From positions 92,186-152,338 of the forward strand of contig NZ_JAUBUO010000016.1 in the NCBI RefSeq assembly GCF_036702645.1: a stretch of 60,153 bases of DNA, in the 5' to 3' direction. This document shows positions 1 through 60,153 of this stretch, piece after piece; within the stretch, counting starts at the first letter, position 1; each line of letters begins with the position of its first letter. The stretch comes from Microcoleus sp. Aus8_D1. Lineage in GTDB: Bacteria > Cyanobacteriota > Cyanobacteriia > Cyanobacteriales > Microcoleaceae. The notes under the pieces were generated by a model. That model was not told the origin of the DNA. It made no database searches and saw only the letters and a list, made by a program, of their open reading frames with translations. The position numbers and the translations under genes were made by a program.

Positions 1-519
1 TTTGCGATCGATTTCCGAGTAGGGAGTGAGGGCTCTACCGATGAGGCTGGCTGGATACAGGATTTGTTGGCTAGCGTCTGAGGAAGATGGCAAAGCTGGA
101 TATGGCATGAATTCTGGGGAATCTGCCGGCAATTCTGCGGGTTTGTCAGACAGCAGCCTGCCCATAACTAAGACTTTTGTAGCTTTGCCGTTTGAGTCGA
201 TCGCCGGAGTGACTGTCAAGTCGAAGAGAAAATATTGTCCGGCGTGGCAAAATGGATAGCTGAACCGTTGCGGTACGAGGGTTTCGAGCGCCCGCCGCAG
301 CCGATGGAGATAAGGCGCAGGGGCGATCGGTTGCAGGGTTTCCCTGAGAGGGCGATCGACAATTTGCTCTGCTTTAAGGTTATAGTGCTCGGCTTTTTGC
401 CAGTAAAAAGATAGGTATCGACCCCTGGCGTCTTGGGTAAATACTAATTCTGCCCCTAACTCTTGAAAAAAGGCTGTAGAGGCGAGGCTCGATCGCCGGA
501 AATCGGTGTTAGAGTCCAT
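1..519 (-). CDS. Partial CDS (N-terminal part in window) encoding a PAS-fold sensory domain protein; continues beyond position 1
   Basis: Minus-strand ATG at 517-519 opens a frame with no stop to position 1. Translation MDSNTDFRRSSLASTAFFQELGAELVFTQDARGRYLSFYWQKAEHYNLKAEQIVDRPLRETLQ...FLFDLTVTPAIDSNGKATKVLVMGRLL has a PAS-like beta/alpha pattern. Absent from the ORF track because it has no stop in the window. Confidence 0.45.
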   Translation of the reverse strand, partial: MDSNTDFRRSSLASTAFFQELGAELVFTQDARGRYLSFYWQKAEHYNLKAEQIVDRPLRETLQPIAPAPYLHRLRRALETLVPQRFSYPFCHAGQYFLFDLTVTPAIDSNGKATKVLVMGRLLSDKPAELPADSPEFMPYPALPSSSDASQQILYPASLIGRALTPYSEIDRK

Positions 520-1352
520 CAGAGTTGGGGATGAAAGTAGTTCTGATTTATTAATTTTATGTTTTTCTAGCAGATGTTGAAGTCAGAAGGCTTTAGTTAT
601 CGTCGCGAAATCGGGCTTTAGTTATCCTCGCGAGATCGGCACTCGACCGCAGGGGGAAATGGCCATTAAGAACCTTCTCACCGTCGGGCGCGGTTGCTAT
701 AATTCTCAACTCAAGACTCAAAATTGTTTTGGGCTTCGACCGTTAATTTGTGAGCGATCGCAGAAAGAAGAAGTCCTGCAGGTCGGCGGAAGAAGGAATA
801 AACAATATCAGAGTTCATGTTTCAGTAATTAAGAGCTTCCTAACTTTCGGGCGCGGTTGCTATCTTAATTAACTAAAAAGTTGTCGCCTCTTTAATTAAT
901 AATTTCACAGCTCAAAACTCACTCTTCACAACTTTTTTACGCTTCTGCCATTGCGTTTTGAGTTATTAATGAACTAAAAAAAATCTGAATTCTTTAATTC
1001 ACAACTTAACTCAAAACCCACAACTATTTGTTGTCAGCCGTTTTGGGTAATTAACAAAGCAAAATTAAGATTTAGGAATTAGTAGTCTGCACTGATTAAC
1101 GATCTCGTTTGAAAATTTAGCCAAAATTTGAGGCTGCGAACAATTCAAGTCGAGGACTGCCGATCGCATTTTGTCCGTCACAATAGAAGAGTTCCGAGGT
1201 TTTAAGTTAGCCCAGTTCGCTCCGAACAACCTGTAGCTTTCGCCCTGAAATCTGCCGGAACTCGAAGCCGGAGCTCGCGCGATCGAAATTTCACACCCAT
1301 AAATTTCATAGCCAGCAGATTGGCGCGTCTCCGGCTTTGACAGGAGAGAACC

Positions 1353-1580
1353 TCAGTCGTTCCACTCGCCACGGGGCGGGACTGGGGGGGTGCGGCGCAA
1401 ACTCATAGCCTGATCGTCTTCGCGACGCTCGCCTCTGAGCCACTGCTTGATTGCTGTTTCAATGACTTTGCTGGGGTCATTTGTCAAGTGCTTAATTTGG
1501 TCTAGCAGTTCAGAATCGATATGGATAGACAGTTCCACTTTTTCTGACGAACTGTGGGAGGGTATACTTGACTCGCTCAT
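1353..1580 (-). CDS. Small ribbon-helix-helix (CopG/antitoxin-like) DNA-binding protein, orphan
   Basis: 75 aa; KVELSIHIDSELLDQIKHL...SKVIETAIKQWL matches the beta-strand/helix/helix RHH pattern. No partner toxin ORF visible downstream. Confidence 0.4.
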   Translation of the reverse strand: MSESSIPSHSSSEKVELSIHIDSELLDQIKHLTNDPSKVIETAIKQWLRGERREDDQAMSLRRTPPVPPRGEWND

Positions 1581-2327
1581 AGTTAAAAAATCCTAGTTTT
1601 AATTCTTTAGTTTCAATTCCTTCTAGGAATTTACGCCTTTTTGTTTTGAAGGAAGTGTGTTGAAGGAAGTGATGGCCTACCTCTAGTAGAGATGCACAGC
1701 GGATGAAAACCTATATTTTTTACACCCTTACCGTCCCGCTTCCGTCATTTGACCAAATTATCTGCTTCTTGTCAAGCGCTAGCAACTTCTCACCAATATT
1801 TTTAAGTTGGCGATCGCCCTCTATAGAACAACCTGACCCCAAAAATCGATACCGTGCCACGTACAAGCGTCGTGAGCCGCCCAAAATTTGAGATCCGAGT
1901 TCCTGCTCCCAAATTCACGGAGCTGCAAGAAGTAAATCTCAAATCGTTCTCCTCTAGCGTGACTCTCCTCTAGCGCTCGCTAAACGTCTCGCCGAACGTC
2001 TCACGCCGAAGTCTCAAATCTCAAATCGAAAAATGGAAAAATGGAAAATCGACTGACTGGGCTGGGGGTGGAGGACGGATGCTGGCGATCGGGAATATTC
2101 CCTACCGTTCAACAGCTTTTTGTACAGTAACAGAGAGAAAAGTTTTTTCCTGGGAGGGCGTCTTGGAGCAACAGGGGATAATCAAGATAGCATAAATACA
2201 ATGGCTATGTCAACCCATAGCCGAGAAAAAATTAAATTGTATCTAAGTCTCTAAATGACTATAAATGACTGTAGATTGAATGAAGTTTTATAATACAACA
2301 AAAGTCAATCTTTTGCCGATAGGTTTT

Positions 2328-4142
2328 ATGACAAACGTTCCTGTATCTCGCATTCGTAATTTTTCGATTATTGCTCACATCGACCACGGAAAATCCACTT
2401 TGGCCGATCGCCTGTTGCAGGCGACTGGAACTGTGCAAGCACGGGAGATGAAGGAGCAGTTTTTAGACAATATGGATATCGAACGCGAACGTGGCATTAC
2501 GATCAAGCTGCAAGCGGCTCGGATGAATTACACTGCCAAGGACGGTCAGGAGTACGTGCTGAACCTGATCGACACTCCCGGACACGTTGACTTCTCCTAC
2601 GAGGTTTCGCGATCGCTCGCTGCTTGCGAAGGGGCGCTGCTGGTGGTAGACGCATCTCAAGGCGTGGAAGCACAAACCTTGGCAAATGTCTACCTTGCCT
2701 TGGGAAACAATTTGGAAATTATTCCGGTTCTAAATAAAATTGACCTACCGGGAGCGGAACCGGAACGGGTAAAAGGGGAAATTGAAGAAATTATCGGTCT
2801 GGACTGTAGCGGGGCGATTGAGGCTTCGGCTAAGGAAGGAATTGGTATTGATGAGATTTTGGAGGCGATCGTCGAATTGGTGCCGCCGCCGCAGGATACT
2901 GTTGACAAACCGCTGCGGGCGCTAATTTTTGACAGTTATTACGATGCTTATCGCGGGGTAATTGTGTATTTCCGGGTGATGGACGGAAGTGTTAAAAAGG
3001 GCGATCGGGTGTTGTTGATGGTTTCGGGGAAGGAATATGTCATTGATGAATTGGGCATCCTGTCACCGACACAAGTACAAGTAGATGAATTGCACGCGGG
3101 GGAAGTTGGTTATCTAGGCGCGGCAATTAAGGCGGTAGCTGATGCTCGCGTCGGGGATACGATTACTTTGGTCAAAAAGCCTGCACCAGAGCCTTGGCCT
3201 GGTTATACGGAGGCTAAGCCGATGGTTTTTTGTGGCTTATTCCCGATCGATGCCGACCAATTTCCCGACTTGCGGGAAGCTTTGGAAAAACTGGAACTCA
3301 ACGATGCGGCGCTTTCCTACGAACCGGAAACTTCTAGCGCGATGGGATTTGGTTTCCGCTGCGGTTTCTTGGGTTTGCTGCACATGGAAATTGTGCAGGA
3401 AAGACTGGAAAGAGAATACAATTTGGATTTGATTGTTACGGCTCCTTCTGTGGTTTATCAAGTCACAACAATCAAGGGAGAAGTGTTAACAATTGACAAT
3501 CCGAGCCACTTGCCAGATCCTCAGTATCGGGAGAAGATTGAGGAACCTTACGTGCGGGTAGAAATGCTGTCGCCGGAAACTTATGTGGGCGCGCTGATGG
3601 AGTTATCTCAAAGTCGGCGGGGCATTTTTATGGATATGAAGTATCTGAGTCAGGGGCGGACTACCTTGGTTTACGAGTTACCTTTGGCGGAGGTGGTGAC
3701 GGACTTTTTCGATCAGATGAAATCGCGATCGCGCGGTTATGCGAGTATGGAGTATCACATCATCGGTTATCGCGAAAATCCGTTGGTGAAATTGGACATT
3801 TTAATTAATGGCGATCCGGTTGATGCTTTGGCGATGATCGTGCACCGGGATAAGGCTTACAATGTGGGGCGCGGCTTGACGGAGAAACTGAAGGAGTTGA
3901 TTCCCCGCCACCAGTTTAAGGTGCCGATTCAAGCGACTATTGGCGCTAAGGTGATTGCTTCGGAACATATTCCGGCTTTGCGGAAAGATGTGTTGGCGAA
4001 GTGTTACGGCGGCGATATTTCGCGGAAGAAGAAGTTGCTACAAAAGCAGGCGAAGGGTAAGAAGCGGATGAAGTCTGTTGGTACTGTGGATGTGCCGCAG
4101 GAGGCTTTTATGGCTGTGCTGAAGCTCGATCGCGATTCGTAA
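2328..4142 (+). CDS. lepA: Elongation factor 4 (LepA), translational GTPase
   Basis: [31 protein letters not shown]1 motif, [13 protein letters not shown], and the LepA-specific C-terminal domain. Start moved from the ORF-track 2280 to Met17, the canonical LepA N-terminus. Confidence 0.95.
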
Positions 4143-4212
4143 TTTGTGTGTTGGGGCGATCGCACTTTTTACCGAAGGGCGATCGCACTTTCAGCTAATA
4201 AATGATTGCAGA

Positions 4213-4515
4213 TTACTCATCATCATCCTCATCATCCGGGCCAAATAAGTCGCTAGCCTTACTACCCAAAAGTCCAAAAATCGCACCCACGCCCATATTC
4301 CAAGTCGTATTGCAACTCTCAAAAATCCGAACTTGTTGGGGAGATAGACTATCCTTAGTACCAAGCGATACACACACGCCTCCAGAAAGTAAGGTAAAAC
4401 AAATCACGCTGAAGAAGACTTGCTGGAAAACTGGGGGAATTTGAGGAGGAGTATTTTTAGGACTCATTTGAGTAGATTTGGGTTTAGCGGGTGTGATATT
4501 AGATTTAGTTTTCAC
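4213..4515 (-). CDS. Hypothetical small protein with one predicted TM helix and an acidic C-terminal tail (DDEDDDE)
   Basis: 100-aa ORF with hydrophobic stretch VFFSVICFTLLSGGVCVSLG. No recognisable family; could be spurious. Confidence 0.25.
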   Translation of the reverse strand: MKTKSNITPAKPKSTQMSPKNTPPQIPPVFQQVFFSVICFTLLSGGVCVSLGTKDSLSPQQVRIFESCNTTWNMGVGAIFGLLGSKASDLFGPDDEDDDE

Positions 4516-4672
4516 CGTGGCTACCTTTGATTGAATATGTTTTAATCTTAAAGACTCAAAGCTGGAAAGTCAGCCTGTGTATAGGTTTCAGTTACTATGA
4601 GTTTGGTATGCGTTTGGGATGTGTTTGGTTGGCGATGCTCGCTATAATACTTAAAAGGTTTGTAATTTGGCT

Positions 4673-5728
4673 ATGGCGTCGCTCAAAGCATCCGAGGCAG
4701 GAATCGAAAAAATAAATATACGTTTTACAGACAAAGGCTGGAGTCGCCAAGACTTAGCCGATCGAGTTGTAATAGGGGAGGGCAAAAAGTCCAAGGAAGG
4801 GATTGATATTCAAGTTATTCATAAGTTTTTTACCCAGAAGAGTGTCAGCAGCCAGTATTTTGTGGGAATTTGCAAGGCTTTAGAGTTGGATTGGCAGGAA
4901 ATTCGAGAACCCAATGGAACGCCACCGCCCCCAATACTACCAAATCACAATCCCATCCCAGAAATAGAACAGCCAAATATCAAATACGATAATCCCTTTC
5001 GTCCGACAAGTGGCAAAATAGACGATCGCCGCTTTTTCTTTGGCAGACAGCGGGAAATTCGGCGGGTATTCGAGACTCTGAATAGTGGCAGTAGTGTAGC
5101 AATTGTTGGCGAAAGAGCGATCGGCAAAAGTTCTCTGCTACAAGCCATTTACCAACAAGCACCAAATCAACTCCGTCCTCCGCGCCAACCCATTTACCTC
5201 AACTTGCAAGATGTTTATGATGAAGATGATTTTTACTGTGCTTTGTGCAGCGAAGTCAATATAGATATAGCGAAGGGATATTTACTAAAACGGGCTTTAG
5301 AATCGCACCGACTGCTGTTGCTTTTAGATGAAGTTGAGAAAATGAACTGGAATGGATTTACTAACCAAATACGCGGTCAATTGCGGGGTTTAGCGGAGGG
5401 AACAAACGCACCTTTGCGTCTAGTTGTCGCCGCCTGCACCTCTCTCGATACGCTGTTTCCTGACAGTCAAGACCAAAATATGACATCTCCTTTCAAAGGA
5501 ATTTGCATTGAGGAAACTCTGAAGCGATGGGATGATGAAATCAGTCGCAAATTTATTGCAAGCCGCCTCCAGGCTGATTGGTTAACACCTGTTGCCCAAC
5601 CCGTGAGTTTTACAGAGGATGAAATTGCGAGTTTAATTGCTGAAAGTGGTGGCTATCCTCAGAAATTGATGCAGTTGTGCTATCAAACTTACGATCGCTA
5701 TCTTTGCGATCGATCCAATATTTTGTAG
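4673..5728 (+). CDS. XRE-type HTH domain fused to a minimal AAA-like/STAND-type P-loop NTPase
   Basis: N-terminus KGWSRQDLADRVV is a typical HTH_XRE helix, followed by a Pro-rich linker. FFGRQREIRRVFETL then Walker A GERAIGKSSLL and Walker B LLLLDEVEK. First in-frame ATG is at 4673 (the ORF track starts at TTG 4667). TATAAT at 4643-4648. Confidence 0.7.
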   Translation: MASLKASEAGIEKINIRFTDKGWSRQDLADRVVIGEGKKSKEGIDIQVIHKFFTQKSVSSQYFVGICKALELDWQEIREPNGTPPPPILPNHNPIPEIEQPNIKYDNPFRPTSGKIDDRRFFFGRQREIRRVFETLNSGSSVAIVGERAIGKSSLLQAIYQQAPNQLRPPRQPIYLNLQDVYDEDDFYCALCSEVNIDIAKGYLLKRALESHRLLLLLDEVEKMNWNGFTNQIRGQLRGLAEGTNAPLRLVVAACTSLDTLFPDSQDQNMTSPFKGICIEETLKRWDDEISRKFIASRLQADWLTPVAQPVSFTEDEIASLIAESGGYPQKLMQLCYQTYDRYLCDRSNIL

Positions 5729-6125
5729 GGGCAGGTTCACCAACAATAATTGTCGCCAACCAACAATTCTGATAAACCTGCCCCCACCCAACGACAAATC
5801 CCAATCTACCAATAACCAAATATCCAGTAGGGGCAGGTTCACCAACAATAATTGCCACCAACCAACAAATCTGATAAACCTGCCCCCACCCAACGATAAA
5901 TCCCAATCTACCAATAACCAAATATCCAGTAGGGGCAGGTTCGCCAACAATAATTGCCACCAACCGACAATTATCATAAACCTGCCCCCACCCAACGACA
6001 AATCCCAATCTACCAATAACCAAATATCCAGTAGGGGCAGGTTCGCCAACAATAATTGCCATTAACCAACAAATCTCATAAACCTGCCCTCACTCACCCA
6101 ACGACAAATCCCTATCTACCTTCTT
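5726..6125. repeat. Tandem array of four ~102-bp direct repeats. Each unit carries a 10-bp-stem hairpin, GGGGCAGGTT-(N38)-AACCTGCCCC
   Basis: Units start at 5726, 5828, 5930 and 6032 with a few substitutions. Lies in the intergenic region between the two NTPase genes. Open frames on the minus strand (5610..6062, 5633..6052) are repeat artefacts. Confidence 0.9.
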
Positions 6126-6162
6126 TTCAAACACTGAACGGTATTCGAGCATAATACATAGG

Positions 6163-6226
6163 CCGGGGCGGGTTTTTGAAATTGTCGATTTTTGGCAATG
6201 ATTGTTGGTGAACCCGCCCCTACGGA
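6163..6226. repeat. Inverted, diverged copy of the 102-bp unit hairpin, GGGGCGGGTT...AACCCGCCCC
   Basis: Reverse complement taggggcgggttcaccaacaatcattg matches the unit start taggggcaggttcaccaacaataattg. Confidence 0.7.
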
Positions 6227-6328
6227 AATAACGCTCGATCGACCTGAAATAATCAGTTACAAAATCAGTTGCCGAACTTCCTTCTGCTATATAACCAATC
6301 CTAAATTTTATTTATCTCCACCTATTTT

Positions 6329-8992
6329 ATGAATCAAAACCATCACCCCGTTCCTCGATTAGATTTAGCTCCCAAACTGAAGCGTCCTCTTTCTTTGTCG
6401 AATCCTTTAGATTACCTGCGATTGTTATATTGGGTGTTTTTCTTTCCTCAAGCTGTGCGGTGGTATGAGTTTATTTTTGGGGGTGAATCTAATTTAAAAG
6501 ATGCCAAAACGTGGCGAGAAAGGTGGGATTGGTTGCGTCAAAATCCAGTCCAGCGTCAGTTAATTTTGCAAGCTTTGATATTAATACTTGCTATCACTCT
6601 AGGTTTTAATATATTTTTTTTAGGCCTCAGTATTCCTATTAATTGGTGGGTTGTAGTGTTAGGCGTAGGGTTCCCTGTTGCCTATGGCGTGGGGTTGGCC
6701 GTGGAGTTCGGCGTAGCATCCGGTGTGGCATTCGGCATGGCGTTCGGCATGGTTTTGGGCATGACCTACGGCGCGGCCTCCGGCATAGCGTCCAGCGTGG
6801 CGTCCGGCCTGGGGTTAGGCCTGGCATTAGGTATTAGCTTGGGCGTGAGGTCAGGTGTGGGAGTGGGCGTGGCGTCTGCTGTAGGGATGGGTGCGGGGTT
6901 GGGTGTGGGTTTGGGCGTATTGTCCGGTGTGGGTTCCGGCGTGAGGTTTGGCGTGGCGTTGGGCTTGGGGTTAGGATTGGCGTCAGTCGTGGCGATCGCA
7001 CGTCCTGAAAATTGGCTGTTCGCTTTACCGTCTATCCTACTCCAGCGCCAACAGCAAAATAGACAATTTCCTCACATTACCCCGCTTCCCCTTCCTTACC
7101 TGTCTGCTCAAATAGCTAATTGGCTGAGGCGGGATTGGGAAACAGGATTGCACAACATTGACGAACTACTAAAATTTACTCTTCAGTTTATCCCGGTTAT
7201 TAAAGCTGTAAATTGCGTACTAGCAGAGACACCAAAAGACCAAATCATCTATCGCCTCGCTCAATTATCAGAAAATCCTTATGATTGGAATTTAGTGCGT
7301 TTTGCCTCAGCTTCTCTTAGTCAAAAAATGAAGTTAGAAGCAGTGGCAGGTTTTTTCAGCTTCATACCTTGGAAACAACAAATTCAAGCTCGTTTTCAAA
7401 CAGAAATTCGTTTAAATACTCCTGCCCGTGCCTCTGCCGCTGGTTTCTGGTATCTCCACGAACAGGAACCAGACAAAGCTACAGCAGCTTTTGCTGTAGT
7501 CCGAGATTTGCTTTATGGAGAGGAGATGTTTGCCTTAGCGCAAATTCTCACAAGTTGTCACCAAACAGCAGAACTAGCCGAGATTGCCGCCTTGAAACTG
7601 CCACCTTCCCCAAATCCACCTCTGCTTCGCGGGACTACTTGGGAAGCAATTGCCTCTCTGCGTCGGGTAATAGTCGATGTTCAACTTATCCAGAATAGTG
7701 TATCTCTTTTTGCCCGTTCTCTTGCCAGCAACCGAGCATTAGGTCAGCTTAAAACTATCTTAAATCAAGCTGGAGTTATACCTATATCTGAACGAAATTT
7801 AATTGTCAAAATAGTCAAAAAATGGTTAGAGATATTACTGCAATTCACAGTTGAAATAGGAGATATTTCAATTACTCAACCTGTCAGCAACCCCTATACC
7901 ATAGGCGATCCAGTCCAAGGCAATCAGTTTGTCGGCCGCGAAGACATCATCAGAGAGCTAGAGGAGTTGTGGGTACAGGGCGATCGCCTGCAATCTGTTG
8001 CTCTCTACGGTCATCGGCGGATGGGGAAAACTTCAATTTTGTTGAATGCTAGCAACTGCCTCGGAGCAAAGGTACAGGTAGCCTATGTCAATGTGTCGCT
8101 GGTGGCAGATTGTTCTCAGGGAGTCGGCGAATTGCTCATATTCGTTACCGATGCCATTGCCAAAACAGTCAAAATTGCACCTCCGGGCGATCGCGATTTA
8201 CTCGATTTGCCCTATATCACTTTTCGACGCTATATCGAACAAGTCATCGGAAATATAGAAGGCGGATTGATCGTTGCTTTAGACGAGTTTGAAAAAATCG
8301 AAGAATTGATCGACGCTGGGAAAATCGATCGCGATTTTATCGGTTTCTTGCGCGGCATGGTGCAAATGAGTTCTAAAATAGCCTTTGCGTTTGCCGGATT
8401 GCACACCTTAGACGAAATGACCGAGGATTATTTCAATCCTTTTTTTGCTAGCATTATCCCCATCCGAGTCGGTTTCCTGAGTTTGGGTGCAACTCGCCAA
8501 GTTTTAGCCAATCCCGATGATGATTTCCTCCTCGACTACAAACCGGAAGCACTCGATCGCATTTACGAACTAACAGGCGGCCAACCCTATCTCACGCAAT
8601 TAATCGGATTTCTATTAGTCCGCCACTACAACGACCAAGTATTTGAAATGGGACACCCCCGCGATCCAATGTTTAGCATAGAAGATGTGGAAACAGTCAT
8701 CAATGACCCGGATTTTTTCAGCAGAGGTCGCTACTATTTTACAGGAATTTGGGGTCAAGCAATGGAAGGTGCACCGGGACAACAGCAGATTTTAAGAGCA
8801 CTAGCACCTCACTTAGACGGAATGAATTTCGACAGGCTGAGTGCAGAAATAGGGATGGATAGAAAAAGTTTAGAGGAAGCATTAAAAACCCTGGAACGTC
8901 ACGATGTGGTTCAACAAAGTGATGGTTGCTACTGTATTAGTGTGGAACTATTTCGCCGTTGGGTTCAGATGTCATTGGGAGGGAACGGGTAA
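6329..8992 (+). CDS. Large membrane-anchored AAA-like/STAND-type NTPase. N-terminus has Gly/Ala/Val-rich small-residue TM helices; the C-terminal half carries an ORC/Cdc6-like P-loop ATPase
   Basis: Residues ~75-230 are hydrophobic GxxxG-rich repeats (GVGFPVAYGVGLAVEFGVASGVAFGMAFGMVLG...). Later come FVGREDIIRELEELW, Walker A GHRRMGKTSILLN and Walker B LIVALDEFEKI, typical of the cyanobacterial AAA-like domain family. Confidence 0.75.
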   Translation: MNQNHHPVPRLDLAPKLKRPLSLSNPLDYLRLLYWVFFFPQAVRWYEFIFGGESNLKDAKTWRERWDWLRQNPVQRQLILQALILILAITLGFNIFFLGLSIPINWWVVVLGVGFPVAYGVGLAVEFGVASGVAFGMAFGMVLGMTYGAASGIASSVASGLGLGLALGISLGVRSGVGVGVASAVGMGAGLGVGLGVLSGVGSGVRFGVALGLGLGLASVVAIARPENWLFALPSILLQRQQQNRQFPHITPLPLPYLSAQIANWLRRDWETGLHNIDELLKFTLQFIPVIKAVNCVLAETPKDQIIYRLAQLSENPYDWNLVRFASASLSQKMKLEAVAGFFSFIPWKQQIQARFQTEIRLNTPARASAAGFWYLHEQEPDKATAAFAVVRDLLYGEEMFALAQILTSCHQTAELAEIAALKLPPSPNPPLLRGTTWEAIASLRRVIVDVQLIQNSVSLFARSLASNRALGQLKTILNQAGVIPISERNLIVKIVKKWLEILLQFTVEIGDISITQPVSNPYTIGDPVQGNQFVGREDIIRELEELWVQGDRLQSVALYGHRRMGKTSILLNASNCLGAKVQVAYVNVSLVADCSQGVGELLIFVTDAIAKTVKIAPPGDRDLLDLPYITFRRYIEQVIGNIEGGLIVALDEFEKIEELIDAGKIDRDFIGFLRGMVQMSSKIAFAFAGLHTLDEMTEDYFNPFFASIIPIRVGFLSLGATRQVLANPDDDFLLDYKPEALDRIYELTGGQPYLTQLIGFLLVRHYNDQVFEMGHPRDPMFSIEDVETVINDPDFFSRGRYYFTGIWGQAMEGAPGQQQILRALAPHLDGMNFDRLSAEIGMDRKSLEEALKTLERHDVVQQSDGCYCISVELFRRWVQMSLGGNG

Positions 8993-9013
8993 ATAGTTAT
9001 GTTGGAAGCATCT

Positions 9014-9250
9014 CAAGCTCTGTAGGGTGTGGATCCATTGACAATTCTCAAGAAAAAAGCGACCATCTAATAGCGACGCACCTCTTTTTTTCAAGCTCTG
9101 TAGGGTGTGGATCCATTGACAATTCTCAAGAAAAAAGCGACCATCTAATAGCGACGCACCTCTTTTTTTCAAGCTCTGTAGGGTGTGGATCCATTGACAA
9201 TTCTCAAGAAAAAAGCGACCATCTAATAGCGACGCACCTGTTCTTTTCAA
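9014..9250. repeat. Tandem array of three 78-bp direct repeats, each ending in a T-run
   Basis: caagctctgtagggtgtggatccattgacaattctcaagaaaaaagcgaccatctaatagcgacgcacctcttttttt occurs at 9014, 9092 and 9170. ORFs 8959..9300 and 8972..9274 are artefacts of this array. Confidence 0.9.
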
Positions 9251-9382
9251 GAATCCAGGACACAAACCCAACATTTTTGTGGTATCAAGCTTTTTTATAA
9301 ACCGATTGGTAGGGTGAAGCGACTAAAGTCTGGAAGTGCGATCGCACTTCCACAGTGCTAATACCATTTCCGCCCCTTCCCT

Positions 9383-9706
9383 TCAAATCCCTTCTTCCTC
9401 TTCACCGCTAGACTCGCCTGAAAAAAGTAATTCTATATCCCGATAACCGCTGACTATTCTCACAATTTCAATATTTCCACTGACAGCTCGATAAAAAATC
9501 AAGTAATCTTCTACTAAAAAACTCCGCAAACCCAGCTCCAATTCATCCCGACTTCTCCCTATACTTGGAAAATCAACCAATAACTTGCACTGCTGCTTAA
9601 TCGCTTCCTTGAGTCTTTTCGCAGAATCCGGGTTAAACTGAGCAATATAGCGGACAATCTCTTTCAATTCACGCTTCGCTGAAGGTGCTAAAATATACCG
9701 AGTCAT
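9383..9706 (-). CDS. parE: Type II toxin, ParE/RelE family
   Basis: MTRYILAPSAKRELKEIVRYIAQFNPDSAKRL...YLIFYRAVSGNIEIVRIVSGYRD matches the ParE toxin fold pattern. Overlaps the upstream antitoxin gene by 1 nt. Confidence 0.8.
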   Translation of the reverse strand: MTRYILAPSAKRELKEIVRYIAQFNPDSAKRLKEAIKQQCKLLVDFPSIGRSRDELELGLRSFLVEDYLIFYRAVSGNIEIVRIVSGYRDIELLFSGESSGEEEEGI

Positions 9707-10014
9707 TACTTGACCTCCTCAGCTTGCTGCATTTGCGCCTCTATCCGACAAATATCTTCCTCGATTTCATCAAATACCTCTTCGCCATCAATCCCTTCAC
9801 CGCGATCTAATTCTTCTATCCCTACTCGAATTTTTTCCTTCAAGTCAGCAAGACGCTTCTCCTTAATGCGATCGCGCTCCCACAACAACCGCAAAGCTTC
9901 CCCCACCATCTCACTCGCTGAGGAATATTTACCTTTTTTTACCTGTTCTTGGATTAACCGTTCGAGTTCTGAAGTCAAAGATATATTCATCACAATTTGC
10001 TCCGCTATCGACAT
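9706..10014 (-). CDS. parD: Type II antitoxin, ParD family
   Basis: NISLTSELERLIQEQVKKGKYSSASEMVGEALRLLWERD is the ParD antitoxin signature. Start could instead be Met9 at 9990. Confidence 0.75.
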   Translation of the reverse strand: MSIAEQIVMNISLTSELERLIQEQVKKGKYSSASEMVGEALRLLWERDRIKEKRLADLKEKIRVGIEELDRGEGIDGEEVFDEIEEDICRIEAQMQQAEEVK

Positions 10015-10258
10015 TTTTATGATACCGCTTTTAATATCAGTTGCACAGTTTAATCCTTACTTTTTGGCAGCCTTAAGTAGGTAGGTGCAAATAAACTTTA
10101 CCGCTGGTTACAGAATGTGTATTGCTGTCATAACCCCTGCGATTGCTTCGTTTCACTGCGTTTCACTCGCAATGACATACATACATATTTTCCGACTCAT
10201 CTACTTAGCTCAAACGAAGTGCGTAGGCGTAGCCAGCCACAGGCATCGCCCAACCCAG

Positions 10259-10299
10259 CAAAAGTACGCGCGGCGCAGCTATCCCTCTTCGTGAATCGC
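10259..10299. repeat. Left 41-bp terminal inverted repeat of a small cassette
   Basis: aaaagtacgcgcggcgcagctatccctcttcgtgaatcgcc. Its perfect reverse complement lies at 11131..11171. Confidence 0.85.
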
Positions 10300-10326
10300 C
10301 CAACCCACCCGCCTCAACTCCCCAGA

Positions 10327-10524
10327 CTATTCCACCAAATCTTCGATCGAGAATTTCAGTAAATCACACAGCGCCTTCATCTGTACGGGGTAAAGCTTGG
10401 GTACGTGTCTGTCAGTCTCCCAGTTGATCACCGTCGATTGCACAACATGGCACGCCTTTGCCACTTGTATCCGAGTTAAACGGAGACTTTCACGTCGTTT
10501 TCTTAGCTTTTGTCCCAGCGTCAT
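10327..10524 (-). CDS. XRE-family HTH transcriptional regulator, 65 aa
   Basis: LGQKLRKRRESLRLTRIQVAKACHVVQSTVINWETDRHVP is a classic HTH_XRE. A divergent promoter region with three operator-like palindromes lies immediately upstream. Confidence 0.7.
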   Translation of the reverse strand: MTLGQKLRKRRESLRLTRIQVAKACHVVQSTVINWETDRHVPKLYPVQMKALCDLLKFSIEDLVE

Positions 10525-10540
10525 TATCTATCCCTCATGC

Positions 10541-10616
10541 AGTTGATTATATGTATTCAGTTGACTATATGTAGTCAACTGAAGATCTACATTAATTGAC
10601 TATATATAGTTAATTA
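10541..10616. promoter_or_regulatory. Three operator-like palindromes, TTGACTATAT(G/A)TAGTCAA type, in the divergent intergenic region
   Basis: agttgattatatgta (10541-10555), cagttgactatatgtagtcaactg (10557-10582) and taattgactatatatagttaatta (10593-10616). Probably binding sites for the adjacent XRE regulator. Confidence 0.45.
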
Positions 10617-10824
10617 TTTTAGGCAATTTTTGTCAAAAACTATTGACTTTATAGAAAGCCATTGGTAAAAATAGGAACTACAAACAACCTAATTTCTCTA
10701 GTCTTCTCTGAAATTAGGAACTAGACGCGCCAAGTCTGAAAAAAAGTCAAAAGCCAGTCCGCGCCCTCGACAAGCATTGAACTGGCTTTGGCGACCATTC
10801 CCGTGCAGAAAAATCCAACACTAA

Positions 10825-11052
10825 ATGGAGACCAACTTAATTATGCCTTACAAAGACCGCCTCAACAGGTGGCTGATAGTTCGTTTGCTGCCCAATATGC
10901 AGCGAATTACTGTAGCCCATTTTTTCAGGCATTCTGATGCTGACGGCCATCTGCGGATTATCCGACAGTTAATCCCGAATGCTCACTTTGTCATTGTGTT
11001 TAATGCTGATGTCAATCCTTACGCTGTTCCTAGCAGTAGCGAAAGCAGCTAG
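10825..11052 (+). CDS. Hypothetical 75-aa protein inside the IR-bounded cassette
   Basis: ORF divergent from the XRE gene; no recognisable motif. Confidence 0.3.
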   Translation: METNLIMPYKDRLNRWLIVRLLPNMQRITVAHFFRHSDADGHLRIIRQLIPNAHFVIVFNADVNPYAVPSSSESS

Positions 11053-11130
11053 AAGTTTGTCATAAAGGGCGATCGCACTTCTCGATCGCCCGATCGCCCT
11101 TTTCTGTCTTAGCTTAAACCAATTGCGAGG

Positions 11131-11171
11131 GCGATTCACGAAGAGGGATAGCTGCGCCGCGCGTACTTTTT
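11131..11171. repeat. Right 41-bp terminal inverted repeat of the cassette
   Basis: Perfect reverse complement of 10259..10299. Confidence 0.85.
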
Positions 11172-11238
11172 CGACAAAACTTACGCAACTTCTTGAGAGC
11201 GCAAAAACTCAGCAAGTCTATTTGTAGCATTTCGTAGG

Positions 11239-11272
11239 GGCAATCCCCCCGTGGTTGCCCCTATTTTTTTGA
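11239..11272 (+). terminator. Hairpin GGGGCAA-tccccccgtgg-TTGCCCC followed by a T-run; putative intrinsic terminator
   Basis: 7-bp stem then TATTTTTTT. The same core tccccccgtggttgcccc recurs at 40744..40762. Confidence 0.35.
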
Positions 11273-11283
11273 TCAACCCTAAA

Positions 11284-13491
11284 TCACACTCTCTTCTGAT
11301 TTTTACTCGGACTTTGTACTTGAGTGTACGACTCATTCGTAAAATAATAATGACTGTGCGGTTCATTCTTCGGACTCACCCCATTCACTACCATACCGAG
11401 TACGTGTTGACTAGATTTCTTTAACAAATCTTTAGCAAAAGCCACACTACCAGAATACAGCACTCCCGGCCGCGCCACCAATAAAATACCATCTGCCTTT
11501 TTACCCAGGATCAGAGCATCAGCAGCTACGTTCAAAGAAGGACTATCAATAACGACTAAATCGTAATTACTCGAAAATTGTTTAATTAATGAAGTTATCC
11601 GCTGCGATTCCAATAGAGCCATTGGGTTAGGCGGAATCACCCCACAACTGAGCACATCTAAATTATCCATCACTTGGGCGATCGCACTTTTCAACTCAGC
11701 TTGTCCCACAATCACATTGCTCAAACCCACCTGATTAGCAAGTTCCCAAATTCGGTGCTGAACCGGGCGGTGCATATCCGCATCTACCAGCAAAACCCTT
11801 CGTCCCAATTGAGCCACCGTCGCAGCCAAATTAGCAGCTACCGTAGACTTCCCCTCATGCGGGAGTGAACTGCTAACCACAATCACCTTTAGTTGTGTAT
11901 CCGAACTAAGAAACCTCAGATTTGCTTGAAGCATCCGGTAAGCAGCACTGACATTAGTGTGAGGAGTATCTTTCACAACAATTTGTCGAGAAGATGGTTC
12001 CGAATCCCCAGCACCAGAACTAGGCCGCAGGAAATTTCGCCAGCTATTTTTTTGAAATTTATGAGCAGGAATCACGCCCAGCAAGGTGAGTCCAAACAAT
12101 TCCTTTGCTTCCTCAATAGTTTTGACAGATTTGTCTTGAGATTCTAAAGCTATAGCCGTAGCTATACCTAGCAAGGTTCCCAGCAAACTACCCGAAACTA
12201 GCAATAGAGATTTGCGAGAAGCAATTGGTTCTTGAGGAACACTAGCTTTTTGGATAATGCGAGCGTTACCCACTTTCTGACTTTCTGCGATCCGAATTTC
12301 CTGAAGTTTTTTTTGCAATTCTGCATAAGCAGATTCGGTTTCTTGCAGTTTTCTGGATAGCTCGCGCTGTTCTTTCTCCAGCTTGGGCAAATTATGTACC
12401 CGCTGCTTGTAGCTAGCTAGCGCGTTTGATAAAATAGAAACTCGCTCAGCTAAACCTTGCCGCTCTACATCTACTTTGACAAACTCTTCGATCAGTCTTG
12501 GCTTCACTTCTCCTATCTGCAAATTTCCGTCATACCCTTGTTGCTGACCACCCGGAACCTGCTGTATTTGCTTGTCCAGTAGAGCTTTCAGGGTAGATTT
12601 CTTAGTTTCTAGCCTAGTTATTATAGGTGAAGTATCCAGATAGCGATTTTGCTCGAGTTTCAACTGCCGTTCTATCTGCTGGTATTCTTTCAAAGCTTCC
12701 TGCACAGCACTAGACTGGCTGAGGTTGCTCGCAGTTAATGCCTGCTGCGGATTCATCTGCAATTCTTTTTGGAATGCTTCGGACTTAGCACTTGCTTTGA
12801 CAAAATCCGACTTAGCGTCATCTATTTGGCTTTCTAAACGCGCCATAACTGACACGGCAGATCTAGCTTCTTCTTCTAAATTAACTACTTTATTGCCTTC
12901 TTTAAATCTGCTCAGTTCTGCTGCGGCTTTCCGCATTGAGTTTTCAGCAGTAGGTAATTTTTTTTCAATAAACTGGCGGACAGCCACAGCTTCTAGTCGA
13001 TTGACTTGGACATTATTTTCTATATAAAAATCCATCATGTTCTTGACAACATCTGCGGCTTCTTTGGATTTTTTACTTTTGTAAGAAACCGTCAGGATAT
13101 CTGCTCCCCGAATAGTTGTCACTGTCAGGTTTTTCAAAAAGCTTTTGCTTGTTAGAGGGTCGCCTTTTTGATCCTTGAGGTTGAGCTTGTTTATGGTCTT
13201 TGCTGCAAGTTCAACAGAACGAATTAGCTCGATTTCGGTAGTCAAGGGGTTGCTTTGCTCTGCTGCTGGAGTCAACTGTCCTATTTCTTTTCCCAATTCT
13301 GTTAAAGCAGAGGCAGGATTTGTCTTTTTAAATAAAAGCTTGCCTTCGGCTTCATAGACAGGCTTTTCCTTGAGTACACTATAGCTAGTTAATGCGAGAA
13401 CCGAGGCAAATACGACTAAGGCGGGCAGCCAGCGCCGCTTGATAATTTGCCAGTATTGCTGAAACCCTATACCAGTTTCTGCGGACTCCAT
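11284..13491 (-). CDS. wzc: Polysaccharide chain-length determinant / tyrosine autokinase (Wzc/ExoP/GumC family)
   Basis: N-terminal TM followed by Wzz-like coiled-coil periplasmic region. C-terminal P-loop kinase VIVVSSSLPHEGKSTVAANLA...LLVDADMHRP and Y-rich tail. Confidence 0.85.
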   Translation of the reverse strand: MESAETGIGFQQYWQIIKRRWLPALVVFASVLALTSYSVLKEKPVYEAEGKLLFKKTNPASALTELGKEIGQLTPAAEQSNPLTTEIELIRSVELAAKTINKLNLKDQKGDPLTSKSFLKNLTVTTIRGADILTVSYKSKKSKEAADVVKNMMDFYIENNVQVNRLEAVAVRQFIEKKLPTAENSMRKAAAELSRFKEGNKVVNLEEEARSAVSVMARLESQIDDAKSDFVKASAKSEAFQKELQMNPQQALTASNLSQSSAVQEALKEYQQIERQLKLEQNRYLDTSPIITRLETKKSTLKALLDKQIQQVPGGQQQGYDGNLQIGEVKPRLIEEFVKVDVERQGLAERVSILSNALASYKQRVHNLPKLEKEQRELSRKLQETESAYAELQKKLQEIRIAESQKVGNARIIQKASVPQEPIASRKSLLLVSGSLLGTLLGIATAIALESQDKSVKTIEEAKELFGLTLLGVIPAHKFQKNSWRNFLRPSSGAGDSEPSSRQIVVKDTPHTNVSAAYRMLQANLRFLSSDTQLKVIVVSSSLPHEGKSTVAANLAATVAQLGRRVLLVDADMHRPVQHRIWELANQVGLSNVIVGQAELKSAIAQVMDNLDVLSCGVIPPNPMALLESQRITSLIKQFSSNYDLVVIDSPSLNVAADALILGKKADGILLVARPGVLYSGSVAFAKDLLKKSSQHVLGMVVNGVSPKNEPHSHYYFTNESYTQVQSPSKNQKRV

Positions 13492-14047
13492 AAATTCCTC
13501 CTGAACTTATGACATAAAATGGTTCTATCATATCATATTTCGTCGCCTATGTCAATAATACTTAAGTATTATATTTTTTTGATATATTTAGTATTATTAG
13601 AAAAAAAATAATCTGTAGCGGTCAATAAGTGAAAGATTAACCGTGTCTATACTATACGAATTCCATGTAACAGAGGTGCCAATTTATACATATATCTAAA
13701 TATTATTGGTTTGATAAAGTATTTAACATACTAGAACAACAGCAAGAGGTTGGTGGGATAATAAAGAGCGTACATCAAAGTGGAATCAAAAAGATGGCAG
13801 ATAGTAGAGCTTCTCTATGCGATCTGGTTTCAGCGATCTGCTTTAGGTTCTCCCCCCGAAGCGGTTAAAAATTTGAGCGTGCGGGTGTGGGTCTACGAAT
13901 AGCTTATAACAAGTGGCAGTCAAAGGTAGATAAATAGGATAAGTAGGATAAGTAGGATTCTCCCAGACAAGAGGGAAGGAAGATTCTACATTTTAAAGAA
14001 GCAATTTGGTACGAGCGTAAGCTGTAGTTGTTGTTGTAGGGCGTGTT

Positions 14048-16855
14048 ATGAACCGGATAATCAGAAAAATCAGCCAAGGTTTGCTGAGATTGAGGAACCG
14101 TCATTTTTTGTTGATTGACACGATTTGTTTGGCGATCGCCCCCGTATTGGCGCTAGCTATTCGTTTAGATGATTCTTTTACTCTTGCACCCTACTTGTAC
14201 GGGCTAGCGGTAGCTACGGTATTGTTCGTTGCAGTAAAGCTAACTGTATTTTATAGCTTCGGGTTCTACAGGCGTTACTGGCGGTATGCCGGTATTGACG
14301 AATTGGCACAAATAGCGGTGCTGATCGGTGTGGCTTTAGCCTTAGAAACTATACTGTTCCAAGGGCTGGCTCACCTGAGTATTTTTGGGGTCAACAAACT
14401 GCCGCGATCGCTGCCACTGCTCGATGCGATGCTGAGCTTTTTGTTTATTGGCGGCATTCGTTTCAGCATTCCCGCGATCGAAAGGTTGAGCCAAAGACGC
14501 CGGAAATTTCAGCGGTGCGATCGCTTGCTGATAGTCGGTGCAGGGAGTGCAGGCATTTCTTTGATGCAGAAAATGCAGCGGAGTTCCCAGCTAGGACTTT
14601 ACCCCGCAGCTTTCATTGACGACGACCCGAAAAAGCTCAACTTGCGGATTCGCGGAGTAAGTGTAGTAGGCGATCGCCATCAAATTCCCCAAATAGTTAG
14701 GTCGTTAAATATCTCTAAAGTTATCATTGCCATACCCACAGCCCCGGGAAGAGAAATTAGAGAAATCGTAGAAATTTGTCAGTCAATTGGAGTGCCAACC
14801 AGTACACTGCCCGGTATCAATGAAATCATCAACTGCCGCGTCAGCTTGGGCAGCGTCAGGGAAGTACAAATTGAGGACTTGCTCCGTCGCGAATCCATCC
14901 AAACTGATGTCGAGAAAGTTTCCGAATTTATCATAGGCAAAAAAGTTCTAATTACCGGAGCTGGTGGCTCGATCGGCAGCGAACTTTGCCGACAAGTTTT
15001 AAAATCAGAACCTGCGGAAATGATCCTTGTAGGACACGGAGAAAACTCTGTATTCAACATTCAACAAGAACTAAACCGGGTGATTTCCCAACTCCAAAAA
15101 GCAGGCGAACTCAAAATACATATCCCTCAATTAACAACATTCATAGCCGATATTCGCTTTGTCGATCGCTTAGAGTACGTGTTTGACAAAGTTAGACCAG
15201 ATATTGTGTTTCACGCGGCGGCTCACAAACACGTACCCATGATGGAATTAAACCCGCCTGAAGCCATTACTAATAATGTGCGGGGAACAAAAAACCTGTT
15301 GGATATGGCATTGAAGTACGATGTCGAACATTTTGTGATGATTTCGACTGACAAGGCCGTGAATCCAACTAACATTATGGGCGCCAGCAAAAGAGTTGCA
15401 GAAATGCTGGTGCTGCAAGCTGCAAAAAAAAGCGGGAAACCCTTTGTAGTTGTACGTTTTGGCAATGTTCTCGGCAGTCGCGGCAGCGTCGTCCCCACCT
15501 TCAAACGGCAAATTGCTGAAGGCGGCCCGATCACCATTACCCATCCAGATATCAGCCGGTATTTCATGACAATTCCCGAAGCAGTGCAACTGCTGTTGCA
15601 GGCGGCAGTGCTCGGTGACGGGGGTCAAGTATTCATGCTCGACATGGGGCAGCCAGTCAGAATTGTTGACTTGGCAAAAGATTTAATTCGCCTTTCGGGA
15701 TATGAGTTGGGCAAAGACATTGATATTGTCTTCACGGGGCTGCGGCCTGGAGAAAAATTGTTTGAAGAACTGTTTATTCCCGGGGAAACCTACGACAAAA
15801 CTGAACATGAAAAAATTCTGATTCTCGGCAATGCCAGCCGCATTGTCCGAGAAAATATTGAGCAGGACATAGAAGCCCTTTGTCAAGCAGCTCATCGAAA
15901 TGATGCCAATTTAATTGTGTTTTTGCTAGAGCAGTTAGTGCCTGAATACATACCGGGATATTCAACTGTTAATTTGCACGCCAATATAGCCCAAGAAAAA
16001 ACGGATATCGCAGAAAATTCTCCGCAGGTTCAGACAAATTCCAACAGTGTTGTATCTGTTGACGTAGAGAATGATTTGAGGCAAGCTCTTAAACTTCAGG
16101 AGTTTCGCCTTTACTATCAACCGATAGTATGCCTGGAAACTCATAAGATTACAGGTTTTGAGGGGCTGCTGCGCTGGCAGCACCCGACTCGTGGATTTCT
16201 TGTCCCAGACGAGTTTATTCCAGCGGCAGAAGCCACGGGGTTGATTGTGCCTATTGGCGAGTGGGTGTTGCGTCAAGCTTGCAGCCAGTTGCGAATTTGG
16301 CAACAGCGATTTGATATTGACGATCCCTTAACAGTCAGCGTGAATCTGACTAGCAAACAGTTTTTCCAACCTGATTTAAGCGAGGTACTCTACCAAATTC
16401 TAACGGAAACTAAGCTTGATGCTTCTAGTTTAAAGATAGAGATTCCGGAGCAAGTTGCGATCGACAATTCTGAGCTAGCTACCGCTGTGTTTGTTAAACT
16501 CAAAGCTTTAGGGGTGCAATTGCAAATCGATCACTGCGGTTTGAGCGATCGATCTTTAACTCGCCTCCACCGCTTGATACGCATGAAGTATGGGAAGTTC
16601 GACAGTTTGAAGCTAGATTGTTCTGTGGTCAGCGGGCTGGAGGGTAATGACGCTAACTTAGAAACTCTCCAAAAAATTATTGCGATCGCGCAGGAGCTAG
16701 ATATGGGTATGATTGCAACTGGGGTGGAAACCTGCGAGCAAATAGCTCAGCTCAAAGCGCTGAAATGCGTCTACGGCCAGGGATACTTTTTCTCGAAGCC
16801 CGTGGAAGGCTCTAAGATAGAGACATTGATTGGCACTATGACTGCTCATAGTTAA
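14048..16855 (+). CDS. Fusion of a membrane-bound UDP-sugar 4,6-dehydratase (WbpM/CapD/PglF Polysacc_synt_2) with a C-terminal degenerate EAL (c-di-GMP phosphodiesterase-like) domain
   Basis: Four N-terminal TM helices and Rossmann LITGAGGSIGSEL. The EAL domain begins ~16090 (QEFRLYYQPIVCL...FEGLLRWQHP). The DDFGTGYSS motif is replaced by DHCGLSDRS and EAL by EGL. Confidence 0.85.
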   Translation: MNRIIRKISQGLLRLRNRHFLLIDTICLAIAPVLALAIRLDDSFTLAPYLYGLAVATVLFVAVKLTVFYSFGFYRRYWRYAGIDELAQIAVLIGVALALETILFQGLAHLSIFGVNKLPRSLPLLDAMLSFLFIGGIRFSIPAIERLSQRRRKFQRCDRLLIVGAGSAGISLMQKMQRSSQLGLYPAAFIDDDPKKLNLRIRGVSVVGDRHQIPQIVRSLNISKVIIAIPTAPGREIREIVEICQSIGVPTSTLPGINEIINCRVSLGSVREVQIEDLLRRESIQTDVEKVSEFIIGKKVLITGAGGSIGSELCRQVLKSEPAEMILVGHGENSVFNIQQELNRVISQLQKAGELKIHIPQLTTFIADIRFVDRLEYVFDKVRPDIVFHAAAHKHVPMMELNPPEAITNNVRGTKNLLDMALKYDVEHFVMISTDKAVNPTNIMGASKRVAEMLVLQAAKKSGKPFVVVRFGNVLGSRGSVVPTFKRQIAEGGPITITHPDISRYFMTIPEAVQLLLQAAVLGDGGQVFMLDMGQPVRIVDLAKDLIRLSGYELGKDIDIVFTGLRPGEKLFEELFIPGETYDKTEHEKILILGNASRIVRENIEQDIEALCQAAHRNDANLIVFLLEQLVPEYIPGYSTVNLHANIAQEKTDIAENSPQVQTNSNSVVSVDVENDLRQALKLQEFRLYYQPIVCLETHKITGFEGLLRWQHPTRGFLVPDEFIPAAEATGLIVPIGEWVLRQACSQLRIWQQRFDIDDPLTVSVNLTSKQFFQPDLSEVLYQILTETKLDASSLKIEIPEQVAIDNSELATAVFVKLKALGVQLQIDHCGLSDRSLTRLHRLIRMKYGKFDSLKLDCSVVSGLEGNDANLETLQKIIAIAQELDMGMIATGVETCEQIAQLKALKCVYGQGYFFSKPVEGSKIETLIGTMTAHS

Positions 16856-16978
16856 TGGGGAATTTATTGAGAATTTTCAAACTTACTCAATTTCCCCCAT
16901 AAAATAGGTTTATCAGTAGGTTAATCCCAGTCTTATGACTTAGCGATCGCAGAATCAACAGTGGAAGGCAGGAAAATT

Positions 16979-18424
16979 ATGAATTTGGCAAAATATATAA
17001 AGTTTCCTTTGGGGTCAATCTTGTTGTTTGCGATCGCTTCATACCAACCGACTGTTGCTACTGTTCCTTCTAATCAAACCACAGTAACGTATGAAAGCAG
17101 TTCTGAGGATTTTCCCAATCCAGAAAGAGGTTTCTTCGTACCGTTTAACCCTATCGGTAATAACCCAGTTTCTCCCTTGCAGTTATCTGACTTGCAAAAA
17201 GTGAGAACTCAGAACATGAGTTTGGTGCGCAGAATTTACCTGCTTTCAGAATTTCGAGAAAAACCGCTATCACAATCTTTCCTAGAGATGATTTCGCAGG
17301 ACTGCGAGACAGCCCGCCAAGCAGGGGTAAAATTGATTATCAAATTTTCCTACAATTGGCTAGAAGGTGGTTCTGATGCTCCGCGCGACAGAATTATCTC
17401 ACACTTGGAGCAGTTGAGACCAATTTTGGCAGAGAACTACGACGCGATCGCATACATCCATGCAGGTTTTATTGGTTACTGGGGGGAATGGAATCGTTCG
17501 ACCAACAATCTGCTAAATACTCAGGACATGAGAACCATTTTATTTAAAATTTTATCGGTACTTCCAGCAGACAGAATGGTAGCGCTACGTTACTCCAAAA
17601 ATAAAAGAGATATTTATGACAATCAAAATCCCCTTACTCCTGAAGACGCCTTCAACGGTACTTATCGCGCCAGAACAGGTGCTAATAACGAGTGTTTCTT
17701 AGCTAGTATAGATGATTGGGGTACATATATGAGTACAGATCCCACAATTGTAGAAAGAGAAAAGAATTTTTTAAACCTGGATAACAGCTATCTAGTTCAA
17801 GGAGGGGAAACTTGTAACGCTGACAGAGAAGCACAACCTTATATTGGTTGCCTTAATGCTTTAAAAGATTTACGACAAATGCGCTGGAGTGACTTAAACT
17901 CTAGATTTGACCAAGAAGTATTGAAAGTTTGGGAGGATCAAGGCTGTATGCCCGAAATCAAGCGTCGTTTAGGCTACCGCTTTCGTCTTTTGAATTCGGT
18001 GATTCCCCACACAATAAAACCTGGTGGTAGCTTTTCAATAAATTTGACACTTGTCAATGATGGATGGGCTAGTCCATACAACCCGCGACGACTAGAAGCG
18101 ATTTTGCGTAACCGTCAAACCCGAAAAGAATACTATTTGCCAGTACCAGAAGAGCCTCGTCTGTGGATGCCAGGAACTACTAAAATCGTAAATATTAAAG
18201 GTGGTATCCCAGCAAATATACCTCCAGGAGTTTATGAAGTATTATTGAACTTACCAGATCCCACTACCAAATTATATAATCGTCCTGAATATTCAATAAG
18301 ATTTGCTAATCTTAATGTGTGGGAACCATCCACAGGCTATAATTACTTACAAACAAGTGTGATTGTAGCTCCTAAAGCATCAGGAGGTGACTATTCAGGC
18401 AAGGATTTTTTTAGGACACGTTAG
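16979..18424 (+). CDS. Secreted protein, putative glycoside-hydrolase-like (DUF4874/DUF4832-like)
   Basis: Signal peptide MNLAKYIKFPLGSILLFAIASYQPTVA. Conserved YIHAGFIGYWGEWN motif. Start chosen at the ATG after the GGAAGG RBS; the ORF track begins at GTG 16961. Confidence 0.5.
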   Translation: MNLAKYIKFPLGSILLFAIASYQPTVATVPSNQTTVTYESSSEDFPNPERGFFVPFNPIGNNPVSPLQLSDLQKVRTQNMSLVRRIYLLSEFREKPLSQSFLEMISQDCETARQAGVKLIIKFSYNWLEGGSDAPRDRIISHLEQLRPILAENYDAIAYIHAGFIGYWGEWNRSTNNLLNTQDMRTILFKILSVLPADRMVALRYSKNKRDIYDNQNPLTPEDAFNGTYRARTGANNECFLASIDDWGTYMSTDPTIVEREKNFLNLDNSYLVQGGETCNADREAQPYIGCLNALKDLRQMRWSDLNSRFDQEVLKVWEDQGCMPEIKRRLGYRFRLLNSVIPHTIKPGGSFSINLTLVNDGWASPYNPRRLEAILRNRQTRKEYYLPVPEEPRLWMPGTTKIVNIKGGIPANIPPGVYEVLLNLPDPTTKLYNRPEYSIRFANLNVWEPSTGYNYLQTSVIVAPKASGGDYSGKDFFRTR

Positions 18425-18518
18425 GCGATCGTGCAAATAGAAGCTCAAGTGGTTGTAACGATGATGCCGCTAATAAAAAATGAGCGTCCAAAATTAACAA
18501 AAAACGGATCTGTATTTA

Positions 18519-19883
18519 ATGAAAATTTTGCGCTATAAAAAATGGCTAGATTTTTGGAAAAACTTGACAACTGGGTCTCCCAATCGTCAAATTTTAGGTG
18601 CAGCTTTAATAGTTGCTATAGGAACAGCATTAGTCAAATTAGCAGCTTTAGCTAAAGAATTGGCGGTTGCTTGGAAATTTGGCACTACCGATGCCTTGGA
18701 TGCATTCTTAATTGCTTTAGTGATTCCTTCTTTTATAGTTAATGTTGTAGCCAACTCTTTTAATGTTGCACTGATACCTACCTATATTAAAGTACGAGAA
18801 CAAGAAGGTATAACAGTAGCTCAAAAACTTTTTTCTGGAGCCACAGTCTGGAGTCTCGGACTACTAGGAATTACGACTCTAGCAATGGTGATGACTGCAC
18901 CACTGTATTTACCGTGGATTGCAGGTGGGTTCAGTGATGAAAAGTTAGACCTGACATTTAAGCTGCTATGCGCGATCGCGCCAATGGTTCTACTCAGTGG
19001 GATGCTCACTATATGGGGTGCTGTTTTGAATGCAGGAGAGCGTTTCGCTTTAGCAGCTATTTCTCCCATTATTACCCCAGCTATTACTATCATATTATTA
19101 TTGTTAGCCAATTCCTGGGGAGTCTTTGCCTTAGCAGCCGGACTCGTGTTTGGTCAAATATTAGAAATTGTTATTTTAGGAGTGGCATTAAAGAAGCAAC
19201 ACATTTCATTAATGCCAAAATGGTATGGATTTGATACTCATCTGCGTCAGGTAGCTAACCAATATGCTCCGATGATTGCTGGAGGACTTTTAATGTGTAG
19301 TGCCGGCTTGGTCGATCAAGCTATGGCAGCACAATTACCATCGGGAAGTGTGGCAGCATTGAACTATGGTAATCGAATAATTGCCTTGCCGATCACCCTA
19401 ACAACCACAGCCTTAAGCACTGCTGTAATACCATATTTTTCCAAAATGGTTGCGAGTGAAGATTGGAACGCTATACGTCATACATTGAGGCGCTATCTTT
19501 TTTTAATCTTTCTCATAACTGTACCATTGGTAGCATTTTTCTATCTGGGATCTGACAAAATTGTTGAGTTCATGTTCCAAAGAGGGACATTTAGTAGCAA
19601 AGATACTATTATAGTAGCTCAAATACAAGCATTTTATGCCTTGCAGATTCCTTTTTATGTGGCGAATATTTTGGTTGTAAGGCTGATTTCAGCCTTACAG
19701 GCTAATCATATTCTAATGTGGGGATCGGCGATTAACTTAATAGTCAATATCGGCTTAAACTACATTTTCATGAAAGTGCTTGGAATTAGCGGAATTGCAT
19801 TATCTACAAGTTGTTTATATATGATATGCTTGAGTTTTACATCATACTGGTGTTTCTATTTGTTAAGGAGGCAAAATGACTAA
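18519..19883 (+). CDS. MOP-superfamily flippase (MurJ/MviN-like; probable oligosaccharide-unit flippase)
   Basis: Polytopic membrane protein whose N-terminus is typical of MurJ/Wzx proteins. Confidence 0.75.
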   Translation: MKILRYKKWLDFWKNLTTGSPNRQILGAALIVAIGTALVKLAALAKELAVAWKFGTTDALDAFLIALVIPSFIVNVVANSFNVALIPTYIKVREQEGITVAQKLFSGATVWSLGLLGITTLAMVMTAPLYLPWIAGGFSDEKLDLTFKLLCAIAPMVLLSGMLTIWGAVLNAGERFALAAISPIITPAITIILLLLANSWGVFALAAGLVFGQILEIVILGVALKKQHISLMPKWYGFDTHLRQVANQYAPMIAGGLLMCSAGLVDQAMAAQLPSGSVAALNYGNRIIALPITLTTTALSTAVIPYFSKMVASEDWNAIRHTLRRYLFLIFLITVPLVAFFYLGSDKIVEFMFQRGTFSSKDTIIVAQIQAFYALQIPFYVANILVVRLISALQANHILMWGSAINLIVNIGLNYIFMKVLGISGIALSTSCLYMICLSFTSYWCFYLLRRQND

Positions 19884-20694
19884 TAGTAAAGCCAGCAAAG
19901 AATTATGGGATAGCTGGTGGGAAACAGGTGAGCTACCAGAACCAATGAACCCCCACCATCCTCATTTCAGAAATTATCGGGAACTTCGTCTACATCGATA
20001 TTTTTCTGAGATTTTTTCCAAGTTGGATGCAAAGGAGATGCGATTACTTGAAATCGGCTGTGCTAGATCTGATAAGCTTCCATATTTTGCTAAAGAATTT
20101 GATTTTCAAGTTTTTGGTCTAGACTATTCTGAATTAGGGTGTCAACAGGCAGAAAAAATACTGCAAAAAGCTGAAATAAAAGGAAAAATTGTTTGTTCTG
20201 ACTTTTTCAATCCAGCAGAAAATCTATTGGAAAGCTTTGATGTAGTGATTTCCTTTGGTGTTGCTGAACACTTTCCAGATACCGTTGGCTGTATTACAGC
20301 CTTTTCCAGATTTCTCAAGCCTAATGGGATTTTGATTACTCTGATTCCTAACCAGACAGGAAGTATTGGATTTTTCCAGAAAATTTTGGACAGGCAGACG
20401 TATGACATACACGTTCTCTTAGATCAGCATCTACTTCAGCTTGTACATGAAGATGCTGGTTTAAAGGTTAACAAATGCGGTTACTTTATGAGTACGCATT
20501 TTGGGGTGCTAAATTTAAGCCATCTTAATCCACAACATTCAACAACTAAAATAAAGGCTTTTGTGATGAATAGTCTCAGTCGGATTTCTAAATTGGTTTG
20601 GGCTATAGAATACTATACAGCGCCTCTCCCAGAAACTAAGATATTTGCACCATACATTATTTCTGTGGCACAGAAAATAGTTTTGAATCATTAA
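19876..20694 (+). CDS. Class I SAM-dependent methyltransferase
   Basis: LLEIGCARSD motif I and FGVAEHF. GGAGG RBS. Overlaps the upstream gene by 8 nt. Confidence 0.75.
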   Translation: MTNSKASKELWDSWWETGELPEPMNPHHPHFRNYRELRLHRYFSEIFSKLDAKEMRLLEIGCARSDKLPYFAKEFDFQVFGLDYSELGCQQAEKILQKAEIKGKIVCSDFFNPAENLLESFDVVISFGVAEHFPDTVGCITAFSRFLKPNGILITLIPNQTGSIGFFQKILDRQTYDIHVLLDQHLLQLVHEDAGLKVNKCGYFMSTHFGVLNLSHLNPQHSTTKIKAFVMNSLSRISKLVWAIEYYTAPLPETKIFAPYIISVAQKIVLNH

Positions 20695-20742
20695 ACTGTG
20701 TGTTGAAGCTATCTTATTAACTCTAGTTATCATCTAAAAATA

Positions 20743-21858
20743 ATGCGACTGACTTTACTAACTTCATCCCTTTCCTGTGGCGGTGCCGAGCGAGCAGCGA
20801 TTTTGATCGCTGAAGGATTGCTTAAAAAAGGTCATCAAGTTTCCTTTGTAACAATTGCTGGAACCGAGAGAGATTTCTACAAAGTACCAGATGGAGTTCA
20901 TAGATTAGCTCTGGATCTAGCTGGAATTTCACCAACACCATTCCATGCTTTGTGGAATAATCTGTACCGCCTTCGGGTATTAAGACAAACAATTCGAGCG
21001 CTTCAGCCAGATGCAGTCATCTCGTTTATGGCTGAAATAAATATCTTGACATTGTTAGCTCTTACCCAGACAAACTATCCTGTTATAGTTAATGAGCAGA
21101 ATAATCCAGATACTGACACTCAAAACTTGTGGAAGCAATTGCGTCGTTGGATATACCCACGAGCTAACAAAGTGGTGAGCGTCAGTGAAGGAGTCGATAA
21201 TTATTTTGATGACTGGTTGCCAAAAACACAAAGAGCAGTTATCTTTAACCCGTTGCAACCAATTAACGGTGAGACAGGTACGTTCGATTTACCTCAAGGA
21301 GCAGATCCAAATAAAAAATGGGCGATAGCAATGGGTCGTCTGGTATATCAAAAGAATTTTGAACTGCTGCTATCAGCATTTCATAAAATTATCGATCGCT
21401 ATCCAGACTGGCAATTACTGATATTTGGGGAAGGAGAAATGAGAAAAGAACTTGAACATTTAAGAGATCATTTTGGTTTAGGCGAGCAAGTTCTATTGCC
21501 GGGACAAACTAAAAATCCGATCGCAGTTTTCAAATCCTCACAGCTATTCATTTTATCATCTCGTTGGGAGGGATTACCAGCAGTTTTGTTTGAAGCATTA
21601 GCCTGTGGATTACCCGTAGTTTCCACAGATTGTCCTAGCGGGCCACGAGAAATTATCCGCGATGGGGTAGATGGTATATTAGTACCAACCGAAGATATGT
21701 TAGCCTTAGCTACAGCAATGGATTCTTTAATGTCTGATGAAGAAAAGCGAACAACTCTAGCTGCTCGTGCGCCAGAGGTTAAAGAACGGTTCAGCTTAGA
21801 AAAAATAGTAGAAAAGTGGGAAGAATTATTAAAGCAAATTGTGGAGGTTCCGCGATGA
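20743..21858 (+). CDS. Glycosyltransferase family 4
   Basis: GGAERAAILIAEGL N-terminus and C-terminal EGLPAVLFEALACGLPVVSTD. Confidence 0.85.
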   Translation: MRLTLLTSSLSCGGAERAAILIAEGLLKKGHQVSFVTIAGTERDFYKVPDGVHRLALDLAGISPTPFHALWNNLYRLRVLRQTIRALQPDAVISFMAEINILTLLALTQTNYPVIVNEQNNPDTDTQNLWKQLRRWIYPRANKVVSVSEGVDNYFDDWLPKTQRAVIFNPLQPINGETGTFDLPQGADPNKKWAIAMGRLVYQKNFELLLSAFHKIIDRYPDWQLLIFGEGEMRKELEHLRDHFGLGEQVLLPGQTKNPIAVFKSSQLFILSSRWEGLPAVLFEALACGLPVVSTDCPSGPREIIRDGVDGILVPTEDMLALATAMDSLMSDEEKRTTLAARAPEVKERFSLEKIVEKWEELLKQIVEVPR

Positions 21859-22985
21859 GACAAAATGTTGTATTCCTGATCCGGGATTTAAACTATGGTG
21901 GCGCTCAAAGGCAATTAGTCACTTTAGTAAAAGGGCTTAACAAACAAAGCTTCGATGTAATAGTCTTATGCTTTTATCGCGGTGGCCCTTTAGAAAAAGA
22001 GCTTAAAGACAATGAAATCCCACTAATATGTTTGGAAAAACGGGAACGTTGGGATATATTCGGTTTCTTTTGGCGTTTGTTTCAACATCTTAAACACATA
22101 CAACCTGATGTCTTGCACGGATACCTCGGCGAATCAAATGTATTAACAATATTCTTAAAGCCATTATTCCCCTCAACCAAAATGATTTGGGGAATCCGTG
22201 GCAGCAACACCGATCCCGATCTTTACGGATGGCTGGGGCGTGTACTATCTCAGCTAGAGAGTCTTTTATCTCCCTTTGCCGACTCGATCATTGTTAATTC
22301 CCACGCTGGTAAAACCTATTACCTAACACATGGATTTCCATCTGACAAAATGGTGGTAATTCCTAACGGTCTGGATACTAAACGTTTTCAGCCTGATTCA
22401 GAAGCTAGGGCAAAAGTAAGAGCAGAATGGAAAATTTCCGAAAACACTATTCTGATTGGCTTGGTGGGGCGATTAAACCCGATGAAAGACCATCCAAACT
22501 TTCTCAAAGCAGCAGCATTAATCTGCAAACAAAGACAGGATGTCCACTTTGTTTGTGTTGGTACAGGACTGGAAAACTATGCACAGGAATTGTATGAATT
22601 AACGTCTAAATTAGGTATTAATGAACGAGTTATTTGGGCAGGAGCGCGACCAGATATGCCTGCGGTACACAACGCCTTAGATATCGCTACTTCTGCTTCT
22701 GCCTATGGCGAAGGATTTGCTAATGTGATTGGAGAGGCAATGGCTTGTGGTGTACCATGTGTAGTAACAGATGTAGGAGATTCCAAGTGGATTGTCGGAG
22801 ATGCAGGAGTGGTAGTAGCGCCTAGCAATGCTCAAGCTTTATTTGCGGGGTGGTTAGAAATATTACAGATGAATAGAGAAAAGTTATCTATAATGGCTAG
22901 AACACGCATTAAGGAAAATTTCCAAACTAAGGTACTTTATGAAAAAACCGAAAACATATTAATATCTGTAATCAGACAAAGGTAG
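21855..22985 (+). CDS. Glycosyltransferase family 4
   Basis: MRQNVVFLIRDLNYGGAQRQ...EGFANVIGEAMACGVPCVVTDVGD. ATGA start/stop overlap with the upstream GT. Confidence 0.85.
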   Translation: MRQNVVFLIRDLNYGGAQRQLVTLVKGLNKQSFDVIVLCFYRGGPLEKELKDNEIPLICLEKRERWDIFGFFWRLFQHLKHIQPDVLHGYLGESNVLTIFLKPLFPSTKMIWGIRGSNTDPDLYGWLGRVLSQLESLLSPFADSIIVNSHAGKTYYLTHGFPSDKMVVIPNGLDTKRFQPDSEARAKVRAEWKISENTILIGLVGRLNPMKDHPNFLKAAALICKQRQDVHFVCVGTGLENYAQELYELTSKLGINERVIWAGARPDMPAVHNALDIATSASAYGEGFANVIGEAMACGVPCVVTDVGDSKWIVGDAGVVVAPSNAQALFAGWLEILQMNREKLSIMARTRIKENFQTKVLYEKTENILISVIRQR

Positions 22986-22991
22986 TTTGAA

Positions 22992-24335
22992 ATGCTAGAT
23001 TCTGCTTACTTGGTTTTGCTATTTATTATACCATTAATTGAAATATTTAGAAGGAAAGAAAATCCCATAGATTTTCTAACCATGTTTAATTGTGCTTTTA
23101 TAATGTGGTATGTTTTACCTGCTTTTCTAATAGCTTTTGACCCTGAAAATACAGTCACAGGTTCGTGGATAAATATTATTGGTTATACAAACAAAATACA
23201 AACTGCTTTAGCAATATTTGTCGGATATTTTTTTGTACTAATTGGCTTTTATTCAAAGTCAGCTAAAAAGTTTGGACAACGTATAGTGGTAAACGCTCGT
23301 AACAATTTGATGATTTTGGGATATGCCATTTTTTTGCTTCTATTTTCTGCTATGTCAGTTCAGATATATAGTTCAGCTTTTGGTGGAGTTGTCAATGCAA
23401 TCACACAGTCAATAGCCGTTAGATCTGGTACAGAACAGGCCGGTTCACTAGGATTTTTCATCAGATTTCTAGGAGCAGCAAGCTTCTCATCTTATTTATT
23501 ATGTGCTTTTGTATTTACGAAGGATATCAAGACCAAGACAGGAAAATTGTTGATAATTCTATCATTTGCTTTCTCACTAGTCGTAACAGTTTCTTCTTTT
23601 TTGGTGAGGGCTGGGCGCTTTGACGTTCTCTACTACTTTCTTGGATTTTACCAAATTTATATACTTAAAACCAGAAAAATACCCTGGTTGTTTAGTGTTA
23701 TTTTGGTTGTTTTAATGGTGTTATTCTTATTTTATGGTAAAAATCTTTTCTCTAGCTTAGCGGCTATTCCAGACGGTATTGATGCTGTTATTGATAGATT
23801 TAACAAATCTGCTGAGGGTAGCACAGATGGTGAAGGATTTAGTTTATACAAGTTTATGGACAACTTTTTTTTTACCGTTTTTTCGCTGGACACAGCTTTT
23901 GGTGCAGACTATGAAATACGCTGGTTCGTAGATTTGATCTATGGGTTTCTTTCTTTAGTCCCAGATCGTTTACTAGGTACGGAATCACCGGAAACAATAT
24001 TAGCTTATAACACCAGGTATATTACAGGAGCATTTGATTATTCGATACCAACAGGCTTTCTTGCTTTTGGTATATATAGTCTGTGGTGGCCAGGACTGAT
24101 TATAGTTTGTTTAACTTATGGGTGGTTAGGTGGGTACTTACAATCTGTGATGGAAAAGCATATCCAAGATGTATTTTGGATGCCGTCTTTTTATACAGCA
24201 GTAGCTCAAATATGGGCAATCATGCAAACAGCCGATCCAGAAACATTTTTGCAATCTCAATTCATATTATTAGTATCAAGTACGTTATTGATATTGGTAG
24301 GAACTAAAATATCTATTCTGCGACAGAAAAGTTAA
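22992..24335 (+). CDS. Wzy-like polysaccharide polymerase / O-antigen-ligase-like polytopic membrane protein
   Basis: About 10-12 predicted TM helices with a large loop. Sits among GT genes in the cluster. Confidence 0.55.
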   Translation: MLDSAYLVLLFIIPLIEIFRRKENPIDFLTMFNCAFIMWYVLPAFLIAFDPENTVTGSWINIIGYTNKIQTALAIFVGYFFVLIGFYSKSAKKFGQRIVVNARNNLMILGYAIFLLLFSAMSVQIYSSAFGGVVNAITQSIAVRSGTEQAGSLGFFIRFLGAASFSSYLLCAFVFTKDIKTKTGKLLIILSFAFSLVVTVSSFLVRAGRFDVLYYFLGFYQIYILKTRKIPWLFSVILVVLMVLFLFYGKNLFSSLAAIPDGIDAVIDRFNKSAEGSTDGEGFSLYKFMDNFFFTVFSLDTAFGADYEIRWFVDLIYGFLSLVPDRLLGTESPETILAYNTRYITGAFDYSIPTGFLAFGIYSLWWPGLIIVCLTYGWLGGYLQSVMEKHIQDVFWMPSFYTAVAQIWAIMQTADPETFLQSQFILLVSSTLLILVGTKISILRQKS

Positions 24336-24548
24336 TATATAACCAAAGCTATGTATAGCCTTTCTCACAAAGGTGAGGTATGCCAGATTCTATGTACATC
24401 AAGGTTTTCGACCTTTGATATATACCTCATCTATCTGAGAACCGCTATATGTTCTTTATTGGCCCAGCAAAATAAGTCCTTTTTGTATTAAAATTAATAT
24501 CAGACAAATCGATGTATGCTAAGATAGTGCAGAAATAAAATTAAAACT

Positions 24549-25718
24549 ATGGGTAATAAAAATATTTCCGAGAAAAAAGTGTCAATTATATATATCACTA
24601 CCGGACTGTCAACAGGTGGTGCAGAGAGAATGCTCTACAATTTGCTGTCCAGAATAAATCGGGAGCGGTTTAGTCCTGTTGTGGTTTCTTTAATGGATCG
24701 TGGGACGTGGGGCGATCGCATTGAAGCTTTAGGCATCCCTGTCTATATAATGGGCATGAAGCAAGGTAAACCTACACCAAAATCTATTTGGCAATTTATT
24801 CATCAAATCCGCCAATTAAAACCTGACCTTATACTAGGCTGGATGTATCATGCTAATTTAGCGGCACAGTTAGCTGGTATTTTTACCTTAAAATCTATAC
24901 CTGTAGTGTGGAACATTCGTCATTCTATTTACTCATTGGATTACGAAAAACCAGCTACATCAGCTATAATTAAGATTCTAGCTAAAATTAGTAGTTTTCC
25001 TGAAAAAATCTTATATAACTCAAAAACAGGTGCTAGTCAACACGAACAACTTGGATACCAAGCCTCTAAAACCCTTGTAATTTCCAATGGCTTTGATCCA
25101 GAAAATTTTATGCCTTCACTTGAGTTTCGGACTAGTCTTATAAAAGAACTCGGACTAGAAAGTGATACTTTTTTAATTGGTCGGTTTGCTCGCTATCATC
25201 TAATGAAAGACTTTGCTAACTTCCTTGAAGCGGCAGCAATCTTACTCAAAGATTATCCCGACGTACATTTTTTATTGGCTGGGGATGAAGTTAATTGGGA
25301 GAACCAAATATTATCTCAACTAATCCATGAGTTAAAAATTGTCGATCGCATTCACTTACTTGGCGATAGACAGGATATTCCTCGTCTTACTGCGGCCTTA
25401 GATATCGCTTCTTCTTCTTCATTCTATGGAGAAGCTTTTCCTAATGTTATTGGTGAAGCCATGTCCTGTGGCGTACCTTGCGTTGTCACGGATGTTGGCG
25501 ATTCAGCTTGGATTGTCTCTAATACTGGAAGAATAGTATCTCCAAAGAATCCAAAGGCATTGGCTGATGCTTGGAAAGAGTTAATCAAAGTTGGTTTAGA
25601 AGGCAGGAATGCTTTAGGAAAGGCGGCAAGAACCAGAATTATCGAAAATTTTTCCTTAGATTCTATTGTAGCTCAGTATGAGGAATTGTATGAAAGTGTG
25701 TTAATTAAAAAAAAATAA
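24549..25718 (+). CDS. Glycosyltransferase family 4
   Basis: TTGLSTGGAERMLYNL...EAFPNVIGEAMSCGVPCVVTDVGD. Confidence 0.85.
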   Translation: MGNKNISEKKVSIIYITTGLSTGGAERMLYNLLSRINRERFSPVVVSLMDRGTWGDRIEALGIPVYIMGMKQGKPTPKSIWQFIHQIRQLKPDLILGWMYHANLAAQLAGIFTLKSIPVVWNIRHSIYSLDYEKPATSAIIKILAKISSFPEKILYNSKTGASQHEQLGYQASKTLVISNGFDPENFMPSLEFRTSLIKELGLESDTFLIGRFARYHLMKDFANFLEAAAILLKDYPDVHFLLAGDEVNWENQILSQLIHELKIVDRIHLLGDRQDIPRLTAALDIASSSSFYGEAFPNVIGEAMSCGVPCVVTDVGDSAWIVSNTGRIVSPKNPKALADAWKELIKVGLEGRNALGKAARTRIIENFSLDSIVAQYEELYESVLIKKK

Positions 25719-25890
25719 AAATTTACCACCACATTGAATTAGTTGTCATCCAAAGGTGAATAATATGATAGGTAATTTTTTTTATGCTACATATCATCAG
25801 AGAACTTTCAACAGGCGGTACAGATAAAATGCTTTATAATTGGCTATTCTGGGATAAATTTGCTCAATTTTTATAGGTTTAGAGAATTAA

Positions 25891-27840
25891 ATGTGTGGAA
25901 TAACTGGTTTGTTTGATGCCGTTCAGCAAATGTCTGCTCAAGAAATGGGGTCTGTAGCTGAAAAGATGTCGGATAGCCTCGAACATCGGGGACCAGACGA
26001 TCGTGGCATTTGGGTAGATGCCCAGAAAGGTATTGCTTTGGGACATCGACGCCTCGCTATTATTGATATCTCGCCGGAAGGACACCAACCGATGGTATGT
26101 GCGGACGGTCGTTATGCGATCGCGTTTAATGGCGAGATTTATAACTTTTTAGAGTTAAGAGGCGAACTTGAGCGGTTAGGTCACCGCTTCCGGGGTCATT
26201 CTGATACTGAGGTAATGCTGGCTAGCTTTAGCGAGTGGGGGCTAGATCGGGCAATTCGGCGTTTCAACGGAATGTTTGCCTTTGCCTTGTGGGACTGTCA
26301 AGAGGGGGTTCTGCATTTGGGGCGCGATCGCTTAGGAGAAAAACCCCTTTATTACGGCTGGGTGGATCAAACTTTTTTGTTTGGCTCTGAACTAAAAGCT
26401 CTGAAAGCTTATCCTCATTTTCAGGCGGAAATCAACCGAGATGCTTTGACATTGTTTCTTCGGTATAGCTACATTCCTGCGCCCTATTCAATCTACCAAG
26501 GCATCTACAAGTTACCTCCCGGAACAATCCTCACTTGTAAAAGTGCAGGTACTCATCAGGAGCCAGTACCTTATTGGTCTATCAAGGAAGTGGCGACATT
26601 CGGTGTTGCCAATCCTTTCACAGGTTCGGAATCGGAAGCAGTGGCAGAGTTAGATGCGCTCCTGTGGAATGCAGTGGGGCTTCGAGTAGTTGCAGATGTA
26701 CCTTTAGGCGCTTTCCTTTCAGGAGGGATTGACTCCTCCACAGTGGTAGCTTTGATGCAGGCTCAAAGTAGTCAACCAGTGAAAACTTTTAGTATCGGTT
26801 TTGATGAGGATGCCTACAATGAAGCCAAGTATGCCAAGGCTGTAGCACAGCACCTGGGTACAGACCACACAGAACTTTATCTGACTCCAGAAGAGGTGCT
26901 GGGAGTCATCCCGAAGTTGCCAAGTTTATATGATGAACCCTTTTCCGATGTCTCTCAAGTACCTACCTTTCTGGTATCACAGTTAGCTAGACAGCAGGTA
27001 ACAGTAAGTCTTTCAGGCGATGGTGGCGATGAAATCTTTGCTGGGTACGAACGCTATTTTTTGGCTAACAGCATTAGGCAGAAGATAGACTGGATACCCT
27101 CAGGACTGAGATCGATGGTCGCGCATAGCTTGACTAGCTTATCTCCTCAAACTTGGGATCGAATTCTGCCTAACTTTAGTGCTTTACTGCCACTGAACCT
27201 TAGAAACTCTGTCTCAGGTGATAGATTGCACAAACTCGCTGAAATTGTGGCAGATGCCAATTACAAAGCTATGTACAGAAATTTTGTTTCTCACTGGAAA
27301 GACCCAGCAGAATTAATTATTGGTGGCTCAGAGCCACTGACAGCTATGAACGATCGCTTTGACAGAGCTGATTTCCCAAATTTCATAGAATGGATGATGT
27401 ATCTCGATACCGCCACCTTTTTACCGGACGATATCCTTGTCAAGGTAGACCGAGCTAGCATGGGTGTGAGTTTGGAAGTTCGCGTACCGCTATTAGACCA
27501 TCGGTTGGTGGAATTAGCTTGGCGAATGCCACTATCTATGAAAGTCCGTCATGGTCAAAGCAAATGGTTGTTGCGTCAGGTATTATACAAATACGTGCCT
27601 AGAAACTTGGTAGAGCGGCCAAAAATGGGATTTGGTGTTCCGATTGATAGCTGGTTGCGCGGTTCTTTGCGGGATTGGGCAGAAGCGTTGCTAGATGAAA
27701 AACGGTTGCGCAGAGAAGGGTTTTTTAATCCACAGCCAATTCGCCAAAAGTGGGCAGAACACCTGGCGGGCGATCGCGATTGGAAATACTGTTTATGGAA
27801 TGTGTTGATGTTCCAAGCTTGGTTAGAGGAAAATTATTAA
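25891..27840 (+). CDS. asnB: Asparagine synthase (glutamine-hydrolysing), WbpS-like amidotransferase
   Basis: MCGITG N-terminal nucleophile, HRGPDD, SGGIDSS PP-loop. Confidence 0.9.
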   Translation: MCGITGLFDAVQQMSAQEMGSVAEKMSDSLEHRGPDDRGIWVDAQKGIALGHRRLAIIDISPEGHQPMVCADGRYAIAFNGEIYNFLELRGELERLGHRFRGHSDTEVMLASFSEWGLDRAIRRFNGMFAFALWDCQEGVLHLGRDRLGEKPLYYGWVDQTFLFGSELKALKAYPHFQAEINRDALTLFLRYSYIPAPYSIYQGIYKLPPGTILTCKSAGTHQEPVPYWSIKEVATFGVANPFTGSESEAVAELDALLWNAVGLRVVADVPLGAFLSGGIDSSTVVALMQAQSSQPVKTFSIGFDEDAYNEAKYAKAVAQHLGTDHTELYLTPEEVLGVIPKLPSLYDEPFSDVSQVPTFLVSQLARQQVTVSLSGDGGDEIFAGYERYFLANSIRQKIDWIPSGLRSMVAHSLTSLSPQTWDRILPNFSALLPLNLRNSVSGDRLHKLAEIVADANYKAMYRNFVSHWKDPAELIIGGSEPLTAMNDRFDRADFPNFIEWMMYLDTATFLPDDILVKVDRASMGVSLEVRVPLLDHRLVELAWRMPLSMKVRHGQSKWLLRQVLYKYVPRNLVERPKMGFGVPIDSWLRGSLRDWAEALLDEKRLRREGFFNPQPIRQKWAEHLAGDRDWKYCLWNVLMFQAWLEENY

Positions 27841-27856
27841 GTCACAAAGCCAACTT

Positions 27857-28999
27857 ATGAATAGCCTTTTGATTGTCACTACCATTCCAGCTACTCTCCA
27901 GGCATTTCTTCTCCCTTTTGCTCTTCACTTCCGCAAAAAAGGCTGGAAAGTAGATGCAATGGCTCAAGGAATTTCTGAGTCTGCTGAATGCTTGCAAGCA
28001 TTCGATCGCGTCTGGGATGTAAAGTGGTCTCGCAATCCTCTAGATCCCCGCAATTTAATTCTTGCTCCTCAAATAATTAGAGAGGTCGTCGCCCAGGAAG
28101 CATACGACATAATTCACGTACACACCCCTGTAGCAGCTTTCGTTACCCGGTATGCCCTCAAAGATTTGAAAAAGCAGGCAAAATTCAAAGTAATTTACAC
28201 GGCTCACGGCTTTCACTTTTATCGCGGCGGGAAACCTCTAAAAAATACCGTCTTTCTCAATTTAGAAAAATTGGCTGGAGCTTGGACTGATTACTTAGTA
28301 GTAATTAATCGCGAAGATGAAGAGGCTGCAAAGCGCTATGGTATCCTGCCATCAGAACGAGTCCGCTATATGCCGGGAATTGGCGTAGATATCGATTATT
28401 ACAGTCCCGATGCTATTTCTGAAACTGATGTTAAACAAGTACGTCAGGAAATGGGAATCACCCAAGAAAATCCTCTATTCCTGTCAGTAGCCGAATTTAT
28501 TCCCCGCAAGCATCATCGGGATGTGATCCTAGCGTTTGCTAAGTTAGAGCGATCGCAAGTCCATTTAGCCTTGGCCGGCGACGGCCCGCTGATGTCAGAA
28601 ATGCGGCAATTAGCATCTGATCTAAAAGTAGAAAAACGGGTGCATTTTCTAGGGGAACGCCGGGATATTCCCACTTTGAGCCGTGCCTCAGCAGCTACGC
28701 TGCTGGCTTCTGAACAAGAAGGACTTCCCAGATGTGTAATGGAGTCTTTTTGCCTCGAAATTCCGGTCATCGGAACAGACATTCGGGGTATCCAGGATTT
28801 GCTGGAGGGAGACTGTGGCTTTTTGATTAAGGTAGGAGATGTGGAAAAACTTGCTGAAGCAATGGCTTGGATATTAGATCACCCAGAAGATGCCTTGGCG
28901 ATGGGCAAGCGTGGGCGATCGCGCATGGCTACACATGATTTGCAGAACATTATCAAACTGCATGAAACTTTGTATAACGAGGCGATGCACTTATCATAA
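27857..28999 (+). CDS. Glycosyltransferase family 4
   Basis: C-terminal EGLPRCVMESFCLEIPVIGTD. Its C-terminal ~30 aa (MGKRGRSRMATHDLQNIIKLHETLYNEA) recur as fragments at 30390-30497 and 32835-32950. Confidence 0.8.
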   Translation: MNSLLIVTTIPATLQAFLLPFALHFRKKGWKVDAMAQGISESAECLQAFDRVWDVKWSRNPLDPRNLILAPQIIREVVAQEAYDIIHVHTPVAAFVTRYALKDLKKQAKFKVIYTAHGFHFYRGGKPLKNTVFLNLEKLAGAWTDYLVVINREDEEAAKRYGILPSERVRYMPGIGVDIDYYSPDAISETDVKQVRQEMGITQENPLFLSVAEFIPRKHHRDVILAFAKLERSQVHLALAGDGPLMSEMRQLASDLKVEKRVHFLGERRDIPTLSRASAATLLASEQEGLPRCVMESFCLEIPVIGTDIRGIQDLLEGDCGFLIKVGDVEKLAEAMAWILDHPEDALAMGKRGRSRMATHDLQNIIKLHETLYNEAMHLS

Positions 29000-29149
29000 A
29001 TTCTGCAAAATTATGATGAGCGGTTAGTCTTCCAGCGACCAGCAGAATTTTATCGGGAATTAGGCGTATCCTATCTTGAAATTGCTGACTTATGAGTACA
29101 GAGATGAAGCCCATAGTTAGGTCAAGGAAGTTTTTTCCAAGTTTATGTT

Positions 29150-29986
29150 TTATTTGATAGTGGCACAAAAAATGTTGGGTATTAAATATTTTGCAACAAC
29201 TCTTATGTATTGCCTTGGGAATAAACCTAGCACTTTTTCACAGACTTCAAAATAGAAATTAGGCATTCTGAATTTTATGCTTTTTGCGCACCAATATGAA
29301 TCAAGTTTTGAATACCCTAACTGGCTCAGGATTTGATGTAGTTCGGCATAAGTCCACTCTTTCAAATGAAAGCATTCTGGCTCATCGGAAAAATAGGCAG
29401 ATACATCATGCGGACCTCTGAATGCGTGTGGTGTTATAAATATGTACTTGCCACCTTTTTTGAGAATACGATATGCTAATTGAAAATGAAGCTGAGTTTC
29501 TTCGGGATGAAAGTGTTCGATTATTTGATCGCTAAACAAGATGTCAATGGAATTTTCTTCGATCCCTTCAAGAGAGTAACCATCATATATAATTAATTTG
29601 AAATTATCAGGCGCATTGTGGTTTGGGTTGCGCTGATCTGAAATATCTATGCCATATGCACAGTTAACATATTTGGCAACTTCCATAGCAAATCGGCAGT
29701 CCCCAGGACCAAATTCTGCGAAGACAGTTGATTGATCTATAAGCCCACTGAGGGTAGCCAATTTGTTCTTATTTGCTATTAGAGTAAGTTGTTCATTGTC
29801 TCTTCTAGTCAATCTTGGGTGATCTGGTACTTTACCAAATAATTCATCATACATCGTGGCATAGATAAGTTTTCGGTCTTCAAGACTAGATACCTTGATT
29901 CTGTCGGCAATGGCTTTCTCCACCAAATAGTGATTTTGAATTTGTTCAAAACTCCGATTAGGAGGTAATGTTTTTTTTAATTTCAT
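29150..29986 (-). CDS. Class I SAM-dependent methyltransferase
   Basis: FAEFGPGDCRFAMEV motif I and ILFSDQIIEHF. Confidence 0.7.
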   Translation of the reverse strand: MKLKKTLPPNRSFEQIQNHYLVEKAIADRIKVSSLEDRKLIYATMYDELFGKVPDHPRLTRRDNEQLTLIANKNKLATLSGLIDQSTVFAEFGPGDCRFAMEVAKYVNCAYGIDISDQRNPNHNAPDNFKLIIYDGYSLEGIEENSIDILFSDQIIEHFHPEETQLHFQLAYRILKKGGKYIFITPHAFRGPHDVSAYFSDEPECFHLKEWTYAELHQILSQLGYSKLDSYWCAKSIKFRMPNFYFEVCEKVLGLFPRQYIRVVAKYLIPNIFCATIK

Positions 29987-30607
29987 GGTAGTTTTTTTGT
30001 AAACTTATACTCTTGATTGTTTGCACCTAATCTTAACACGTCCGTGAAATTGTCGGAGCGAGAATTCGTTACTCATTACCAAAATTTAATAATTCTTAAT
30101 ATTTTTGACTTGCGTAAATAATTTGATACAAAAAATAACTATTTTTGACATAAATCAACTTAGCTTGTGCAATGATTTACTCATTTGCCTCTATAATGGT
30201 AATTGTTTGTGGGTATCGCCATTTGTTTTTTTTACTGCAATACTTAGATATATAGCGGTTCTCACCAACATGAGGTGTACCAGATTCTATGAATTTCAGG
30301 ATTTTCGAGCATTTGTCTGTACCTCACCTACCTGAGAAAGGCTATAGTGGCGATCTCGATTTACATCCATTTACATATGTATCGTCCTGAAGATGCTTCC
30401 ATCATGGCAAAGCGCGGACGAGAAGGAATGACGGAGTATGGATTGCCACAGATCCTGAAAGTATATGAAGCTCTTTATACTGAAGCTCTATCGGTGTAAA
30501 TTATGCAGTCTTTTATTAAATTAAGAAACTTAGATATTAGAAATGACCAATGATTCAATAGCGATTCAACCGAACATGAAATTACTTATTATTTAGGAGT
30601 GCATAAA

Positions 30608-31681
30608 ATGCAAATTCAAGTAATTGGTTTATCAGACTCTTTGTGGTTAGAGACTCTGCAAAAAATTCGCCACGATATCTATCATTTGCCTGAATATCTA
30701 TATTTGGAGTCGATTCGGAACAACGCCCTAGCAGAAGCTATTGTGATAGCTGAAGATGACAAAATCTTTTTTATACCTTATTTTTTGCGTCCGTGCTATG
30801 ATATATTTGACCAAAGCTTGGCAACACAAGATGTTTTTGATGTTGTCTCCCCTTATGGTTATCCAGGAATTCTGTTGAGTGAGAAGGCAGCTAGTACAAA
30901 AGATTTTTTAGAGTTGGCAATGAATCAGCTAATCTCTGTATTGCGTGCCAAGGGAGTCTGTTCGGCATTTTTTCGGCTGCATCCGATACTTAACAGCGGA
31001 TTTAAGGAAATTTTATCGCCCGATATTTGCAAATTAAATGGAGAAACTGTATCTGTGAATTTGAAACTCTCCGAAGCGGAAATATGGAGTCAAACTAGAT
31101 CGGAACACCGCACGAGTATTAATAAGTTAAAGCGCTCTGAGATGACAGCAAAAATCGTTCCATTTCAGGACTATATCAGCGAGTTTATTTCGATTTACCA
31201 TGAAACAATGGATCGGGTAGAGGCTGGGCGATCGTACTATTTTGATGATGAATATTTTTCACATTTCTCTAAACTAGGTGAAAAAGTTCACTTGTGTATA
31301 GTATAATTAGAGGATAAAGTTACTTGTTCAGGGATATTTACCGAGTGTTGTGGAATAATTCAATATCACTTGGGAGGAACCAGAAGCGAGTTTTTTAAAC
31401 AAGCACCTAGCAAACTGATGTTTGATTATATTCGATTCTGGGCTAAAGAACGCGGCAATCAACTTTTTCATCTAGGGGGAGGTTTAGGAGGTTTCCAGGA
31501 CAGTCTCTACCATTTCAAGGCAGGTTTTTCCAAGCAAAGACATACTTTTTTGACGCTGCGGATAATTACAGAGCGAACTAAATATCTCGAACTGATTGAA
31601 CTGCGTGCAAGATTTTTGAACACAGAAGCAGATAAACTGCTAGTTACGGATTTTTTTCCGGTCTATCGTTCTCTTTATTGA
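30608..31681 (+). pseudogene. FemAB/CelD-like GNAT acyltransferase, interrupted by an in-frame TAA at 31306-31308; paralogue of 33999..35063
   Basis: ORFs 30599..31306 and 31370..31681 are colinear and in frame with the intact paralogue. The single nonsense codon falls where the paralogue has Glu (HLCIV*LEDKVTCSG vs HLCMVELNGEITCGG). Confidence 0.65.
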
Positions 31682-31691
31682 TGGTAAGTTT

Positions 31692-32450
31692 ATGAGTGAC
31701 AACAAGGAAGTTTACAGCACTGTAGCATTTGAGGAGTGGGCTTATAAAAAACGTTTACTCACTCAGGAAAAATTTTTGCTCGAAAACTATTTAGATAAAA
31801 GAGCAAAAACTTTAGAAGCTGGAACCGCAGGAGGAAGAATTTTGTTAGAGATGAAAAAAATTGGTTTTACATCTCTTTACGGTTATGACTACGTGCCAGA
31901 ATTCATTGAGCAGGCAAGACAGAAAGATTCGAGCGGCAGTATTTATTTTGAGGTGGAGGATGCAACTAGATTAAATTACAAAGATAATGATTTCGATCAG
32001 ATCATTTATTTACAGCAAATAATTTCTTCTATTGATGATGCCGAAGCCAGGTTAAAAGCCCTGAAGGAGGCTTATCGAATTCTCAAAAATGAGGGAACGG
32101 CTTTATTTTCGTTTCTAAGTTTTGATGCCAGAAAGAGCAGTGTTATGTATTCGTTGTTCTTGATGTATTTGGGTATGTTTAGGAATTTGCGGGGATCGAA
32201 TCGGACAATTCAGTATCTGCCTTGGCTTAAGCATGGTGGGAAAGTAAACTTGTCGGCGCTTGTCGATCGGGAACCTTATGTCTATTGGTACAAGGTTGAA
32301 GAGGTTTACCAGCTTTTAAGAGAAGTCAATTTTGAAGTGGTTGCTATTGGTTCTGATTTTCAGATTAAACAAGGCAAAATGCACCAGTCAATTGAAACAT
32401 TAGTCAAAGAACCGATTGCAGGGATGCTTTACTTTGTGTGCAAAAAGTAA
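31692..32450 (+). CDS. Class I SAM-dependent methyltransferase (paralogue of 35077..35838)
   Basis: LEAGTAGGRILLEMKKIGF motif I; ~60% identical to the downstream paralogue. Confidence 0.7.
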   Translation: MSDNKEVYSTVAFEEWAYKKRLLTQEKFLLENYLDKRAKTLEAGTAGGRILLEMKKIGFTSLYGYDYVPEFIEQARQKDSSGSIYFEVEDATRLNYKDNDFDQIIYLQQIISSIDDAEARLKALKEAYRILKNEGTALFSFLSFDARKSSVMYSLFLMYLGMFRNLRGSNRTIQYLPWLKHGGKVNLSALVDREPYVYWYKVEEVYQLLREVNFEVVAIGSDFQIKQGKMHQSIETLVKEPIAGMLYFVCKK

Positions 32451-32914
32451 ATTTTAGTTAATTAAGACTTTCGCACACCAAACATAGGCAAAAAATAGTT
32501 TAAGGTGGTATTAACTTGAGTTAAAGTATCAGGAATTACGCAGATACGCTATATACAACATATTCGATGTATATGTGATGCACAATCTTTTGGATCTACC
32601 TATGTAGCGGGTTTGCCAATAGTTGCTACTGTACTTCATAAACCTGGGATATGCTGTATATAGTGTTTTGTAGGGTAATCCGTGCGCGAGCGCCCCTATC
32701 CGTCAATGGAAAATAATGGTTTCAGACTACGAAATAAAAACTGTCCGAACTATTGATAAAGTGATATTCATAGTGTAGCAAAAGAAGGAGTAGTAACAAC
32801 AGAGATTTTAGACCATCCAGAGGAAGCTCAACATATGGGCAAGCGCGGACGAGAAAATATGGTTAATTATGACCTACCACATATCCTCAAGCAATACGAG
32901 GCTTTGTATGCTGA

Positions 32915-32948
32915 AGTCAACAATCAACAATCAACAATCAACAATCAA
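32915..32948. repeat. Heptanucleotide STR (CAATCAA)x4.5 ending 3 bp before the epimerase start
   Basis: gtcaacaatcaacaatcaacaatcaacaatcaaccc. Confidence 0.8.
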
Positions 32949-32951
32949 CCC

Positions 32952-33899
32952 ATGAGTAATATTGTTACAGGCGCGGCAGGTTTTATCGGCTCTAACTTAG
33001 TCGAAACTCTTTTAAACCAAGGTGAACAAGTAATCGGTGTTGATGAAGTCAACGATTACTACAATCCCGAATTGAAGAGAAAAAATCTCGCTCATTTTGA
33101 AAAAAATCCGAATTTTCAACTAATTGAGGGCAATATCTTATCTTTGGATTGGAAACCGCTATTAGCAAATGCAGAAGTCATTTACCACCAAGCAGCCCAA
33201 GCAGGAGTCCGTGCTAGTTGGGGAGACGGTTTCCGCAGCTATACGGAACGCAATATCAATGCAACTCAGGTACTCCTAGAAGCCGCAAAAGATGCACCGC
33301 AACTGAAAAAGTTTGTATTGGCTTCGTCTTCGTCGGTGTACGGCAATGCTGAAACTTTTCCTACTTCCGAAACTGCCTGCCCTCAACCAGTTTCTCCCTA
33401 CGGGATTACCAAATTAGCCGCTGAACGTTTGGCTTCGCTTTATCATCACAATTTTGGCGTTCCCGCAACCATGCTGCGGTATTTCACTGTTTACGGGCCT
33501 CGCCAGCGTCCCGATATGGCATTTCACATATTTTTTAAGTCAATTTTGCGCGGCGAAGCGATTTCAATTTACGGAGACGGACAGCAAACGCGAGATTTTA
33601 CATTTATCAGCGATTGCGTTGCCGCTAATTTAGCTGCCGCTAAAGTGCCGGAAGCTGTCGGGGAAATATTTAATATTGGAGGGGGAAGTCGAGTTGCTTT
33701 GGCGGAAGTTATTCAGACTATGGAAAGCATTGTCGATCGCCCGATTCGCATCAATTACCTAGAATCGAGCAAAGGAGATGCGCGAGATACTAGCGCTGAC
33801 GTATCGAAAGCTCAGAAAATCTTGGGATATCAGGCACAGGTTTCTTTGAGGGAAGGGTTGAAGCAAGAATGGGAATGGGTGCAGTCTTTGTACGGCTAG
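32952..33899 (+). CDS. NAD-dependent nucleotide-sugar epimerase/dehydratase (extended SDR)
   Basis: MSNIVTGAAGFIGSNL Rossmann motif and YGITK catalytic YxxxK. The ORF-track extension back to 32835 is a fossil of a GT4 C-terminus. Confidence 0.85.
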   Translation: MSNIVTGAAGFIGSNLVETLLNQGEQVIGVDEVNDYYNPELKRKNLAHFEKNPNFQLIEGNILSLDWKPLLANAEVIYHQAAQAGVRASWGDGFRSYTERNINATQVLLEAAKDAPQLKKFVLASSSSVYGNAETFPTSETACPQPVSPYGITKLAAERLASLYHHNFGVPATMLRYFTVYGPRQRPDMAFHIFFKSILRGEAISIYGDGQQTRDFTFISDCVAANLAAAKVPEAVGEIFNIGGGSRVALAEVIQTMESIVDRPIRINYLESSKGDARDTSADVSKAQKILGYQAQVSLREGLKQEWEWVQSLYG

Positions 33900-33998
33900 A
33901 AGGTGCTGAACCTACTCATCTGCTGAAGTGCTAAGTCAGCAGATGAGGTTATATGCACAGTAAATCTTCGCGAATAATCAACTTAAAATTATCAAGCC

Positions 33999-35063
33999 AT
34001 GAAAATCCAATTTATTGATTTAAGCAGTCCTTTGTGGCTAGAAACTCTGGATAATCTCAGACATGATTTTTATCATTTACCTGGCTATGTGGATTTAGAA
34101 GCAAAAAGAACCGAAGCAACCGCAGAAGCTATTTTGATTGCTGATGATGACAAAATATTCTTTTTGCCTTATTTATTGCGAAAGTGCAATAATTTATTTG
34201 CAGAGACAGTAGAAGTTTTTGATGTTATATCGCCCTATGGCTATCCGGGATTTTTGTTAAATGAAGCCGCAGCTAGCACTCCTGATTTTTTTATCTTGGC
34301 AATCGAAAATTTAACACAGGCCTGGCGCGATCGCAATATTTGTTCGGCTTTTTTACGGCTGCATCCTATTCTCAACAAGGATGTTAATACTTCGATAAAC
34401 AATGACTTGTTTACACTCAATGGAGAAACAGTTTCTGTAGATTTAACACTCGAACGAAGTGAAATATGGAGTCAAACTCGCTCTGAACATCGCAATAAAA
34501 TAAATAGATGCGTCCGCGAAGGTTTTTCGGCTAAAATGGTTCCTATTCAGGAATATATTAATGATTTCAACGCGATTTATGAGGAAACAATGGCTCGGGT
34601 TGGGGCTGCAAAGTTATATTATTTCGGAACTAATTATCTGGTAAAACTCATCGATGTATTAGGAGATAAATTGCATTTATGTATGGTAGAATTGAATGGA
34701 GAAATTACCTGTGGTGGTTTGTTTACTGAGTGCTGCGGCATCGTTCAGTATCATCTGGGTGGTACGAAGTCAAGCTTTTTGAAACAAGCACCCACTAAAC
34801 TAATGTTTGATTATGTTCGATTCTGGGCTAAGGAACGCGGTAATCAAGTTTTCCATCTAGGCGGTGGTTTAGGAGGTTCGCAAGATAGTCTCTACCATTT
34901 CAAAGCAGGTTTCTCTAAGCAAAGACACACTTTTTTCACCCGACGCTTAATTACAGATGAAGAAAAATATCTTCATTTAGTTAACCTACGTGCAAAATAT
35001 CTGAAGATCGAGGTGGAGCATCTACTGAATACCAATTTTTTCCCTGCATATCGCTCTAACTGA
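33999..35063 (+). CDS. FemAB/CelD-like GNAT acyltransferase, intact copy
   Basis: Conserved YHLGGTKSSFLKQAPTKLMFDYVRFWAKERGNQVFHLGGGLGGSQDSLYHFKAGFSKQ block typical of the FemAB-like Acetyltransf_6 family. Confidence 0.7.
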   Translation: MKIQFIDLSSPLWLETLDNLRHDFYHLPGYVDLEAKRTEATAEAILIADDDKIFFLPYLLRKCNNLFAETVEVFDVISPYGYPGFLLNEAAASTPDFFILAIENLTQAWRDRNICSAFLRLHPILNKDVNTSINNDLFTLNGETVSVDLTLERSEIWSQTRSEHRNKINRCVREGFSAKMVPIQEYINDFNAIYEETMARVGAAKLYYFGTNYLVKLIDVLGDKLHLCMVELNGEITCGGLFTECCGIVQYHLGGTKSSFLKQAPTKLMFDYVRFWAKERGNQVFHLGGGLGGSQDSLYHFKAGFSKQRHTFFTRRLITDEEKYLHLVNLRAKYLKIEVEHLLNTNFFPAYRSN

Positions 35064-35076
35064 TTAGGAGAATTGT

Positions 35077-35838
35077 ATGATGGACAACAAGCAAGTTTAC
35101 AGCACAGTAGAATTTGAGAGTTGGGCAGACAAAGAACAATTGATTGAGGAAGAAAAGTATCTAATAGAAACTTATTTAGCTCGAACAGGAAAAATACTCG
35201 AAGCTGGAACAGCAGGAGGAAGAATTTTATTAGAAATGAAACAGATGGGTTTTACATCTCTTGCCGGTTATGATTACGTGCCAGAATTTATTGAGCAGGC
35301 AAAAAAAAGAGATGCGACGCAGAGTATTTCTTTTGAAGTTCAGGATGCAACTAGCTTAAACTACGAAGATGCTAGTTTCGATCAGATAATTTATCTTCAA
35401 CAAATTATTTGTTTGATCGAAAATGATTCAAGCAGATTAAAGGCGATGGAAGAGGCTTATCGTATCCTCAAAATGGGGGGGATTGCATTATTCTCATTCC
35501 TCAGCTTTGAAACGAGAGTTAGAAGTCCCATCTACAAGTCATATTTATCTTATCTCAGCCTGATACGGAAGCTTCGCGGCTCAAATCGTTCTCTTCAATA
35601 TATTCCTTGGCTGAAGCTTGGTGGAAAACCAAACTGGTTATGCCTTCTGGATCGAGGCCCTTATCCTTATTGGTATCAAGTTGCAGAGGCTGAACAGATT
35701 ATAAAAAAAGTTGGTTTTCATGTAGTTGCTGTGGGTTCTAGTTATCAGATCAAACAAGAAGGAAGAATGCCAGAATCAATTGAAACATTAGCGAATGAAC
35801 GCCTACAAGGAATGCTTTACTTTGTCTGTAAAAAATGA
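35077..35838 (+). CDS. Class I SAM-dependent methyltransferase
   Basis: LEAGTAGGRILLEMKQMGF motif I. Confidence 0.7.
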   Translation: MMDNKQVYSTVEFESWADKEQLIEEEKYLIETYLARTGKILEAGTAGGRILLEMKQMGFTSLAGYDYVPEFIEQAKKRDATQSISFEVQDATSLNYEDASFDQIIYLQQIICLIENDSSRLKAMEEAYRILKMGGIALFSFLSFETRVRSPIYKSYLSYLSLIRKLRGSNRSLQYIPWLKLGGKPNWLCLLDRGPYPYWYQVAEAEQIIKKVGFHVVAVGSSYQIKQEGRMPESIETLANERLQGMLYFVCKK

Positions 35839-35855
35839 ATGATGAGCAATGAACC

Positions 35856-36494
35856 ATGAATAATCACCGATCGCCAATCACCAAATTCAGCAGATTAGTT
35901 AAGTGGGTATTAGATAGATTAGTTGCCGCGATCGCCCTACTAATTTTCTCTCCCATCGTTTTAATAGTGGCGATCGCCATTTACATCCGCATGGGTTCTC
36001 CCGTTGTGTTCACACAACCGAGGCCAGGTAAAGATAGCCACGTCTTCAAGTTCTACAAATTTCGCACGATGACGAGCGATCGCGATCGCGAAGGAAACTT
36101 GCTCCCCGACGAACAACGCCTGACTGCGATCGGTCAATTCTTGCGAAAAACCAGTTTGGACGAACTTCCCCAACTGTGGAATGTTCTCAAAGGCGACATG
36201 AGCTTTGTTGGCCCTCGTCCCTTGTTAGTACGATACCTAGAACGCTACAGCCCAGAACAAGCACGCCGCCATGATGTGATGCCCGGAATCACCGGGTGGG
36301 CCCAGGTGAACGGTCGCCGACTTCTAGATGGTAATTGGCCGGAGAAATTTAGGCTCGATGTTTGGTATGTGGATAATTGGAACCTGTGGCTGGATTTGAA
36401 AATACTTTTCCTGACAGTAGGTCAAGTCTTGGGACAAAAAGAAATCAGCCAAGAAGGTCATCTTACAAGTGAAGAGTTTAAAGGTAATGAATGA
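35856..36494 (+). CDS. Undecaprenyl-phosphate sugar phosphotransferase (PglC/WbaP C-terminal type; priming sugar transferase)
   Basis: Single N-terminal TM; KFRTM, DELPQLWNVLKGDMSFVGPRP. Confidence 0.85.
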   Translation: MNNHRSPITKFSRLVKWVLDRLVAAIALLIFSPIVLIVAIAIYIRMGSPVVFTQPRPGKDSHVFKFYKFRTMTSDRDREGNLLPDEQRLTAIGQFLRKTSLDELPQLWNVLKGDMSFVGPRPLLVRYLERYSPEQARRHDVMPGITGWAQVNGRRLLDGNWPEKFRLDVWYVDNWNLWLDLKILFLTVGQVLGQKEISQEGHLTSEEFKGNE

Positions 36495-37638
36495 AGTCTC
36501 CCCAATGACCAAACAAATCCTCCTCTCAACGCCGCACATGGGCGAACTAGAACAAAAGTTTGTCCAAGAAGCCTTTGACACCAACTGGATCGCCCCCGTC
36601 GGCCCCCATGTCGATGCTTTCGAGCGGGAATTCTGCGATGTTGTCGGTTCCAGCCACGCCGCTGCTCTGAGTTCGGGCACTGCGGCTTTACATTTAGCTT
36701 TACAATTAATTGGTGTCAGTGCAGGCGATGAGGTTTTTTGCTCGACTCTGACGTTTATTGCTACGGCGAGTCCGATTACTTATTTAGGCGCCAAACCGGT
36801 TTTCATTGATAGCGATCGCACTACATGGAACATGAATCCAGAATTGTTGCGAGAAGCCCTGGACAAACGAGCCAAATTAGGAAAGTTGCCCAAAGCTGTG
36901 GCGATCGTACACCTCTACGGTCAAAGTGCCGATATTGACCCTATTTTAGCAGTTTGCAATGACTATGAAATACCCCTAATTGAAGATGCGGCCGAATCCC
37001 TAGGAGCTACTTACAAAAACCGTTCTCCGGGAACTTTTGGCAAAATCGGGATTTTCTCATTCAACGGTAATAAAATTATCACCACTTCCGGCGGCGGAAT
37101 GTTAGTTTCTGACGACCAAAAACTGGTAGAAAAAGCCCGTTTCTTGGCGACGCAAGCCCGCGATCCTGCTCCTCACTACCAACACACCGAAATCGGCTAT
37201 AACTACCGCCTCAGCAACGTTTTAGCGGGGATTGGGATTGGTCAATTGCGGGTTTTGGAGGATAGAGTTGAGGCGAGACGGCACAATTTTGAGGTTTACA
37301 AACAAGCTTTGGGAAATTTGCCGGGAATCGAATTTATGCCGGAAGCTGATTTCGGACGCGCTACTCGCTGGCTGACTTGTTTGACAATTAATCCTGCTGC
37401 TTTCGGTGCGGATAGAGAACTTGTTCGCCTCGCACTGGCGAAGGAGAAAATAGAAGCGCGTCCGGTTTGGAAACCTTTGCATTTGCAGCCAGTATTTGCT
37501 GAGTGTGAATCTATCGGAGGCGAAGTTGCTGAAGAGTTATTTGAACATGGTCTTTGCTTGCCTTCTGGCTCGAATTTAACTGAAGAAGATTTAGAACGAG
37601 TCACCAGTGCGATCGCAGAAATTCATCGAACAGCTTGA
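36487..37638 (+). CDS. DegT/DnrJ/EryC1/StrS-family PLP-dependent sugar aminotransferase
   Basis: Family-typical N-terminus and SFNGNKIITTSGGGML PLP-lysine region. Start uncertain: 36487 (8-nt overlap) or 36505. Confidence 0.85.
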   Translation: MNEVSPMTKQILLSTPHMGELEQKFVQEAFDTNWIAPVGPHVDAFEREFCDVVGSSHAAALSSGTAALHLALQLIGVSAGDEVFCSTLTFIATASPITYLGAKPVFIDSDRTTWNMNPELLREALDKRAKLGKLPKAVAIVHLYGQSADIDPILAVCNDYEIPLIEDAAESLGATYKNRSPGTFGKIGIFSFNGNKIITTSGGGMLVSDDQKLVEKARFLATQARDPAPHYQHTEIGYNYRLSNVLAGIGIGQLRVLEDRVEARRHNFEVYKQALGNLPGIEFMPEADFGRATRWLTCLTINPAAFGADRELVRLALAKEKIEARPVWKPLHLQPVFAECESIGGEVAEELFEHGLCLPSGSNLTEEDLERVTSAIAEIHRTA

Positions 37639-37667
37639 GGGATGAAAGGCGATTCAGCTCAACGAAA

Positions 37668-37700
37668 AAAAACCTGTTTCTTCAAGAAACCGGGTTTTGA
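37668..37700. terminator. Bidirectional hairpin between convergent genes
   Basis: aaaaaaaacctgtttcttcaagaaaccgggtttt has an imperfect ~11-bp stem flanked by A-run and T-run. Confidence 0.4.
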
Positions 37701-37725
37701 GATGGTCTCGAAGTTGGTCGCTGAA

Positions 37726-38412
37726 TTAGGCTGAAAGAATGCGATCGGTTTCCGGTACTCTATTTAAGTTTAAGCGATCGCGCACTTCTGCCAGCGGCGT
37801 TTCCCACAGCTTATTCCACTCAATTCCAAATAGCAGTTTAGCCTGTTTTCCCCGCAACCAACCTCGGCATAGCGCATCCATATAATCGCCGCTGGTTTCA
37901 ATGTCTTGTAATGTAGATTTTAACAAATTTTTAGCAAGGAGTGCCAGCCAAAAACGAGAAGCCGACATCTGCGCCACATAAAAAGCCTCTAACTCAATTT
38001 CTCCTGTTATATGGGTGCTGCAACCGGTGACGACGTGCCAACAGTCATGGGTTTCAGTAGTATGCACAGCCAAAAATGCCAAGTCATCATCAGGGATTTC
38101 TTTGGCTGACAAAACTTTGAGGTTATTGCTTAGCATATGAACTGCATAATGATAACCGAGCGTATTTTTCGGCAATTGGTGGAGTGCTTCCAAATCGACA
38201 TTTCCCAAACGCGGACGTTCTTTAAATGCCCGTTTTGCTTGAGGTTCCTGGGAAAGAATATCTATTATTAGCTGGAGGCTATAACCATCGCTCGCAGCTT
38301 TGAACAAGTGTCCGAGAGCCTCAAAGTCTCCGTCAGGAGATTTCACCATGTTAATAAAAGCTTCCAGAAGCTGCGCTTCCCGCTGCTGTTTTTCTGTGAC
38401 GATGTTCTCCAT
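37726..38412 (-). CDS. Coq4-family protein (HDxxH...E zinc motif)
   Basis: THDCWHVVTG...EIELEAF matches the Coq4 HDxxH-(x11)-E motif. Start placed at MENIV, preceded by AAGGAGGA; the ORF track extends to 38514. Confidence 0.5.
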   Translation of the reverse strand: MENIVTEKQQREAQLLEAFINMVKSPDGDFEALGHLFKAASDGYSLQLIIDILSQEPQAKRAFKERPRLGNVDLEALHQLPKNTLGYHYAVHMLSNNLKVLSAKEIPDDDLAFLAVHTTETHDCWHVVTGCSTHITGEIELEAFYVAQMSASRFWLALLAKNLLKSTLQDIETSGDYMDALCRGWLRGKQAKLLFGIEWNKLWETPLAEVRDRLNLNRVPETDRILSA

Positions 38413-39039
38413 TTGCTCATCCTCCTTTGCTAAAAATATTTCTGGTAACTGATGCAGTATTTTAGCACGCATTTTTATTTGATAACAATAGTCCGGACAG
38501 TTTGCGATCGCCAACGGTAGAATGAGGGTTTCAGTTTCATCAGAATCAGAAATATTAACGGTAGAATGCGGGTTTTAGCGGCTAATCTCAAAACAGTCCG
38601 GAGTATTGATTTGATAAGTGCCCGCCAAGTTACACCATTCTATTGTATATTGAGAAATTTTGAGATTTTTATCACTTCTAGCTAAGGACTTGACGGGAGC
38701 ATCTAATACCATGCGTGAAAAAATGTTGCAACAATAAAATTTTGGGGTTTGTTTCGTTCACCTAATGTGTAAGGTGCGGAGCTATTAGATTTTCACTCTT
38801 TTTTAGAGATTGTCGATGGCTCCACACCCTACATATACTGTTGCATTAATGCATGAAAATTGGTATAACTTGAGACTTGAGGATAGGGTTATACCAATTT
38901 AGATTTGAGATTAAAGAATGGATATTAAAGAATTGAATAATGGGGAATCACTTACTGCATAAGGGTTCGGAGCAGGAGCCTACAGTTGCATTATTTTTGG
39001 GGAAACTGGTATTAGATGCGATCGCCCGTCATGTTCTCA

Positions 39040-39300
39040 AAAAAGTACGCGCGGCGCAGCATCCCGTAGGGCATCGCCCTGTTATTGATTAGCCCTCGCA
39101 AAAGTACGCGCGGCCCAGCTATCCCCCAAGGCTGAATTGCCCAACCCACCCCGCCTCAACTCCCCAGACTATTCTACCAAATCGGCGATCGAGAACTTCA
39201 GTAAGTCACACAGCGCCTTCATCTGTGCTGGGTAAAGCTTGGGTAGGTGTCTGTCTTCGAGTCGATCGCCGTGGACTGCACAACATTATACGCTTCTACT
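39040..39300 (-). pseudogene. Degraded second copy of the cassette end: duplicated terminus plus XRE regulator remnant
   Basis: ~85% nucleotide identity to 10258..10465 in the same orientation. Terminus aaaagtacgcgcggc occurs twice. An internal indel destroys the HTH reading frame. Confidence 0.6.
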
Positions 39301-39781
39301 TTGGTCGATCTAAACTAGATCAACATTTTCATCCATGAGATATTTGAGCATTGTTCGCCAAATTGACTTCTCTTTCTGCCTTTAACTGCATCAGAATGTG
39401 GGTGGGTGGCGGCGCGGTTAAGATTTATCTATTTGTTACCCCATTCCATCGCCTCACCCAACTCACGCTACAATAGGTTCTGTTGGCTAACTATATTTTT
39501 TTAAAATAAAAATATATTATATATTCACTTTGAAGATCGTGTCAAGAGTATTGTTGGAAAAATATCGAAGTCTCCGTAAAATTAACGAGCTTAGCTCCAG
39601 TGTCGATCGCACTCAGGTGAATATATTTTAAAATGCTAAGTTAATTAAAGATTGTATGAAGGTTGCGGATAAGTCTTTACATTGTCGCTCTAAATTTTGT
39701 TATTGTATTAGCAAGTTTGATTCGATCGACTGAATTATTGTACCACAGTCTTGCACTCTAAACAGAACGGCAGTTTCCCCC

Positions 39782-40720
39782 ATGAGAATTTTAGTCACAG
39801 GCGGTGCGGGTTTCATCGGTTCCCATCTGATCGATCGCTTAATGGCCCAAGGACACGAGGTAGTCTGCCTGGATAACTTTTACACCGGGACTAAGCGCAA
39901 TATCCTCAAATGGCTGGACAACCCCTATTTTGAGCTGATCCGCCACGACATCACGGAACCCATTCGGTTAGAGGTAGATCAGATTTACCATCTGGCTTGT
40001 CCGGCTTCGCCAGTACACTATCAGTTCAACCCCGTCAAGACAATCAAAACGAATGTCATCGGGACACTAAATATGCTGGGATTGGCGAAACGGGTAAAAG
40101 CAAGATTTTTTCTGGCTTCCACATCAGAAGTTTACGGCGATCCGGATGTCCATCCCCAAACAGAAGACTATCGCGGCAACGTTAATTGTATCGGTATTCG
40201 GAGCTGTTACGACGAGGGGAAGCGAGTAGCTGAAACCCTATCTTTTGACTACCACCGCCAAAATGGGGTAGACATTCGAGTTGTACGAATTTTTAATACC
40301 TACGGCCCGCGAATGTTAGAAAATGATGGCCGAGTTGTCAGCAATTTTATTGTTCAAGCTTTGCGCAATCAACCGCTGACTGTGTATGGCGATGGTTCCC
40401 AAACACGGAGTTTTTGCTACGTTTCTGATTTGGTGGAAGGATTTATGCGCTTGATGAATAGCGACGAAATCGGGCCGATGAATTTGGGGAATCCCGGCGA
40501 ATACACTATCTTGGAACTGGCCCAGAAAATTCAAAACATGATTAATCCTGGGGCGGAAATCATCTTCAAACCGCTGCCACAAGACGATCCAAAACAGCGA
40601 CAACCGGATATTACTCGTGCTAAAAGTTGGTTGGGGTGGGAGCCAACTATTCCGCTGGATCAAGGTTTAGAGTTGACTGTGAAAGATTTTCGCGATCGTA
40701 TCGAGGGAAACCAAAAGTAG
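39782..40720 (+). CDS. uxs: UDP-glucuronate decarboxylase (UDP-xylose synthase, extended SDR)
   Basis: [20 protein letters not shown]...[10 protein letters not shown]...[14 protein letters not shown]...[11 protein letters not shown] is strongly UXS-like. Confidence 0.9.
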
Positions 40721-40861
40721 ATACTGGGGGATTGTAGGGGCTTTCCCCCCGTGGTTGCCCCCTGCTGCTGCAGAAGAGTGGTTGCCCCCTGCTGCTGCAG
40801 AAGAGGGTAGGCACGGCGAGGCACTACCCCTACAAATTGTTCGCAATTCATAATTGAGGAC

Positions 40862-40925
40862 TATACCAATTCCCAATTCCCAATTCCCAATTCCCAATTC
40901 CCAATTCCCAATTCCCGATTCCCAA
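40862..40925. repeat. Heptanucleotide STR (CCCAATT)x~9, cyanobacterial STRR-like
   Basis: ccaattcccaattcccaattcccaattcccaattcccaattcccgattcccaattccc, ~45 bp upstream of the ugd start. Confidence 0.85.
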
Positions 40926-40970
40926 TTCCCATTCCTACCTGATTTATTTACTAACTTTGAGGAGATTTCT

Positions 40971-42359
40971 ATGCGTGTTTGCGTCATCGGTACAGGATAC
41001 GTTGGCTTAGTCACCGGCACTTGCTTGGCCCACATCGGACATCATGTCATTTGTGTAGACAACAACGAAGAAAAAGTTAAATTAATGAAGTCCGGACAGT
41101 CTCCTATTTTTGAACCCGGACTGTCTGAATTAATGTCCTCTGCTTCTCAATCGGGAAATCTAGAATTTACTTCAGATTTAGCAGCAGGAGTGGCTCACGG
41201 GGAGATTTTATTCATTGCGGTAGGGACTCCTCCTTTGCCCACTGGAGAAAGCGATACTCGCTACGTGGAAGCGGTTGCGCGCGGCATTGGCGCTCATCTC
41301 GACGGCGATTACAAAGTGATCGTAAACAAATCAACTGTACCCATCGGTTCGGGGGATTGGGTGCGGAGGATTGTATTAGACGGTTTGGCTGAACGTCAAA
41401 AAGCTCAAAGCGGTGAGGGCGTTACAGGTGAGGAAGTAGCAGCAAAAATAGGTGCTGATTTTGATGTGGTTAGCAATCCAGAGTTTTTGCGGGAGGGTTG
41501 CGCGGTTTTCGATACGTTTAATCCCGATCGCATTGTTCTCGGCAGCAACTCTCAGCGGGCGATGGATATGATGCTACAATTATACACGCCAATTGTCGAT
41601 CGCAAGTTTGCAGAAAATCCGTCTTTGCCTGTGGTACCTGTAGTGATGACTGATATCAGTTCGGCGGAGATGATTAAGTACGCAGCTAATGCTTTTTTGG
41701 CGACTAAGATTAGCTTTATCAATGAAGTGGCTAATATTTGCGATCGTGTCGGCGCAGATGTTACCCAAGTAGCCAAAGGTATCGGTTTAGATTCGCGAAT
41801 TGGCGGCAAGTTTTTGCAGGCTGGTATCGGTTGGGGCGGTTCTTGTTTCCCCAAAGATGTCTCGGCATTAGTTCACACTGCTGAGGATTACGGCTACGAG
41901 GCGCATTTGCTGAAAGCGGCGGTGGAAGTTAACGAACGCCAGCGCTTGATTGCAATTGAAAAGTTGCAGCAAGTTTTGAAGATTCTCAAAGGTAAAACAG
42001 TCGGACTTTTGGGTTTGACTTTCAAGCCGGATACTGACGATTTGCGGGATGCCCCAGCGCTGAATTTAATCGATAATTTGAACAGATTGGGAGCGAAAGT
42101 TAAAGCTTACGATCCGATTGTTTCTCAAACTGGGATGCGTCACGGTTTGTCCGGTGTTTTGGTGGAAACCGATCCGGAAAGGTTGGCTGATGGTTGCGAT
42201 GCTTTGGTGTTGGTGACTGACTGGGAACAGTTTCGTAATTTAGATTACGATAAAATGGCCAAATTGATGGCTCATGCAGTGATGATTGACGGCCGCAATT
42301 TCTTGGACAAGAAGGTTTTAGAAGCTGCTGGTTTCCAATATGTAGGGATTGGAAGATAA
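40971..42359 (+). CDS. ugd: UDP-glucose 6-dehydrogenase
   Basis: [30 protein letters not shown] and catalytic [17 protein letters not shown]. The ORF-track start 40854 runs through the STR. Confidence 0.9.
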
Positions 42360-42457
42360 GAAAGAGTTTTGAGGATAATATCTATCCTGTAGGGTGCGCT
42401 ATGCGCACCTTACAAAACTCGCAGCCAACAATCGCGCGTTTGCTCGCCCCGCCTGCT

Positions 42458-42928
42458 TTAGAAACTTTCCATTAAGGTTTTTTCTTGAGCGTAAACATCT
42501 CGTAGTTGTTGCAGTGCTGAGGCAGAAATTACCGATTTAACTGTAGCGACTAATGTACCCCATTCCAGCAAGCTGTCAACTGAAACAGCGGCTTTGAAGT
42601 TGTACGTATAGAATTTAGTCCAAAATTCTGGTGCTTGGGTGCGTTTCCAGCGTTTGTACCAGCCGAGAAAATCTTGAGCGCAGGCTGGTTTTACTTCTAA
42701 GATTGGGGGGAAATCGGCGTAGCTGACAAATCTACTCAGGCCTTTGGCGTGTACGTACACCATGTTGTGACAGCATTCGATTCGGTAAATTTGGTCGGGC
42801 GTGATGTTGAACAAAAGTGCTACTGTTTCTTCGGTGACAAATCTCGATCGCGGATTGACTATTGACGATTTGTGAATAATTTTTGAGGCGCCGATCGCTG
42901 ACGACCTTAACTGATTCTCTGATATCAT
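42458..42928 (-). CDS. Hypothetical protein, 156 aa
   Basis: Clean ORF with HIP1 sites; no recognisable family. Confidence 0.4.
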   Translation of the reverse strand: MISENQLRSSAIGASKIIHKSSIVNPRSRFVTEETVALLFNITPDQIYRIECCHNMVYVHAKGLSRFVSYADFPPILEVKPACAQDFLGWYKRWKRTQAPEFWTKFYTYNFKAAVSVDSLLEWGTLVATVKSVISASALQQLRDVYAQEKTLMESF

Positions 42929-43093
42929 TGTAGTTGCATCTGGTGGTGGTAGCTCAATCTATCTGCTAGGTGCGACCGACTGAAATTATCTGTCAGAATT
43001 AATTTTAACAGGCGATCGCCTTTAGTTTCGCTGACCGGGGGCGATCGCTTTTTGCTATATTATACTAAATCCAAAATTTTGTAAATAGTTTAT

Positions 43094-43312
43094 ATGAGTA
43101 AAGGTTTAGTCAGGTTGCGGGTTCGAGAGTTGGCGGCCGAGAAGGGATGGACGCTGAAGGAGGTTGCGGAGCGATCGGGCGTCGGCTACAGTACGATTAG
43201 CAATTATGCCCGCTCTCAGGGGATGGCGATGGTTGACTTTGCGGCAGTGTACAAGTTGGCCCGCACCTTTGATGTGCTGATTGAGGATTTTGTGATCATC
43301 ATGGAAAAGTAG
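43094..43312 (+). CDS. XRE-family HTH transcriptional regulator, 72 aa
   Basis: KGWTLKEVAERSGVGYSTISNYARSQ is an HTH_XRE signature. C-terminus resembles that of 10327..10524. Confidence 0.65.
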   Translation: MSKGLVRLRVRELAAEKGWTLKEVAERSGVGYSTISNYARSQGMAMVDFAAVYKLARTFDVLIEDFVIIMEK

Positions 43313-43423
43313 GTGCTTTTTGGCGATCGAGTTTTGTTTTTGCGATCGACCTTTTTGTCGAAATTATAGCAGTTTTAAATCGGATCAACAATTGCCCCGA
43401 AATTCGGACACGGTAGTAATCGT

Positions 43424-43745
43424 AGGGTGTGTCGCCTGCGAAGAATCCCTAACTAAATATCGAAAATCTCAAAGCTCCGCACCTGTCAACTCGCCCGATC
43501 GCCAATAAAGTCGATCGCCTACAATCAAGTATTCGGGTGTGTCGCCACAAAAAATCCTTAGCCAAACATGAAAAATCTCAAAGCGACGCACCTGTGAACT
43601 CGCCCGATCGCCAATAAAGTCGATCGCCTACAATCAAGTATTCGGGTGTGTCGCCACAGAAAATCCTTAGCCAAACATCGAAAATCTCAAAGCGACGCAC
43701 CTGTCAACTCGCCCGATCGCCACTAAAGTCGATCGCCTACAATCA
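43424..43745. repeat. Tandem array of ~3 copies of a 109-bp unit immediately upstream of the NACHT gene
   Basis: acctgt(c/g)aactcgcccgatcgccaataaagtcgatcgcctacaatcaag... recurs at 43481, 43590 and 43699. ORF 43320..43508 and the 43648 start extension are repeat artefacts. Confidence 0.85.
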
Positions 43746-43785
43746 AACTAACCCGCTTCGAGCAGCGCATCAGGAGAACCGTCAA

Positions 43786-46700
43786 ATGTCAGATCCGATT
43801 ACCTTGGGCTTGCTTTTCACAGTCGCTTGGCAAGGCATACTAGGAACTCAAGTTAATGATGCAGCAAAACATCTCTGTTTGACAGGCATTAAAAAGATAT
43901 CGCGAAACGGTAAAATTGTCAATCACGATTTAGAAAAAGCGCTGAAAACATCTTTCCTGAAAGCTCAGCAGCAAATCGCCTCAGAATGCAAGCAGGAAAT
44001 CGATCCGAAAAATAGCGCTAACCGAGAGAGTTTTAGCTATTCGCTGCAAGACAGGCGGCGCGATTTTGATTGGTTGAAACGAAAGCTCGAAAAGCTCAAA
44101 TTAGATTTAGAACAGGTTAATAAAGAAACAGTCCCGTCTGGGATTCCGATTGAGGGTTTAGATGAGATAGAATTGCTGCTGACTGCCACAGATGAGTTAA
44201 AGCAGAATCGGGTAGCAGCAGTTGAGCAAAAATTGCTGGAAGTTGCCCTCGAAAATTGCGATGTCGCACATTACAAAACGAAGTTAGAGCAAGAGTTGTT
44301 TGCCTTGGTGGCTGCATACTTTGCTCAAGAAATCAAGGAAAATGAAAAGGTTTTTCAGATATTCACCGGGCAAACTTTGACGCGAATTGATACCACAACC
44401 CAAGAGATGTATGCTTGGCTTGAGGAGATTGTGCAAAAGAGCCGCATTGTTTACCAACCGATTGACTGGCGGGCTATTTGTCAGCAGATTTTAGACGAGA
44501 AAGAACAGCAGCGGCTCAGTAGCAATCAGCTAACTTTTGGCGATCGTCAAATTGATGATGTTTATGTGCCGCTGGGATTGGTTGAACGGCACAAAGTGAC
44601 TCAGCGCCGGGAGGATTTGGCGGCGGAGGAAGGTTCGGATTTGTACCGGGAAAAAGAAGTAACTCAAACCTTTGAAAATAAGGAGTTTCTGGAGCAAGTT
44701 TTGCGGGGAGGAAGTAGCCCGAAGAGCAATGGGAAGCGGTTAGCAATTATTGGGGAACCGGGGGCGGGGAAAACTACGCTGTTGCGGCAGATTGCTAATT
44801 GGGTGGCGGAGGAAATTTCCGAGGCGATTGTTATTTGGGTTGCTTTGGCGGATTTGCAGGGGAAAGATTTAGAATCGTATTTATTTGATACTTGGTTGCT
44901 GGCGGCAATTAAGAGGGTTGGGAAAGCTGAGGCGACGGCGGATATTAAAGATGATTTTTTAGCACAGTTTAATGCTGAGCGGGTTTGGTTGGTGTTGGAT
45001 GGCGCGGATGAGATGGCTGCGGGTGATGGGAATCCTTTGGCGGAAATTCAGCGACAAGTTAGAACGGGCGGCTGTGTTCAAAGGGCGCGGATTGTGCTAA
45101 GTTGTCGGCAGAATGTTTGGGATGCGATCGGCTCTGCCTTGGATACTTTTGATACTTATCGTACTCTGGAGTTTTCCTATCCCGAACAGGTGGAAATGTT
45201 TATCGATAAGTGGTTTGGAACCCCCCCTAACCCCCCCTTGCTAAGGGGGGGGACAAGAGAAGAAGGGGATACTTTTGCTCGTGGTTTATCAACGCAGGCG
45301 ACAGGAGAAGGGAACACTCTTACTCCCCCCTTAGCAAGGGGGGCTGGGGGGGTTCTTCCTCCCTCCATCCCAACCCAAAATACAGAAGAAACTCTTACTC
45401 CCCCCTTAGCAAGGGGGGCTGGGGGGGTGCTTTCCCAACAGCTACGGGAAGCATTAGCAGCATCGGGGAAAGAGCGAATTCAAGACTTAGTAAAAAATCC
45501 GCTGAGATGTTCGCTGCTGTGCGGTACTTGGCAGTCGTTGGATGGGGATTTGCCGGATACTAAGGCTAAGCTTTATCGGCGGTTTGTGACTGCTTTGTAT
45601 CAGTGGAAGGAACCGCGCCTGAATTGGAGTCAGCAGCAGGATTTGAATGCGGCTTTGGGGAAATTGGCTCTGGCTGGGATGTTAAATGAAACGGATCGGT
45701 TTCAGTTACGAGAAAGTGTGGGATATCGGGTGATGGGTGCATCGCAGTTTGAGATAGCTTGCCGCTTGGGTTGGCTGAATTTGGTGGCGAGGGATGCGGA
45801 GACGGCGGAAGGGATTTATGCTTTTTATCATCCGACTTTTCAGGAATATTTTGCGGCGTTGGCGGCTGAGGATTGGCATTTTTTCTTGAATCATTTTCCT
45901 GGGAATCCGCAGCATCCTGATGCTCGATATCGGATTTTTGAGAAGCAGTGGAAGGAGGTTATTTTGCTGTGGTTGGGCCGTGAGGAGGTTGGGAAGGAGG
46001 AGAAGGAAGCGTTTATTAAGGCGTTGGTTGAGTTTGAGGATGGGTGTGGTAAATTTTATGGAGATCGGGCATATTTTCTCGCGGCTGCGGGGATTGCTGA
46101 GTTTAAGGATTGCAGTTTTGCTGATGAGATTGTGTCGCAGGTTATTAAGTGGGGGTTTGGTTATTTTGATGAGGAAAAGCAGGAGTGGCAAACATTTATC
46201 GCTCCACTGGCAGAGAGTTCATGGGATATACTGAAGGAGACGGATCGGAAAAGGGCGATCGTAGCTTTAGTTGAGTCAATCCGCAATTCAGGTAATGAAA
46301 AAACCCGGTGGATAGCGGCAAATATATTAGGGGAAATAAGCAAAGATAATCCAGTTGCGATCGAAGCTTTCGTCGAGTTAATCCGTAATTCTCAGGATGA
46401 AAATACCCGGAGGGAGGCGGCAGCTAGCTTAGGAACAATAGGCAAATCTAACCCTGTTGCGATCGAAGCTTTAGTCGAGTTAATCCGTAGTTCTCAGGAT
46501 GAAGATACTTGGAAGCAAGCGGCAAAAAGCTTAGGAGAAATAGGTGAAGATAACCCAGTTGCAATCTCCGGGTTAGTCAAGTTAATTCGCAATTCAGGCG
46601 AACAAAATACCCGGATGACAGCGGCAAATAGCTTAGGAAAAATTGACATAAATAACTTAGTTATACTTGTAAATTTTGATGAACTGAGTGCTACTTCTGA

Positions 46701-47607
46701 AGATGACAATACGATGATTAAATTGGCATATAGCTTGTCAAAATCAGTAACAAACAACTCTCTGATACTCGCAAATTTAGATAATTGCGACGAGCTTATT
46801 GGTACTTCTGAGGATGACAATACCTGGAGAAATGCCCTAAATATCTTAGGAAAAATCGAAAAAGATAACTCAGTTGCGCTCTCAGCTTTAGTCGAGTTAA
46901 TCGGTACTTTTCAGGATAAAAATACCCGGAGGAGAGCGACTGTAAGCCTAGGGCAAATATGCAAAAACAACCCGGATGCGATCGCCGCTTTAGTCGAGTT
47001 AATCAGCAATTCAGGTGATAGACATATCCGTAGTATAGCGGCAGATAGCTTAGGTGAAATCATGAAAGATAAACACTTCGCGATCGCAGTCTCTGGTTTG
47101 AAAGATTGCCTAACTTCCGAAATCTACAAAAACGACTTTACTCTTTATCACAAGTGCTGCCTCGTCATCTCTGACTGTGCCCAAAGCAAGACTTACCCAG
47201 AATTTTATCAAGCATGGCACACTCAACCCACCAATTCCCCAATACCGGACAACCACCCACAAAATCCAGATATCCCCACACTCCTAAAACAACTCAAACC
47301 CACAGATAAAACCTTCCCCGTACCCCTCAACATTCGCGCGTTAGAAGGCGAAACCGATATAAGCCCGATCGCCCAAGAACTCTGTACCCAACTATATCAA
47401 ACAATCTTCCCCGCAGATACAGACATCCCCGCCATCCGCAACGCCCCGGAATTCAAGCGATTAATCCCCCAACTCAAACACCGGCTGCAAAAACCGCACA
47501 TCGCCTTAATCTTGCACTCGTGCCCGTGCGAAAATGCGCTTTCGTCTTTCACCCGCAAACTCGCCGACTCTCACATGGGTATTCATATCGCCTGGATTAG
47601 CGATTAA
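43786..47607 (+). CDS. STAND NTPase: unknown N-terminal domain + NACHT + C-terminal HEAT (PBS-lyase-type) repeats
   Basis: Walker A GEPGAGKTTLLRQIANW and Walker B VWLVLDGADEM. At least 8 HEAT-like repeats (AIEALVELIRSSQDEDTWKQAAKSLGEIG...). Start at Met47 of the track ORF, after the CAGGAGAA RBS. Confidence 0.85.
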   Translation: MSDPITLGLLFTVAWQGILGTQVNDAAKHLCLTGIKKISRNGKIVNHDLEKALKTSFLKAQQQIASECKQEIDPKNSANRESFSYSLQDRRRDFDWLKRKLEKLKLDLEQVNKETVPSGIPIEGLDEIELLLTATDELKQNRVAAVEQKLLEVALENCDVAHYKTKLEQELFALVAAYFAQEIKENEKVFQIFTGQTLTRIDTTTQEMYAWLEEIVQKSRIVYQPIDWRAICQQILDEKEQQRLSSNQLTFGDRQIDDVYVPLGLVERHKVTQRREDLAAEEGSDLYREKEVTQTFENKEFLEQVLRGGSSPKSNGKRLAIIGEPGAGKTTLLRQIANWVAEEISEAIVIWVALADLQGKDLESYLFDTWLLAAIKRVGKAEATADIKDDFLAQFNAERVWLVLDGADEMAAGDGNPLAEIQRQVRTGGCVQRARIVLSCRQNVWDAIGSALDTFDTYRTLEFSYPEQVEMFIDKWFGTPPNPPLLRGGTREEGDTFARGLSTQATGEGNTLTPPLARGAGGVLPPSIPTQNTEETLTPPLARGAGGVLSQQLREALAASGKERIQDLVKNPLRCSLLCGTWQSLDGDLPDTKAKLYRRFVTALYQWKEPRLNWSQQQDLNAALGKLALAGMLNETDRFQLRESVGYRVMGASQFEIACRLGWLNLVARDAETAEGIYAFYHPTFQEYFAALAAEDWHFFLNHFPGNPQHPDARYRIFEKQWKEVILLWLGREEVGKEEKEAFIKALVEFEDGCGKFYGDRAYFLAAAGIAEFKDCSFADEIVSQVIKWGFGYFDEEKQEWQTFIAPLAESSWDILKETDRKRAIVALVESIRNSGNEKTRWIAANILGEISKDNPVAIEAFVELIRNSQDENTRREAAASLGTIGKSNPVAIEALVELIRSSQDEDTWKQAAKSLGEIGEDNPVAISGLVKLIRNSGEQNTRMTAANSLGKIDINNLVILVNFDELSATSEDDNTMIKLAYSLSKSVTNNSLILANLDNCDELIGTSEDDNTWRNALNILGKIEKDNSVALSALVELIGTFQDKNTRRRATVSLGQICKNNPDAIAALVELISNSGDRHIRSIAADSLGEIMKDKHFAIAVSGLKDCLTSEIYKNDFTLYHKCCLVISDCAQSKTYPEFYQAWHTQPTNSPIPDNHPQNPDIPTLLKQLKPTDKTFPVPLNIRALEGETDISPIAQELCTQLYQTIFPADTDIPAIRNAPEFKRLIPQLKHRLQKPHIALILHSCPCENALSSFTRKLADSHMGIHIAWISD
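45232..45425. repeat. Three copies of a near-palindromic mini-element CCCCCCTT(A/G)GC(A/T)AAGGGGGG embedded in frame in the NACHT gene
   Basis: 45232-45252 in one orientation; 45315-45352 and 45388-45425 as a 38-bp direct repeat in the other. They encode PPLLRGG / PPLARGAGG. Confidence 0.75.
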
Positions 47608-47640
47608 GCAGGCGAAAACCATGTTATACTGATTTTATGG

Positions 47641-47666
47641 TTTAACCCCTTAAATAAGGGGTTAAA
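47641..47666. repeat. Island palindrome family, copy 1 (TTTAACCCCTTAAATAAGGGGTTAAA)
   Basis: Perfect 11-bp arms. Related copies at 49302, 51469, 51682, 54661 and 57558. Confidence 0.8.
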
Positions 47667-47750
47667 TACCAGGCACATTCTAGTCATTATCTAGAAAGTA
47701 TCTAGAAACCCAGAACCTTGACAAACCAATAGTCACAGAGAGAACCTACC

Positions 47751-49202
47751 ATGAAAGCTCAATCTCAAAAGGCACAGTCCGCTTGTGATGTATCTGTTTA
47801 CTCTGACAAAGGGTCACTCGCCTTGCGCTTCCCCAAGCGCCATAGCACCCTGTGGGAGCTACTAGACGGTAAATCACTCAAGGGTAAGCCTAAGTGCTTA
47901 GGAATAGGCAAATACGGCTACTCTGATACCCCAGAGGATTGGAAGCGGGCTAGCCAAATTGCTGCTGCGATGGAGGCTGATTTAGACCATCCAGAGTGGG
48001 AAAAGCTGTTTGACCCTACCCTTGCTAAATATGGCTTAGGAGGGGGCAAATATGCTAAGTTAGCTGATGTACTTCAATTGCCGGGTACGACTCAAACCGT
48101 ACCTGAGATAACCGTAGGTGCGATGTGGGAAGCATATCTATTGTGGAAAAAAACAACCATAGAAGAAACTACTTTTGACACAACGTACAAAAAATATGGC
48201 AACATAATTTACGGTAAAATTTTTCAAAACAAGGGTAGTCAGTTGACACTATCTGACAACCCGCTAGCTACCGTTCATTTAAATGACAAACAGGGTATTG
48301 AAACCGCGCTTGATTCAATAACATCCAAACTCAAAACTTTGAGTTTGAGAGCGTTAAATCAAGCCTTTGAGTATGCCCAATCAAAAGGATTAATCGTTAA
48401 TTCGGCTACTAACAATCCTTTTGCTACTAACAAATTTAGCGTACCTGTTGTCACAACACAGCAAAAGTATGCTGACAAAGTAGTTAATGGTGAGATTGTA
48501 GAATGGCATGAAGTAGAGGATGAGAAAGCTTTAGAGAATGATAAGCGTGCCTTTACTAAGGATGAACGTGATATCATCATCAAAGCGTTTTATGAGTCTG
48601 ATAGCAATAGAACTCGCAAAGGTTCTATCATGTTTGCACCGTTTATCGAATTTCTGTTTTTAACGGGTTGTCGCCCTAGCGAAGTTTATGCACTAACTTG
48701 GCGTGACGTTAATTTTGAACGTCATGTTATCAAAATTAGTAAGTCACTAGGTGCTTCTACTCGCAAGGTTAAAAACACTAAGACGGGCGAGAGCCGCTTG
48801 TTTTATTTTGAAGATTTTGAACGTTTAAAAGCTTTGTTGTTAGAAATTAAAGGCGACAAAACAGAGGGTTTAATTTTTTCAAATGCCAATGGGGGGTATA
48901 TAGATACTTCTTCCCTAGGGAGAGTTTGGCGTGATTATGTAAAAAAACAAACTCTCAAATCAGGGGAAGAAGTAACGTATTTCTATCCCGGTATAGTCTC
49001 ACAATTGGCTCGTGAAGGCAAAATTAGTGGTTATTTAGCGTCCTATCATTGCCGTCACACTTACATCACGCTAACCGCGCAAGCTAATAGCCACAATAAC
49101 AACGCTCTGTTACGCATAGCTAGCAGTTGTGGCAACAGTGTGGATGTGATTCTAAGACATTACTTAGGTATTAATGAGTCAACAGAGTTAGTAGTAGTCT
49201 AA
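47751..49202 (+). CDS. int: Tyrosine-type site-specific recombinase / integrase
   Basis: Catalytic box SYHCRHTYITL (HxxR) and VILRHYLG (Tyr); LTGCRPSEVYALTWRDV arm. First gene of the HIP1-free, AT-rich region. Confidence 0.85.
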   Translation: MKAQSQKAQSACDVSVYSDKGSLALRFPKRHSTLWELLDGKSLKGKPKCLGIGKYGYSDTPEDWKRASQIAAAMEADLDHPEWEKLFDPTLAKYGLGGGKYAKLADVLQLPGTTQTVPEITVGAMWEAYLLWKKTTIEETTFDTTYKKYGNIIYGKIFQNKGSQLTLSDNPLATVHLNDKQGIETALDSITSKLKTLSLRALNQAFEYAQSKGLIVNSATNNPFATNKFSVPVVTTQQKYADKVVNGEIVEWHEVEDEKALENDKRAFTKDERDIIIKAFYESDSNRTRKGSIMFAPFIEFLFLTGCRPSEVYALTWRDVNFERHVIKISKSLGASTRKVKNTKTGESRLFYFEDFERLKALLLEIKGDKTEGLIFSNANGGYIDTSSLGRVWRDYVKKQTLKSGEEVTYFYPGIVSQLAREGKISGYLASYHCRHTYITLTAQANSHNNNALLRIASSCGNSVDVILRHYLGINESTELVVV

Positions 49203-49221
49203 CCCTACCCAGTACATACCT

Positions 49222-49249
49222 ACCTACCCTAACCCGGTAGGTTTTTTTG
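49222..49249 (+). terminator. Intrinsic terminator after the integrase gene
   Basis: ACCTACC-ctaaccc-GGTAGGT followed by TTTTTT. Confidence 0.55.
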
Positions 49250-49738
49250 TGCCTACTTACTGAGTGAACCTGTAGGTCATATCATCAGTAAATATATAAC
49301 TTTATCCCCCCCAATATGGGGGGATAAATAATAAAAATATTACAGCTACTAATCAAAACTGAACCCCCCTATATTTAAATAGATAAGTTTTATTAATGAA
49401 GTGAGTCGCTATCCTTTCCCTTCATTTTTTGCAATTTATAATCACTCATGCTCTTAATCGCCACAGAAACAGCCATTTTTGCCTCCTTTAAGGCTTGAAA
49501 GGTACAAAACCCTGGGGGGGATTTATTTTTCTTTACTACCTCTTTCTACCCACTATTTTTGTATCTCTCTGTTCATGTTTTTTATCTAGTTAGTTAGTTC
49601 TAATGCAATATTTCCGTTACATTGATTTACAATTACTCTAATTTTAATATTAATAAAACTTATCTATTGTACTCCCCTATACTCGTAAATGTTTACAAAT
49701 CTTACATATGTACATCACTTAAATAACACTGTTTAATG

Positions 49739-49767
49739 TTGACAACGATGTTACCAACCTATAAAGT
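49739..49767 (+). promoter_or_regulatory. Near-consensus sigma70-type promoter TTGACA-N17-TAAAGT inside the gene-poor AT-rich stretch
   Basis: Seen directly. No plus-strand ORF for ~800 bp downstream, so it may drive an ncRNA, possibly antisense to minus ORF 49862..50101. Confidence 0.3.
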
Positions 49768-50556
49768 TCCGTAATCCTGTACTACTAAATCCGCTTTATT
49801 TACCCACAAAAAAGTAGACCAACTGAGATTGACCTACTTTGATTTACGGTTTAATAGTGCTTTAGCCGTTACAGTAAACAAAACGGATAATAGCACCTTG
49901 TGGTTTCAAATGTTGGTTGTGTTCGTCTAATTTAATTTTCCACCATCTCCGACGGCATCTATCAATTATGCTATCGCCATCCTTAAGCGCTTCTAGCTTA
50001 TAAGCAGGGACGTACCTATTCTTTGTCAGGTAATGAGATGTTACTATGTGTTCCCAATAATGGGGCATAGAGACGGGTGTATTCTCGTAATTCACAATCA
50101 TTCTGCCACTTCCTTGTTCAGAATACTTTGCGCTTAAATCGCTGGCTGTTTTCAGTATATGTCAAAATATTTCAAAACCATATAGGTTTACAAAATCAGT
50201 ATAGCGTTAAAATGGACTAAAACAGGGTGTAAATAGTAAATATAAAAATAGCCAATAAAAAACCCTCCTATTCAACTTTTTTGTACCTTTTAGTCTAATT
50301 AAGTAAGCTATAATAAATAAACCATATTAGCGACTTACGCTACAAACAAAGGTTATATAACGAACTTTTATTTTTTCTGTACCATTACCCGTAACAAAAC
50401 TTTACAGAACTTAACGGTTATACCGTTGACAAGCGGCTGCAAACCTGCAATCGTGAGTAACTAAGGAAGATTGATGCGCGGTAATGCGGTTTTGACGAAC
50501 CACACTAACCACGACTTCCCCAAACGTTTACAACCAACGATTGGAACAGAATAACT

Positions 50557-51162
50557 ATGACAGATTTACCGTTATCAAGTGATTTGCGATCGCAAATCGT
50601 AACGTCCGCGTTAGAAGAGCGAGAAGAATACTGTTCGGCACGTAAAAGCCTAGGTTTCAACTCAGGTTTTGTTTTTGGTAACTTGGGTGCTGGGAGTTTC
50701 GAGTTCTACAAACAGCTTGCTAAGAAACTAAATATAGATTCCTATGCAAAATGTTTCGGCAATGTAACCATGACTGAAACATGGAAACGTCTAGTGCATT
50801 ATGAGGGTGAGTTTCCTCCTCCTGAATCGATAGAGCGAACAGAGCGAAAAGCGAAGTTACCGAATGAGAGTCCACATATCGCTCTTAAAAAAGCGACTGT
50901 AATGGAGGAATACTTAGGGAATTCCGACAAAGCTCAAATAAACATGGTAACTGACATCACCCCACAAAGTATTTTACAGTTACCGATATTGCCTCTTTCT
51001 TCACTCCATTTTTTACCTCCTTCTCGTGGTTTGTTCTTTGTGATGGTAAGCAAAACAGAACCAAAAGTTATTTATGTAGGCAAATCTCAAAACTTAAAAG
51101 TTTCTTGGGAACCTGTTTATACCCGTAGCAGGTGTCCAATTGCAGGACACAGAAAGCGATAG
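50557..51162 (+). CDS. Hypothetical protein with a GIY-YIG-like C-terminal motif, followed in the same frame after one TAG by ORF 51172..51402
   Basis: LFFVMVSKTEPKVIYVGKSQNLKVSW resembles the GIY...YVG motif. 51172 is in frame with 50557, so this may be a disrupted gene. Confidence 0.35.
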   Translation: MTDLPLSSDLRSQIVTSALEEREEYCSARKSLGFNSGFVFGNLGAGSFEFYKQLAKKLNIDSYAKCFGNVTMTETWKRLVHYEGEFPPPESIERTERKAKLPNESPHIALKKATVMEEYLGNSDKAQINMVTDITPQSILQLPILPLSSLHFLPPSRGLFFVMVSKTEPKVIYVGKSQNLKVSWEPVYTRSRCPIAGHRKR

Positions 51163-51400
51163 GTAACTACCTTGACCAACTTAGGACTTGACTTGTATAT
51201 TAGGTGGATACTTTTACCCGGCGGTAACGAACCTTCTGTGTGGCAAGAAGACATTGACAGTAGCCAACTTTCTTTGTGGCAAGCTCACGCCAACAAAGTG
51301 CTTAGTCCCTTCTTTTTGGGTAGGGAAATAGGAGATGAAATTACTTTAGACTGGGATTTACCAATGCCTCGCCACTGGCAACAAATCTCTAGAAAAGAGT

Positions 51401-51884
51401 AAGTTTGTCAGGTTAGGTAAAGTTAATATGCTAATGAGTCCTTTGGGTAGGGGGACTCATTTTTATTGTTTATCCCCTTATTTAAGGGGTTAAAGTTAAA
51501 TAATAGATTATCAATTATCCTACATATTTTTACTCTCACCAAGTCGAAAATCACTACTCTAGAGTCTGCCAAGCATAGCGATATTTGTACTTTGTGTTAT
51601 GGCCTAAAATCAAAACCGGGTTTTTCACCCCAAAACGTCATTTTAATTTTTTATAAATGGGGGTTTTGGGAGTGTTTATGATTTATCCCCTTATTTAAGG
51701 GGTTAAAGTTAAAGTGCAAGATACTAAGCTAGATTTTAGAGGGTGTGGTGTCTAGATTATGCCTAGAAAGTGACAAGCCACAATTAAGCAATCTCAACAA
51801 CTAGGATAACGTAAATAGGTTAAATGACTAGAAAGTATCTAGAAATCAAGGATAGGATGGCTGAAAGCATTGGTAAATGGTAAC
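51401..51884. repeat. Left arm of the long inverted repeat flanking ppk; carries a 195-bp insertion (51496..51690) bounded by duplicated palindromes
   Basis: Reverse complement of 54487..54753 aligns at >95% identity apart from the insertion. Confidence 0.85.
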
Positions 51885-52051
51885 TAATCTGGATTAGCGC
51901 CACACCGCTGGAATTGCCGTTAACAGGTTTTGCGGTGGATGCAGAGGATTTGTTGGAGGCGGTGCAGGATTGGATTGCGGGGATTGGTGCGTGATATGAT
52001 GTTATGCCTTTGGGGCGGGCTAGAAGCCCACCCCACAAGAGTTTATACTCG

Positions 52052-52152
52052 TTACCAGGCTCTGCCTGGTAACGCAGATCCGGGAGGCTCTGCCTCCATT
52101 TTACCAGCCGAGGCAGAGCCTCTGAATATGGGTTCCAAGGCTCTGCCTTGGA
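52052..52152. promoter_or_regulatory. Cluster of four hairpins in the ppk leader with a conserved GGCTCTGCC core and covarying stems
   Basis: ttaccaggCTCTGcctggtaa (52052-52072), ggaggCTCTGcctcc (52083-52097), gaggCAGAGcctc (52110-52122, opposite polarity), ttccaaggCTCTGccttggaa (52132-52152). Confidence 0.4.
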
Positions 52153-52305
52153 ACCAGTTAAGTTTTAATTTCTTCAACCCCTCTGAGCTCGGGTTTTGTC
52201 TGTGTCGGCGCGATTTCAATCGCCCGCAACCGCCCCACTACCGCAATACTACTGCAATACTAATGGTAAAGATACAATCGAGCCTCCCCAAGACTCCCGC
52301 AAACC

Positions 52306-54486
52306 ATGTCCAAGCAAAAAAAGACCCCAGCCAAAACCTACACCGAAATCAACCTCAGCGACCCGCAATACTACTTCAACCGAGAACAAAGCTGGCTAGA
52401 ATTCAACAACCGCGTGCTCCACGAAGCCCTAGACCCCCGCACGCCCCTCCTAGAAAGACTCAAATTTCTCGCTATTTTTAGCTCAAACTTAGACGAATAC
52501 TTCATGGTGCGAGTAGCCGCACTCAAACAGCAAGTAGAAGCAAAAGTCAGTAAATTGACCTCCGACGGCCGCACGCCCCAAGAACAGCTAGATGCCATCA
52601 ACAAGCGGCTTTTGCCGATGGTTACTCAGCAACACTCGTATTTTGAGCAAACTCTGCGGCCCAAATTAGCAGCAAACGGCATCCACATTCTCGACTACAT
52701 TGACCTCAATCAAGAACAGCGAAATTACTTGCATCGCTACTTCAAAGAACAAGTATTTCCTGTGCTCACACCCCTAGCAGTTGACCCCAGTCATCCCTTC
52801 CCATTTCTATCCAATCTCAGTCTTAATTTAGCAGTAGTTGTCAGAGACCCCGACACCCGCGAAGAACTATTTGCGCGCGTCAAAGTACCGCAGGTTCTGC
52901 CCAGATTTTTGCCCTTACCGGAGGACTTGCAGTGGCAGCAGAGGGGCAAATCTCCTGTGTGGACGGGGGTACCTCTCGAACAGGTAATCGCCCACAATTT
53001 AGAGGCTTTGTTTCCGGGGATGGACATTCAGGAATATCACCCGTTTCGGATTACTCGCAATTCCGATTTGACTGTGGAGGAAGATGAGGCAGATGATTTG
53101 CTGCTGGCCATTGAACAGGAACTCCGCAAACGCCGATTTACAGGTTCTGCGGTGCGCCTGGAAATTCCAGCGATTATGCCGCCTGCACTGCGAGATATGT
53201 TGATGGACGAGTTGGATCTCGGCGAGCAGGATGTTTACGCCGTGGAGGGGCTGCTAGGCCTCAAGGATTTGATGTCTTTTGTCGGGTTGCCGGTACCGGA
53301 ACTCAAAGATCCGCCTTGGACTCCGGTGGTGCCGCCCCGCTTGCGGAACTCGGAACCGCCCAGGATGGTAGGTAAATCGATGTTGGATGTTGAGGAGGGT
53401 GAGGATATTTTCACGGCCATCCGCCAGGGCGATTTGATGCTGCACCATCCCTATCACTCGTTTGCAGCCACTGTCCAGCGGTTTATTACTGAGGCGGCGA
53501 ACGATCGCTCGGTGTTAGCGATTAAGATGACTTTATACCGCACTTCTGGTGATTCGCCGATCGTCAGTTCTTTAATTCAAGCTGCGGAAAACGGCAAGCA
53601 AGTAGCCGTTTTAGTCGAGCTCAAAGCCCGGTTTGACGAAGAAAATAACATTAATTGGGCGCGCAAGTTAGAACAAGCGGGCGTGCACGTTGTCTACGGT
53701 TTGGTGGGACTCAAAACCCACACCAAGGTGGTGATGGTAGTCCGGCGCGAGGACAGTTGCATTCGCCGCTACGTCCACATCGGCACGGGAAATTACAACC
53801 CGAAAACTGCTGGACTGTATACGGATGTGGGTTTGTTGAGTTGTCGCGAAGATTTGGGTGCGGATTTGACGGACTTGTTTAATTATTTAACCGGTTATTC
53901 CCGACAGCTATCTTATCGTAAATTGTTGGTGGCGCCTGTCAATATGCGCGAGCGTTTTTTAGCATTAATCCGCCGCGAAGCCGACTTCTGCCGCTTACAG
54001 GCCGAAGGCGGCACCGGTAGCTGCGGCCGGATTGTCGCTAAAATGAATGCTTTAGTTGACCCTCAAATTATTGTTGCTTTGTACGAAGCTTCCCAAGCGG
54101 GTGTTAAAATTGATTTGATTATCCGGGGGATTTGTTGTTTGCGTCCGGGCGTTGAGGGTGTTAGCGAAAATATCAAAGTTATCAGTATTATCGGCCGCTT
54201 TTTAGAGCATTCTCGGATGTTTTATTTTTTCAACGGCGGCAACGAAGAGGTGTATATTGGTTCTGCTGACTGGATGCAGCGCAATCTCACAAGGCGGGTT
54301 GAGGCGATCGTGCAAGTGGAAGATCCGACTATAGTGATGGAGTTGCAAGAAATTTTGGGTGTGATGTTGGCGGACAACCGCCAAGCTTGGGATTTGCAGT
54401 CTGGGGGACACTACTCTCAGCGACGCCCGCCTGCTAATAACCCGGAGGTGAGCTCTCAGCAAATTTTGATGGATATGGTAAATTAA
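52306..54486 (+). CDS. ppk: Polyphosphate kinase 1
   Basis: DPQYYFNREQSWLEFNNRVL N-terminus and conserved PPK1 histidine regions. GC-rich, unlike the flanking DNA. The stop codon sits at the inner edge of the right inverted repeat. Confidence 0.92.
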   Translation: MSKQKKTPAKTYTEINLSDPQYYFNREQSWLEFNNRVLHEALDPRTPLLERLKFLAIFSSNLDEYFMVRVAALKQQVEAKVSKLTSDGRTPQEQLDAINKRLLPMVTQQHSYFEQTLRPKLAANGIHILDYIDLNQEQRNYLHRYFKEQVFPVLTPLAVDPSHPFPFLSNLSLNLAVVVRDPDTREELFARVKVPQVLPRFLPLPEDLQWQQRGKSPVWTGVPLEQVIAHNLEALFPGMDIQEYHPFRITRNSDLTVEEDEADDLLLAIEQELRKRRFTGSAVRLEIPAIMPPALRDMLMDELDLGEQDVYAVEGLLGLKDLMSFVGLPVPELKDPPWTPVVPPRLRNSEPPRMVGKSMLDVEEGEDIFTAIRQGDLMLHHPYHSFAATVQRFITEAANDRSVLAIKMTLYRTSGDSPIVSSLIQAAENGKQVAVLVELKARFDEENNINWARKLEQAGVHVVYGLVGLKTHTKVVMVVRREDSCIRRYVHIGTGNYNPKTAGLYTDVGLLSCREDLGADLTDLFNYLTGYSRQLSYRKLLVAPVNMRERFLALIRREADFCRLQAEGGTGSCGRIVAKMNALVDPQIIVALYEASQAGVKIDLIIRGICCLRPGVEGVSENIKVISIIGRFLEHSRMFYFFNGGNEEVYIGSADWMQRNLTRRVEAIVQVEDPTIVMELQEILGVMLADNRQAWDLQSGGHYSQRRPPANNPEVSSQQILMDMVN

Positions 54487-54753
54487 CCATTTACCAATGC
54501 TTTCAGCCATCCTATCCTTGATTTCTAGATACATTCTAGTCATTTAACCTATTTACGTCATCCTAGTTGTTGAGTTTGCTTAATTGTGGCTTGTCACTTT
54601 CTAGGCATAATCTAGACACCACACCCTCTAAAATCTAGCTTAGTATCTTGTACTTTAATTTTACCCCCTTAAATAAGGGGATAAACCATAAAAATGAGTC
54701 CCCCTACCCAAAGGACTCATTAGCATATTAACTTTACCTAACCCGACAAACTT
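54487..54753. repeat. Right arm of the long inverted repeat flanking ppk
   Basis: Reverse complement matches 51401..51495 plus 51691..51884. Includes palindrome copy 54661-54686 and hairpin ATGAGTCC...GGACTCAT. Confidence 0.85.
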
Positions 54754-54758
54754 GATAC

Positions 54759-54953
54759 TTAGAGCGGCATAGCCTCATTGTTGCCGATACCAAGATTTAA
54801 CGCTTCAACCTGACTTTTTAACCCCGCGATGTCTGATTCGGTTAAATCCGATTCATTATCCATTTTCAGTTCGTTCTGAATAGCCGCAAGTTGACTCTTA
54901 TGGTTAATTAGAATCTCTAAGATAGCCTTTACAACAGCGAGCAAGGTTTTCAT
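54759..54953 (-). CDS. Hypothetical small acidic protein (64 aa), last gene of the minus-strand operon
   Basis: ORF in the operon context. Confidence 0.3.
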   Translation of the reverse strand: MKTLLAVVKAILEILINHKSQLAAIQNELKMDNESDLTESDIAGLKSQVEALNLGIGNNEAMPL

Positions 54954-55005
54954 GCGATTTATGTCCTATTTGCGGTTCTAAAGTTATTGTAATAGTTGTG
55001 TCCGG

Positions 55006-55209
55006 TTAATTCAACCTTTTAGCTTTGGCAATTTTAAGTTTCTTAACCAAGTCCCGTACAAATGTTTTCATATCTCCTTCAATTTCCAGTCCCATATTGC
55101 GCCGCTCTAAAAGCATATCCAATTCCCGTAGACGTACTAACTCTTCTATTTTTGACTTGACCGCTTTACTGATGTACTTTTTAGTACCTTTATCACCTTT
55201 TTTCGCCAT
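55006..55209 (-). CDS. Hypothetical small Lys-rich basic protein (67 aa), possibly nucleic-acid binding
   Basis: MAKKGDKGTKKYISKAVKSKIEELVRLRELD... Start lies 2 nt from the upstream gene end. Confidence 0.35.
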   Translation of the reverse strand: MAKKGDKGTKKYISKAVKSKIEELVRLRELDMLLERRNMGLEIEGDMKTFVRDLVKKLKIAKAKRLN

Positions 55210-55210
55210 A

Positions 55211-57547
55211 CTACACTCCTCTTAAGGCTTTAGATATTGAGATATTATTGGGGTCAAATTTCCACTTAACAATAGGAATGTTGCTAGGTTGCAACATTTT
55301 ATTTAATACGGCCTCAACTTCATTATCCGTCTTAGCTTTGCTAATATTAATTTTTTTAGGCTCGGATTTTTGAAAACCTTTATGAGATTCATGGATAGTA
55401 AAGCTCACGGGTACATCTTCAGTGTCCAAAATAGGTTCATATCCAATAGCATCTATGATGTATTCAACTTTTCTGCTTGTCTCGGCTAACGCGCTCATTA
55501 ATTGCACTAATTGCATAATTGCACTAATCTCAAACTTCTGACTGCTGTCGCCATTGGACATACTTTCCGCAACCATCTCATATATTTGCGATGCCCACGC
55601 CGTCGCATTGACATTTTGCCACTCGTTGCCTAGTGGCTTGCTAATTGGATTAATGATTAATCCATTGGCAAGCATCCTAAATAATGCTTGCGTCACGGCG
55701 TAATAATCCTCACATTCTTGATTTCCCTTGCCTCCTGCTACCATAAAGGCTTTCGCAACTTTAAATTTATCTTTTTTCATCTTGGCAATACCAAGATATT
55801 TGTATATCTCTTTAATCTCTTTACAACAATCCATAGGTTTTATCTTTGTAGGTTTATTAGGTAAGCGGGGTGGCTTGTATTTAGGTGTTGGTACTGGAAT
55901 ACAAGTGCTATTAGCAATTGTAACCTTAATTGTGTGGGTATATTCATAAAATGCCCACACTCCACTAGGTTCAAAATGTCCGCCAGTGCTATGATGTAGA
56001 GTTGAAAGGTAATCATACATTGCTTGCTCATCACCTTTCAACTCTACAAGACCACCACCTATACTACGACGTTCAATCAAACCCCACCCACTGACTGTAT
56101 CAGGGCGAGGGTCTACAGGAATATTAACCGTTGTAGACTTGCTTCTTTTGTAATTGTATGTACCAGGATTAGGTTCCACAAGATTCAGGTGCAAAAAGTC
56201 TGTCTTAGAAACAACTGTACCCGTAAGAATACCATTGCTATCATATGTACCGTTTACAATTGAAGAGAAGTTATCCACAACATCTCCAAATTGATAAGGA
56301 GGATTACCCGAATAATCTCCTTTCCAGTCATAATGAATTTTTTCGTAATTGTAAATAAGTTTACAAAAACTTTTTGTACCTATAGGATAGATTGGTGCGG
56401 GTTCGATTGGTGGTCTAGGTGGTTTAGGGAATGGACTCCCTGTTGGAGTCGGAGTTGGCGTAGGCGTAGGCGTAGGCGTTGGAGTAGGTGTATCACGCGG
56501 CCATGGTGATGGTCTAGGTGTTTTGGGACGTGGGTTAGGTTTAGGAGGAGGAGCGGGTTTAGGTGTTTTTGGCGTAGGAGTTTTAGGTATAGCTGTTGGT
56601 TTAGGTGGTTTAGGTGGTTTAGGTGGTTTAGGTGGAGTTGAAGGCTTCTTTAAATTAATTGGCGATGTATCGATTGGTTTTTTAGGGTTTATAGGTGATT
56701 TTTTCTTTAAATCAATTACAGGTTTCTTTTTAAGGTCAATTGGTGATTTTTTCTTTAAATCAATTACAGGTTTCTTTTTAAGATTTGTAGGTGTGCGTTT
56801 TTTCTCGAAACCTGTTGGTTTCTTTTTGGTGTCAAGCTGTGGTTTTTTGTCTGTTTTGGGTTGATCCGGTTTAGGTGTTTTGGGACGTGGGTTAGGTTTA
56901 GGTGTATCTTTAGTAGGTGTATCGGATTTAGGTGTTTTTGGTTGTGGTTTTTTACGTGCAGATTTATTATCACTTGGTGCATTAGGTCTAGGTGGTCTAG
57001 GTGATTTTGGGGAACGTTCAAAGTCTAATCTTGGTAGCTTTAAAGTGCCTTCATTTTGTGGGTCTCCCTTGTCTCTACTAAAAGTGGTACAGGCCTCTAT
57101 AATTCCAATACCAAAACAAGTTTTTAAGGTTTTACTACCACCCGCATCTCGTGCTAATTCAATACCAATACCAAAACCTTGAATCGAAATTGACGCATCG
57201 CCCAGACTACTACCACTTATACCTCCGCCAAAACCCAAAAAACTACCCGCAATGTTACCACCTATGGAATTTATAGTTCCATTGTCATTAAATTGAACAC
57301 TTGCACCTATTTCTGCACCTAATTTATTTTTAGCAGAACCTATGCCTGCGCTAAGTCCTGCACCTTTATTTTCTGGGTCAATATAGCCCGTTACGCGGTT
57401 ATTCCTAATAAACGCATCAATTCCTATTTCTACACTTGCATCAGTACGAATACCGCCTAAAGAGCCTATCGTGCGCTCTCCTTCTAGTGAAAGCTTTACG
57501 GCTCCATTACTACTTTGTTGTTGGCGTGGACTTCTTGGTGTTCTCAT
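55211..57547 (-). CDS. Large ORFan protein: Gly-rich N-terminal domain, ~230-aa Pro/Thr/Lys-rich low-complexity linker with 10-aa repeats (IDLKKKPV), ~400-aa C-terminal domain
   Basis: Clean 778-aa ORF. (TP)n and (PKP)n tracts. Palindrome copy 57558-57583 immediately upstream of its start codon. Confidence 0.6.
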   Translation of the reverse strand: MRTPRSPRQQQSSNGAVKLSLEGERTIGSLGGIRTDASVEIGIDAFIRNNRVTGYIDPENKGAGLSAGIGSAKNKLGAEIGASVQFNDNGTINSIGGNIAGSFLGFGGGISGSSLGDASISIQGFGIGIELARDAGGSKTLKTCFGIGIIEACTTFSRDKGDPQNEGTLKLPRLDFERSPKSPRPPRPNAPSDNKSARKKPQPKTPKSDTPTKDTPKPNPRPKTPKPDQPKTDKKPQLDTKKKPTGFEKKRTPTNLKKKPVIDLKKKSPIDLKKKPVIDLKKKSPINPKKPIDTSPINLKKPSTPPKPPKPPKPPKPTAIPKTPTPKTPKPAPPPKPNPRPKTPRPSPWPRDTPTPTPTPTPTPTPTPTGSPFPKPPRPPIEPAPIYPIGTKSFCKLIYNYEKIHYDWKGDYSGNPPYQFGDVVDNFSSIVNGTYDSNGILTGTVVSKTDFLHLNLVEPNPGTYNYKRSKSTTVNIPVDPRPDTVSGWGLIERRSIGGGLVELKGDEQAMYDYLSTLHHSTGGHFEPSGVWAFYEYTHTIKVTIANSTCIPVPTPKYKPPRLPNKPTKIKPMDCCKEIKEIYKYLGIAKMKKDKFKVAKAFMVAGGKGNQECEDYYAVTQALFRMLANGLIINPISKPLGNEWQNVNATAWASQIYEMVAESMSNGDSSQKFEISAIMQLVQLMSALAETSRKVEYIIDAIGYEPILDTEDVPVSFTIHESHKGFQKSEPKKINISKAKTDNEVEAVLNKMLQPSNIPIVKWKFDPNNISISKALRGV

Positions 57548-57657
57548 ATTTTTATTGTTTACCCCCCTATTTATGGGGGTAAAATGGTTAATTATTAGAA
57601 AATTTATTTAGTTCTATTTTAAAGTAACGTAATGATGCTTTACTTTTATTGATTAAA

Positions 57658-58734
57658 TTAAGCTACGTATTCAATAACTACATAAAAAGGTTTAGAAAGA
57701 ATACCCGCCGAGTTGGCAGATTCGTTAGTAATATAAATATTTGTGGCATCTCTCGCAATAATAGTATTAAAATTAAACTGCTTTCCACATAAAGGAACTA
57801 AAGAATCAGTTGCGTAAAAAACAACTCCACACGCGCTTATTACTTTAGTTGAATTTATTCCGTGGGCTACAAATATTGATGCGCCTTCAGTCGCTGCTGT
57901 AGTACCACTGATTAATTTCTTTTTTATAGCAACATTATCGCCTAATGAGGTAAAACCAAACAGGCGGAAATTTCCACTCGAATCAACACTAAAAATGTTA
58001 GCGACAATAGCGGAATAATTATCTGAAAGCCTCCTCATTAATAAATTTCCCGAGCTTGTCAACCCACAGTCAATCACTTTTTGATTAGTTGGGGCTTGAG
58101 CAGCCGAAAGAAACCAATACCCACCGCCACCGATACCAGTAGCAAACAATCCGGCTTGATTTTCTTTACTTACATCTGCGAGACTTTCTACTCCTTGTGA
58201 GCGAATAGATTGTTTGCTCGTCAACGACAAAGTAAAAATTTTAATGCCGTTGATAACTTGGTTAAGCGAGGCACTAACAAATTCTAAAGGATTGTGCCAC
58301 GTTCTGTCACCTTTTAGTAAATAACTTTCTTCACCTGCGGAGGCTCCCTTAACCAGCCCATTAGTACCGCCTGCAATTGGCGTAGCAGCGCCGAACAAAT
58401 TTAATAGATTTTCTAATGCAGCCAGCCTATTTGTTAATTCTGTTAAATCATTTTTTTTTGAGATTTCTATGGTGCAACCAAAATCAATAGAAATAAAATC
58501 CGTATCCCATAGCAAACCATCACCATAATCGACTAGCTGTATTGCTATTGCATCATTTTTTTCCATTATGCGGGTTGGATATCCTGTATAGCTGCGTAAA
58601 TCTAAATAATCTTTACGTCCCCTATTTACCAAAATTATCTCGGCTGCTTCATTCCAATCACCCGTATTGTTCTTTCGTTTTAATATTTTTAAGCCTATTT
58701 TATTTGAATTTGCTTCTGATTTATTCAACAACAA
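57658..58734 (-). CDS. Hypothetical beta-rich, Gly/Ser/Thr/Asn-rich protein (358 aa); tail-fibre or adhesin-like composition
   Basis: Clean ORF in the operon; no recognisable motif. Confidence 0.5.
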   Translation of the reverse strand: MLLNKSEANSNKIGLKILKRKNNTGDWNEAAEIILVNRGRKDYLDLRSYTGYPTRIMEKNDAIAIQLVDYGDGLLWDTDFISIDFGCTIEISKKNDLTELTNRLAALENLLNLFGAATPIAGGTNGLVKGASAGEESYLLKGDRTWHNPLEFVSASLNQVINGIKIFTLSLTSKQSIRSQGVESLADVSKENQAGLFATGIGGGGYWFLSAAQAPTNQKVIDCGLTSSGNLLMRRLSDNYSAIVANIFSVDSSGNFRLFGFTSLGDNVAIKKKLISGTTAATEGASIFVAHGINSTKVISACGVVFYATDSLVPLCGKQFNFNTIIARDATNIYITNESANSAGILSKPFYVVIEYVA

Positions 58735-58740
58735 AACTTT

Positions 58741-58947
58741 TTATGTGTCAGATTCATCGCCTTCAAATGTTGGAAATTGAGCAATATTAAAACTCCCTAA
58801 ATCCCTACTCGCATTGGCTGTATCTAAATAAATTGCTATACGCTCATCCGCATCAAATGTCATGTCGCGAAAATGAATGATTTCTAAGATCGTACCCGCT
58901 ACATAACTAGGTACAAATTTGGTTCCAAAAGTACGTGTAATTGTCAT
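58741..58947 (-). CDS. Hypothetical 68-aa protein
   Basis: Packed between operon genes with 6-10-nt spacers. Confidence 0.4.
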   Translation of the reverse strand: MTITRTFGTKFVPSYVAGTILEIIHFRDMTFDADERIAIYLDTANASRDLGSFNIAQFPTFEGDESDT

Positions 58948-58957
58948 TGGTTTCCTC

Positions 58958-59920
58958 TTAAGTTAGTAAAATAAAATCAGACAAGCCGTCACCAAAACCT
59001 TCGATAAGCCCTTCTAAGAGGTTGCCAAATGCAGGGTCTTTTTCTGTAATCTTTTCAACCTTATCCTCTACTTTTTGTGCAATACTCCAAGTTTGGCTTT
59101 CTTGTAAGCCCCAATTTTTAATCTTTTCATCAATAACTTTAATACCAGTGCGGACATTTTGTCGCGCATATTTTCGCAATTCTAAGTAACCTAACTTACC
59201 CGCTAGCGTTGTCGCGTATCTCATAAAAATGTTGGCAAGCTGCGAAAGCTCTTCTACTAATTCTTCCTCAATATTACTACCGTCTTGTTTCGCCGTAATT
59301 ATTAATGCGGCGGTAGCGGTAATTGAAATATTTAATTTAGGATTAGCTTTCCCTCCTCCTAGTGCAAGGCCTGCTAACATTCTACCTGTGCTTTCACCTA
59401 AATTATTAAGAAAACCTAGATAAGAACCATTCAATTCTGCGAGTATCGCAGCATCAGACTTTGCCCAATCGATATTATATACCGTATTACCAGTAGATAC
59501 TATTGCCTGTTGCAAAGTTGGTAGCATTAAACTTACCGCAACCCCACCTATTTTTATAGCTCCTAACGATGTCCACATAGCAGAAATACCCGATGATGCT
59601 ACAGCAAATAAGCCACTTGCAGACCCAATAAACCAACCTGCTACCGCTACCGCACCCGCGCCTGCAAGCGCACTTTTGGGGTCATCTCGAAACCATTGTT
59701 TGAATATGTCCCAATCACCCCTACCAATAGCGCTAAGAAGTTCTTTCCCGCCCTCAAACATTCGTTTACCTAAATCAATAGCAGATGAAATTCCCGATTT
59801 TATCGCACTCCATACTGCACCTGCTGCATCTTGTATCCATTTGTCAGGAGTGACACCTTCCAAAGAAAAGGCGAGTGCACTGGATTCTAGAGTTACGCCT
59901 GAGTTTGTATTTGTAACCAT
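58958..59920 (-). CDS. Hypothetical protein with a hydrophobic Gly/Ala-rich central segment (probable 2-3 TM helices, GxxxG-rich)
   Basis: AGAGAVAVAGWFIGSASGLFAVASSGISAMWTSLGAIKIGGVAVSLMLP. Confidence 0.5.
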   Translation of the reverse strand: MVTNTNSGVTLESSALAFSLEGVTPDKWIQDAAGAVWSAIKSGISSAIDLGKRMFEGGKELLSAIGRGDWDIFKQWFRDDPKSALAGAGAVAVAGWFIGSASGLFAVASSGISAMWTSLGAIKIGGVAVSLMLPTLQQAIVSTGNTVYNIDWAKSDAAILAELNGSYLGFLNNLGESTGRMLAGLALGGGKANPKLNISITATAALIITAKQDGSNIEEELVEELSQLANIFMRYATTLAGKLGYLELRKYARQNVRTGIKVIDEKIKNWGLQESQTWSIAQKVEDKVEKITEKDPAFGNLLEGLIEGFGDGLSDFILLT

Positions 59921-59924
59921 AATT

Positions 59925-60153
59925 TTAAGTGATTAACCATTCTGTAGCATTCTCTGAAATTGTACCGTTTGTTCCTAGTAAAGTAGCATAAGGTAATGAT
60001 AAATTACCAGAAAAAATACAAAGCGAGTAATCAAAACTCATTTGTACCCCAGTTACTCTTTGAGGATTTTTAGTAACGTTTTTTTGCCAAACTAATGCGT
60101 AACTAATTGCGTCAATAAAATATTGAGCTAACGTAGTCCCTTTAATAGTCCCT
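59925..60153 (-). CDS. Partial CDS (C-terminal end in window); first visible gene of the minus-strand operon
   Basis: Minus-strand frame open from the window edge to a TAA complementary to 59925-59927 (...GTNGTISENATEWLIT*). Confidence 0.4.
   Translation of the reverse strand, partial: GTIKGTTLAQYFIDAISYALVWQKNVTKNPQRVTGVQMSFDYSLCIFSGNLSLPYATLLGTNGTISENATEWLIT

What the first reader, a model, noticed from the sequence alone, without database searches (positions are those of the whole stretch)
4673..8992. Adjacent pair of AAA-like/STAND-type NTPases, one HTH-fused and one with a Gly/Ala/Val-rich multi-TM N-terminus: candidate undescribed conflict or signalling module
Two neighbouring genes both carry an ORC/Cdc6-like P-loop: FFGRQ...GERAIGKSSLL...LLLLDEVEK and FVGRED...GHRRMGKTSILLN...LIVALDEFEKI. 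The first is fused to an XRE HTH. The second is anchored by an unusual ~150-aa stretch of small-residue GxxxG helices (GVGFPVAYGVGLAVEFGVASGVAFGMAFGMVLG...). Such stretches are typical of glycine-zipper, pore-forming or membrane-perturbing segments. The neighbourhood looks like a defence island: hairpin-repeat arrays, a ParDE toxin-antitoxin pair and an XRE-bounded mini-cassette. An NTP-dependent switch coupled to a membrane effector and a DNA-binding partner would fit, but no characterised system with this architecture is recognisable from sequence.
Basis: partly seen in the sequence, partly recalled or inferred. Interest (0 to 1): 0.72.

Follow-up and report, generated by a model that had tools for sequence, protein, structure and literature searches.

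The report
Conserved cyanobacterial two-ATPase membrane switch
Two neighbouring ATPase genes, one membrane-anchored and one carrying a swappable DNA-binding or protease head, form an uncharacterised operon inherited vertically across filamentous cyanobacteria, so it looks like a conserved membrane-to-cytoplasm signalling switch rather than a mobile phage-defence cassette.

Summary
P1 (4673-5728, 351 aa) has an XRE-type HTH and a P-loop NTPase. P2 (6329-8992, 887 aa) has an invariant N-terminal motif, one TM helix, and a 121-aa Gly/Val/Ala period-4 hydrophobic repeat. It continues with a family-specific helical domain, an Orc/Cdc6- or ATPase_2-like AAA+ module, and a winged helix.

The two NTPase modules are homologous to each other. 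The pair is adjacent and co-oriented in 74 of 76 informative species genomes, from Microcoleus to Nostocales, Pleurocapsales and Pseudanabaena. No third gene is conserved with it. No relative was found on plasmids or viral contigs, and the flanks are syntenic within orders.

P2 is strongly conserved, with invariant Walker A and B motifs. P1 keeps its NTPase but swaps its N-terminal head among at least eight classes, including XRE, GerE, CHAT and trypsin.

Best reading: P2 is a membrane-resident ATPase sensor or scaffold, and P1 is its output subunit, a transcription factor in this genome. The 'defence island' and 'pore-forming effector' readings are not supported. I found no described system with this architecture. 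It is a new variant of the NTP-dependent two-gene systems of multicellular bacteria. Its biological role is unknown.

The parts
4596..4628 (+). Three 11-nt direct repeats (TATGAGTTTGG, TATGCGTTTGG, GATGTGTTTGG) just upstream of the -10-like box. This is a candidate operator of the operon.
   Evidence: TRF period 11 x3.1; sequence read directly. The region is nearly invariant in 14 Microcoleus loci, and L006 carries a fourth unit. Function is inferred.
4643..4648 (+). TATAAT, a -10-like element 25 nt before the ATG at 4673.
   Evidence: Read directly. TAYAAT is conserved in all 14 aligned Microcoleus loci. The simple promoter scan did not call it, because there is no -35 match.
4673..5728 (+). 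P1 gene: 351 aa from the ATG at 4673, or 353 aa from an in-frame TTG at 4667. It encodes an HTH-NTPase. Residue numbers below count from the TTG.
   Evidence: ORF list. The 351-aa form is in NCBI as MEG4320551.1, named 'nSTAND1 domain-containing NTPase' by UniRef.
4688..4906 (+). P1 residues 8-80: Cro/C1 (XRE)-type helix-turn-helix head.
   Evidence: 12 of 16 orthologues hit HTH_26, best E 2.8e-5, and 7 hit HTH_3. The window copy gives no hit of its own.
4991..5725 (+). P1 residues 109-353: NPF...FFGRE motif, Walker A (GERAIGKSS, residues 148-156), Walker B (LLLLDE, D221), and a helical lid with GGYP.
   Evidence: Pfam nSTAND1, AAA_22 and AAA_14. All 68 orthologues hit nSTAND1 and AAA_22. Invariant columns. 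Homologous to the P2 ATPase: hhalign probability 95%, E 3.4e-8.
6329..8992 (+). P2 gene: 887 aa, membrane-anchored AAA+ ATPase.
   Evidence: ORF list. 100% identical to NCBI MEG4320550.1.
6347..6478 (+). P2 residues 7-50: near-invariant N-terminal motif PVPRLDLAPKLKRPLSLxNPLDYLRLLYWVFFFPQAxRWY.
   Evidence: Alignments A1 and A2. Mean column identity is 0.77 over residues 1-55. The motif is recognisable even in the most divergent members. No Pfam or NCBIfam match.
6560..6628 (+). P2 residues 78-100: conserved hydrophobic helix, the predicted first membrane span.
   Evidence: Hydropathy peak 2.52. Helix 73-99 in the AF2 model. Membrane insertion is inferred.
6641..7003 (+). P2 residues 105-225: Gly/Val/Ala-rich period-4 hydrophobic repeat, ending at the conserved RPENW junction.
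   Evidence: Composition and spacing. 12/24-nt DNA repeats. Length is 33-188 aa in 60 orthologues. Kamptonema and divergent members have ordinary multi-helix hydrophobic sequence here. AF2 pLDDT is below 50.
7004..7864 (+). P2 residues 226-512: family-specific all-helical middle domain.
7919..8773 (+). P2 residues 531-815: AAA+ ATPase core and lid, with Walker A GHRRMGKTS (561-569) and Walker B ALDEFE (650-655).
   Evidence: Foldseek matches to 2v1u, 2qby, 2fna and 2qen, E about 1e-6. Walker A and DEF are invariant in 60 of 60; the second E is in 59 of 60.
8774..8989 (+). P2 residues 816-887: C-terminal winged helix-turn-helix.
   Evidence: HTH_IclR E 5e-4 at 820-864 and GntR E 0.058. The AF2 model shows helices followed by a beta hairpin at 861-870.

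Best explanation
P1 and P2 form a two-gene operon that works as a membrane-to-cytoplasm NTP-dependent switch.

P2 is the constant component. It sits in the cytoplasmic membrane through its N-terminal motif, one conserved helix and a variable small-residue hydrophobic region. Its helical middle domain, catalytically competent AAA+ ATPase and winged helix face the cytoplasm. It acts as the sensor or scaffold.

P1 is the output subunit. It is a small soluble NTPase of the same ATPase_2/Orc-Cdc6-like lineage. It docks on, or co-oligomerises with, the P2 ATPase through the homologous NTPase-lid modules, and it carries a lineage-specific N-terminal head.

A membrane- or envelope-associated cue changes the nucleotide or oligomeric state of P2. 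That change releases or activates P1. In this Microcoleus genome the output is DNA binding by the XRE helix-turn-helix, that is, a transcriptional response, possibly including autoregulation at the three 11-nt repeats upstream. In other lineages the same switch drives a CHAT or trypsin protease.

Shown: the domain content, the homology of the two NTPases, the invariant catalytic motifs of P2, head swapping in P1, conserved adjacency, vertical chromosomal inheritance.

Inferred: membrane insertion and topology, physical interaction of P1 with P2, the direction of signalling, the nature of the cue, DNA targets.
For: Conserved pair:
- A P1 homologue lies directly upstream on the same strand in 74 of the 76 GTDB loci that hold upstream DNA.
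- The same holds in Nostoc ATCC 53789 and in Pseudanabaena cinerea, where the gap is 5 nt and the P1 NTPase is 51% identical.
- The median gap is 129 nt. In 21 of 75 loci the longest-ORF calls overlap.
- Only these two genes recur across 81 loci.

Shared NTPase lineage:
- hhalign of A3 against A2 gives probability 95%, E 3.4e-8 over 224 columns, including the pre-Walker NP[FY]...F[FV]GRE motif and the GG(H/Y/Q)P lid motif.
- The best solved relatives of both are 2qen/2fna and Orc1/Cdc6.

P2 constant and active:
- Walker A and DEF are invariant in 60 of 60.
- Mean pairwise column identity is 0.72-0.77 for the N-terminal motif, ATPase and lid.

P1 as output:
- All 68 orthologues keep the NTPase, but the N-terminus falls into 8 unrelated classes. 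These are 16 XRE, 12 CHAT, 3 GerE, 1 Trypsin_2, 26 and 8 in two unresolved classes that I read as HTH-like, and 2 singletons.
- The residue after the Walker B aspartate is E in 31 and N in 33 of 68. That fits a nucleotide-binding switch rather than a motor.

Membrane anchoring:
- Hydropathy is above 1.6 over residues 73-226.
- Orthologues carry ordinary polytopic-looking hydrophobic sequence in the same place.
- The shortest version (33 aa) fits one further span, which would put both ends in the cytoplasm.

Not mobile: no relatives on viral contigs or plasmids; flank synteny within orders; a tree broadly following taxonomy.
Against: - No experiment exists on any member. I found no paper on the family.
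- The P1-P2 interaction is inferred only from adjacency and shared fold. No complex prediction could be run.
- The hydrophobic repeat changes length in steps of 4 residues, from 33 to 188 aa. That is hard to reconcile with a fixed number of membrane spans. AF2 gives it pLDDT below 50, so the topology is open.
- P2 carries its own winged helix, so it could itself be the DNA-binding output.
- Two genomes have P2 without an intact P1: Symploca SIO2C1 has none within 7 kb, and Oscillatoria princeps has only a 34-residue remnant. P2 may therefore work alone.
- In the window a 600-nt spacer filled by a 102-nt tandem repeat separates the genes. Co-transcription here is not shown.
Confidence: 0.5

Rival explanations
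1. Anti-phage or abortive-infection system. The NTPases sense infection. The glycine-zipper segment of P2 is the effector that perforates the membrane, with P1 as a DNA-binding partner.
For: - Repeated GxxxG-type small-residue helices occur in pore-forming peptides (established knowledge), and the pattern is present.
- P1 scores above the cut-off on nSTAND1, a clade defined in predicted counter-invader systems (PMC8195603).
- CHAT and trypsin heads in 13 of 68 orthologues are typical conflict-system effectors.
- There are weak PADLOC hits to PDC-S01, mad8 and PDC-S27.
- A ParDE pair lies next door.
Against: - The PADLOC and NCBIfam antiphage hits are P-loop-level only: at most 24 bits, against cut-offs of 370-790 for the NCBIfam models.
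- P2 is strongly conserved, is in at least 530 species genomes, is syntenic within orders, and is absent from plasmids and viral contigs. This is unlike patchy, mobile defence genes.
- No defence gene recurs in the flanks.
- The membrane region is replaced by ordinary hydrophobic helices in some orthologues, so the glycine pattern is not essential.
- No glycine-zipper Pfam model matches.
- 54 of 68 heads are HTH or HTH-like (16 XRE and 3 GerE confirmed by Pfam; 35 unresolved, HTH-like by my reading only), not toxic enzymes.
Confidence: 0.15
2. A housekeeping or developmental function of filamentous cyanobacteria. The membrane-tethered Orc/Cdc6-like ATPase and its small partner would organise DNA, the envelope or division at the membrane, rather than transmit a signal.
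For: - Every named hit is a filamentous or pleurocapsalean cyanobacterium, including deep-branching Pseudanabaena.
- Inheritance is vertical and the gene is mostly single-copy.
- P2 is under strong purifying selection.
- Both proteins carry DNA-binding-type folds: the winged helix in P2 and the HTH in P1.
- The fold resembles Orc1/Cdc6.
Against: - Swapping the P1 head for CHAT or trypsin proteases is not expected of a structural or DNA-organising partner.
- P2 occurs without P1 in two genomes, and Oscillatoria PCC 10802 has two P2 copies.
- The resemblance to Orc/Cdc6 is at fold level only, 11-18% identity.
- Absence from unicellular cyanobacteria was not tested exhaustively.
Confidence: 0.2
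3. P2 is a membrane-tethered regulator and is itself the output. P1 or another protease cleaves P2 in its poorly conserved loops, releasing the ATPase-winged-helix part to act on DNA. The HTH heads of P1 are then only accessory.
For: - P2 ends in an IclR/GntR-like winged helix.
- Two poorly conserved, low-confidence loops (331-358 and 511-527) separate the domains.
- Protease heads on P1 occur in 13 of 68 lineages.
Against: - Most P1 heads are not proteases.
- The winged helix is a standard part of ATPase_2 and Orc-type modules and need not bind DNA.
- There is no evidence of cleavage.
Confidence: 0.1
4. The two genes are unrelated neighbours, and the shared P-loop motifs are coincidental.
For: In the window the genes are 600 nt apart.
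Against: - Adjacency holds in 74 of 76 informative genomes and across orders whose flanks differ.
- The 600-nt gap is a lineage-specific insertion of a 102-nt tandem repeat. The usual gap is about 129 nt.
- The NTPase modules are homologous beyond the P-loop.
Confidence: 0.02

Closest known systems
ATPase_2 (PF01637) archaeal AAA+ ATPases, e.g. SSO1545 (PDB 2fna) and PAB2304 (PDB 2qen)
   Same: Both share the FxGRE-Walker A-Walker B (hhhhDE) core, a lid with a GGxP motif, and a C-terminal winged helix. These are among the top Foldseek matches for P2, and 2qen is the top sequence match for the P1 profile. Most P2 orthologues carry precomputed PF01637 hits.
   Different: The archaeal proteins are soluble, about 350 aa, and have no N-terminal module. 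P2 adds 530 residues: an invariant motif, a membrane region and a novel helical domain. The window's P2 scores below the Pfam cut-off, 20.7 against 33.2 bits. The function of the archaeal proteins is also unknown.
Orc1/Cdc6 replication initiators (PDB 2v1u, 2qby)
   Same: An AAA+ core, lid and winged helix in the same order. These are the best Foldseek matches, E about 1e-6.
   Different: Identity is 11-12%. TIGR02928 scores 15 bits against a cut-off of 181. P2 is membrane-anchored and is paired with a second NTPase. There is no evidence of origin binding.
nSTAND1-type NTPases of predicted counter-invader systems (Kaur et al. 2021, PMC8195603)
   Same: P1 and all 68 orthologues hit PF20703. 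The N-terminal head is displaced by caspase-like (CHAT), trypsin or HTH modules, as described for that clade.
   Different: The match covers only profile positions 11-52 of 379. P1 ends right after the NTPase-lid and has no C-terminal sensor such as FGS/lectin, TPR or WD40. The partner is a second, membrane-bound ATPase, not an EAD-coupled effector.
[quoted passage not shown] 2020, PMC7159879, 'System 4')
   Same: The logic is the same. A constant membrane component has a small-residue (glycine) patch in its TM segment and is proposed to act as a membrane sensor. It is paired with a second protein whose effector part varies widely.
   Different: The domains differ: EACC1 plus a caspase there, against two ATPase_2-like NTPases here. 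The phyletic range differs too: mainly actinobacteria there, cyanobacteria here. Here the system is chromosomal, syntenic and near-universal within the clade.
Two-gene system with two nSTAND2 NTPases (Kaur et al. 2021, Fig. 6C)
   Same: An operon of two related STAND-like NTPases that are predicted to act together.
   Different: Neither protein hits an nSTAND2 model. That system is linked to GT4 effectors. No membrane anchor appears in the passages returned by the term searches; the paper was not read in full.
Avs / bacterial NLR-like STAND defence proteins
   Same: An N-terminal effector followed by a P-loop NTPase, and activation by oligomerisation (PMC13581612).
   Different: Those are single large proteins with C-terminal sensor repeats, and they lie in defence islands. 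Here the sensor-like part would sit on a separate membrane protein, and the genes are not in defence contexts.

Membership tests
nSTAND1 (PF20703) STAND NTPase - P1 | Match to the family HMM above the gathering score | tested here: met
   32.6 bits against a cut-off of 27.1, and all 68 orthologues hit. The aligned stretch covers only residues 119-160, profile positions 11-52 of 379.
nSTAND1 (PF20703) STAND NTPase - P1 | Tripartite STAND architecture with a C-terminal sensor or repeat region | tested here: not met
   P1 ends at residue 353, directly after the NTPase-lid. No further domain appears in any of the 68 orthologues.
nSTAND1 (PF20703) STAND NTPase - P1 | Variable N-terminal effector or adaptor domain | tested here: met
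   Eight N-terminal classes, including CHAT, Trypsin_2, GerE and XRE.
ATPase_2 (PF01637) / Orc-Cdc6-like AAA+ - P2 | Match to the family HMM above the gathering score | tested here: not met
   The window copy scores 20.7 bits against a cut-off of 33.2, with AAA_35 at 20.5/27 and AAA_16 at 21.4/32.6. Most orthologues do carry precomputed PF01637 hits.
ATPase_2 (PF01637) / Orc-Cdc6-like AAA+ - P2 | AAA+ core, lid and C-terminal winged-helix fold | tested here: met
   The AF2 model (pLDDT 80-90 in this part) matches 2v1u, 2qby, 2fna and 2qen at E 1e-6 to 2e-6, probability 1.0.
ATPase_2 (PF01637) / Orc-Cdc6-like AAA+ - P2 | Intact Walker A (GxxxxGKT/S) and Walker B (hhhhDE) | tested here: met
   GHRRMGKTS and ALDEFE. 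G561, K567, D652 and E653 are invariant in 60 of 60.
Orc1/Cdc6 replication initiators (TIGR02928) | Match to the subfamily model | tested here: not met
   15.4 bits against a cut-off of 181.3.
Glycine-zipper membrane segments (Pfam Gly-zipper families) | Match to a glycine-zipper HMM | tested here: not met
   No such family was listed for P2 at E<=1.
Glycine-zipper membrane segments (Pfam Gly-zipper families) | Repeated (G/A/S)xxxG pattern in a hydrophobic segment | tested here: met
   Gly-Gly spacing counts are 20, 23 and 20 at lags 4, 8 and 12, and zero at every odd lag. There are 32 Gly in 127 residues.
Glycine-zipper membrane segments (Pfam Gly-zipper families) | Pore formation or membrane perturbation | not testable with these tools
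   This needs expression and permeability assays. AF2 gives pLDDT below 50 for the region.
Known anti-phage defence systems (PADLOC-DB v2, NCBIfam antiphage models) | Significant match of either protein to a system model | tested here: not met
   The best hits are PDC-S01 at 23.7 bits and PDC-S27 at 18.6 bits, both over the P-loop region. DS8_antiphage scores 14.7 bits against a cut-off of 790.
Known anti-phage defence systems (PADLOC-DB v2, NCBIfam antiphage models) | Location in defence islands, patchy and mobile distribution | tested here: not met
   No recurrent defence neighbour in 81 loci. No viral or plasmid copies. At least 530 species genomes carry it.
XRE (Cro/C1) helix-turn-helix - P1 N-terminus | Match to HTH_3, HTH_26 or HTH_31 | tested here: inconclusive
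   The window copy gives no hit at E<=1. 12 of 16 close orthologues hit HTH_26 (best E 2.8e-5) and 7 hit HTH_3. A profile search of solved structures found nothing significant.
EACC1 two-gene conflict system (Kaur et al. 2020) | A 5' gene with an EACC1 domain, plus a second gene with a constant caspase and a variable effector region | tested here: not met
   The architecture seen here is two P-loop NTPases. The window proteins have no caspase, and no EACC1 family was listed.

The most novel reading that the evidence does not exclude
The pair is an ancient, vertically inherited surveillance hub specific to multicellular cyanobacteria. A membrane-embedded AAA+ sensor reports envelope breach, incoming DNA or cell damage. 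Through an exchangeable partner head, it either reprogrammes transcription (HTH lineages) or triggers proteolytic cell-fate decisions such as programmed cell death (CHAT and trypsin lineages). It would be a core, non-mobile immune or cell-fate module tied to the filamentous habit. Its expandable glycine-repeat membrane domain would be a new kind of sensor element.
Probability: 0.2. Interest if true: 0.8.

Novelty: new variant of a known kind. Interest (0 to 1): 0.6.

Why it matters
The operon is present in at least 530 species-level genomes of filamentous and pleurocapsalean cyanobacteria, yet it is annotated only as 'ATP-binding protein'. The first 530 residues of P2 match no Pfam or NCBIfam family and no solved fold.

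It combines two features that are usually separate. It has the conservation and synteny of a core gene, and it has the effector-head swapping of conflict systems. If it is a membrane-to-transcription (or membrane-to-protease) switch, it would give a tractable entry into how filamentous cyanobacteria sense envelope damage or infection. It would also test the proposal that NTP-dependent conflict modules accompanied the origin of bacterial multicellularity. The glycine-repeat membrane region changes length in 4-residue steps, and how such a segment sits in a membrane is a structural question in its own right.

Tried and rejected
- Exact P1 missing from the protein database (best hit 80%). This looked like a pseudogene or an unusual allele. 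It is an indexing effect: the 351-aa form is present, in a 90% cluster whose representative is an 81-aa fragment.
- HTH_VMAP-M9 for the commonest P1 head (26 loci). It is listed as 'weak' in precomputed data for the Nostoc ATCC 53789 orthologue, but my own scan of seven such heads gave no hit at E<=0.1. I treat it as unresolved and HTH-like only by my reading of the sequence.
- SepT (All2460), a membrane protein specific to multicellular cyanobacteria with neighbouring P-loop genes. It is a coiled-coil/SMC-like protein and is unrelated.
- Locus-tag searches around Npun_R2479, and a paper on cyanobacterial multicellularity genes. Nothing relevant turned up.
- P1-P2 fusion proteins as evidence of interaction. 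None was found among 148 representatives of the P2 family.
- The repeat arrays as part of the module. The 102-nt unit also occurs in the P1-P2 spacer of L017 and elsewhere in L007, and the 78-nt unit recurs at 38772-38833. They are dispersed Microcoleus intergenic repeats.
- The 150-aa and 139-aa minus-strand ORFs at 5610-6062, and the ORFs at 8959-9300. These are translations of those repeats, not genes.
- The promoter and terminator scan gave nothing above shuffled expectation.

Full report
What is there. The window comes from a Microcoleus species. P2 is 100% identical to NCBI MEG4320550.1, 'MULTISPECIES: ATP-binding protein [unclassified Microcoleus]'. Two co-oriented ORFs occupy the finding. 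P1 runs 4667/4673-5728 (353 or 351 aa) and P2 runs 6329-8992 (887 aa). The 351-aa form of P1 is MEG4320551.1, which UniRef names 'nSTAND1 domain-containing NTPase'.

P1 anatomy. Residues about 8-80 form a Cro/C1-type helix-turn-helix. The window copy gives no Pfam hit of its own, but 12 of 16 Microcoleus orthologues (55-77% identical) hit HTH_26, best E 2.8e-5, and 7 hit HTH_3. After a Pro-rich linker comes an NTPase module, residues 109-353. It scores on nSTAND1 (32.6 bits, cut-off 27.1, but over only 42 residues), AAA_22 and AAA_14. Walker A (GxxxxGKSS) and the Walker B aspartate are invariant in 68 orthologues. The next residue is Glu in 31 and Asn in 33 of them. There is no C-terminal sensor domain.

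P2 anatomy.
- Residues 7-50 are a near-invariant motif, PVPRLDLAPKLKRPLSLWNPLDYLRLLYWVFFFPQALRWY.
- Residues 78-100 are a conserved hydrophobic helix.
- Residues 105-225 are a Gly/Val/Ala-rich repeat with 32 Gly and only 4 charged residues in 127. Gly occurs only at even spacings, peaking at 4, 8 and 12. The region is encoded by 12/24-nt tandem repeats.
- Residues 531-815 are an AAA+ core and lid, and residues 816-887 are a winged helix. Together these match Orc1/Cdc6 (2v1u, 2qby) and the archaeal ATPase_2 proteins 2fna and 2qen at Foldseek E about 1e-6.
- Walker A (GHRRMGKTS) and Walker B (DEF) are invariant in 60 of 60 orthologues.
- No Pfam, NCBIfam or PADLOC model covers residues 1-530.

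The two NTPases are related. A profile-profile comparison of the P1 and P2 families aligns 224 columns with probability 95% and E 3.4e-8. The alignment includes the NP[FY]...F[FV]GRE segment before Walker A and the GG(H/Y/Q)P lid motif. The best solved relative of the P1 profile is also 2qen.

The pair is a conserved module. A scan of one genome per GTDB species found at least 530 genomes encoding a P2 relative. The best 80 loci are all cyanobacteria: Microcoleus, Tychonema, Kamptonema, Oscillatoria, Coleofasciculus, Symploca, Okeania, many Nostocales, a Leptolyngbyaceae MAG and a Xenococcaceae MAG.

In 74 of the 76 loci that hold upstream DNA, a P1 homologue lies directly upstream on the same strand. 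The exceptions are Symploca SIO2C1, with none within 7 kb, and Oscillatoria princeps, with only a 34-residue remnant. Oscillatoria PCC 10802 has two P2 copies flanking one P1. The median gap is 129 nt, and in 21 of 75 loci the longest-ORF calls overlap. A divergent P2 in Pseudanabaena cinerea also has a P1-type NTPase 5 nt upstream, 51% identical to the window's.

Clustering all flanking ORFs of 81 loci shows that only these two genes recur. The next most frequent neighbours are oligopeptide ABC transporter genes, in 25-27 Nostocales-type loci, and lepA in Microcoleus. So there is synteny within lineages, and nothing is defence-related.

The middle-domain profile finds only 362 clusters among 1.84 billion representative proteins. 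Every full-length one listed places the domain at about the same position in an 816-1035-aa protein, and none is fused to P1. The six N-termini that were read share the same layout. No relative lies on viral contigs or on 72,556 plasmids. A neighbour-joining tree of P2 groups sequences broadly by taxon.

Constant partner, variable partner. Across orders, P2 is conserved. Mean pairwise column identity is 0.77 for the N-terminal motif, 0.72 for the ATPase and 0.74 for the lid. The hydrophobic repeat is the exception: identity is 0.34 and length is 33-188 aa, commonly in steps of four residues. In Kamptonema and in the most divergent members, ordinary multi-helix hydrophobic sequence replaces the repeat. 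This argues that the region is a membrane domain, and that the glycine pattern is a low-complexity variant of it rather than a required feature.

P1 behaves the opposite way. Its NTPase is kept, but its N-terminal head falls into eight unrelated classes among 68 orthologues:
- 26 of an unresolved type that looks like a sigma-r4/LuxR helix-turn-helix (my reading; Pfam was inconclusive);
- 16 XRE;
- 12 CHAT (caspase-like protease);
- 8 of a second unresolved type;
- 3 GerE;
- 1 Trypsin_2;
- 2 singletons.

Interpretation. These facts fit a two-component NTP-dependent switch. P2 is a membrane-resident, catalytically competent AAA+ protein that acts as sensor or scaffold. P1 is the exchangeable output subunit. 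It probably docks through the homologous NTPase-lid module and is a DNA-binding regulator in this genome.

The upstream region of P1 is 79% conserved in 14 Microcoleus loci. It holds three 11-nt direct repeats (4596-4628) followed by TATAAT (4643-4648), which makes it a candidate operator and promoter. Membrane topology, the P1-P2 contact, the cue and the targets are all inferred.

The logic parallels systems predicted by Kaur, Burroughs, Iyer and Aravind in multicellular bacteria. One is the membrane-associated EACC1 two-gene system, which has a constant TM protein with a glycine patch and a variable effector partner (PMC7159879). Others are nSTAND1 proteins with displaced N-terminal effectors and a two-gene nSTAND2 system (PMC8195603). 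None of these has this domain content. Searches of the held literature found no description of this pair.

The module and its components are real, and the co-occurrence test is passed decisively. The 'defence island' context is not supported. Upstream is lepA. Downstream are ParDE, a small XRE gene and then a polysaccharide-biosynthesis island (11.3-36 kb: a Wzc-like kinase, a Polysacc_synt_2-EAL fusion, a MurJ-like flippase, glycosyltransferases). That island is absent from M. vaginatus HSN003, where P2 is followed closely by the epimerase, UDP-glucose dehydrogenase and polyphosphate kinase genes. In the window, those genes lie at 39.8-54.5 kb. The repeat arrays are dispersed Microcoleus intergenic repeats. 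The idea that the glycine-rich segment is the effector is weakened by P2 being the constant partner and by orthologues that lack the pattern. A conflict role remains possible because protease heads occur, so I keep it as a rival at 0.15.

Verdict. This is a real, strongly conserved, uncharacterised two-ATPase operon of filamentous cyanobacteria. It is most likely a membrane-anchored NTP-dependent switch with an exchangeable output head. I rate it a new variant of a known kind, with interest 0.6.

Noticed in passing
window 4596-4648: Three 11-nt direct repeats (TATGNGTTTGG) followed by a degenerate HIP1 site and TATAAT, 25 nt before the P1 start codon. The 260-nt upstream region is 79% conserved in 14 Microcoleus loci, and one locus (L006) has a fourth repeat. 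The spacing suggests binding sites for a response-regulator-type or HTH protein.
   Followed up: partly
window 4213-4515 (-): Divergently oriented 100-aa ORF with one hydrophobic helix and an acidic tail, and no Pfam match. It is conserved next to P1 in about 10 Microcoleus loci only, and it is called as a 98-aa gene in M. vaginatus HSN003 (L002 6358-6654).
   Followed up: partly
window 5725-6120 and 6165-6223: A 102-nt tandem repeat (3.8 copies, 93% matches) plus an inverted partial copy fills the P1-P2 spacer, stretching it to 600 nt against a typical 129 nt. The same unit sits in the P1-P2 spacer of L017 and elsewhere in L007. The 150-aa and 139-aa minus-strand ORFs here are artefacts of the repeat.
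   Followed up: yes
window 9013-9251; also 38772-38833: A 78-nt tandem repeat (3 copies, 98% matches) lies directly after the P2 stop codon. A further diverged copy lies 30 kb away on the other strand.
   Followed up: partly
window 9383-10014 (-) and 10327-10524 (-): A ParE toxin (E 1.7e-21) and ParD antitoxin (E 8.7e-7) pair, and a 65-aa XRE (HTH_31) gene. They sit between P2 and the polysaccharide island and are absent from this position in M. vaginatus HSN003.
   Followed up: partly
window 11284-36000: A low-GC (0.34-0.41 in parts) polysaccharide-biosynthesis island. It holds a Wzc-like GNVR/ParA tyrosine-kinase-type protein, a MurJ-like flippase, GT4 glycosyltransferases and an asparagine synthase. 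It appears inserted relative to M. vaginatus HSN003.
   Followed up: partly
window 14048-16855 (+): A 935-aa fusion of CoA_binding_3, Polysacc_synt_2 (CapD-like dehydratase) and a C-terminal EAL domain. It joins a sugar-nucleotide enzyme to a c-di-GMP phosphodiesterase-type domain.
   Followed up: no
window 43648-47607 (+): A 1319-aa NACHT NTPase with HEAT repeats and the NACHT C-terminal NCC-H and NCAB1 domains. It is a classical STAND protein, 35 kb from the pair and unrelated to it.
   Followed up: no
L063 (Oscillatoria sp. PCC 10802) 1839-4535 and 7001-9463: Two full-length P2 paralogues (51% and 56% identical to the window's P2) lie 2.5 kb apart, with a single P1 homologue between them.
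   Followed up: partly
L055 1059-2375; L056 877-2355: P1 orthologues with unusual heads. One is a Trypsin_2 peptidase (E 8.9e-17). The other is a 254-aa N-terminus with no family match except a faint bDLD3 hit (E 0.069).
   Followed up: partly

What the first reader, a model, noticed from the sequence alone, without database searches (positions are those of the whole stretch)
5726..6226. Four 102-bp tandem repeats each forming a 10-bp-stem hairpin, plus an inverted diverged copy, in the leader of the TM-NTPase gene
The units are near-identical, including inter-hairpin sequence, so this is not CRISPR-like. Substitutions cluster in the loop. The inverted fifth copy at 6163-6226 has compensatory stem changes (GGGGCGGGTT/AACCCGCCCC versus GGGGCAGGTT/AACCTGCCCC), which points to selection on structure. 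The array could be a structured leader or sRNA array, repeated protein-binding sites for the adjacent HTH-NTPase, or a MITE-like repeat family.
Basis: seen in the sequence. Interest (0 to 1): 0.5.

Follow-up and report, generated by a model that had tools for sequence, protein, structure and literature searches.

The report
Cluster of cyanobacterial REP hairpin repeats
The four tandem hairpin units and the inverted fifth copy are real, but they are a local cluster of a REP-type selfish hairpin repeat found across many filamentous cyanobacterial genomes alongside its own RAYT transposase, not a control element specific to the neighbouring gene.

Summary
Window 5725-6120 holds 3.8 tandem copies of a 102-bp unit, each with a GTAG-tagged hairpin (GGGGCAGGTT / AACCTGCCCC). 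An inverted copy at 6165-6223 carries the compensated stem GGGGCGGGTT / AACCCGCCCC.

The window comes from a Microcoleus species. About 96% of the copies are extragenic. They often occur as inverted pairs or tandem clusters.

In Calothrix, Rhizonema and Microcoleus, the same hairpins flank a REP-associated tyrosine transposase (RAYT) gene. In the first two they also sit in frame inside it. The RAYT shows the NHxH, WQ and YIxNNP motifs of published TnpA_REP subclass 2.4.

The orthologous spacers in other Microcoleus genomes differ. Some hold 2-3 copies with a different 88-bp unit, some hold another hairpin family, and one holds none. The array is therefore not a conserved leader.

No promoter, terminator or Rfam signal was found. 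Verdict: a REP cluster, an ordinary member of a known kind. Any effect on the neighbouring mRNAs is inferred, not shown.

The parts
5725..5826 (+). REP unit 1. GTAG tag, hairpin 5728-5784 (GGGGCAGGTT / AACCTGCCCC), tail CACCCAACGACAAATCCCAATCTACC and spacer. The TAG of the tag (5726-5728) is the stop codon of the upstream ORF.
5827..5928 (+). REP unit 2 (hairpin 5830-5886).
5929..6030 (+). REP unit 3 (hairpin 5932-5988).
6031..6120 (+). REP unit 4, truncated (hairpin 6034-6090). It has a terminal stem mismatch, a 4-nt insertion and the tail 6095-6120. The array ends here.
6150..6223 (-). Inverted REP of the common G/C subfamily. The hairpin is at 6165-6220, with GTAG at 6223-6220 on the minus strand and the tail GGCCTATGTATTATG at 6164-6150. 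Together with unit 4 it forms a pair with both GTAG tags facing outward and a 74-nt gap, the commonest pair type in the family.
4667..5728 (+). Upstream gene, a STAND/AAA NTPase (nSTAND1, AAA_22). It is a neighbour, not part of the element.
6329..8992 (+). Downstream gene, an 887-aa protein with AAA_16/AAA_35-like NTPase and HTH matches, all below Pfam's cut-offs. It is 100% identical to a Microcoleus protein. The roughly 45 nt before its ATG are conserved in most orthologues whatever repeats lie upstream.

Best explanation
The array is a cluster of REP elements (repetitive extragenic palindromes). They belong to a GTAG-tagged hairpin family of about 60 nt that is dispersed through the genomes of filamentous cyanobacteria. 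In those genomes a REP-associated tyrosine transposase (RAYT, also called TnpA_REP) accompanies the family.

Shown here:
- The hairpin with its 5' GTAG is a dispersed, almost always extragenic repeat.
- It occurs as singletons, inverted pairs and tandem clusters.
- In three genera the same hairpins flank a RAYT gene, and in two of them they are also inserted in frame inside it.
- The orthologous spacer in related Microcoleus genomes varies in presence, family, unit length and copy number.

Inferred from what is established for E. coli TnpA_REP and IS200/IS605 enzymes:
- The RAYT recognises the hairpin and its GTAG tag as single-stranded DNA, cleaves there, and so seeds new copies.
- An ancestral outward-facing inverted pair sat in this spacer. 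Its left member, together with about 40 bp of flank, was then amplified in tandem by slippage or unequal recombination. This gave 102-bp units here and 88-bp units in a sister lineage.

Any effect on the neighbouring genes is a by-product and untested. When transcribed, GC-rich REP hairpins can protect upstream mRNA 3' ends or damp read-through.
For: Dispersal:
- By my count the loci come from about 79 assemblies. About 75 of these are cyanobacterial (Microcoleus, Oscillatoria, Coleofasciculus, Symploca, Calothrix, Nostoc, Planktothrix, Pseudanabaena), with up to 6 loci per assembly.

REP features:
- 239 of 250 hairpins carry GTAG directly before the stem on one or both strands.
- Only 9 of 219 lie inside long ORFs.
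- Neighbouring copies form 27 pairs with the tags facing outward, 14 inward-facing pairs and 20 direct pairs. Outward pairs often have gaps of 74-78 nt, and the window's unit 4 and inverted copy have a 74-nt gap.
- Arrays like the window's occur elsewhere: L095 has 4 tandem copies, L133 has 3 tandem copies and separately 2 direct plus 1 inverted, and L042 has 14 copies.

RAYT link:
- tblastn with published RAYTs against the fetched loci hit only L081 and L078.
- The L081 ORF scores 81.9 bits on NCBIfam REP_Tyr_transpos (cut-off 80) and 42 bits on Pfam Y1_Tnp.
- Both genes are flanked by the hairpins and contain an in-frame copy.
- The Microcoleus homologue P0180 was fetched independently of the hairpin. 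At least 11 hairpins lie within 6.6 kb around it, including the same CACCCAACGACAAATC tail as the window unit.
- The motifs NH[IV]H, WQ and YIINNP, together with REP inserted in the gene, match TnpA_REP subclass 2.4, which is reported as abundant in cyanobacteria (PMC6006769).
- GTAG-tagged REPs, and clusters of singletons reiterated in tandem with flanking DNA, are described for cyanobacteria (PMC3733652).

Not locus-specific:
- L121 and L130-132 have 2-3 or more copies with an 88-bp unit, plus the inverted copy.
- L123, L124 and L129 have another hairpin family, and L128 has none.
- M. vaginatus carries the family elsewhere in its genome (L086) but not at this site (L123).

Stem: the sequence is nearly invariant, and position 6 is the only covarying position.
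Against: - The copy number in the window's own genome is unknown. Within the 60 kb, all five copies sit at this one locus and no RAYT gene is present.
- The element is longer than classical REPs: 57-63 nt with a 37-nt interior that pairs little better than shuffled sequence.
- Bertels et al. found Group 4 RAYTs only moderately associated with abundant flanking 16-mers (PMC5581495).
- Stem invariance is partly built in by the search pattern, although bystander copies were collected with up to 2 substitutions per arm.
- No transposition, cleavage or transcription was observed.
- The same layout (tandem A/T-form copies followed by one inverted G/C-form copy) persists in two Microcoleus lineages whose flanking proteins are only 75-82% identical. 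That could also reflect retained function.
Confidence: 0.86

Rival explanations
1. Structured 5' leader or cis-regulatory RNA of the downstream TM-NTPase gene. The hairpins would fold in the mRNA and control its transcription or translation.
For: - The array lies 105-600 nt upstream of the ATG on the coding strand.
- The region folds far better than shuffles, with z = -9.5.
- A compensated stem change exists.
- A similar layout is kept in L121 and L130-132.
Against: - Orthologues with 77-85% identical proteins (L123, L124, L129) carry a different hairpin family in the spacer, and L128 has none.
- The only upstream block shared by most orthologues is the last 45 nt or so before the ATG, downstream of all repeats.
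- The same hairpin occurs at over 100 unrelated loci.
- There is no Rfam hit and no terminator-like site.
Confidence: 0.05
2. Tandem array of small-RNA genes, each unit with its own promoter and terminator. The model is the NsiR1 array of Anabaena (recalled from my own knowledge).
For: - The array has tandem near-identical units of about 100 bp, each with a hairpin.
- The minus-strand RNA folds strongly: -256 kcal/mol, z = -12.6.
- Units 1-3 form nearly full-length hairpins on the strand complementary to the GTAG strand.
Against: - No terminator-like site was found, and promoter-like hits (4 against 2.1 +/- 1.6 in shuffles) are not periodic with the units.
- No T-run follows any hairpin on either strand.
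- Rfam gave nothing at gathering scores.
- Across the family, the extra stability of the complementary strand is barely above interior-shuffled controls: -25.4 against -24.3 kcal/mol.
- Most family members are singletons or inverted pairs, not arrays.
Confidence: 0.03
3. Repeated operator sites bound by the adjacent HTH-NTPase or by the upstream STAND NTPase.
For: - There are four or five identical GC-rich inverted repeats next to a gene with an HTH_IclR-like match (20.2 bits, just under Pfam's cut-off of 22).
- The stem sequence is strongly conserved, as expected for a protein-binding site.
Against: - The sites occur genome-wide next to unrelated genes.
- Close orthologues of the NTPase lack them.
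- The protein that consistently co-occurs with the sites is the RAYT.
Confidence: 0.02
4. Classical MITE. The terminal inverted repeats GTAGGGGCGGGTT / AACCCGCCCCTAC would be mobilised in trans by a DDE transposase as double-stranded DNA.
For: - The element is short, non-coding and dispersed, with inverted ends.
- 24 of 250 copies carry GTAG on both ends.
Against: - No DDE transposase with these ends was seen in the fetched loci, though I did not search for one.
- Most copies are asymmetric, with GTAG at one end only (215 of 250).
- The upstream flank shows only a preferred T and nothing recognisable as a target-site duplication in the profile.
- The transposase found next to and around the copies is a HUH-Y1 RAYT.
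Confidence: 0.04

Closest known systems
TnpA_REP (RAYT) subclass 2.4 / Bertels Group 4 with its long GT[AG]G-tagged REPs in cyanobacteria (Quentin et al. 2018, PMC6006769; Bertels et al. 2017, PMC5581495)
   Same: - The associated transposases show NH[IV]H, WQ and YIINNP motifs and are 165-214 aa long.
- REP copies are inserted in frame inside the transposase gene.
- The hosts are cyanobacteria.
- The REPs carry a 5' GTAG or GTGG next to a GC-rich basal stem.
   Different: - I could not see the published REP consensus sequences, so I cannot show that this exact family (GTAGGGGCGGGTT...) has been described.
- The 37-nt, weakly paired interior is larger than the loop or second-stem rule those authors used to predict REPs.
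E. coli REP/BIME elements and Pseudomonas REPINs with Group 2/3 RAYTs (PMC3116915, PMC3337134; E. coli details from my own knowledge)
   Same: - GTAG tag.
- Extragenic location.
- Inverted pairs and larger clusters.
- A RAYT gene flanked by the repeats.
- Persistence at orthologous sites.
   Different: - These hairpins are about twice as long.
- The stem is invariant across several cyanobacterial orders rather than being species-specific.
- Tandem direct arrays with co-amplified flank are prominent.
- The RAYT belongs to a different subclass.
GTAG-12, GTAG-15 and GTAG-16 REP families of Anabaena, Nostoc and Cyanothece (Di Nocera et al. 2013, PMC3733652)
   Same: - They are GTAG-tagged palindromic repeats in cyanobacteria.
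- GTAG-15 has unusually large loops.
[quoted passage not shown]
   Different: - Those families are described as 20-40 bp elements with loops of 9-15 nt, whereas this one has about 37 nt between the arms.
- Their consensus sequences are in a figure that I could not read, so identity is untested.
NsiR1 tandem sRNA array upstream of hetF in Anabaena (recalled from my own knowledge)
   Same: It is a tandem array of near-identical units of about 100 bp, each containing a hairpin, in a cyanobacterial intergenic region.
   Different: - NsiR1 units each carry a promoter and a terminator and give a discrete sRNA.
- Here there is no promoter or terminator signal and no Rfam match, and the hairpin is a genome-wide dispersed repeat.
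Nezha and other bacterial MITEs
   Same: They are small, non-coding, dispersed elements with inverted ends that can fold when transcribed.
   Different: MITEs are defined by terminal inverted repeats shared with a parent IS and by target-site duplications. Neither was found here, and the linked enzyme is a HUH tyrosine transposase.

Membership tests
REP / RAYT-associated repeats | Short imperfect palindrome able to form a GC-rich stem-loop | tested here: met
   The 10-bp stem is perfect in four of the five window copies; unit 4 has one terminal mismatch. In 242 distinct family hairpins, 2285 of 2420 stem cells are the consensus pair.
REP / RAYT-associated repeats | Conserved GT[AG]G tetranucleotide 0-2 nt 5' of the stem | tested here: met
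   All five window copies have GTAG, and units 1-3 also have GTGG on the other strand. 239 of 250 family hairpins carry GTAG on one or both strands. The tag was part of the retrieval pattern for one copy per locus.
REP / RAYT-associated repeats | Many dispersed copies per genome | tested here: inconclusive
The window's own genome could not be counted, and the 60-kb window has copies at this locus only.
REP / RAYT-associated repeats | Extragenic location | tested here: met
   210 of 219 hairpins lie outside ORFs of at least 120 aa, using a heuristic gene call. The window array lies between two genes.
REP / RAYT-associated repeats | A RAYT gene flanked by the same repeats (REPtron) | tested here: met
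   This is seen at L081 (Calothrix), L078 (Rhizonema) and L133 (Microcoleus). It could not be shown for the strain the window comes from.
REP / RAYT-associated repeats | The transposase has the HUH and catalytic-Tyr motifs of RAYTs | tested here: met
   NF047646 REP_Tyr_transpos scores 81.9 bits against a cut-off of 80 for L081, but 64.9 bits (below cut-off) for L078. Pfam Y1_Tnp scores are above cut-off for both. The motifs NHIH/NHVH, WQ and YIINNP can be read directly in the sequences.
REP / RAYT-associated repeats | Occurrence as inverted pairs (REPIN- or BIME-like) and clusters | tested here: met
   There are 41 inverted against 20 direct neighbour pairs. The window pair with its 74-nt gap falls in the common 74-78 nt class.
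REP / RAYT-associated repeats | Size of 20-40 bp with a small loop or a bulged second stem | tested here: not met
   The elements are 57-63 nt with about 37 nt between the arms. Interior pairing is barely better than in shuffles. This is a long variant, so the filing rests on the other features.
REP / RAYT-associated repeats | RAYT binds and cleaves the single-stranded GTAG hairpin; copies are mobile | not testable with these tools
   The only indirect evidence is presence/absence and copy-number differences at orthologous sites.
MITE | Terminal inverted repeats shared with an autonomous IS, plus target-site duplications | tested here: inconclusive
   No conserved duplicated flank appears in the profile of 181 copies. 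Most copies are asymmetric. Only about 1 Mb of sequence was available, with no matching IS noticed, and I did not search for one.
Tandem sRNA gene array (NsiR1-like) | Promoter and intrinsic terminator in every unit; a match to the described family | tested here: not met
   There are 0 terminator-like sites, the promoter-like hits are not periodic, and there is no Rfam match.
Gene-specific leader / riboswitch-like element | Conserved together with the downstream gene in orthologous loci | tested here: not met
   The array is absent or replaced by another repeat family in L123, L124, L128 and L129. Only the proximal 45 nt or so are conserved, and only in most orthologues.
CRISPR array | Conserved repeats separated by unique spacers | tested here: not met
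   The inter-hairpin spacers are near-identical.

The most novel reading that the evidence does not exclude
The REP cluster may have been co-opted as an RNA-level insulator or attenuator between the two STAND-type NTPase genes. Three observations leave this open. The layout of several sense-oriented A/T-form hairpins followed by one inverted G/C-form hairpin is kept in two Microcoleus lineages whose flanking proteins are only 75-82% identical. Across the family, the GTAG strand is the sense strand twice as often as the antisense strand (61 against 31). And the first hairpin starts at the stop codon of the upstream gene. Under this reading the hairpins would set the 3' end and stability of the upstream mRNA and limit read-through into the downstream gene. 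More broadly, a single 13-nt GTAG stem that is invariant from Pseudanabaena to Nostocales could mark an unusually old and strictly co-evolving RAYT-REP partnership.
Probability: 0.1. Interest if true: 0.4.

Novelty: new member of a known kind. Interest (0 to 1): 0.2.

Why it matters
In itself this matters little. It removes a candidate regulatory RNA or operator array from the list and files it as a selfish REP cluster. It does have some practical uses:

- It supplies a sharp, searchable signature: T-GTAGGGGCGGGTT, about 37 nt, then TAAACCCGCCCC.
- Genome annotators and RNA-motif hunters should mask this signature, because the family generates strong false-positive signals of structure and covariation.
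- The arrays break short-read assemblies. Runs of N sit inside the arrays in L130, L131 and L133.
- The family could serve as a strain-typing marker, or as a model for RAYT-REP co-evolution outside Proteobacteria.

Tried and rejected
- **Rfam.** A search of the whole window at gathering scores gave nothing. A permissive search of 5600-6400 gave only a chance plant-miRNA hit, 26 bits against a gathering score of 65.
- **Literature search by sequence.** A full-text search for GGGGCGGGTT / AACCCGCCCC found only unrelated papers.
- **Exact-sequence look-ups.** Look-ups of both flanking window proteins and of P0001 found no contig. The window's own genome therefore could not be fetched, and orthologues were used instead.
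- **Plasmid collection.** A BLAST of the hairpin gave one irrelevant 26-nt match.
- **Extended G-U hairpin on the non-GTAG strand.** This would have pointed to an RNA role. That strand is more stable in 164 of 194 members. Interior-shuffled controls are almost as stable (-24.3 against -25.4 kcal/mol), so the effect is mostly base composition.
- **Promoter and terminator scan.** No signal above shuffles.
- **Papers not available or uninformative.** Elhai et al. 2008 (small dispersed repeats) is not held. Nunvar 2010 does not mention cyanobacteria.
- **CRISPR.** Rejected because the spacers between hairpins are near-identical.
Full report
**Observation**

Tandem Repeats Finder reports 5725-6120 with period 102, 3.8 copies, 93% matches and score 658. 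The repeat finder puts three 176-nt copies in register at 102-bp spacing. It also finds four copies of a 26-nt tail, CACCCAACGACAAATCCCAATCTACC.

Every unit starts with GTAG followed by GGGCAGGTT, 37 nt, and AACCTGCCCC. An inverted copy at 6165-6223 has the arms GGGGCGGGTT / AACCCGCCCC, so both sides of one stem pair are changed. The motif is strongly over-represented: 15 matches against 2.95 expected, ten of them at this locus.

Among units 1-3, 7 of 37 interior columns vary, against 1 of 42 spacer columns and none of 23 tag or arm columns.

There are no further copies elsewhere in the 60-kb window.

**Setting**

The window has 42 GCGATCGC sites and 42.7% G+C. Its 887-aa protein is 100% identical to a protein of unclassified Microcoleus.

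The array fills most of a 600-nt spacer between two same-strand genes. The upstream gene (4667-5728) is a STAND/AAA NTPase, and its TAG stop lies inside the first GTAG. The downstream gene is the 887-aa protein, with weak (below cut-off) NTPase and HTH matches, starting at 6329.

**The hairpin is a dispersed family**

By my count, these come from about 79 assemblies. All but a handful are filamentous cyanobacteria: Microcoleus, Tychonema, Oscillatoria, Coleofasciculus, Symploca, Planktothrix, Calothrix, Nostoc, Anabaena and Pseudanabaena. Up to six loci come from one assembly. The few non-cyanobacterial hits are composites of two short hairpins and are not the same element.

The G/C stem is the common form and the A/T stem of the window's four tandem units is the rarer one. 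Among the pattern matches there are 171 G-C, 10 A-T and 4 mixed. Among 242 distinct hairpins collected with up to two substitutions per arm, position 6 shows 214 G-C, 17 A-T and 11 unpaired or wobble cells. The other nine stem positions are almost invariant, and only one other compensated cell was seen.

The family profile is T-GTAGGGGCGGGTT(T/C), a variable interior rich in A and C, then TAAACCCGCCCC.

On the GTAG strand the interior has twice as much C as G. As a result the complementary strand folds better as RNA in 164 of 194 members. Interior-shuffled controls fold almost as well (-24.3 against -25.4 kcal/mol), so this is mostly base composition.

Only 9 of 219 hairpins lie inside long ORFs. 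In co-directional spacers the GTAG strand is the sense strand 61 times and the antisense strand 31 times.

Neighbouring copies are more often inverted (41) than direct (20). The commonest class has the two GTAG tags facing outward, frequently with a 74-78 nt gap. The window's unit 4 and inverted copy have exactly this arrangement, with a 74-nt gap.

Clusters like the window's recur elsewhere:
- four tandem copies at 96-bp spacing in L095;
- three at 105 bp in L133;
- two direct plus one inverted in L133;
- fourteen alternating copies in L042.

**Link to a transposase**

I took RAYT sequences from the supplement of Di Nocera et al. 2013 and ran tblastn against the roughly 1 Mb of fetched loci. 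This hit two places only, L081 (Calothrix anomala) and L078 (Rhizonema).

Both are ORFs of 183-197 aa that match Pfam Y1_Tnp. The L081 ORF scores 81.9 bits on NCBIfam REP_Tyr_transpos against a cut-off of 80. The L078 ORF scores 64.9 bits, below the cut-off.

In L081 the gene has hairpins on both sides and one inside the reading frame, encoding GAGSQRLSNINDDINEPAPT. An insertion-free relative (P0134, 165 aa) and a relative with two insertions (P0123, 214 aa) show that these are insertions.

Thousands of homologues exist, many named "REP element-mobilizing transposase RayT" by their source.

The Microcoleus homologue P0180 was fetched through the protein, not through the hairpin. At least eleven hairpins lie within 6.6 kb around it. 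They include copies with the tail CACCCAACGACAAATC found in the window unit, and a layout of two direct copies plus one inverted copy immediately upstream of its ATG.

The motifs MPNH(I/V)HGI, VWQR and EYIINNP, the protein length, the cyanobacterial hosts and the REP insertions inside the gene all match TnpA_REP subclass 2.4 (Bertels Group 4). That subclass is described as abundant in cyanobacteria, with long GT[AG]G-tagged REPs (PMC6006769; PMC5581495).

GTAG-tagged REPs in cyanobacteria, and clusters made of singletons reiterated in tandem with flanking DNA, are described by Di Nocera et al. (PMC3733652).

**Is the array tied to this locus?**

I compared orthologous spacers between the same two genes.

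- Two lineages (L121; L130-L132, proteins 75-82% identical) have the same architecture: tandem A/T-form hairpins followed by one inverted G/C-form hairpin. They have two or three copies, an 88-bp unit and a different inter-hairpin spacer. In L130 and L131 assembly gaps sit inside the array.
- Three others (L123 M. vaginatus, L124, L129; 77-85% identical) carry one to three copies of a different hairpin family, AGAAACCGGGTTTTT...AAAAACCCGGTTTCT.
- L128 has neither family.
- M. vaginatus has the GTAGGGGCGGGTT family elsewhere in its genome (L086).

The only upstream block shared by most orthologues is the last 45 nt or so before the ATG, downstream of all the repeats. The spacer is therefore a landing and amplification site for hairpin repeats, not a conserved leader.

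Consensus scans found no terminator-like site and no excess of promoter-like sites. Rfam gave nothing.

**Mechanism**

Shown: the family is dispersed, extragenic, GTAG-tagged and linked to a RAYT, and it is polymorphic at this site.

Inferred from the E. coli TnpA_REP and IS200/IS605 literature (my own knowledge):
- The RAYT recognises the hairpin and its GTAG as single-stranded DNA and cleaves there, which spreads copies.
- The near-invariant stem sequence, with pairing maintained at the one variable position, fits sequence-specific protein recognition of a folded strand better than a generic RNA helix.
- The most economical history is an ancestral outward-facing inverted pair in this spacer. 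Its left member, together with about 40 bp of flank, was later amplified by slippage or unequal recombination, independently in two lineages. That would explain units of 102 and 88 bp.
- Effects on expression are possible by analogy with enterobacterial REPs: protection of upstream mRNA 3' ends, reduced read-through, or interference with termination of translation because the first stem begins at the stop codon. None of these was tested.

**Limits**

- I could not fetch the genome the window comes from, so its copy number and its RAYT are unknown.
- Stem invariance is partly imposed by the search pattern.
- Gene calls in the context analysis are heuristic.
- The published consensus sequences of the cyanobacterial REP families are in figures I could not read. 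I therefore cannot say whether this exact family has been named.

**Verdict**

This is a real feature, correctly observed. It is an ordinary REP cluster belonging to a RAYT-associated family, and it is of low interest in itself.

Noticed in passing
window 9013-9251 and 43425-43746; L128 6727-7238: A second GTAG-tagged hairpin family, GTAGGGTGTG(G/TCGC), about 40 nt, then (G)CGACGCACC, with a G-T wobble in the stem. It also occurs as tandem arrays: 78 bp x 3.1 directly after the stop of the 887-aa gene, and 109 bp x 2.9. Four copies sit in the same position downstream of the orthologue in L128. The NTPase gene is therefore flanked by arrays of two different repeat families.
   Followed up: partly
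L123 3885-3960, L124 3820-3935, L129 3665-3950; window 37668-37700: A third hairpin family, AGAAACCGGGTTTTT...AAAAACCCGGTTTCT, occupies the orthologous spacer in M. vaginatus and two other Microcoleus genomes. A short related hairpin is present once in the window.
   Followed up: no
L081 1190-1741 (-), L078 266-859 (+), proteins P0121, P0123, P0134: The RAYT genes themselves carry one or two in-frame copies of the hairpin (peptide GAGS...PAPT), while a close relative has none. In both loci the inserted copy has the A/T stem form, as the window's tandem units do. This matches the published peculiarity of TnpA_REP subclass 2.4.
   Followed up: partly
window 5738-5774, 5840-5876, 5942-5978: The hairpin interiors of the tandem units differ at 7 of 37 columns, while the co-amplified 42-nt spacer differs at only 1. 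Simple tandem duplication would not produce this. It suggests either higher mutability of the extruded loop or gene conversion from other genomic copies. This remains unexplained.
   Followed up: no
loci L001-L120: The 13-nt GTAGGGGCGGGTT is identical in genomes from Pseudanabaena, Leptolyngbyaceae, Oscillatoriales and Nostocales. REP families are usually specific to a species or genus. Part of this invariance is imposed by the search pattern.
   Followed up: partly
window 2280-9300 and orthologous loci L121-L132: The neighbourhood downstream of lepA is a variable island. It holds two STAND-type NTPase genes, surrounded in different strains by ParDE, Fic, PIN, MqsA and HTH genes. This looks like a defence or toxin-antitoxin hotspot where repeats accumulate.
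   Followed up: no
L130 3360-3625, L131 3492-3525, L133 3730-3828: Runs of N (scaffold gaps) lie inside the hairpin arrays in three independent assemblies. These clusters break short-read assemblies, so array lengths in draft genomes are unreliable.
   Followed up: no

Follow-up and report, generated by a model that had tools for sequence, protein, structure and literature searches.

The window, i.e., the whole 60,153-nt stretch of Microcoleus DNA analysed here, contains two small divergent genes enclosed by a perfect inverted repeat. Each arm of the repeat is 42 nt long, the arms are 100% complementary, and 827 nt lie between them, giving a total span of 911 bp. An earlier interpretation made from the letters alone (the sequence-only reading) had described a perfect inverted repeat with 41-bp arms and a span of 913 bp; the repeat is real, and its dimensions are corrected here. 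In the 60-kb window, the 42-mer occurs in the arms only, even when up to three mismatches are allowed (0 expected). The neighbours of the gene pair in the window are lepA, ParDE, Wzc, and polysaccharide genes. The features of the locus are collected in Table 1.

Table 1. Features of the 911-bp locus and of related sequences in the window (positions are those of the window).
Feature	Position	Strand	Description
Third small insertion	10224–10244	+	21 nt (TAGGCGTAGCCAGCCACAGGC); from the alignment with L008, which has an intact GTGCGATCGCCC there
Left arm	10260–10301	+	One copy of a short dispersed repeat (~40 nt) that splits HIP1; AAAAGTACGCG / GCGCAGCTATCCCTCTTCGTGA / ATCGCCC
XRE-family helix-turn-helix repressor gene	10327–10524	-	65 aa; Pfam, PHROGs
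Operator region	10543–10613	.	Three 18-nt operator-like sites; palindrome and window scan
Site 1	10543–10560	.	Degenerate
Site 2	10561–10578	.	TTGACTA-TATG-TAGTCAA
Site 3	10596–10613	.	TTGACTATATATAGTTAA
Predicted divergent promoter-like sites	10599–10672	.	Consensus scan only
Conserved leader hairpin	10746–10792	+	GUCAAAAGCCAGU ... ACUGGCUUUGGC; upstream of the small ORF; minimum-free-energy fold
Small-protein gene	10843–11052	+	69 aa; 75 aa if from the ATG at 10825 (ORF 10825–11052)
HIP1-based hairpin followed by CCCTTTTCTG	11064–11102	+	Inverted repeat inside the arms; likely terminator of the small-protein gene
Right arm	11129–11170	-	Second identical repeat copy, in opposite orientation
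Two more family copies	39041–39079 and 39100–39141 (39041–39141)	+	Sequence matches
Decayed 3' fragment of an XRE gene	39136–39297	-	Direct orientation with respect to the intact gene 29 kb upstream

The product of the minus-strand gene is recognised by Pfam as HTH_31 (E = 3.6e-9, 37.2 bits against a cut-off of 27) and HTH_3 (E = 1.6e-5, 25.3 bits against a cut-off of 23). It also matches transcriptional repressor families of PHROGs, and a search against PDB sequences gave no match at E ≤ 0.01. At 65 aa, the protein consists of no more than a DNA-binding domain and leaves no space for an extension that could bind a toxin. The three operator-like sites are the only matches in the 60 kb, where 0.11 would be expected; the divergent XRE/small-ORF pair with palindromic operators described by the sequence-only reading is supported. 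Sites 1 and 2 are kept in all Microcoleus copies, while site 3 is found only in the type with a long intergenic region and is missing from PCC 7112-type copies. A consensus scan predicted a promoter-like TTGCCT-16-TATAGT on the minus strand (10626 to 10599), the second hexamer of which lies inside the third operator, and a promoter-like TTGACT-18-AAAAAT on the plus strand (10643–10672). A search of positions 9000–12000 against Rfam at E ≤ 1 returned only a chance microRNA match on the operators and no match for the leader hairpin.

The 75-aa ORF reported by the sequence-only reading is present, but its true start is most likely the second ATG (10843), as judged from the homologues. Most of these begin M-P/S/T-Y. 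The first of the two ATGs is not in frame in Thermocoleostomius, where ATGGAGAC, with its ribosome-binding GGAG, is nevertheless conserved. The small protein has 41 close homologues, and a profile search (E ≤ 1e-3) gathered a cyanobacterial family of 485 clusters at 50% identity. In agreement with the view that it has no recognisable function, Pfam, NCBIfam, PADLOC, and PHROGs all gave no match, and neither did the known toxin families and folds. Its predicted fold is β-β-α-β (mean pLDDT 81.5), without a helix-turn-helix. The dN/dS values range from 0.08 to 0.67 (median about 0.17) for the small-protein gene and from 0.03 to 0.18 for the XRE gene among Microcoleus copies; both genes are under purifying selection, and the pair is a resident module. 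The leader hairpin is invariant across the Microcoleus copies, and in Nostoc, Coleofasciculus, and Thermocoleostomius a hairpin with a different stem sequence occupies the same place. Downstream of the small ORF, the hairpin at 11064–11102 (−20.4 kcal/mol, z = −3.8) is conserved in three relatives (L006, L007, and L008) and is likely the terminator of the small-protein gene.

A divergent small DNA-binding partner accompanies the small-protein gene in each of the five lineages examined; it is an XRE protein in Microcoleus, Nostoc, and Coleofasciculus and an RHH_5 protein in Thermocoleostomius and Egbenema. The neighbours at the loci examined include ParDE, MqsA, RelB-like, PIN/DUF433, Uma2, IS605 OrfB, and XisHI, and Egbenema carries several copies of the module per genome. 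The genomic contexts differ: in PCC 7112-type genomes, the module has Uma2 on one side and an ABC transporter on the other, whereas in the window it lies beside the polysaccharide locus. It has been moved or duplicated by something in the past. A scan of 2.9 million viral contigs with two protein alignments detected, within its sensitivity, no relatives of the module.

The origin of the arms becomes apparent when the window is compared with two relatives that carry the gene pair at the same place. One of them, L008, shares the ParE/ParD left flank (window 9381–10075 corresponds to L008 1874–2568, 90% identity) and the module (91%), and the other, L006, shares the module (87–90%) and about 100 nt of the right flank. 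Both have an intact HIP1 (GCGATCGC) where the window has arms. The left-arm position reads AAAA(A)GTGCGATCGCCC in L008 and L006, so that the window has a net 25-nt insertion in HIP1, and L008 shows AAAAAGTGCGATCGCCC instead of the left arm. At the right-arm position, L006 has an unsplit GCGATCGCTCTTTTGG, and the flanking sequence is shared further right; HIP1 is thus unsplit at both arm positions in this relative. Only about 25 nt are missing per arm position from these empty sites, and the gene pair is kept. Since HIP1 is unsplit in relatives that possess the module, each arm represents a separate insertion of ~25 nt into a HIP1 that was already in place. Modules in the PCC 7112-type context lack any arms. 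These comparisons indicate that the arms came later than the module, one at a time.

The 21-nt insertion identified against L008 sits exactly between the third and fourth bases of the neighbouring HIP1, the next one to the left, and resembles the same repeat family (GCGTAGC..CC..AGG). No further copies of this insert, or of a 133-nt indel, were found in 279 kb of cyanobacterial DNA. Insertion between the third and fourth HIP1 bases is exact for 10224–10244 (versus L008), L033, L034, and L008:22. For the arms, where the first HIP1 base is A rather than G, the position is compatible with this site, although CG repeats leave it uncertain by about 2 nt. The identity of the arms stops exactly where the boundaries of the repeat family lie.

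The conserved unit of this family is ~40 nt long and comprises AAAAGTACGCGCGGCGCAGCTATCC, a variable stretch of 7–10 nt, and AATCGCC, and it lies inside HIP1 palindromes (GCG^ATCGC). The family consensus is AAAAGTACGCGCGGCGCAGCTATCCCGTAGGGAATCGCC, with an insert of about GCGCAGCTATCCCGTAGGGA. A scan of 185,579 species genomes, which leave out the source genome, located the 20-nt core at 24 loci. Nineteen of these belong to Microcoleus, Microcoleaceae, and other filamentous or unclassified cyanobacteria, including the filamentous 'Phorm 6' genome; the other five are non-cyanobacterial, against roughly 4 matches expected by chance (19 specified bases, 2 × 596 Gb). Each of the 19 cyanobacterial loci has one exact-core match, with further degenerate copies only in L018 and L032, and the copy number looks low, at one or two exact-core matches per genome. 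The contexts are unrelated, the spacers of a 16-tRNA array being among them, and in none of the 19 does the XRE/small-ORF pair lie beside the core. The exact 42-mer was absent from the species genomes scanned, neither protein of the gene pair had an exact sequence match in the collections searched, and the core had no match in viral contigs. A metagenome scan with the window-specific variable half yielded two variants, both solo, in which the GCG...ATCGC frame is intact (AAAAGTGCG / TTAAGCGCAGCTATCCCTCTTCAGGA / ATCGCCC). Overall, the family was recovered at >20 unrelated loci. Within the window itself, two further copies lie about 29 kb away, next to the decayed XRE fragment; positions 39098–39286 are 86.5% identical to the left end of the 911-bp unit and match L006 and L008 as well. 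Each of the four full copies of the family in the window adjoins an XRE gene or XRE fragment, which could point to a link between repeat and module that is closer than a simple target preference.

Collectively, these observations are probably best explained by two unrelated layers, small-repeat insertions and a resident repressed gene module. The identification of the arms as repeat insertions rests on comparison with relatives, and that of the module partly on direct observation and partly on deduction. In the ancestral locus, the gene pair was already present, flanked on both sides by extended HIP1 motifs (AAAAGTGCGATCGCC-like) that faced in opposite directions. Each of these motifs would then have received one copy of the repeat, and the next HIP1 leftward a shorter 21-nt relative. 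Two identical, oppositely oriented copies would yield a perfect inverted repeat without transposition of a cassette. As the conserved flanks travel with the insert, we infer that the repeat is copied during recombination or repair at HIP1 and is not excised and reinserted by a transposase. In the resident module, the XRE protein would bind the 18-nt palindromes overlapping the divergent promoters and thereby repress its own gene and the small-protein gene. The mRNA of the latter would carry the conserved structured leader, and the small β-β-α-β protein would be the regulated output. Most likely, this protein is a tightly repressed effector, either toxin-like or antagonising a regulator, a role suggested by the interchangeable partner (XRE or ribbon-helix-helix) and by the toxin-antitoxin genes in its neighbourhood.

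The sequence-only reading had suggested that the stretch is a non-autonomous mobile cassette with the arms as terminal inverted repeats; on this view, a transposase supplied from elsewhere would have moved the gene pair as one unit. Perfect long terminal inverted repeats would be expected of such an element, the gene pair does occur in at least two genomic contexts among Microcoleus genomes, and decayed XRE fragments adjoin repeat copies. However, relatives hold the module at the same place and with shared flanks but without arms, their empty sites lacking ~25 nt per side rather than the whole unit, and the PCC 7112-type module is likewise armless. There is no target-site duplication around the 911-bp unit (left flank CAACCCAGC, right flank TCGACAAAA, without direct repeat), no transposase or recombinase was found in the eight larger flanking ORFs scanned, and at other loci only solo copies of the arm repeat were found, never a pair around a cargo or the module. 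The empty-site comparison has already largely refuted the cassette, which we regard as very improbable. The search for other copies of the terminal repeats that had been proposed along with it did recover solo copies of the core elsewhere, though never an arm-bounded unit. The fallback offered in case the repeats were confined to this locus, i.e., that they form only a local terminator or regulatory palindrome, fails as well because the arm sequence does occur elsewhere, as an independent small repeat. Another proposal makes functional 3' elements of the arms, selected as terminators or insulators downstream of each gene in the same orientation relative to transcription. Indeed, each arm lies 3' of its own gene, both transcripts would read GGGCGAU...GCGCGUACUUUU, and at the outer end of each arm a scan picks out a weak hairpin with CTTTT after it. 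Arm RNA nonetheless folds no better than shuffled sequences (z = 0.3; family consensus, z = 0.02), upstream of the arm, a strong HIP1 hairpin already serves the small-protein gene as its likely terminator, the orientation of the repeat relative to neighbouring genes shows no consistent pattern at other loci, and the relatives function without arms, so this proposal appears highly unlikely. Perfect 42-nt inverted repeats can in principle also recombine, and two predicted promoters lie between them, so that the arms might be crossover sites at which a site-specific invertase or RecA flips the 827-bp segment as a phase switch. Such a switch is extremely improbable: inversion would change nothing for the genes because genes, operators, and terminators are all inside, L006 and L008 show the same module orientation relative to the shared flanks as the window, the scanned flanking ORFs lack a recombinase gene, and the arms derive from a dispersed family without any link to inversion.

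Two further alternatives concern how the second arm arose and what the small protein does. A single insertion might have been followed by copy-correction, the second arm being produced by gene conversion or a short inverted duplication between the opposed extended HIP1 motifs. This would account for the identity of the arms at 42 of 42 positions, including the variable half TCTTCGTGA, which is seen in exact form in the two arms and in no other copy, and it could have used the AAAAG.GCGATCGC microhomology already common to both empty sites. On the other hand, the related variants TCTTCAAGA, TCTTCAGGA, and TCTTCATGA occur at unrelated loci, which suggests that a subfamily with this half is dispersing and makes two hits from one master copy plausible. 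With TCTTCGTGA restricted to the two arms, conversion and two independent insertions are inseparable; overall, we consider copy-correction unlikely. As for the gene pair, it may be a toxin-antitoxin or addiction module in which the small protein is the toxin and the XRE (or RHH) protein represses and neutralises it. The immunity or addiction module of the sequence-only reading is thus still a live interpretation once its cassette part is removed, given the toxin-antitoxin neighbours here and in other lineages. Both genes are small, the partner can be either XRE or RHH, an exchange that also happens among antitoxins, the genomic location is patchy, and the module resides in toxin-antitoxin-rich islands, with several copies per genome in Egbenema. 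Yet the genes are divergent rather than co-transcribed in every one of the five lineages, the small protein fits no known toxin family or fold, and the XRE protein lacks a toxin-binding extension. Furthermore, L004 has an intact small ORF but an XRE reading frame that appears to be broken, which would be odd for an antitoxin. A toxin-antitoxin function is therefore possible but doubtful.

Among known systems, the repeat layer is closest to SDR5. SDR5 and other small dispersed repeats are repeats of Nostocaceae (Elhai et al. 2008, Genome Res 18:1484; summarised in PMC4390886, PMC5861425, and bioRxiv 10.64898/2026.06.24.733823). PMC4390886 describes the insertion of SDR5 precisely between the third and fourth HIP1 nucleotides, and PMC5861425 reports SDR or SDR-like repeats to be absent outside Nostocaceae. 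The window family resembles SDR5 in its very small size (a 21-nt insert at 10224–10244 and 22–26 nt within the ~40-nt unit for the arms), in being dispersed, non-coding, and intergenic, and in inserting inside HIP1 between GCG and ATCGC, the likeness being one of behaviour. It differs in that its host is Microcoleus (Oscillatoriales, Microcoleaceae) and not a member of Nostocaceae, in that conserved flanks (AAAAGTAC... and ...AATCGCC) travel with the insert, and in its apparently low copy number of one or two exact-core matches per genome. Miniature inverted-repeat elements (MITEs), including those that carry cargo, share with the 911-bp stretch a sub-kilobase size, perfect terminal inverted repeats, and the lack of a transposase inside. 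However, this unit has no target-site duplication and is not repeated, its empty sites miss the arms only, and each arm by itself makes up a full copy of a repeat that occurs solo.

The gene pair invites other comparisons. TF-smORF modules of linear plasmid-like phages (Silpe et al. 2023, PMC10432266) resemble one another in logic but not in sequence. There, the TF acts as an activator that controls the small gene, and the phage cI repressor is inactivated by the small protein. In these modules and in the window, an XRE-type TF lies beside a gene for a domain-less protein of ~60–80 aa, the control in the window being suggested by the operators only. However, TF-smORF modules are on prophages, whereas the module in the window lies on the chromosome, has no phage genes around it, and shows an operator layout that suggests repression. 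With type II toxin-antitoxin systems such as HigBA and ParDE (surveyed in PMC2701414), it has in common two small genes, an XRE or RHH partner, palindromic operators, and a location in accessory islands beside genuine toxin-antitoxin pairs; in contrast, the pair is divergent and not an operon, there is no known toxin fold, and the XRE protein has no neutralising extension. The arrangement also recalls the lambda-type cI/Cro switch, with a small HTH repressor, a divergent small gene, and three related operators between them, but the small protein has no helix-turn-helix, there is no prophage context, and copies of the PCC 7112 type lack the third operator.

Judged by genome comparison, the 911-bp stretch is not a mobile cassette, and no significance attaches to it as one because that interpretation is refuted; its gene pair belongs to a widespread uncharacterised cyanobacterial module. 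We suggest tentatively, and with less than even confidence, that the locus combines an undescribed cyanobacterial two-gene switch with a recently active, HIP1-targeted ultra-small element outside Nostocaceae. The switch could be toxin-antitoxin-like, or the small protein could antagonise some regulator. For scans that search for MITEs or invertible segments, the locus is a caution, as independent hits of a tiny repeat in HIP1-rich cyanobacteria can yield perfect long inverted repeats. The pairs of filled and empty HIP1 sites provide material on how elements of less than 50 nt spread and on the role of HIP1 in recombination, and those in Microcoleus would extend the reported Nostocaceae-only range if the family is related to SDR5. 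Finally, experiments on gene switches and small proteins would find a tractable target in this large unannotated family, which in filamentous cyanobacteria consistently comes with a structured leader and a small repressor.

The XRE gene and the small ORF are enclosed by a perfect inverted repeat, whose two copies (arms) lie 827 nt apart. The sequence-only reading had given these arms as 41 bp; the repeat is indeed 100% perfect, but each arm measures 42 nt. Within the 60-kb window, the two arms are the only matches to the 42-mer with three or fewer mismatches (0 expected). The same reading's XRE repressor gene with palindromic operators is borne out by an HTH_31 gene and three operator-like sites, which occur nowhere else in the window (0.11 expected by chance). 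Its 75-aa ORF is also present between the arms, but the start is probably at 10843, which gives 69 aa. The window has 43 HIP1 sites (GCGATCGC) per 60 kb and a G+C content of 42.7%, and every named close homologue of the small protein is from an assembly of Microcoleus or of a Microcoleus-related cyanobacterium. The source is a HIP1-rich cyanobacterium of the Microcoleus/Oscillatoria nigro-viridis group.

Features of the repeat-flanked module and its surroundings (window coordinates unless a locus is named)
Feature	Coordinates	Strand	Remarks
ParD (102 aa)/ParE (107 aa) toxin-antitoxin pair	9383-10014		Intact; directly left of the module
Left arm, 42 nt	10260-10301		Perfect inverted repeat
XRE/HTH_31 gene, 65 aa	10327-10524	minus	Between arms
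Intergenic region, 300 nt			Between XRE gene and small ORF; holds three operator-like sites
Operator-like sites, 18 nt each (n = 3)	10543-10560, 10561-10578, 10596-10613		Between arms
Leader hairpin, strong	10746-10792; L035 2425-2475, L037 2433-2470, L040 2433-2470 (comparison loci)		Upstream of small-protein start codon
Small ORF, 75 aa as called	10825-11052		Between arms
HIP1-based hairpin, strong, then CCCTTTTCTG	11064-11102		Fold z = -3.8
Right arm, 42 nt	11129-11170		Perfect inverted repeat
Wzc-type tyrosine kinase and long polysaccharide gene cluster			Right side of the module
Further repeat copies (n = 2)	39041-39079, 39100-39141		

Comparison with related contigs separates the gene pair from its arms. 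L008, a Microcoleus-type assembly, shares with the window both ParE/ParD (9381-10075 = L008 1874-2568, 90%) and the gene pair (10295-11128 = L008 2610-3453, 91%). At the left-arm position, however, it carries an intact HIP1 site, AAAAAGTGCGATCGCCCAACCCA, and the window is longer by a net 25 nt. The upstream gene (887 aa in the window, 932 aa in L006), the gene pair (87-90%), and a right-flank stretch of about 100 nt (GCAAAAACTCAGCAA.TCTATTTGTAGCATTTC.TAGGGGCAATCCC) are shared with the metagenome contig L006, whose HIP1 is unsplit at both arm positions. Because these sites are empty, the gene pair was resident first and the arms are separate small insertions. Alignment with L008 reveals a third insert of 21 nt (TAGGCGTAGCCAGCCACAGGC, 10224-10244), which splits the neighbouring HIP1 site on the left precisely into GCG and ATCGC. 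A segment of about 133 nt (10076-10211), extra relative to L008, separates ParD from the HIP1 cluster and looks MITE-like, with a TTA direct repeat at its ends and weak terminal inverted repeats (AGTAGGTAGG/GTAGATGAGT); no further copies were found in 279 kb of cyanobacterial DNA.

A scan for the arm core (AAAAGTACGCGCGGCNCAGC) in one genome per species, covering 185,579 species, returned 24 loci, 19 of which belong to Microcoleus, Microcoleaceae, and other filamentous or unclassified cyanobacteria. The other five fall in unrelated phyla and are in line with chance: with 19 specified bases and 2 x 596 Gb of sequence, about four such matches are expected by calculation. The cyanobacterial loci share a conserved unit of about 40 nt, consisting of AAAAGTACGCGCGGCGCAGCTATCC, a variable stretch of 7-10 nt that is often a small palindrome, C.TAGGG, and AATCGCC. 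Their flanks have no mutual similarity, and none has an XRE/small-ORF pair nearby; the copies are solo and lie in settings unconnected with the gene pair. Two more solo variants, obtained from metagenomes with the window-specific variable half, show the full HIP1 frame, AAAAGTGCG|TTAAGCGCAGCTATCCCTCTTCAGGA|ATCGCCC. Only the two arms have TCTTCGTGA as their variable half; near variants are dispersed at other loci. Three copies (5794-5836, 6053-6081, and 6826-6875) occupy spacers of a tRNA array in Microcoleus sp. AR_TQ3_B6 (L018 5177-7468), where 16 tRNA genes are packed in 2.3 kb.

Judging from these alignments, the arms are HIP1-splitting very small repeats that chance to form a perfect inverted repeat. 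The second arm may reflect either a second insertion or conversion between the two oppositely oriented HIP1 motifs. Arm-to-arm identity ends exactly at the repeat-family boundaries, and the arms are therefore two element copies, not a segmental inverted duplication. The proposal of a mobile cassette bounded by terminal inverted repeats does not hold. The gene pair persists without arms in L008 and L006, as well as in PCC 7112-type genomes; the outer flanks of the arms show no target-site duplication; and no transposase or recombinase was detected among eight larger flanking ORFs scanned. The empty sites, the dispersed solo copies, and the arm anatomy rule out the arms as ends of a transposed unit. 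A role as terminators is unlikely, because the arms fold no better than shuffled sequence (z = 0.3) and their orientation relative to genes is inconsistent at other loci.

As small HIP1-splitting repeats, the arms behave like SDR5, a small dispersed repeat of Nostocaceae (Elhai et al. 2008), the likeness being one of behaviour as described in citing papers (PMC4390886, PMC5861425). Element size, dispersal, and the split at GCG^ATCGC agree with those summaries. Unlike SDR5 as summarised there, the present elements occur in Microcoleus, outside Nostocaceae, and the insert carries conserved flanking sequence along with it, about 10 nt on one side and 7 nt on the opposite one. These moving flanks suggest that the repeat would spread by copying or repair at extended HIP1 motifs, not by cut-and-paste.

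The module itself has a separate history. In PCC 7112-type genomes it is flanked by Uma2 and an ABC transporter; in the window, L006, and L008 it lies on the margin of a variable polysaccharide locus. ParDE on the left and about 21 kb of polysaccharide genes on the right are additional in the window compared with L006; ParDE, found in L008 and missing in L006, is thus an accessory insertion. A decayed 3' XRE fragment (39136-39297, 86.5% identical to 10258-10448) adjoins the two further repeat copies (39041-39141). It is in direct orientation with the intact XRE gene, and both therefore bracket the 28-kb Wzc/polysaccharide segment. Another decayed fragment, also in direct orientation, directly follows the module in L008 (3453-3523; 62 nt at 3462-3523). 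The different locations and the XRE fragments indicate that the module has at some earlier time been duplicated or moved, probably through recombination within the HIP1-rich junction; the 42-nt arms were not involved.

Several neighbouring features were also recorded. For the 887-aa ORF (6329-8992), which is conserved beside the module in L006, Pfam gives no domain and PADLOC only weak PDC-S27 matches (E about 2e-4). Between it and ParE is a tandem repeat (9013-9251; 78-bp unit x 3.1, 98% matches) whose unit includes a GTAGGGTG...GCACC-type cyanobacterial repeat motif. A 935-aa ORF (14048-16855) combines a CapD-like Polysacc_synt_2 domain (E = 5.5e-117) with a C-terminal EAL c-di-GMP phosphodiesterase (E = 8e-61), an unusual link between sugar-nucleotide chemistry and c-di-GMP turnover. 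In L006, an epimerase/dehydratase gene that is uninterrupted in the window (39782-40720; insertion point about 40204-40216) contains about 980 inserted nt (6989-7973), which include a LAGLIDADG_3 match and resemble an intein or a homing endonuclease insert.

The first homologue search of the small protein gave 41 homologues, seemingly restricted to Microcoleus. When 1.84 billion representative proteins were searched with a profile, 485 clusters emerged at E<=1e-3 (145 at E<=1e-10), with named members in Leptolyngbyaceae, Thermocoleostomius, Egbenema (two copies in a single genome), Coleofasciculus, Nostoc, and Tolypothrix, all annotated as hypothetical. The family consensus is M.Y..RL.PW..VRLLPN.QR..VARFR.RSDAEG.L..LRRL.P.A.F..VFD, and none of 73 members tested matched a Pfam or NCBIfam model. 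In all five lineages examined, the small-protein gene and a small DNA-binding gene are divergent; the latter is XRE in Microcoleus, Nostoc sp. 106C, and Coleofasciculus, and RHH_5 in Thermocoleostomius and Egbenema. Neighbours across these lineages include ParDE, MqsA-like, RelB-like, PIN/DUF433, Uma2, IS605 OrfB, and XisHI genes; at the sensitivity of the scan, no relative was found in 2.9 million viral contigs. Among Microcoleus copies, purifying selection acts on both genes (dN/dS: XRE, 0.02-0.18; small ORF, 0.08-0.67 with a median of about 0.17).

The leader hairpin is invariant among Microcoleus copies (GUCAAAAGCCAGU/ACUGGCUUUGGC). Its position is kept in Nostoc (GGCGUUAGUG/CGCUAACGCC), Coleofasciculus (GCGUUAGU/ACUAACGC), and Thermocoleostomius, with different stem sequences, and a conserved AUGGAGAC-type ribosome-binding context follows it in all lineages compared. 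The hairpin has no Rfam match and could represent a cis-regulatory RNA element not described before. Two of the three operator palindromes are conserved across all Microcoleus copies compared, and the third occurs in the long-intergenic type only. The palindromes overlap the second hexamer of a minus-strand promoter-like site and, in the short-intergenic type, also the first hexamer of the predicted small-gene promoter. Because of these overlaps, an XRE dimer bound to the palindromes would repress both its own gene and the small gene. The structured leader would add post-transcriptional control or stability, and the small protein would be the output of the module.

The interchangeable DNA-binding partner and the toxin-antitoxin neighbours suggest that the small protein is most likely an effector, tightly repressed and either toxin-like or regulator-antagonising. 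The pair may still be an immunity or addiction module, as the sequence-only reading proposed. A genuine toxin-antitoxin system is less likely, and a regulatory protein, as in phage TF-smORF modules (PMC10432266), about as likely as such a system. Against a toxin-antitoxin system of the classical type, the pair is transcribed divergently, the 65-aa XRE protein is no more than its domain, and in L004, from one Microcoleus genome, the XRE frame is seemingly disrupted, with the small ORF left intact (3268-4000; no XRE gene called, 1-nt insertion in the alignment). The window pair is one member of a large, unannotated cyanobacterial module of repressor and small protein. The arms are a new instance, outside Nostocaceae, of HIP1-splitting very small repeats.

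Follow-up and report, generated by a model that had tools for sequence, protein, structure and literature searches.

The dehydratase-EAL fusion gene and its neighbourhood

Within the window, that is, the whole 60,153-nucleotide stretch of Microcoleus sp. DNA that was analysed, a complete open reading frame with an ATG start (14048..16855, forward strand) was found to encode a protein of 935 aa in which a WbpM/PglF-type dehydratase is fused to an EAL domain. The protein showed 100% identity with the NCBI entry [quoted passage not shown]. Residues 1-150 (14048..14497) form an N-terminal membrane anchor with a strongly basic N-terminus (MNRIIRKISQGLLRLRNRH) and four predicted transmembrane helices, placed at 17-39, 47-70, 83-109 and 122-150 in the AF2 model. 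A Rossmann-like CoA_binding_3 domain, typical of the large membrane-bound WbpM/PglF/CapD proteins, was detected at residues 71-250 (14258..14797; Pfam PF13727, 45.4 bits), and a PglF-like Polysacc_synt_2 SDR catalytic domain at residues 300-592 (14945..15823; PF02719, 390.6 bits against a Pfam cut-off of 20.2). These are followed by a flexible inter-domain tether of about 35 residues (637-670; 15956..16057), disordered in the AF2 model (pLDDT about 26-32), and by a full-length EAL domain (675-918; 16070..16801; PF00563, 205.8 bits), all of these features lying on the forward strand. No GGDEF, HAMP or PAS domain was found in the fusion protein by Pfam scan. The initial annotation had read the gene as a WbpM/CapD-type dehydratase with a degenerate C-terminal EAL domain, which was borne out by the Pfam domains and by the matches to solved structures given below. 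Since the number of helices is even and the basic N-terminus is governed by the positive-inside rule, both soluble domains would be cytoplasmic, which would place the EAL domain in the same compartment as c-di-GMP. The full-length AF2 model (pTM 0.53) gave no confident inter-domain arrangement, so that any mechanism of coupling between the two halves is conjecture.

The NAD(P)-binding glycine motif of the dehydratase, GAGGSIG at 304-310, was invariant (GxGGxxG in 116/116 homologues). The S-T-D-K stretch lies at 433-436, and T434, D435, K436, M444 and K448 were each present in all 116 homologues. The spacing of T434/D435/K436/M444 was identical to that of PglF T395/D396/K397/M405, in which Met replaces the SDR Tyr; the roles of these PglF residues are those named in the titles of PDB entries for PglF variants. 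The best Foldseek matches of the model were the PglF structures 5bju, 5bjv and 5bjw (43-44% identity, TMt 0.87-0.89), and the multi-pass N-terminal region (helices within 17-150) and the CoA_binding_3 domain are features of the PglF/WbpM/CapD subgroup. By sequence, the N-terminal half is thus a PglF/WbpM/CapD-type UDP-GlcNAc 4,6-dehydratase with intact catalytic residues. It shares the four-helix membrane region, the CoA_binding_3 domain and the Polysacc_synt_2 SDR with PglF (C. jejuni), WbpM (P. aeruginosa) and CapD (S. aureus), and its likeness to PglF extends to the Thr-Asp-Lys trio, the Met in place of Tyr, and a cluster holding a DegT aminotransferase and a small Bac_transf protein. The characterised enzymes stop about 40 residues past the SDR, at roughly 590-665 aa, and carry no signalling domain, whereas the fusion protein gains the tether and a 260-aa EAL domain.

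A gene for a Wzc-like polysaccharide co-polymerase/tyrosine kinase (11284..13491, reverse strand; GNVR and P-loop ATPase by Pfam) diverges from the fusion gene. The same divergent pair was observed in Oscillatoria PCC 7112, Merismopedia, other Microcoleus and an Oscillatoriaceae MAG; in these Wzx/Wzy-type clusters it is the Wzc-like gene that constantly accompanies the fusion gene. Downstream lie a DUF4874/DUF4832 gene and a MurJ/MatE-type flippase gene (16961..19883, forward strand; Pfam). Next come genes for GT4 glycosyltransferases and a Wzy-like ORF of 447 aa that gave no Pfam match. This downstream order was the same in Moorena and in Oscillatoria PCC 7112; close Microcoleus strains carried other flippase and polymerase genes in place of the block. 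Further along the forward strand, overlapping genes (35856..37638) encode a PglC-like small phosphoglycosyl transferase (Bac_transf, 212 aa; PF02397, 223.7 bits) and a DegT/PglE-like aminotransferase (PF01041, 338.2 bits). By analogy with the PglF/E/C paradigm of C. jejuni, the priming sugar is expected to be made from the dehydratase product, and loaded, by these two enzymes. The dehydratase would convert UDP-GlcNAc to UDP-2-acetamido-2,6-dideoxy-xylo-hexos-4-ulose, which would be the first committed intermediate of the cluster's amino-dideoxy-hexose, and the aminotransferase and the PglC-like transferase would convert this intermediate and load the sugar onto undecaprenyl phosphate. The description of the dehydratase as the first committed enzyme of the cluster is therefore plausible, given the invariant PglF residues and the DegT and Bac_transf genes.

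Fold and pocket residues of the EAL domain

The EAL profile was covered at model positions 2-236 of 236. The EAL part matched the solved EAL structures MorA and TBD1265 at E = 1e-47 (PDB phmmer) and FimX at E = 1e-14. In the AF2 model it superposed on the TBD1265-c-di-GMP complex, its closest structural match, with a TM of 0.90; against 2r6o/3n3t the TMt was 0.90 and the rmsd 2.4-2.9 A (Foldseek). By full-length profile and structural match of the model, the C-terminal domain is a (beta/alpha)8 EAL fold. The EAL part scored 226 bits with the DibA model and 197 bits with Tlr1612, against 50.1 bits with LapD and 44 bits with TipF. The LapD score compares with a curated cut-off of 1020 for the NCBIfam model, and the architecture includes neither HAMP-GGDEF nor REC-PAS-GGDEF; the fusion protein thus falls outside the LapD and FimX orthologous families.

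The positions of the EAL domain are given below in TBD1265 numbering where equivalents are named (D647, E703 and E706 correspond to RocR D296, E352 and E355). Residues were counted in an alignment of 116 homologues, and a divergent set of 7 representatives and fragments (5 representatives at 50% identity) was drawn from a library of 1.84 billion proteins. Translation placed the motifs EGLLR at 705-709, SVNLT at 764-768, EIPE at 798-801, DHCGLSDRS at 828-836, KLD at 855-857, TGVE at 891-894 and QGY at 911-913. The replacement of DDFGTGYSS by DHCGLSDRS, the retained Glu of EIPE and the retained Lys of KLD, all read in the initial annotation, agreed with translation, and for the first also with the alignment; the Asn reported in SVNLS was likewise retained, in a motif that translates as SVNLT.

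Both ligands of the second metal are absent. In the degenerate loop 6 (16529..16555, forward strand), D828 retains D646 and H829 replaces the second-metal ligand D647. In TGVE (16718..16729, forward strand), which stands for EGVE, T891 replaces the essential E703/E352, the first Glu of ExxE. The residue at 647 was H in 57, N in 41, Q in 13, R in 4 and K in 1 of the homologues, and that at 703 was T in 78, A in 29, V in 4, M in 2, D in 2 and I in 1; Asp at 647 and Glu at 703 occurred in 0/116. Both positions were also non-canonical in all of the divergent representatives and fragments, giving 116 + 7 family members examined. Such variable replacements (H/N/Q/R/K at 647 and T/A/V at 703) mean that the family has not settled on another catalytic set. 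The Glu of GVETCEQ, previously taken for the retained catalytic Glu, is E894 and aligns with the dispensable E706/E355. The loss at E703 had been overlooked.

The first-metal and c-di-GMP-contact residues are kept almost throughout. In the ExLxR motif EGLLR (16160..16174, forward strand), E705 is the metal-1 Glu E523 and R709 the phosphate-binding R527. The YQP Gln, E523, R527, E706 and Q723 were found in 116/116 homologues, E616 and D646 in 115/116, E546 in 114/116 and N584 in 113/116. In the fusion protein, E705, R709, the YQP Gln, N766, E798, D828, E894 and Q911 are all kept, at 97-100% conservation. The reading of EGL for EAL as a sign of degeneracy was rejected: the Glu is retained, the middle residue is non-catalytic, and 110/116 relatives have EAL, so that EGL is a peculiarity of this group of strains. 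Loop 6 is followed by an insertion, 5-7 residues long, that is specific to the family.

The active phosphodiesterases TBD1265, MorA, RocR and the cyanobacterial Tlr1612 share with the fusion EAL the fold (TM 0.90, 37% identity), the substrate-pocket residues and the first-metal ligands. Unlike them, it lacks D647/D296, E703/E352 (here Thr) and the DFG(T/A)GYSS loop 6, the requirements of two-metal catalysis, and so does not fit the sequence definition of an active class I PDE-A. An EAL domain with weak or conditional activity, stationed at the EPS machinery to drain c-di-GMP locally or to serve as a "trigger" enzyme, was considered and is judged very unlikely. Of the RocR catalytic set E175, N233, E265, E268, D295, K316 and E352, six of the seven residues are present, Thr891 occupying the E352 position; by RocR-based criteria, E352 and D296 are the only positions at which the site is deficient (PMC2952852). 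The His at 647 is in principle able to coordinate a transition metal, and the models of active enzymes (DibA, Tlr1612) score far higher than LapD. Nevertheless, E703A alone abolishes the activity of TBD1265, whereas E706A does not (mutagenesis summarised in PMC12943098), and position 703 is T/A/V throughout the family; moreover, the variation at 647 leaves no conserved metal ligand there, K667 is replaced in 16/116 homologues and loop 6 is scrambled. The earlier view that the domain is no phosphodiesterase hence gains firmer support than was argued for it, D647 and E703 both being gone in all members examined. From its sequence, the EAL domain is predicted to be catalytically inactive yet competent for ligand.

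Distribution of the fusion and selection on the EAL domain

At 90% identity, the fusion family formed more than 120 clusters, and its named members were all cyanobacteria. The fusion also occurs in a finished genome, that of Oscillatoria nigro-viridis PCC 7112, and an assembly or annotation artefact was therefore rejected. An exhaustive profile search recovered a single compact fusion clade. A fusion outside the cyanobacteria was unsupported: the long matches listed in Anaerolineales, Chloroflexia and Myxococcales, from a genome scan driven by dehydratase-domain patterns, were separate neighbouring genes. The statement that the fusion is not a standard architecture thus holds for WbpM proteins overall, among which it is rare, but not within this sizeable cyanobacterial family, where it is standard. 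Fusion proteins of this kind are already deposited in public databases under automatic names. No split version was found in which an unfused WbpM gene has a degenerate EAL gene as its neighbour; the single nearby EAL gene (L073) encoded a canonical GGDEF-EAL protein.

The dN/dS was 0.14-0.26 for the EAL domain and 0.43-1.19 for the adjacent linker, which is near-neutral. Among distant members, the identity of the EAL domain was 53% against 19% for the linker; across the family, linker identity was 19-34% with no conserved columns, and 47 of the 244 EAL columns were at least 95% conserved. These results indicated that the EAL domain is under purifying selection, and a decaying relic was rejected on the same values.

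At the C-terminal position that the EAL domain occupies here, WbpM proteins of other clades have a response-regulator receiver domain (P0243 and P0262, about 620 bits against the fusion-family profile). They present a signalling input on the same enzyme scaffold, by phosphorylation rather than by a nucleotide messenger, and this regulatory-module logic was counted in favour of a receptor role for the EAL domain. In further clades WbpM is fused to Bac_transf.

A candidate c-di-GMP receptor in exopolysaccharide initiation

The loss of the catalytic residues, together with the retention of ExLxR and of the nucleotide-contact residues, is the sequence pattern of degenerate-EAL receptors. A role as a c-di-GMP receptor is supported indirectly, by the near invariance of the contact and first-metal residues and by purifying selection. 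From these sequence data, the reading that we prefer, with slightly better than even confidence, is that an inactive c-di-GMP receptor EAL gates the supply of priming sugar by the fused dehydratase, which would be anchored in the inner membrane. The domain would descend from a phosphodiesterase-type EAL that lost catalysis (second-metal ligands, loop 6) and kept the c-di-GMP pocket and the first metal site. It would bind cytoplasmic c-di-GMP without hydrolysing it, and its occupancy would alter the dehydratase output, both the binding and the allosteric coupling being inferred. Coupling could proceed through the oligomeric state of the SDR, release of autoinhibition or contacts with partner proteins. 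Wzx/Wzy-dependent exopolysaccharide initiation would then track the c-di-GMP level and, by analogy, the effect of high c-di-GMP is probably activation.

No diguanylate cyclase or PilZ gene was detected by Pfam in the window, nor adjoining the PCC 7112 orthologue, whose neighbour is a histidine kinase, and no c-di-GMP riboswitch or other RNA element was found in the window at Rfam gathering thresholds. This absence was counted against a receptor. It also fits a ligand-blind module for protein-protein interaction or oligomerisation, scaffolding the Wzc-like kinase, the PglC-like transferase or the aminotransferase in the manner of YdiV, CsrD and BluF, degenerate EAL proteins that to our knowledge bind no c-di-GMP at all. 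The constant pairing with the Wzc-like gene, the degeneration of the catalytic residues and of loop 6 (the canonical dimer/regulatory element), the insertion behind that loop, and the WbpM-Bac_transf fusions, which show selection for physical coupling of pathway enzymes, are likewise in its favour. We nevertheless regard it as unlikely, as ligand-blind EAL domains typically lose the nucleotide-contact residues, and here these residues are conserved while the two catalysis-specific positions drift, a pattern that is difficult to account for unless a nucleotide and a metal are bound.

The least probable of the readings considered is that the pocket binds a related nucleotide (pGpG, 3'3'-cGAMP, c-di-AMP) or a UDP-sugar or NAD(P), giving feedback control. 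The kept residues do define a general nucleotide and metal pocket, one side of which is altered by the changes at D647 and in loop 6; however, they are exactly those that touch c-di-GMP in EAL-c-di-GMP complexes, one such complex, that of TBD1265, is the closest structural match, and we know of no EAL domain shown to prefer another ligand. Binding of c-di-GMP may not extend to every lineage, given the R527 to His change in one divergent member (P0125), the losses at E546/E619 in another (P0123) and the replacements of K667. The loss of D647 could also weaken binding, since one scheme (PMC2952852) places RocR D296 among the residues that recognise c-di-GMP.

FimX, LapD, Filp and TipF are inactive EAL proteins with ExLxR-type determinants that sense c-di-GMP, and the fusion EAL shares with them the catalytic loss and the ExLxR motif. 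It differs in being non-orthologous, in having no GGDEF, HAMP or PAS partner and in keeping the whole first-metal site, which the EAL domains of FimX and LapD reportedly lack for the most part. Its output would be a covalently fused metabolic enzyme, in contrast to the protease-sequestering or pilus-assembly switches of FimX/LapD-type receptors. In BcsA-PilZ, Alg44-PilZ, PelD (a degenerate GGDEF) and the C-terminal domain of BgsA, the receptor is physically within an EPS protein, as in the fusion; in those synthase-dependent pathways its target is the polymerising glycosyltransferase or the secretion complex, whereas here the receptor would have an EAL fold and belong to an enzyme that modifies nucleotide sugars, upstream of initiation, in a pathway of the Wzx/Wzy type. 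Degenerate-EAL receptors and c-di-GMP control of EPS are thus already known, through synthases and secretion complexes in the case of polysaccharides, and what would be new is the step acted upon, a nucleotide-sugar dehydratase. No description of a dehydratase-EAL fusion was found in the open-access full-text literature and bioRxiv. There is a precedent for control of this step in S. aureus, where phosphorylation by CapAB stimulates the 4,6-dehydratase CapE; CapD is not a target of this kinase (PMC6441080).

Few c-di-GMP effectors are known in cyanobacteria (the PilZ cellulose synthase, CdgR and ComFB), and a 2023 review called them "poorly investigated". That c-di-GMP allosterically gates the first committed nucleotide-sugar enzyme through a fused dead EAL domain in many filamentous and some unicellular cyanobacteria is a tentative proposal, to which we give somewhat less than even chances. 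If true, it would add a fourth effector class to these three and, together with the receiver fusions of other phyla, would make the WbpM-type C-terminus a general docking site for signalling inputs. The fusion family offers a sequence-defined candidate effector joining c-di-GMP to the synthesis of sheath, EPS or biofilm polysaccharide in Microcoleus, Oscillatoria, Phormidium and Moorena, which build mats, soil crusts and toxic benthic blooms. It also represents a natural experiment, in which the presumed binding residues are invariant and the catalytic ones are free to drift. As the two halves are parted by a disordered linker, the isolated domains should be straightforward to assay.

Architecture and distribution of the fusion protein

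The fusion protein is encoded by a single ORF that starts with ATG, occupies exactly positions 14048..16855 (+) and gives a product of 935 aa. The Pfam domains CoA_binding_3 (residues 71-250), Polysacc_synt_2 (residues 300-592, 390.6 bits) and a full-length EAL (residues 675-918, 205.8 bits, model positions 2-236 of 236) were detected in it, and NCBIfam agreed with this picture. The best NCBIfam matches of the EAL half were models of active phosphodiesterases (PDEs), DibA (226 bits) and the cyanobacterial Tlr1612 (197 bits), and the LapD model scored poorly (50 bits). The full-length AlphaFold2 model (mean pLDDT 78.9, pTM 0.53) contained four N-terminal TM helices, two Rossmann-type domains, a disordered stretch (637-670) and an alternating beta/alpha C-terminal domain. 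When compared by Foldseek, the SDR part matched C. jejuni PglF (43-44% identity, TMt 0.87-0.89) and the C-terminal part matched the TBD1265 EAL-c-di-GMP complex (37% identity, TMt 0.90). Hence, the dehydratase-EAL fusion proposed in the initial annotation was confirmed by the ORF, Pfam, NCBIfam and AlphaFold2/Foldseek, and the EAL fold was upheld both by this structural match and by the similarity to solved EAL domains (MorA, TBD1265; E = 1e-47). The strongly basic N-terminus, together with the four TM helices, would place both soluble domains in the cytoplasm, where c-di-GMP is.

An NCBI multispecies record of unclassified Microcoleus was 100% identical to the fusion protein, and each of the 120 best-matching database clusters (identity as low as 57%) contained both Polysacc_synt_2 and EAL. 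All of the organism-named matches were cyanobacteria (Microcoleus, Oscillatoria nigro-viridis PCC 7112, Tychonema, Phormidium, Moorena, Aerosakkonemataceae, Leptolyngbyaceae, Cyanosarcina and Merismopedia), and a Thermosynechococcaceae MAG (locus L001) was also among the fusion carriers in the matches listed. These sequences are already in the databases, under automatic names only ("polysaccharide biosynthesis protein", [quoted passage not shown]), and the family is uncharacterised.

When 1.84 billion representatives at 50% identity were searched exhaustively with a profile, only five full-length fusion clusters and two fragments were recovered, after which the scores fell from 1135 to 904 bits, to ordinary WbpM proteins of ~640 aa. 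The five clusters and this drop in score indicated one compact clade, and the fusion probably arose once. No split version of it was found in the 78 unfused loci. At nine loci among the matches listed, from Anaerolineales, Chloroflexia, Myxococcales and one deltaproteobacterium (L011, L013, L014, L019, L020, L024, L043, L044 and L047), the tblastn matches to WbpM spanned 2.8-3.9 kb, and the first ORF stopped ~970 nt after the match start (~1,140 nt in L019). Most likely, the search joined a separate TM plus CoA_binding_3 gene to a downstream SDR gene; alternatively, the gene may contain an insertion.

Residues kept and lost in the EAL domain

The EAL domain was aligned with TBD1265 and MorA, and the TBD1265 numbering was anchored on DDFGTGYSS = 646-654, with which E523, R527, E546, N584, E616, K667, E703 and Q723 each fell on a residue of the expected type. 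The coordinates of the motifs in the query, checked by translation, showed the retention of YQP (690-692, with the substrate-contact Gln of TBD1265), EGLLR (705-709; E523, R527), AAE (726-728; E546), SVNLT (764-768; N584), EIPE (798-801; E616, E619), D828 (D646), KLD (855-857; K667), E894 (E706) and QGY (911-913; Q723). H829 and T891 were found in place of D647 and E703, respectively, and loop 6 (DHCGLSDRS, 828-836, for DDFGTGYSS) was lost, with D828 alone kept. In TBD1265, the mutation E703A (E352 in RocR) abolishes activity and E706A (E355 in RocR) has no effect (summarised in PMC12943098). Under the RocR-based criteria of Seshasayee et al. (PMC2952852), the query has 6/7 of the catalytic-site residues, lacking E352, and 3/4 of the recognition residues, lacking D296.

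The catalytic degeneracy that the initial annotation had read from loop 6 was sustained, and T891, which it had overlooked, strengthens it by adding the loss of the essential Glu. Two of its arguments had to be corrected: the Glu of "GVETCEQ", counted there as a retained catalytic Glu, aligns to E706, dispensable according to E706A (PMC12943098), and "EGL" for "EAL" is irrelevant as a sign of degeneracy because the Glu itself is kept. As judged from the alignment, the C-terminal half has the EAL fold but does not qualify as an active PDE. A family-specific insertion of 5-7 residues (…LIRMKYGK…; residues 845-852, ~nt 16580-16603) was also observed between loop 6 and the KxD motif, where active EAL domains have their dimer and regulatory interface.

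The same positions were counted in 116 full-length members of the family. The second-metal ligand at TBD1265 647 was never Asp (H57, N41, Q13, R4, K1), and position 703, the essential Glu and also a second-metal ligand, was never Glu (T78, A29, V4, M2, D2, I1). The metal-1 and c-di-GMP contacts at 523, 527, 706 and 723 were each retained in 116/116, the metal-1 ligands at 616 and 646 in 115/116, E546 in 114/116, the metal-1 ligand at 584 in 113/116 and the catalytic Lys at 667 in 100/116. Seven divergent representatives and fragments showed the same pattern, except for P0125, without R527, and P0123, without E546 and E619. By these counts, the residues predicted to bind the nucleotide and to coordinate the first metal are frozen, and the two catalysis-specific positions are lost family-wide. 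Since both positions drift among chemically different residues, a replacement catalytic chemistry is argued against. The absence of E703 from every member and the variable residue at 647 run counter to a residual or conditional PDE activity, which we consider highly improbable; that the domain binds a different nucleotide ligand has, in our estimate, only a very slim chance.

Selection was estimated for each domain as Nei-Gojobori dN/dS against five orthologues with 73-94% protein identity. The values were 0.06-0.12 for the SDR domain, 0.13-0.27 for the TM plus CoA_binding_3 half, 0.14-0.26 for the EAL domain and 0.43-1.19 for the 34-residue linker; in the distant half of the family, protein identity was 79% for the SDR, 53% for the EAL and 19% for the linker. 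Selection maintains the EAL domain as a working portion of the protein, and the linker is a flexible tether that evolves near-neutrally. A scaffold blind to any ligand would be compatible with the degenerate loop 6 and with the WbpM-Bac_transf fusions found elsewhere, but it leaves the frozen nucleotide pocket unexplained and is unlikely.

A putative c-di-GMP receptor on a sugar dehydratase

The leading hypothesis, supported by these data and the one towards which we lean, is that the EAL domain is an inactive c-di-GMP receptor modulating the dehydratase. In this most economical reading, it would bind c-di-GMP without turnover and would act through oligomerisation, relief of autoinhibition or partner contacts; EAL domains and PglF-type SDRs both dimerise. 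As c-di-GMP generally favours EPS and aggregation, in cyanobacteria too, the dehydratase would probably be activated when c-di-GMP is high. No diguanylate cyclase, PilZ gene or riboswitch was found near the fusion gene in the window or in the neighbourhood of its PCC 7112 orthologue. The 4,6-dehydratase step is a known checkpoint, since the S. aureus tyrosine kinase CapAB stimulates the 4,6-dehydratase CapE, but not CapD (PMC6441080).

Furthermore, two independent 50%-identity clusters from other WbpM clades (P0243, P0262) carry a response-regulator receiver domain (PF00072) at the C-terminal position of the EAL, which, like the stimulation of CapE, fits the view of a regulatory module. Such signalling-domain fusions on WbpM-type dehydratases appear not to have been described previously. 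Other WbpM-type clusters were fused to Bac_transf, at the C-terminus (P0259) or the N-terminus (P0134), or to an N-terminal Glycos_transf_4 (P0133).

By its sequence, the EAL would fit the same functional class as the degenerate-EAL receptors FimX and LapD, but it is not orthologous to them. The c-di-GMP receptors built into EPS machines (BcsA PilZ, Alg44 PilZ, PelD and BgsA) are well known, and the step on which they act is in every case the polymerase or the secretion step, in synthase-dependent systems. Two recent effector reviews include no nucleotide-sugar enzyme among the c-di-GMP receptors, and the accessible cyanobacterial c-di-GMP surveys, with a 2013 census that contained no Oscillatoria or Microcoleus genomes, do not mention the dehydratase-EAL architecture. 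Conceptually, the fusion builds on two established ideas, degenerate-EAL receptors and the control of EPS by c-di-GMP. As a candidate, clean and testable, it could represent a class of c-di-GMP effector so far missing from cyanobacteria, and also a new point at which polysaccharide synthesis is controlled.

The dehydratase half and its genomic surroundings

The catalytic Thr-Asp-Lys of PglF and the Met replacing the SDR Tyr (T434, D435, K436 and M444; roles taken from the titles of PglF variant structures) were present in 116/116 members, as was the NAD(P) glycine motif. The enzyme half is assigned to the PglF/WbpM/CapD family, with all of the sequence-testable defining features present.

Judging by their predicted products, the genes around the fusion form a Wzx/Wzy-type polysaccharide cluster. 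This comprises a divergently transcribed Wzc-like gene (11284-13491, -), a DUF4874/DUF4832 protein, a MurJ/MatE-type flippase, methyltransferases, several GT4s, an AsnB-like amidotransferase, an epimerase, a FemAB-like protein and a 212-aa Bac_transf (PglC-like) overlapping a DegT aminotransferase (PglE-like), with an epimerase/dehydratase and a UDP-glucose dehydrogenase further along. A 447-aa ORF (22992-24335, +) with no Pfam match at E <= 0.01 sits where the Wzy polymerase is expected and is possibly Wzy. In the PglF/PglE/PglC paradigm, the priming amino-dideoxy-hexose is made from the product of the dehydratase, an analogy that supports the earlier description of the fusion protein as the first committed enzyme.

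The divergent Wzc / WbpM-EAL pair was found in the window, Oscillatoria PCC 7112, Merismopedia and three further Microcoleus or Oscillatoriaceae genomes, and the order WbpM-EAL, DUF4874/4832, MurJ, GT4 was common to the window, Moorena and PCC 7112. In three close Microcoleus relatives (L084, L085 and L086; fusion protein 93-94% identical), the downstream flippase/GT/polymerase block was replaced by other genes: a Polysacc_synt-type flippase and a different GT and Wzy set were present instead of the DUF4874/4832-MurJ genes of the window (16961-24335). This swap resembles serotype-variable loci, with the fusion gene in the constant part, and the Wzc / WbpM-EAL pair seems to be a conserved anchor beside a region that varies in a serotype-like manner.

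Directly 3' of the fusion gene, the DUF4874 plus DUF4832 protein (487 aa, 16961-18424, +) has an apparent signal peptide, is encoded at the same position in Moorena (L081) and PCC 7112 (L083) and may be a secreted glycoside-hydrolase-like enzyme. In PCC 7112, a 1137-aa ETR1_N (ethylene-receptor-like) PAS-GAF histidine kinase (L083:3905-7318), with no equivalent in the window, adjoins the Wzc-like gene and could be a regulator of the cluster.

Additionally, a ParE toxin (107 aa) and a ParD antitoxin (102 aa) are encoded at 9383-10014 (-), in an otherwise ORF-poor stretch of 2.3 kb upstream of the Wzc-like gene. No Pfam match was obtained at E <= 1e-4 for ORFs of 887 aa (6329-8992, +), 778 aa (55211-57547, -), 358 aa (57658-58734, -) and 320 aa (58958-59920, -), or at E <= 0.01 for one of 235 aa (30599-31306, +). 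A STAND NTPase (1319 aa, 43648-47607, +) has NACHT, HEAT repeats and, at its C-terminus, NCAB1/NCC-H modules; the protein encoded next (483 aa, 47751-49202, +) carries a weak phage-integrase domain. Together they may form an island, of the conflict-system or mobile-element kind, that borders the sugar cluster.
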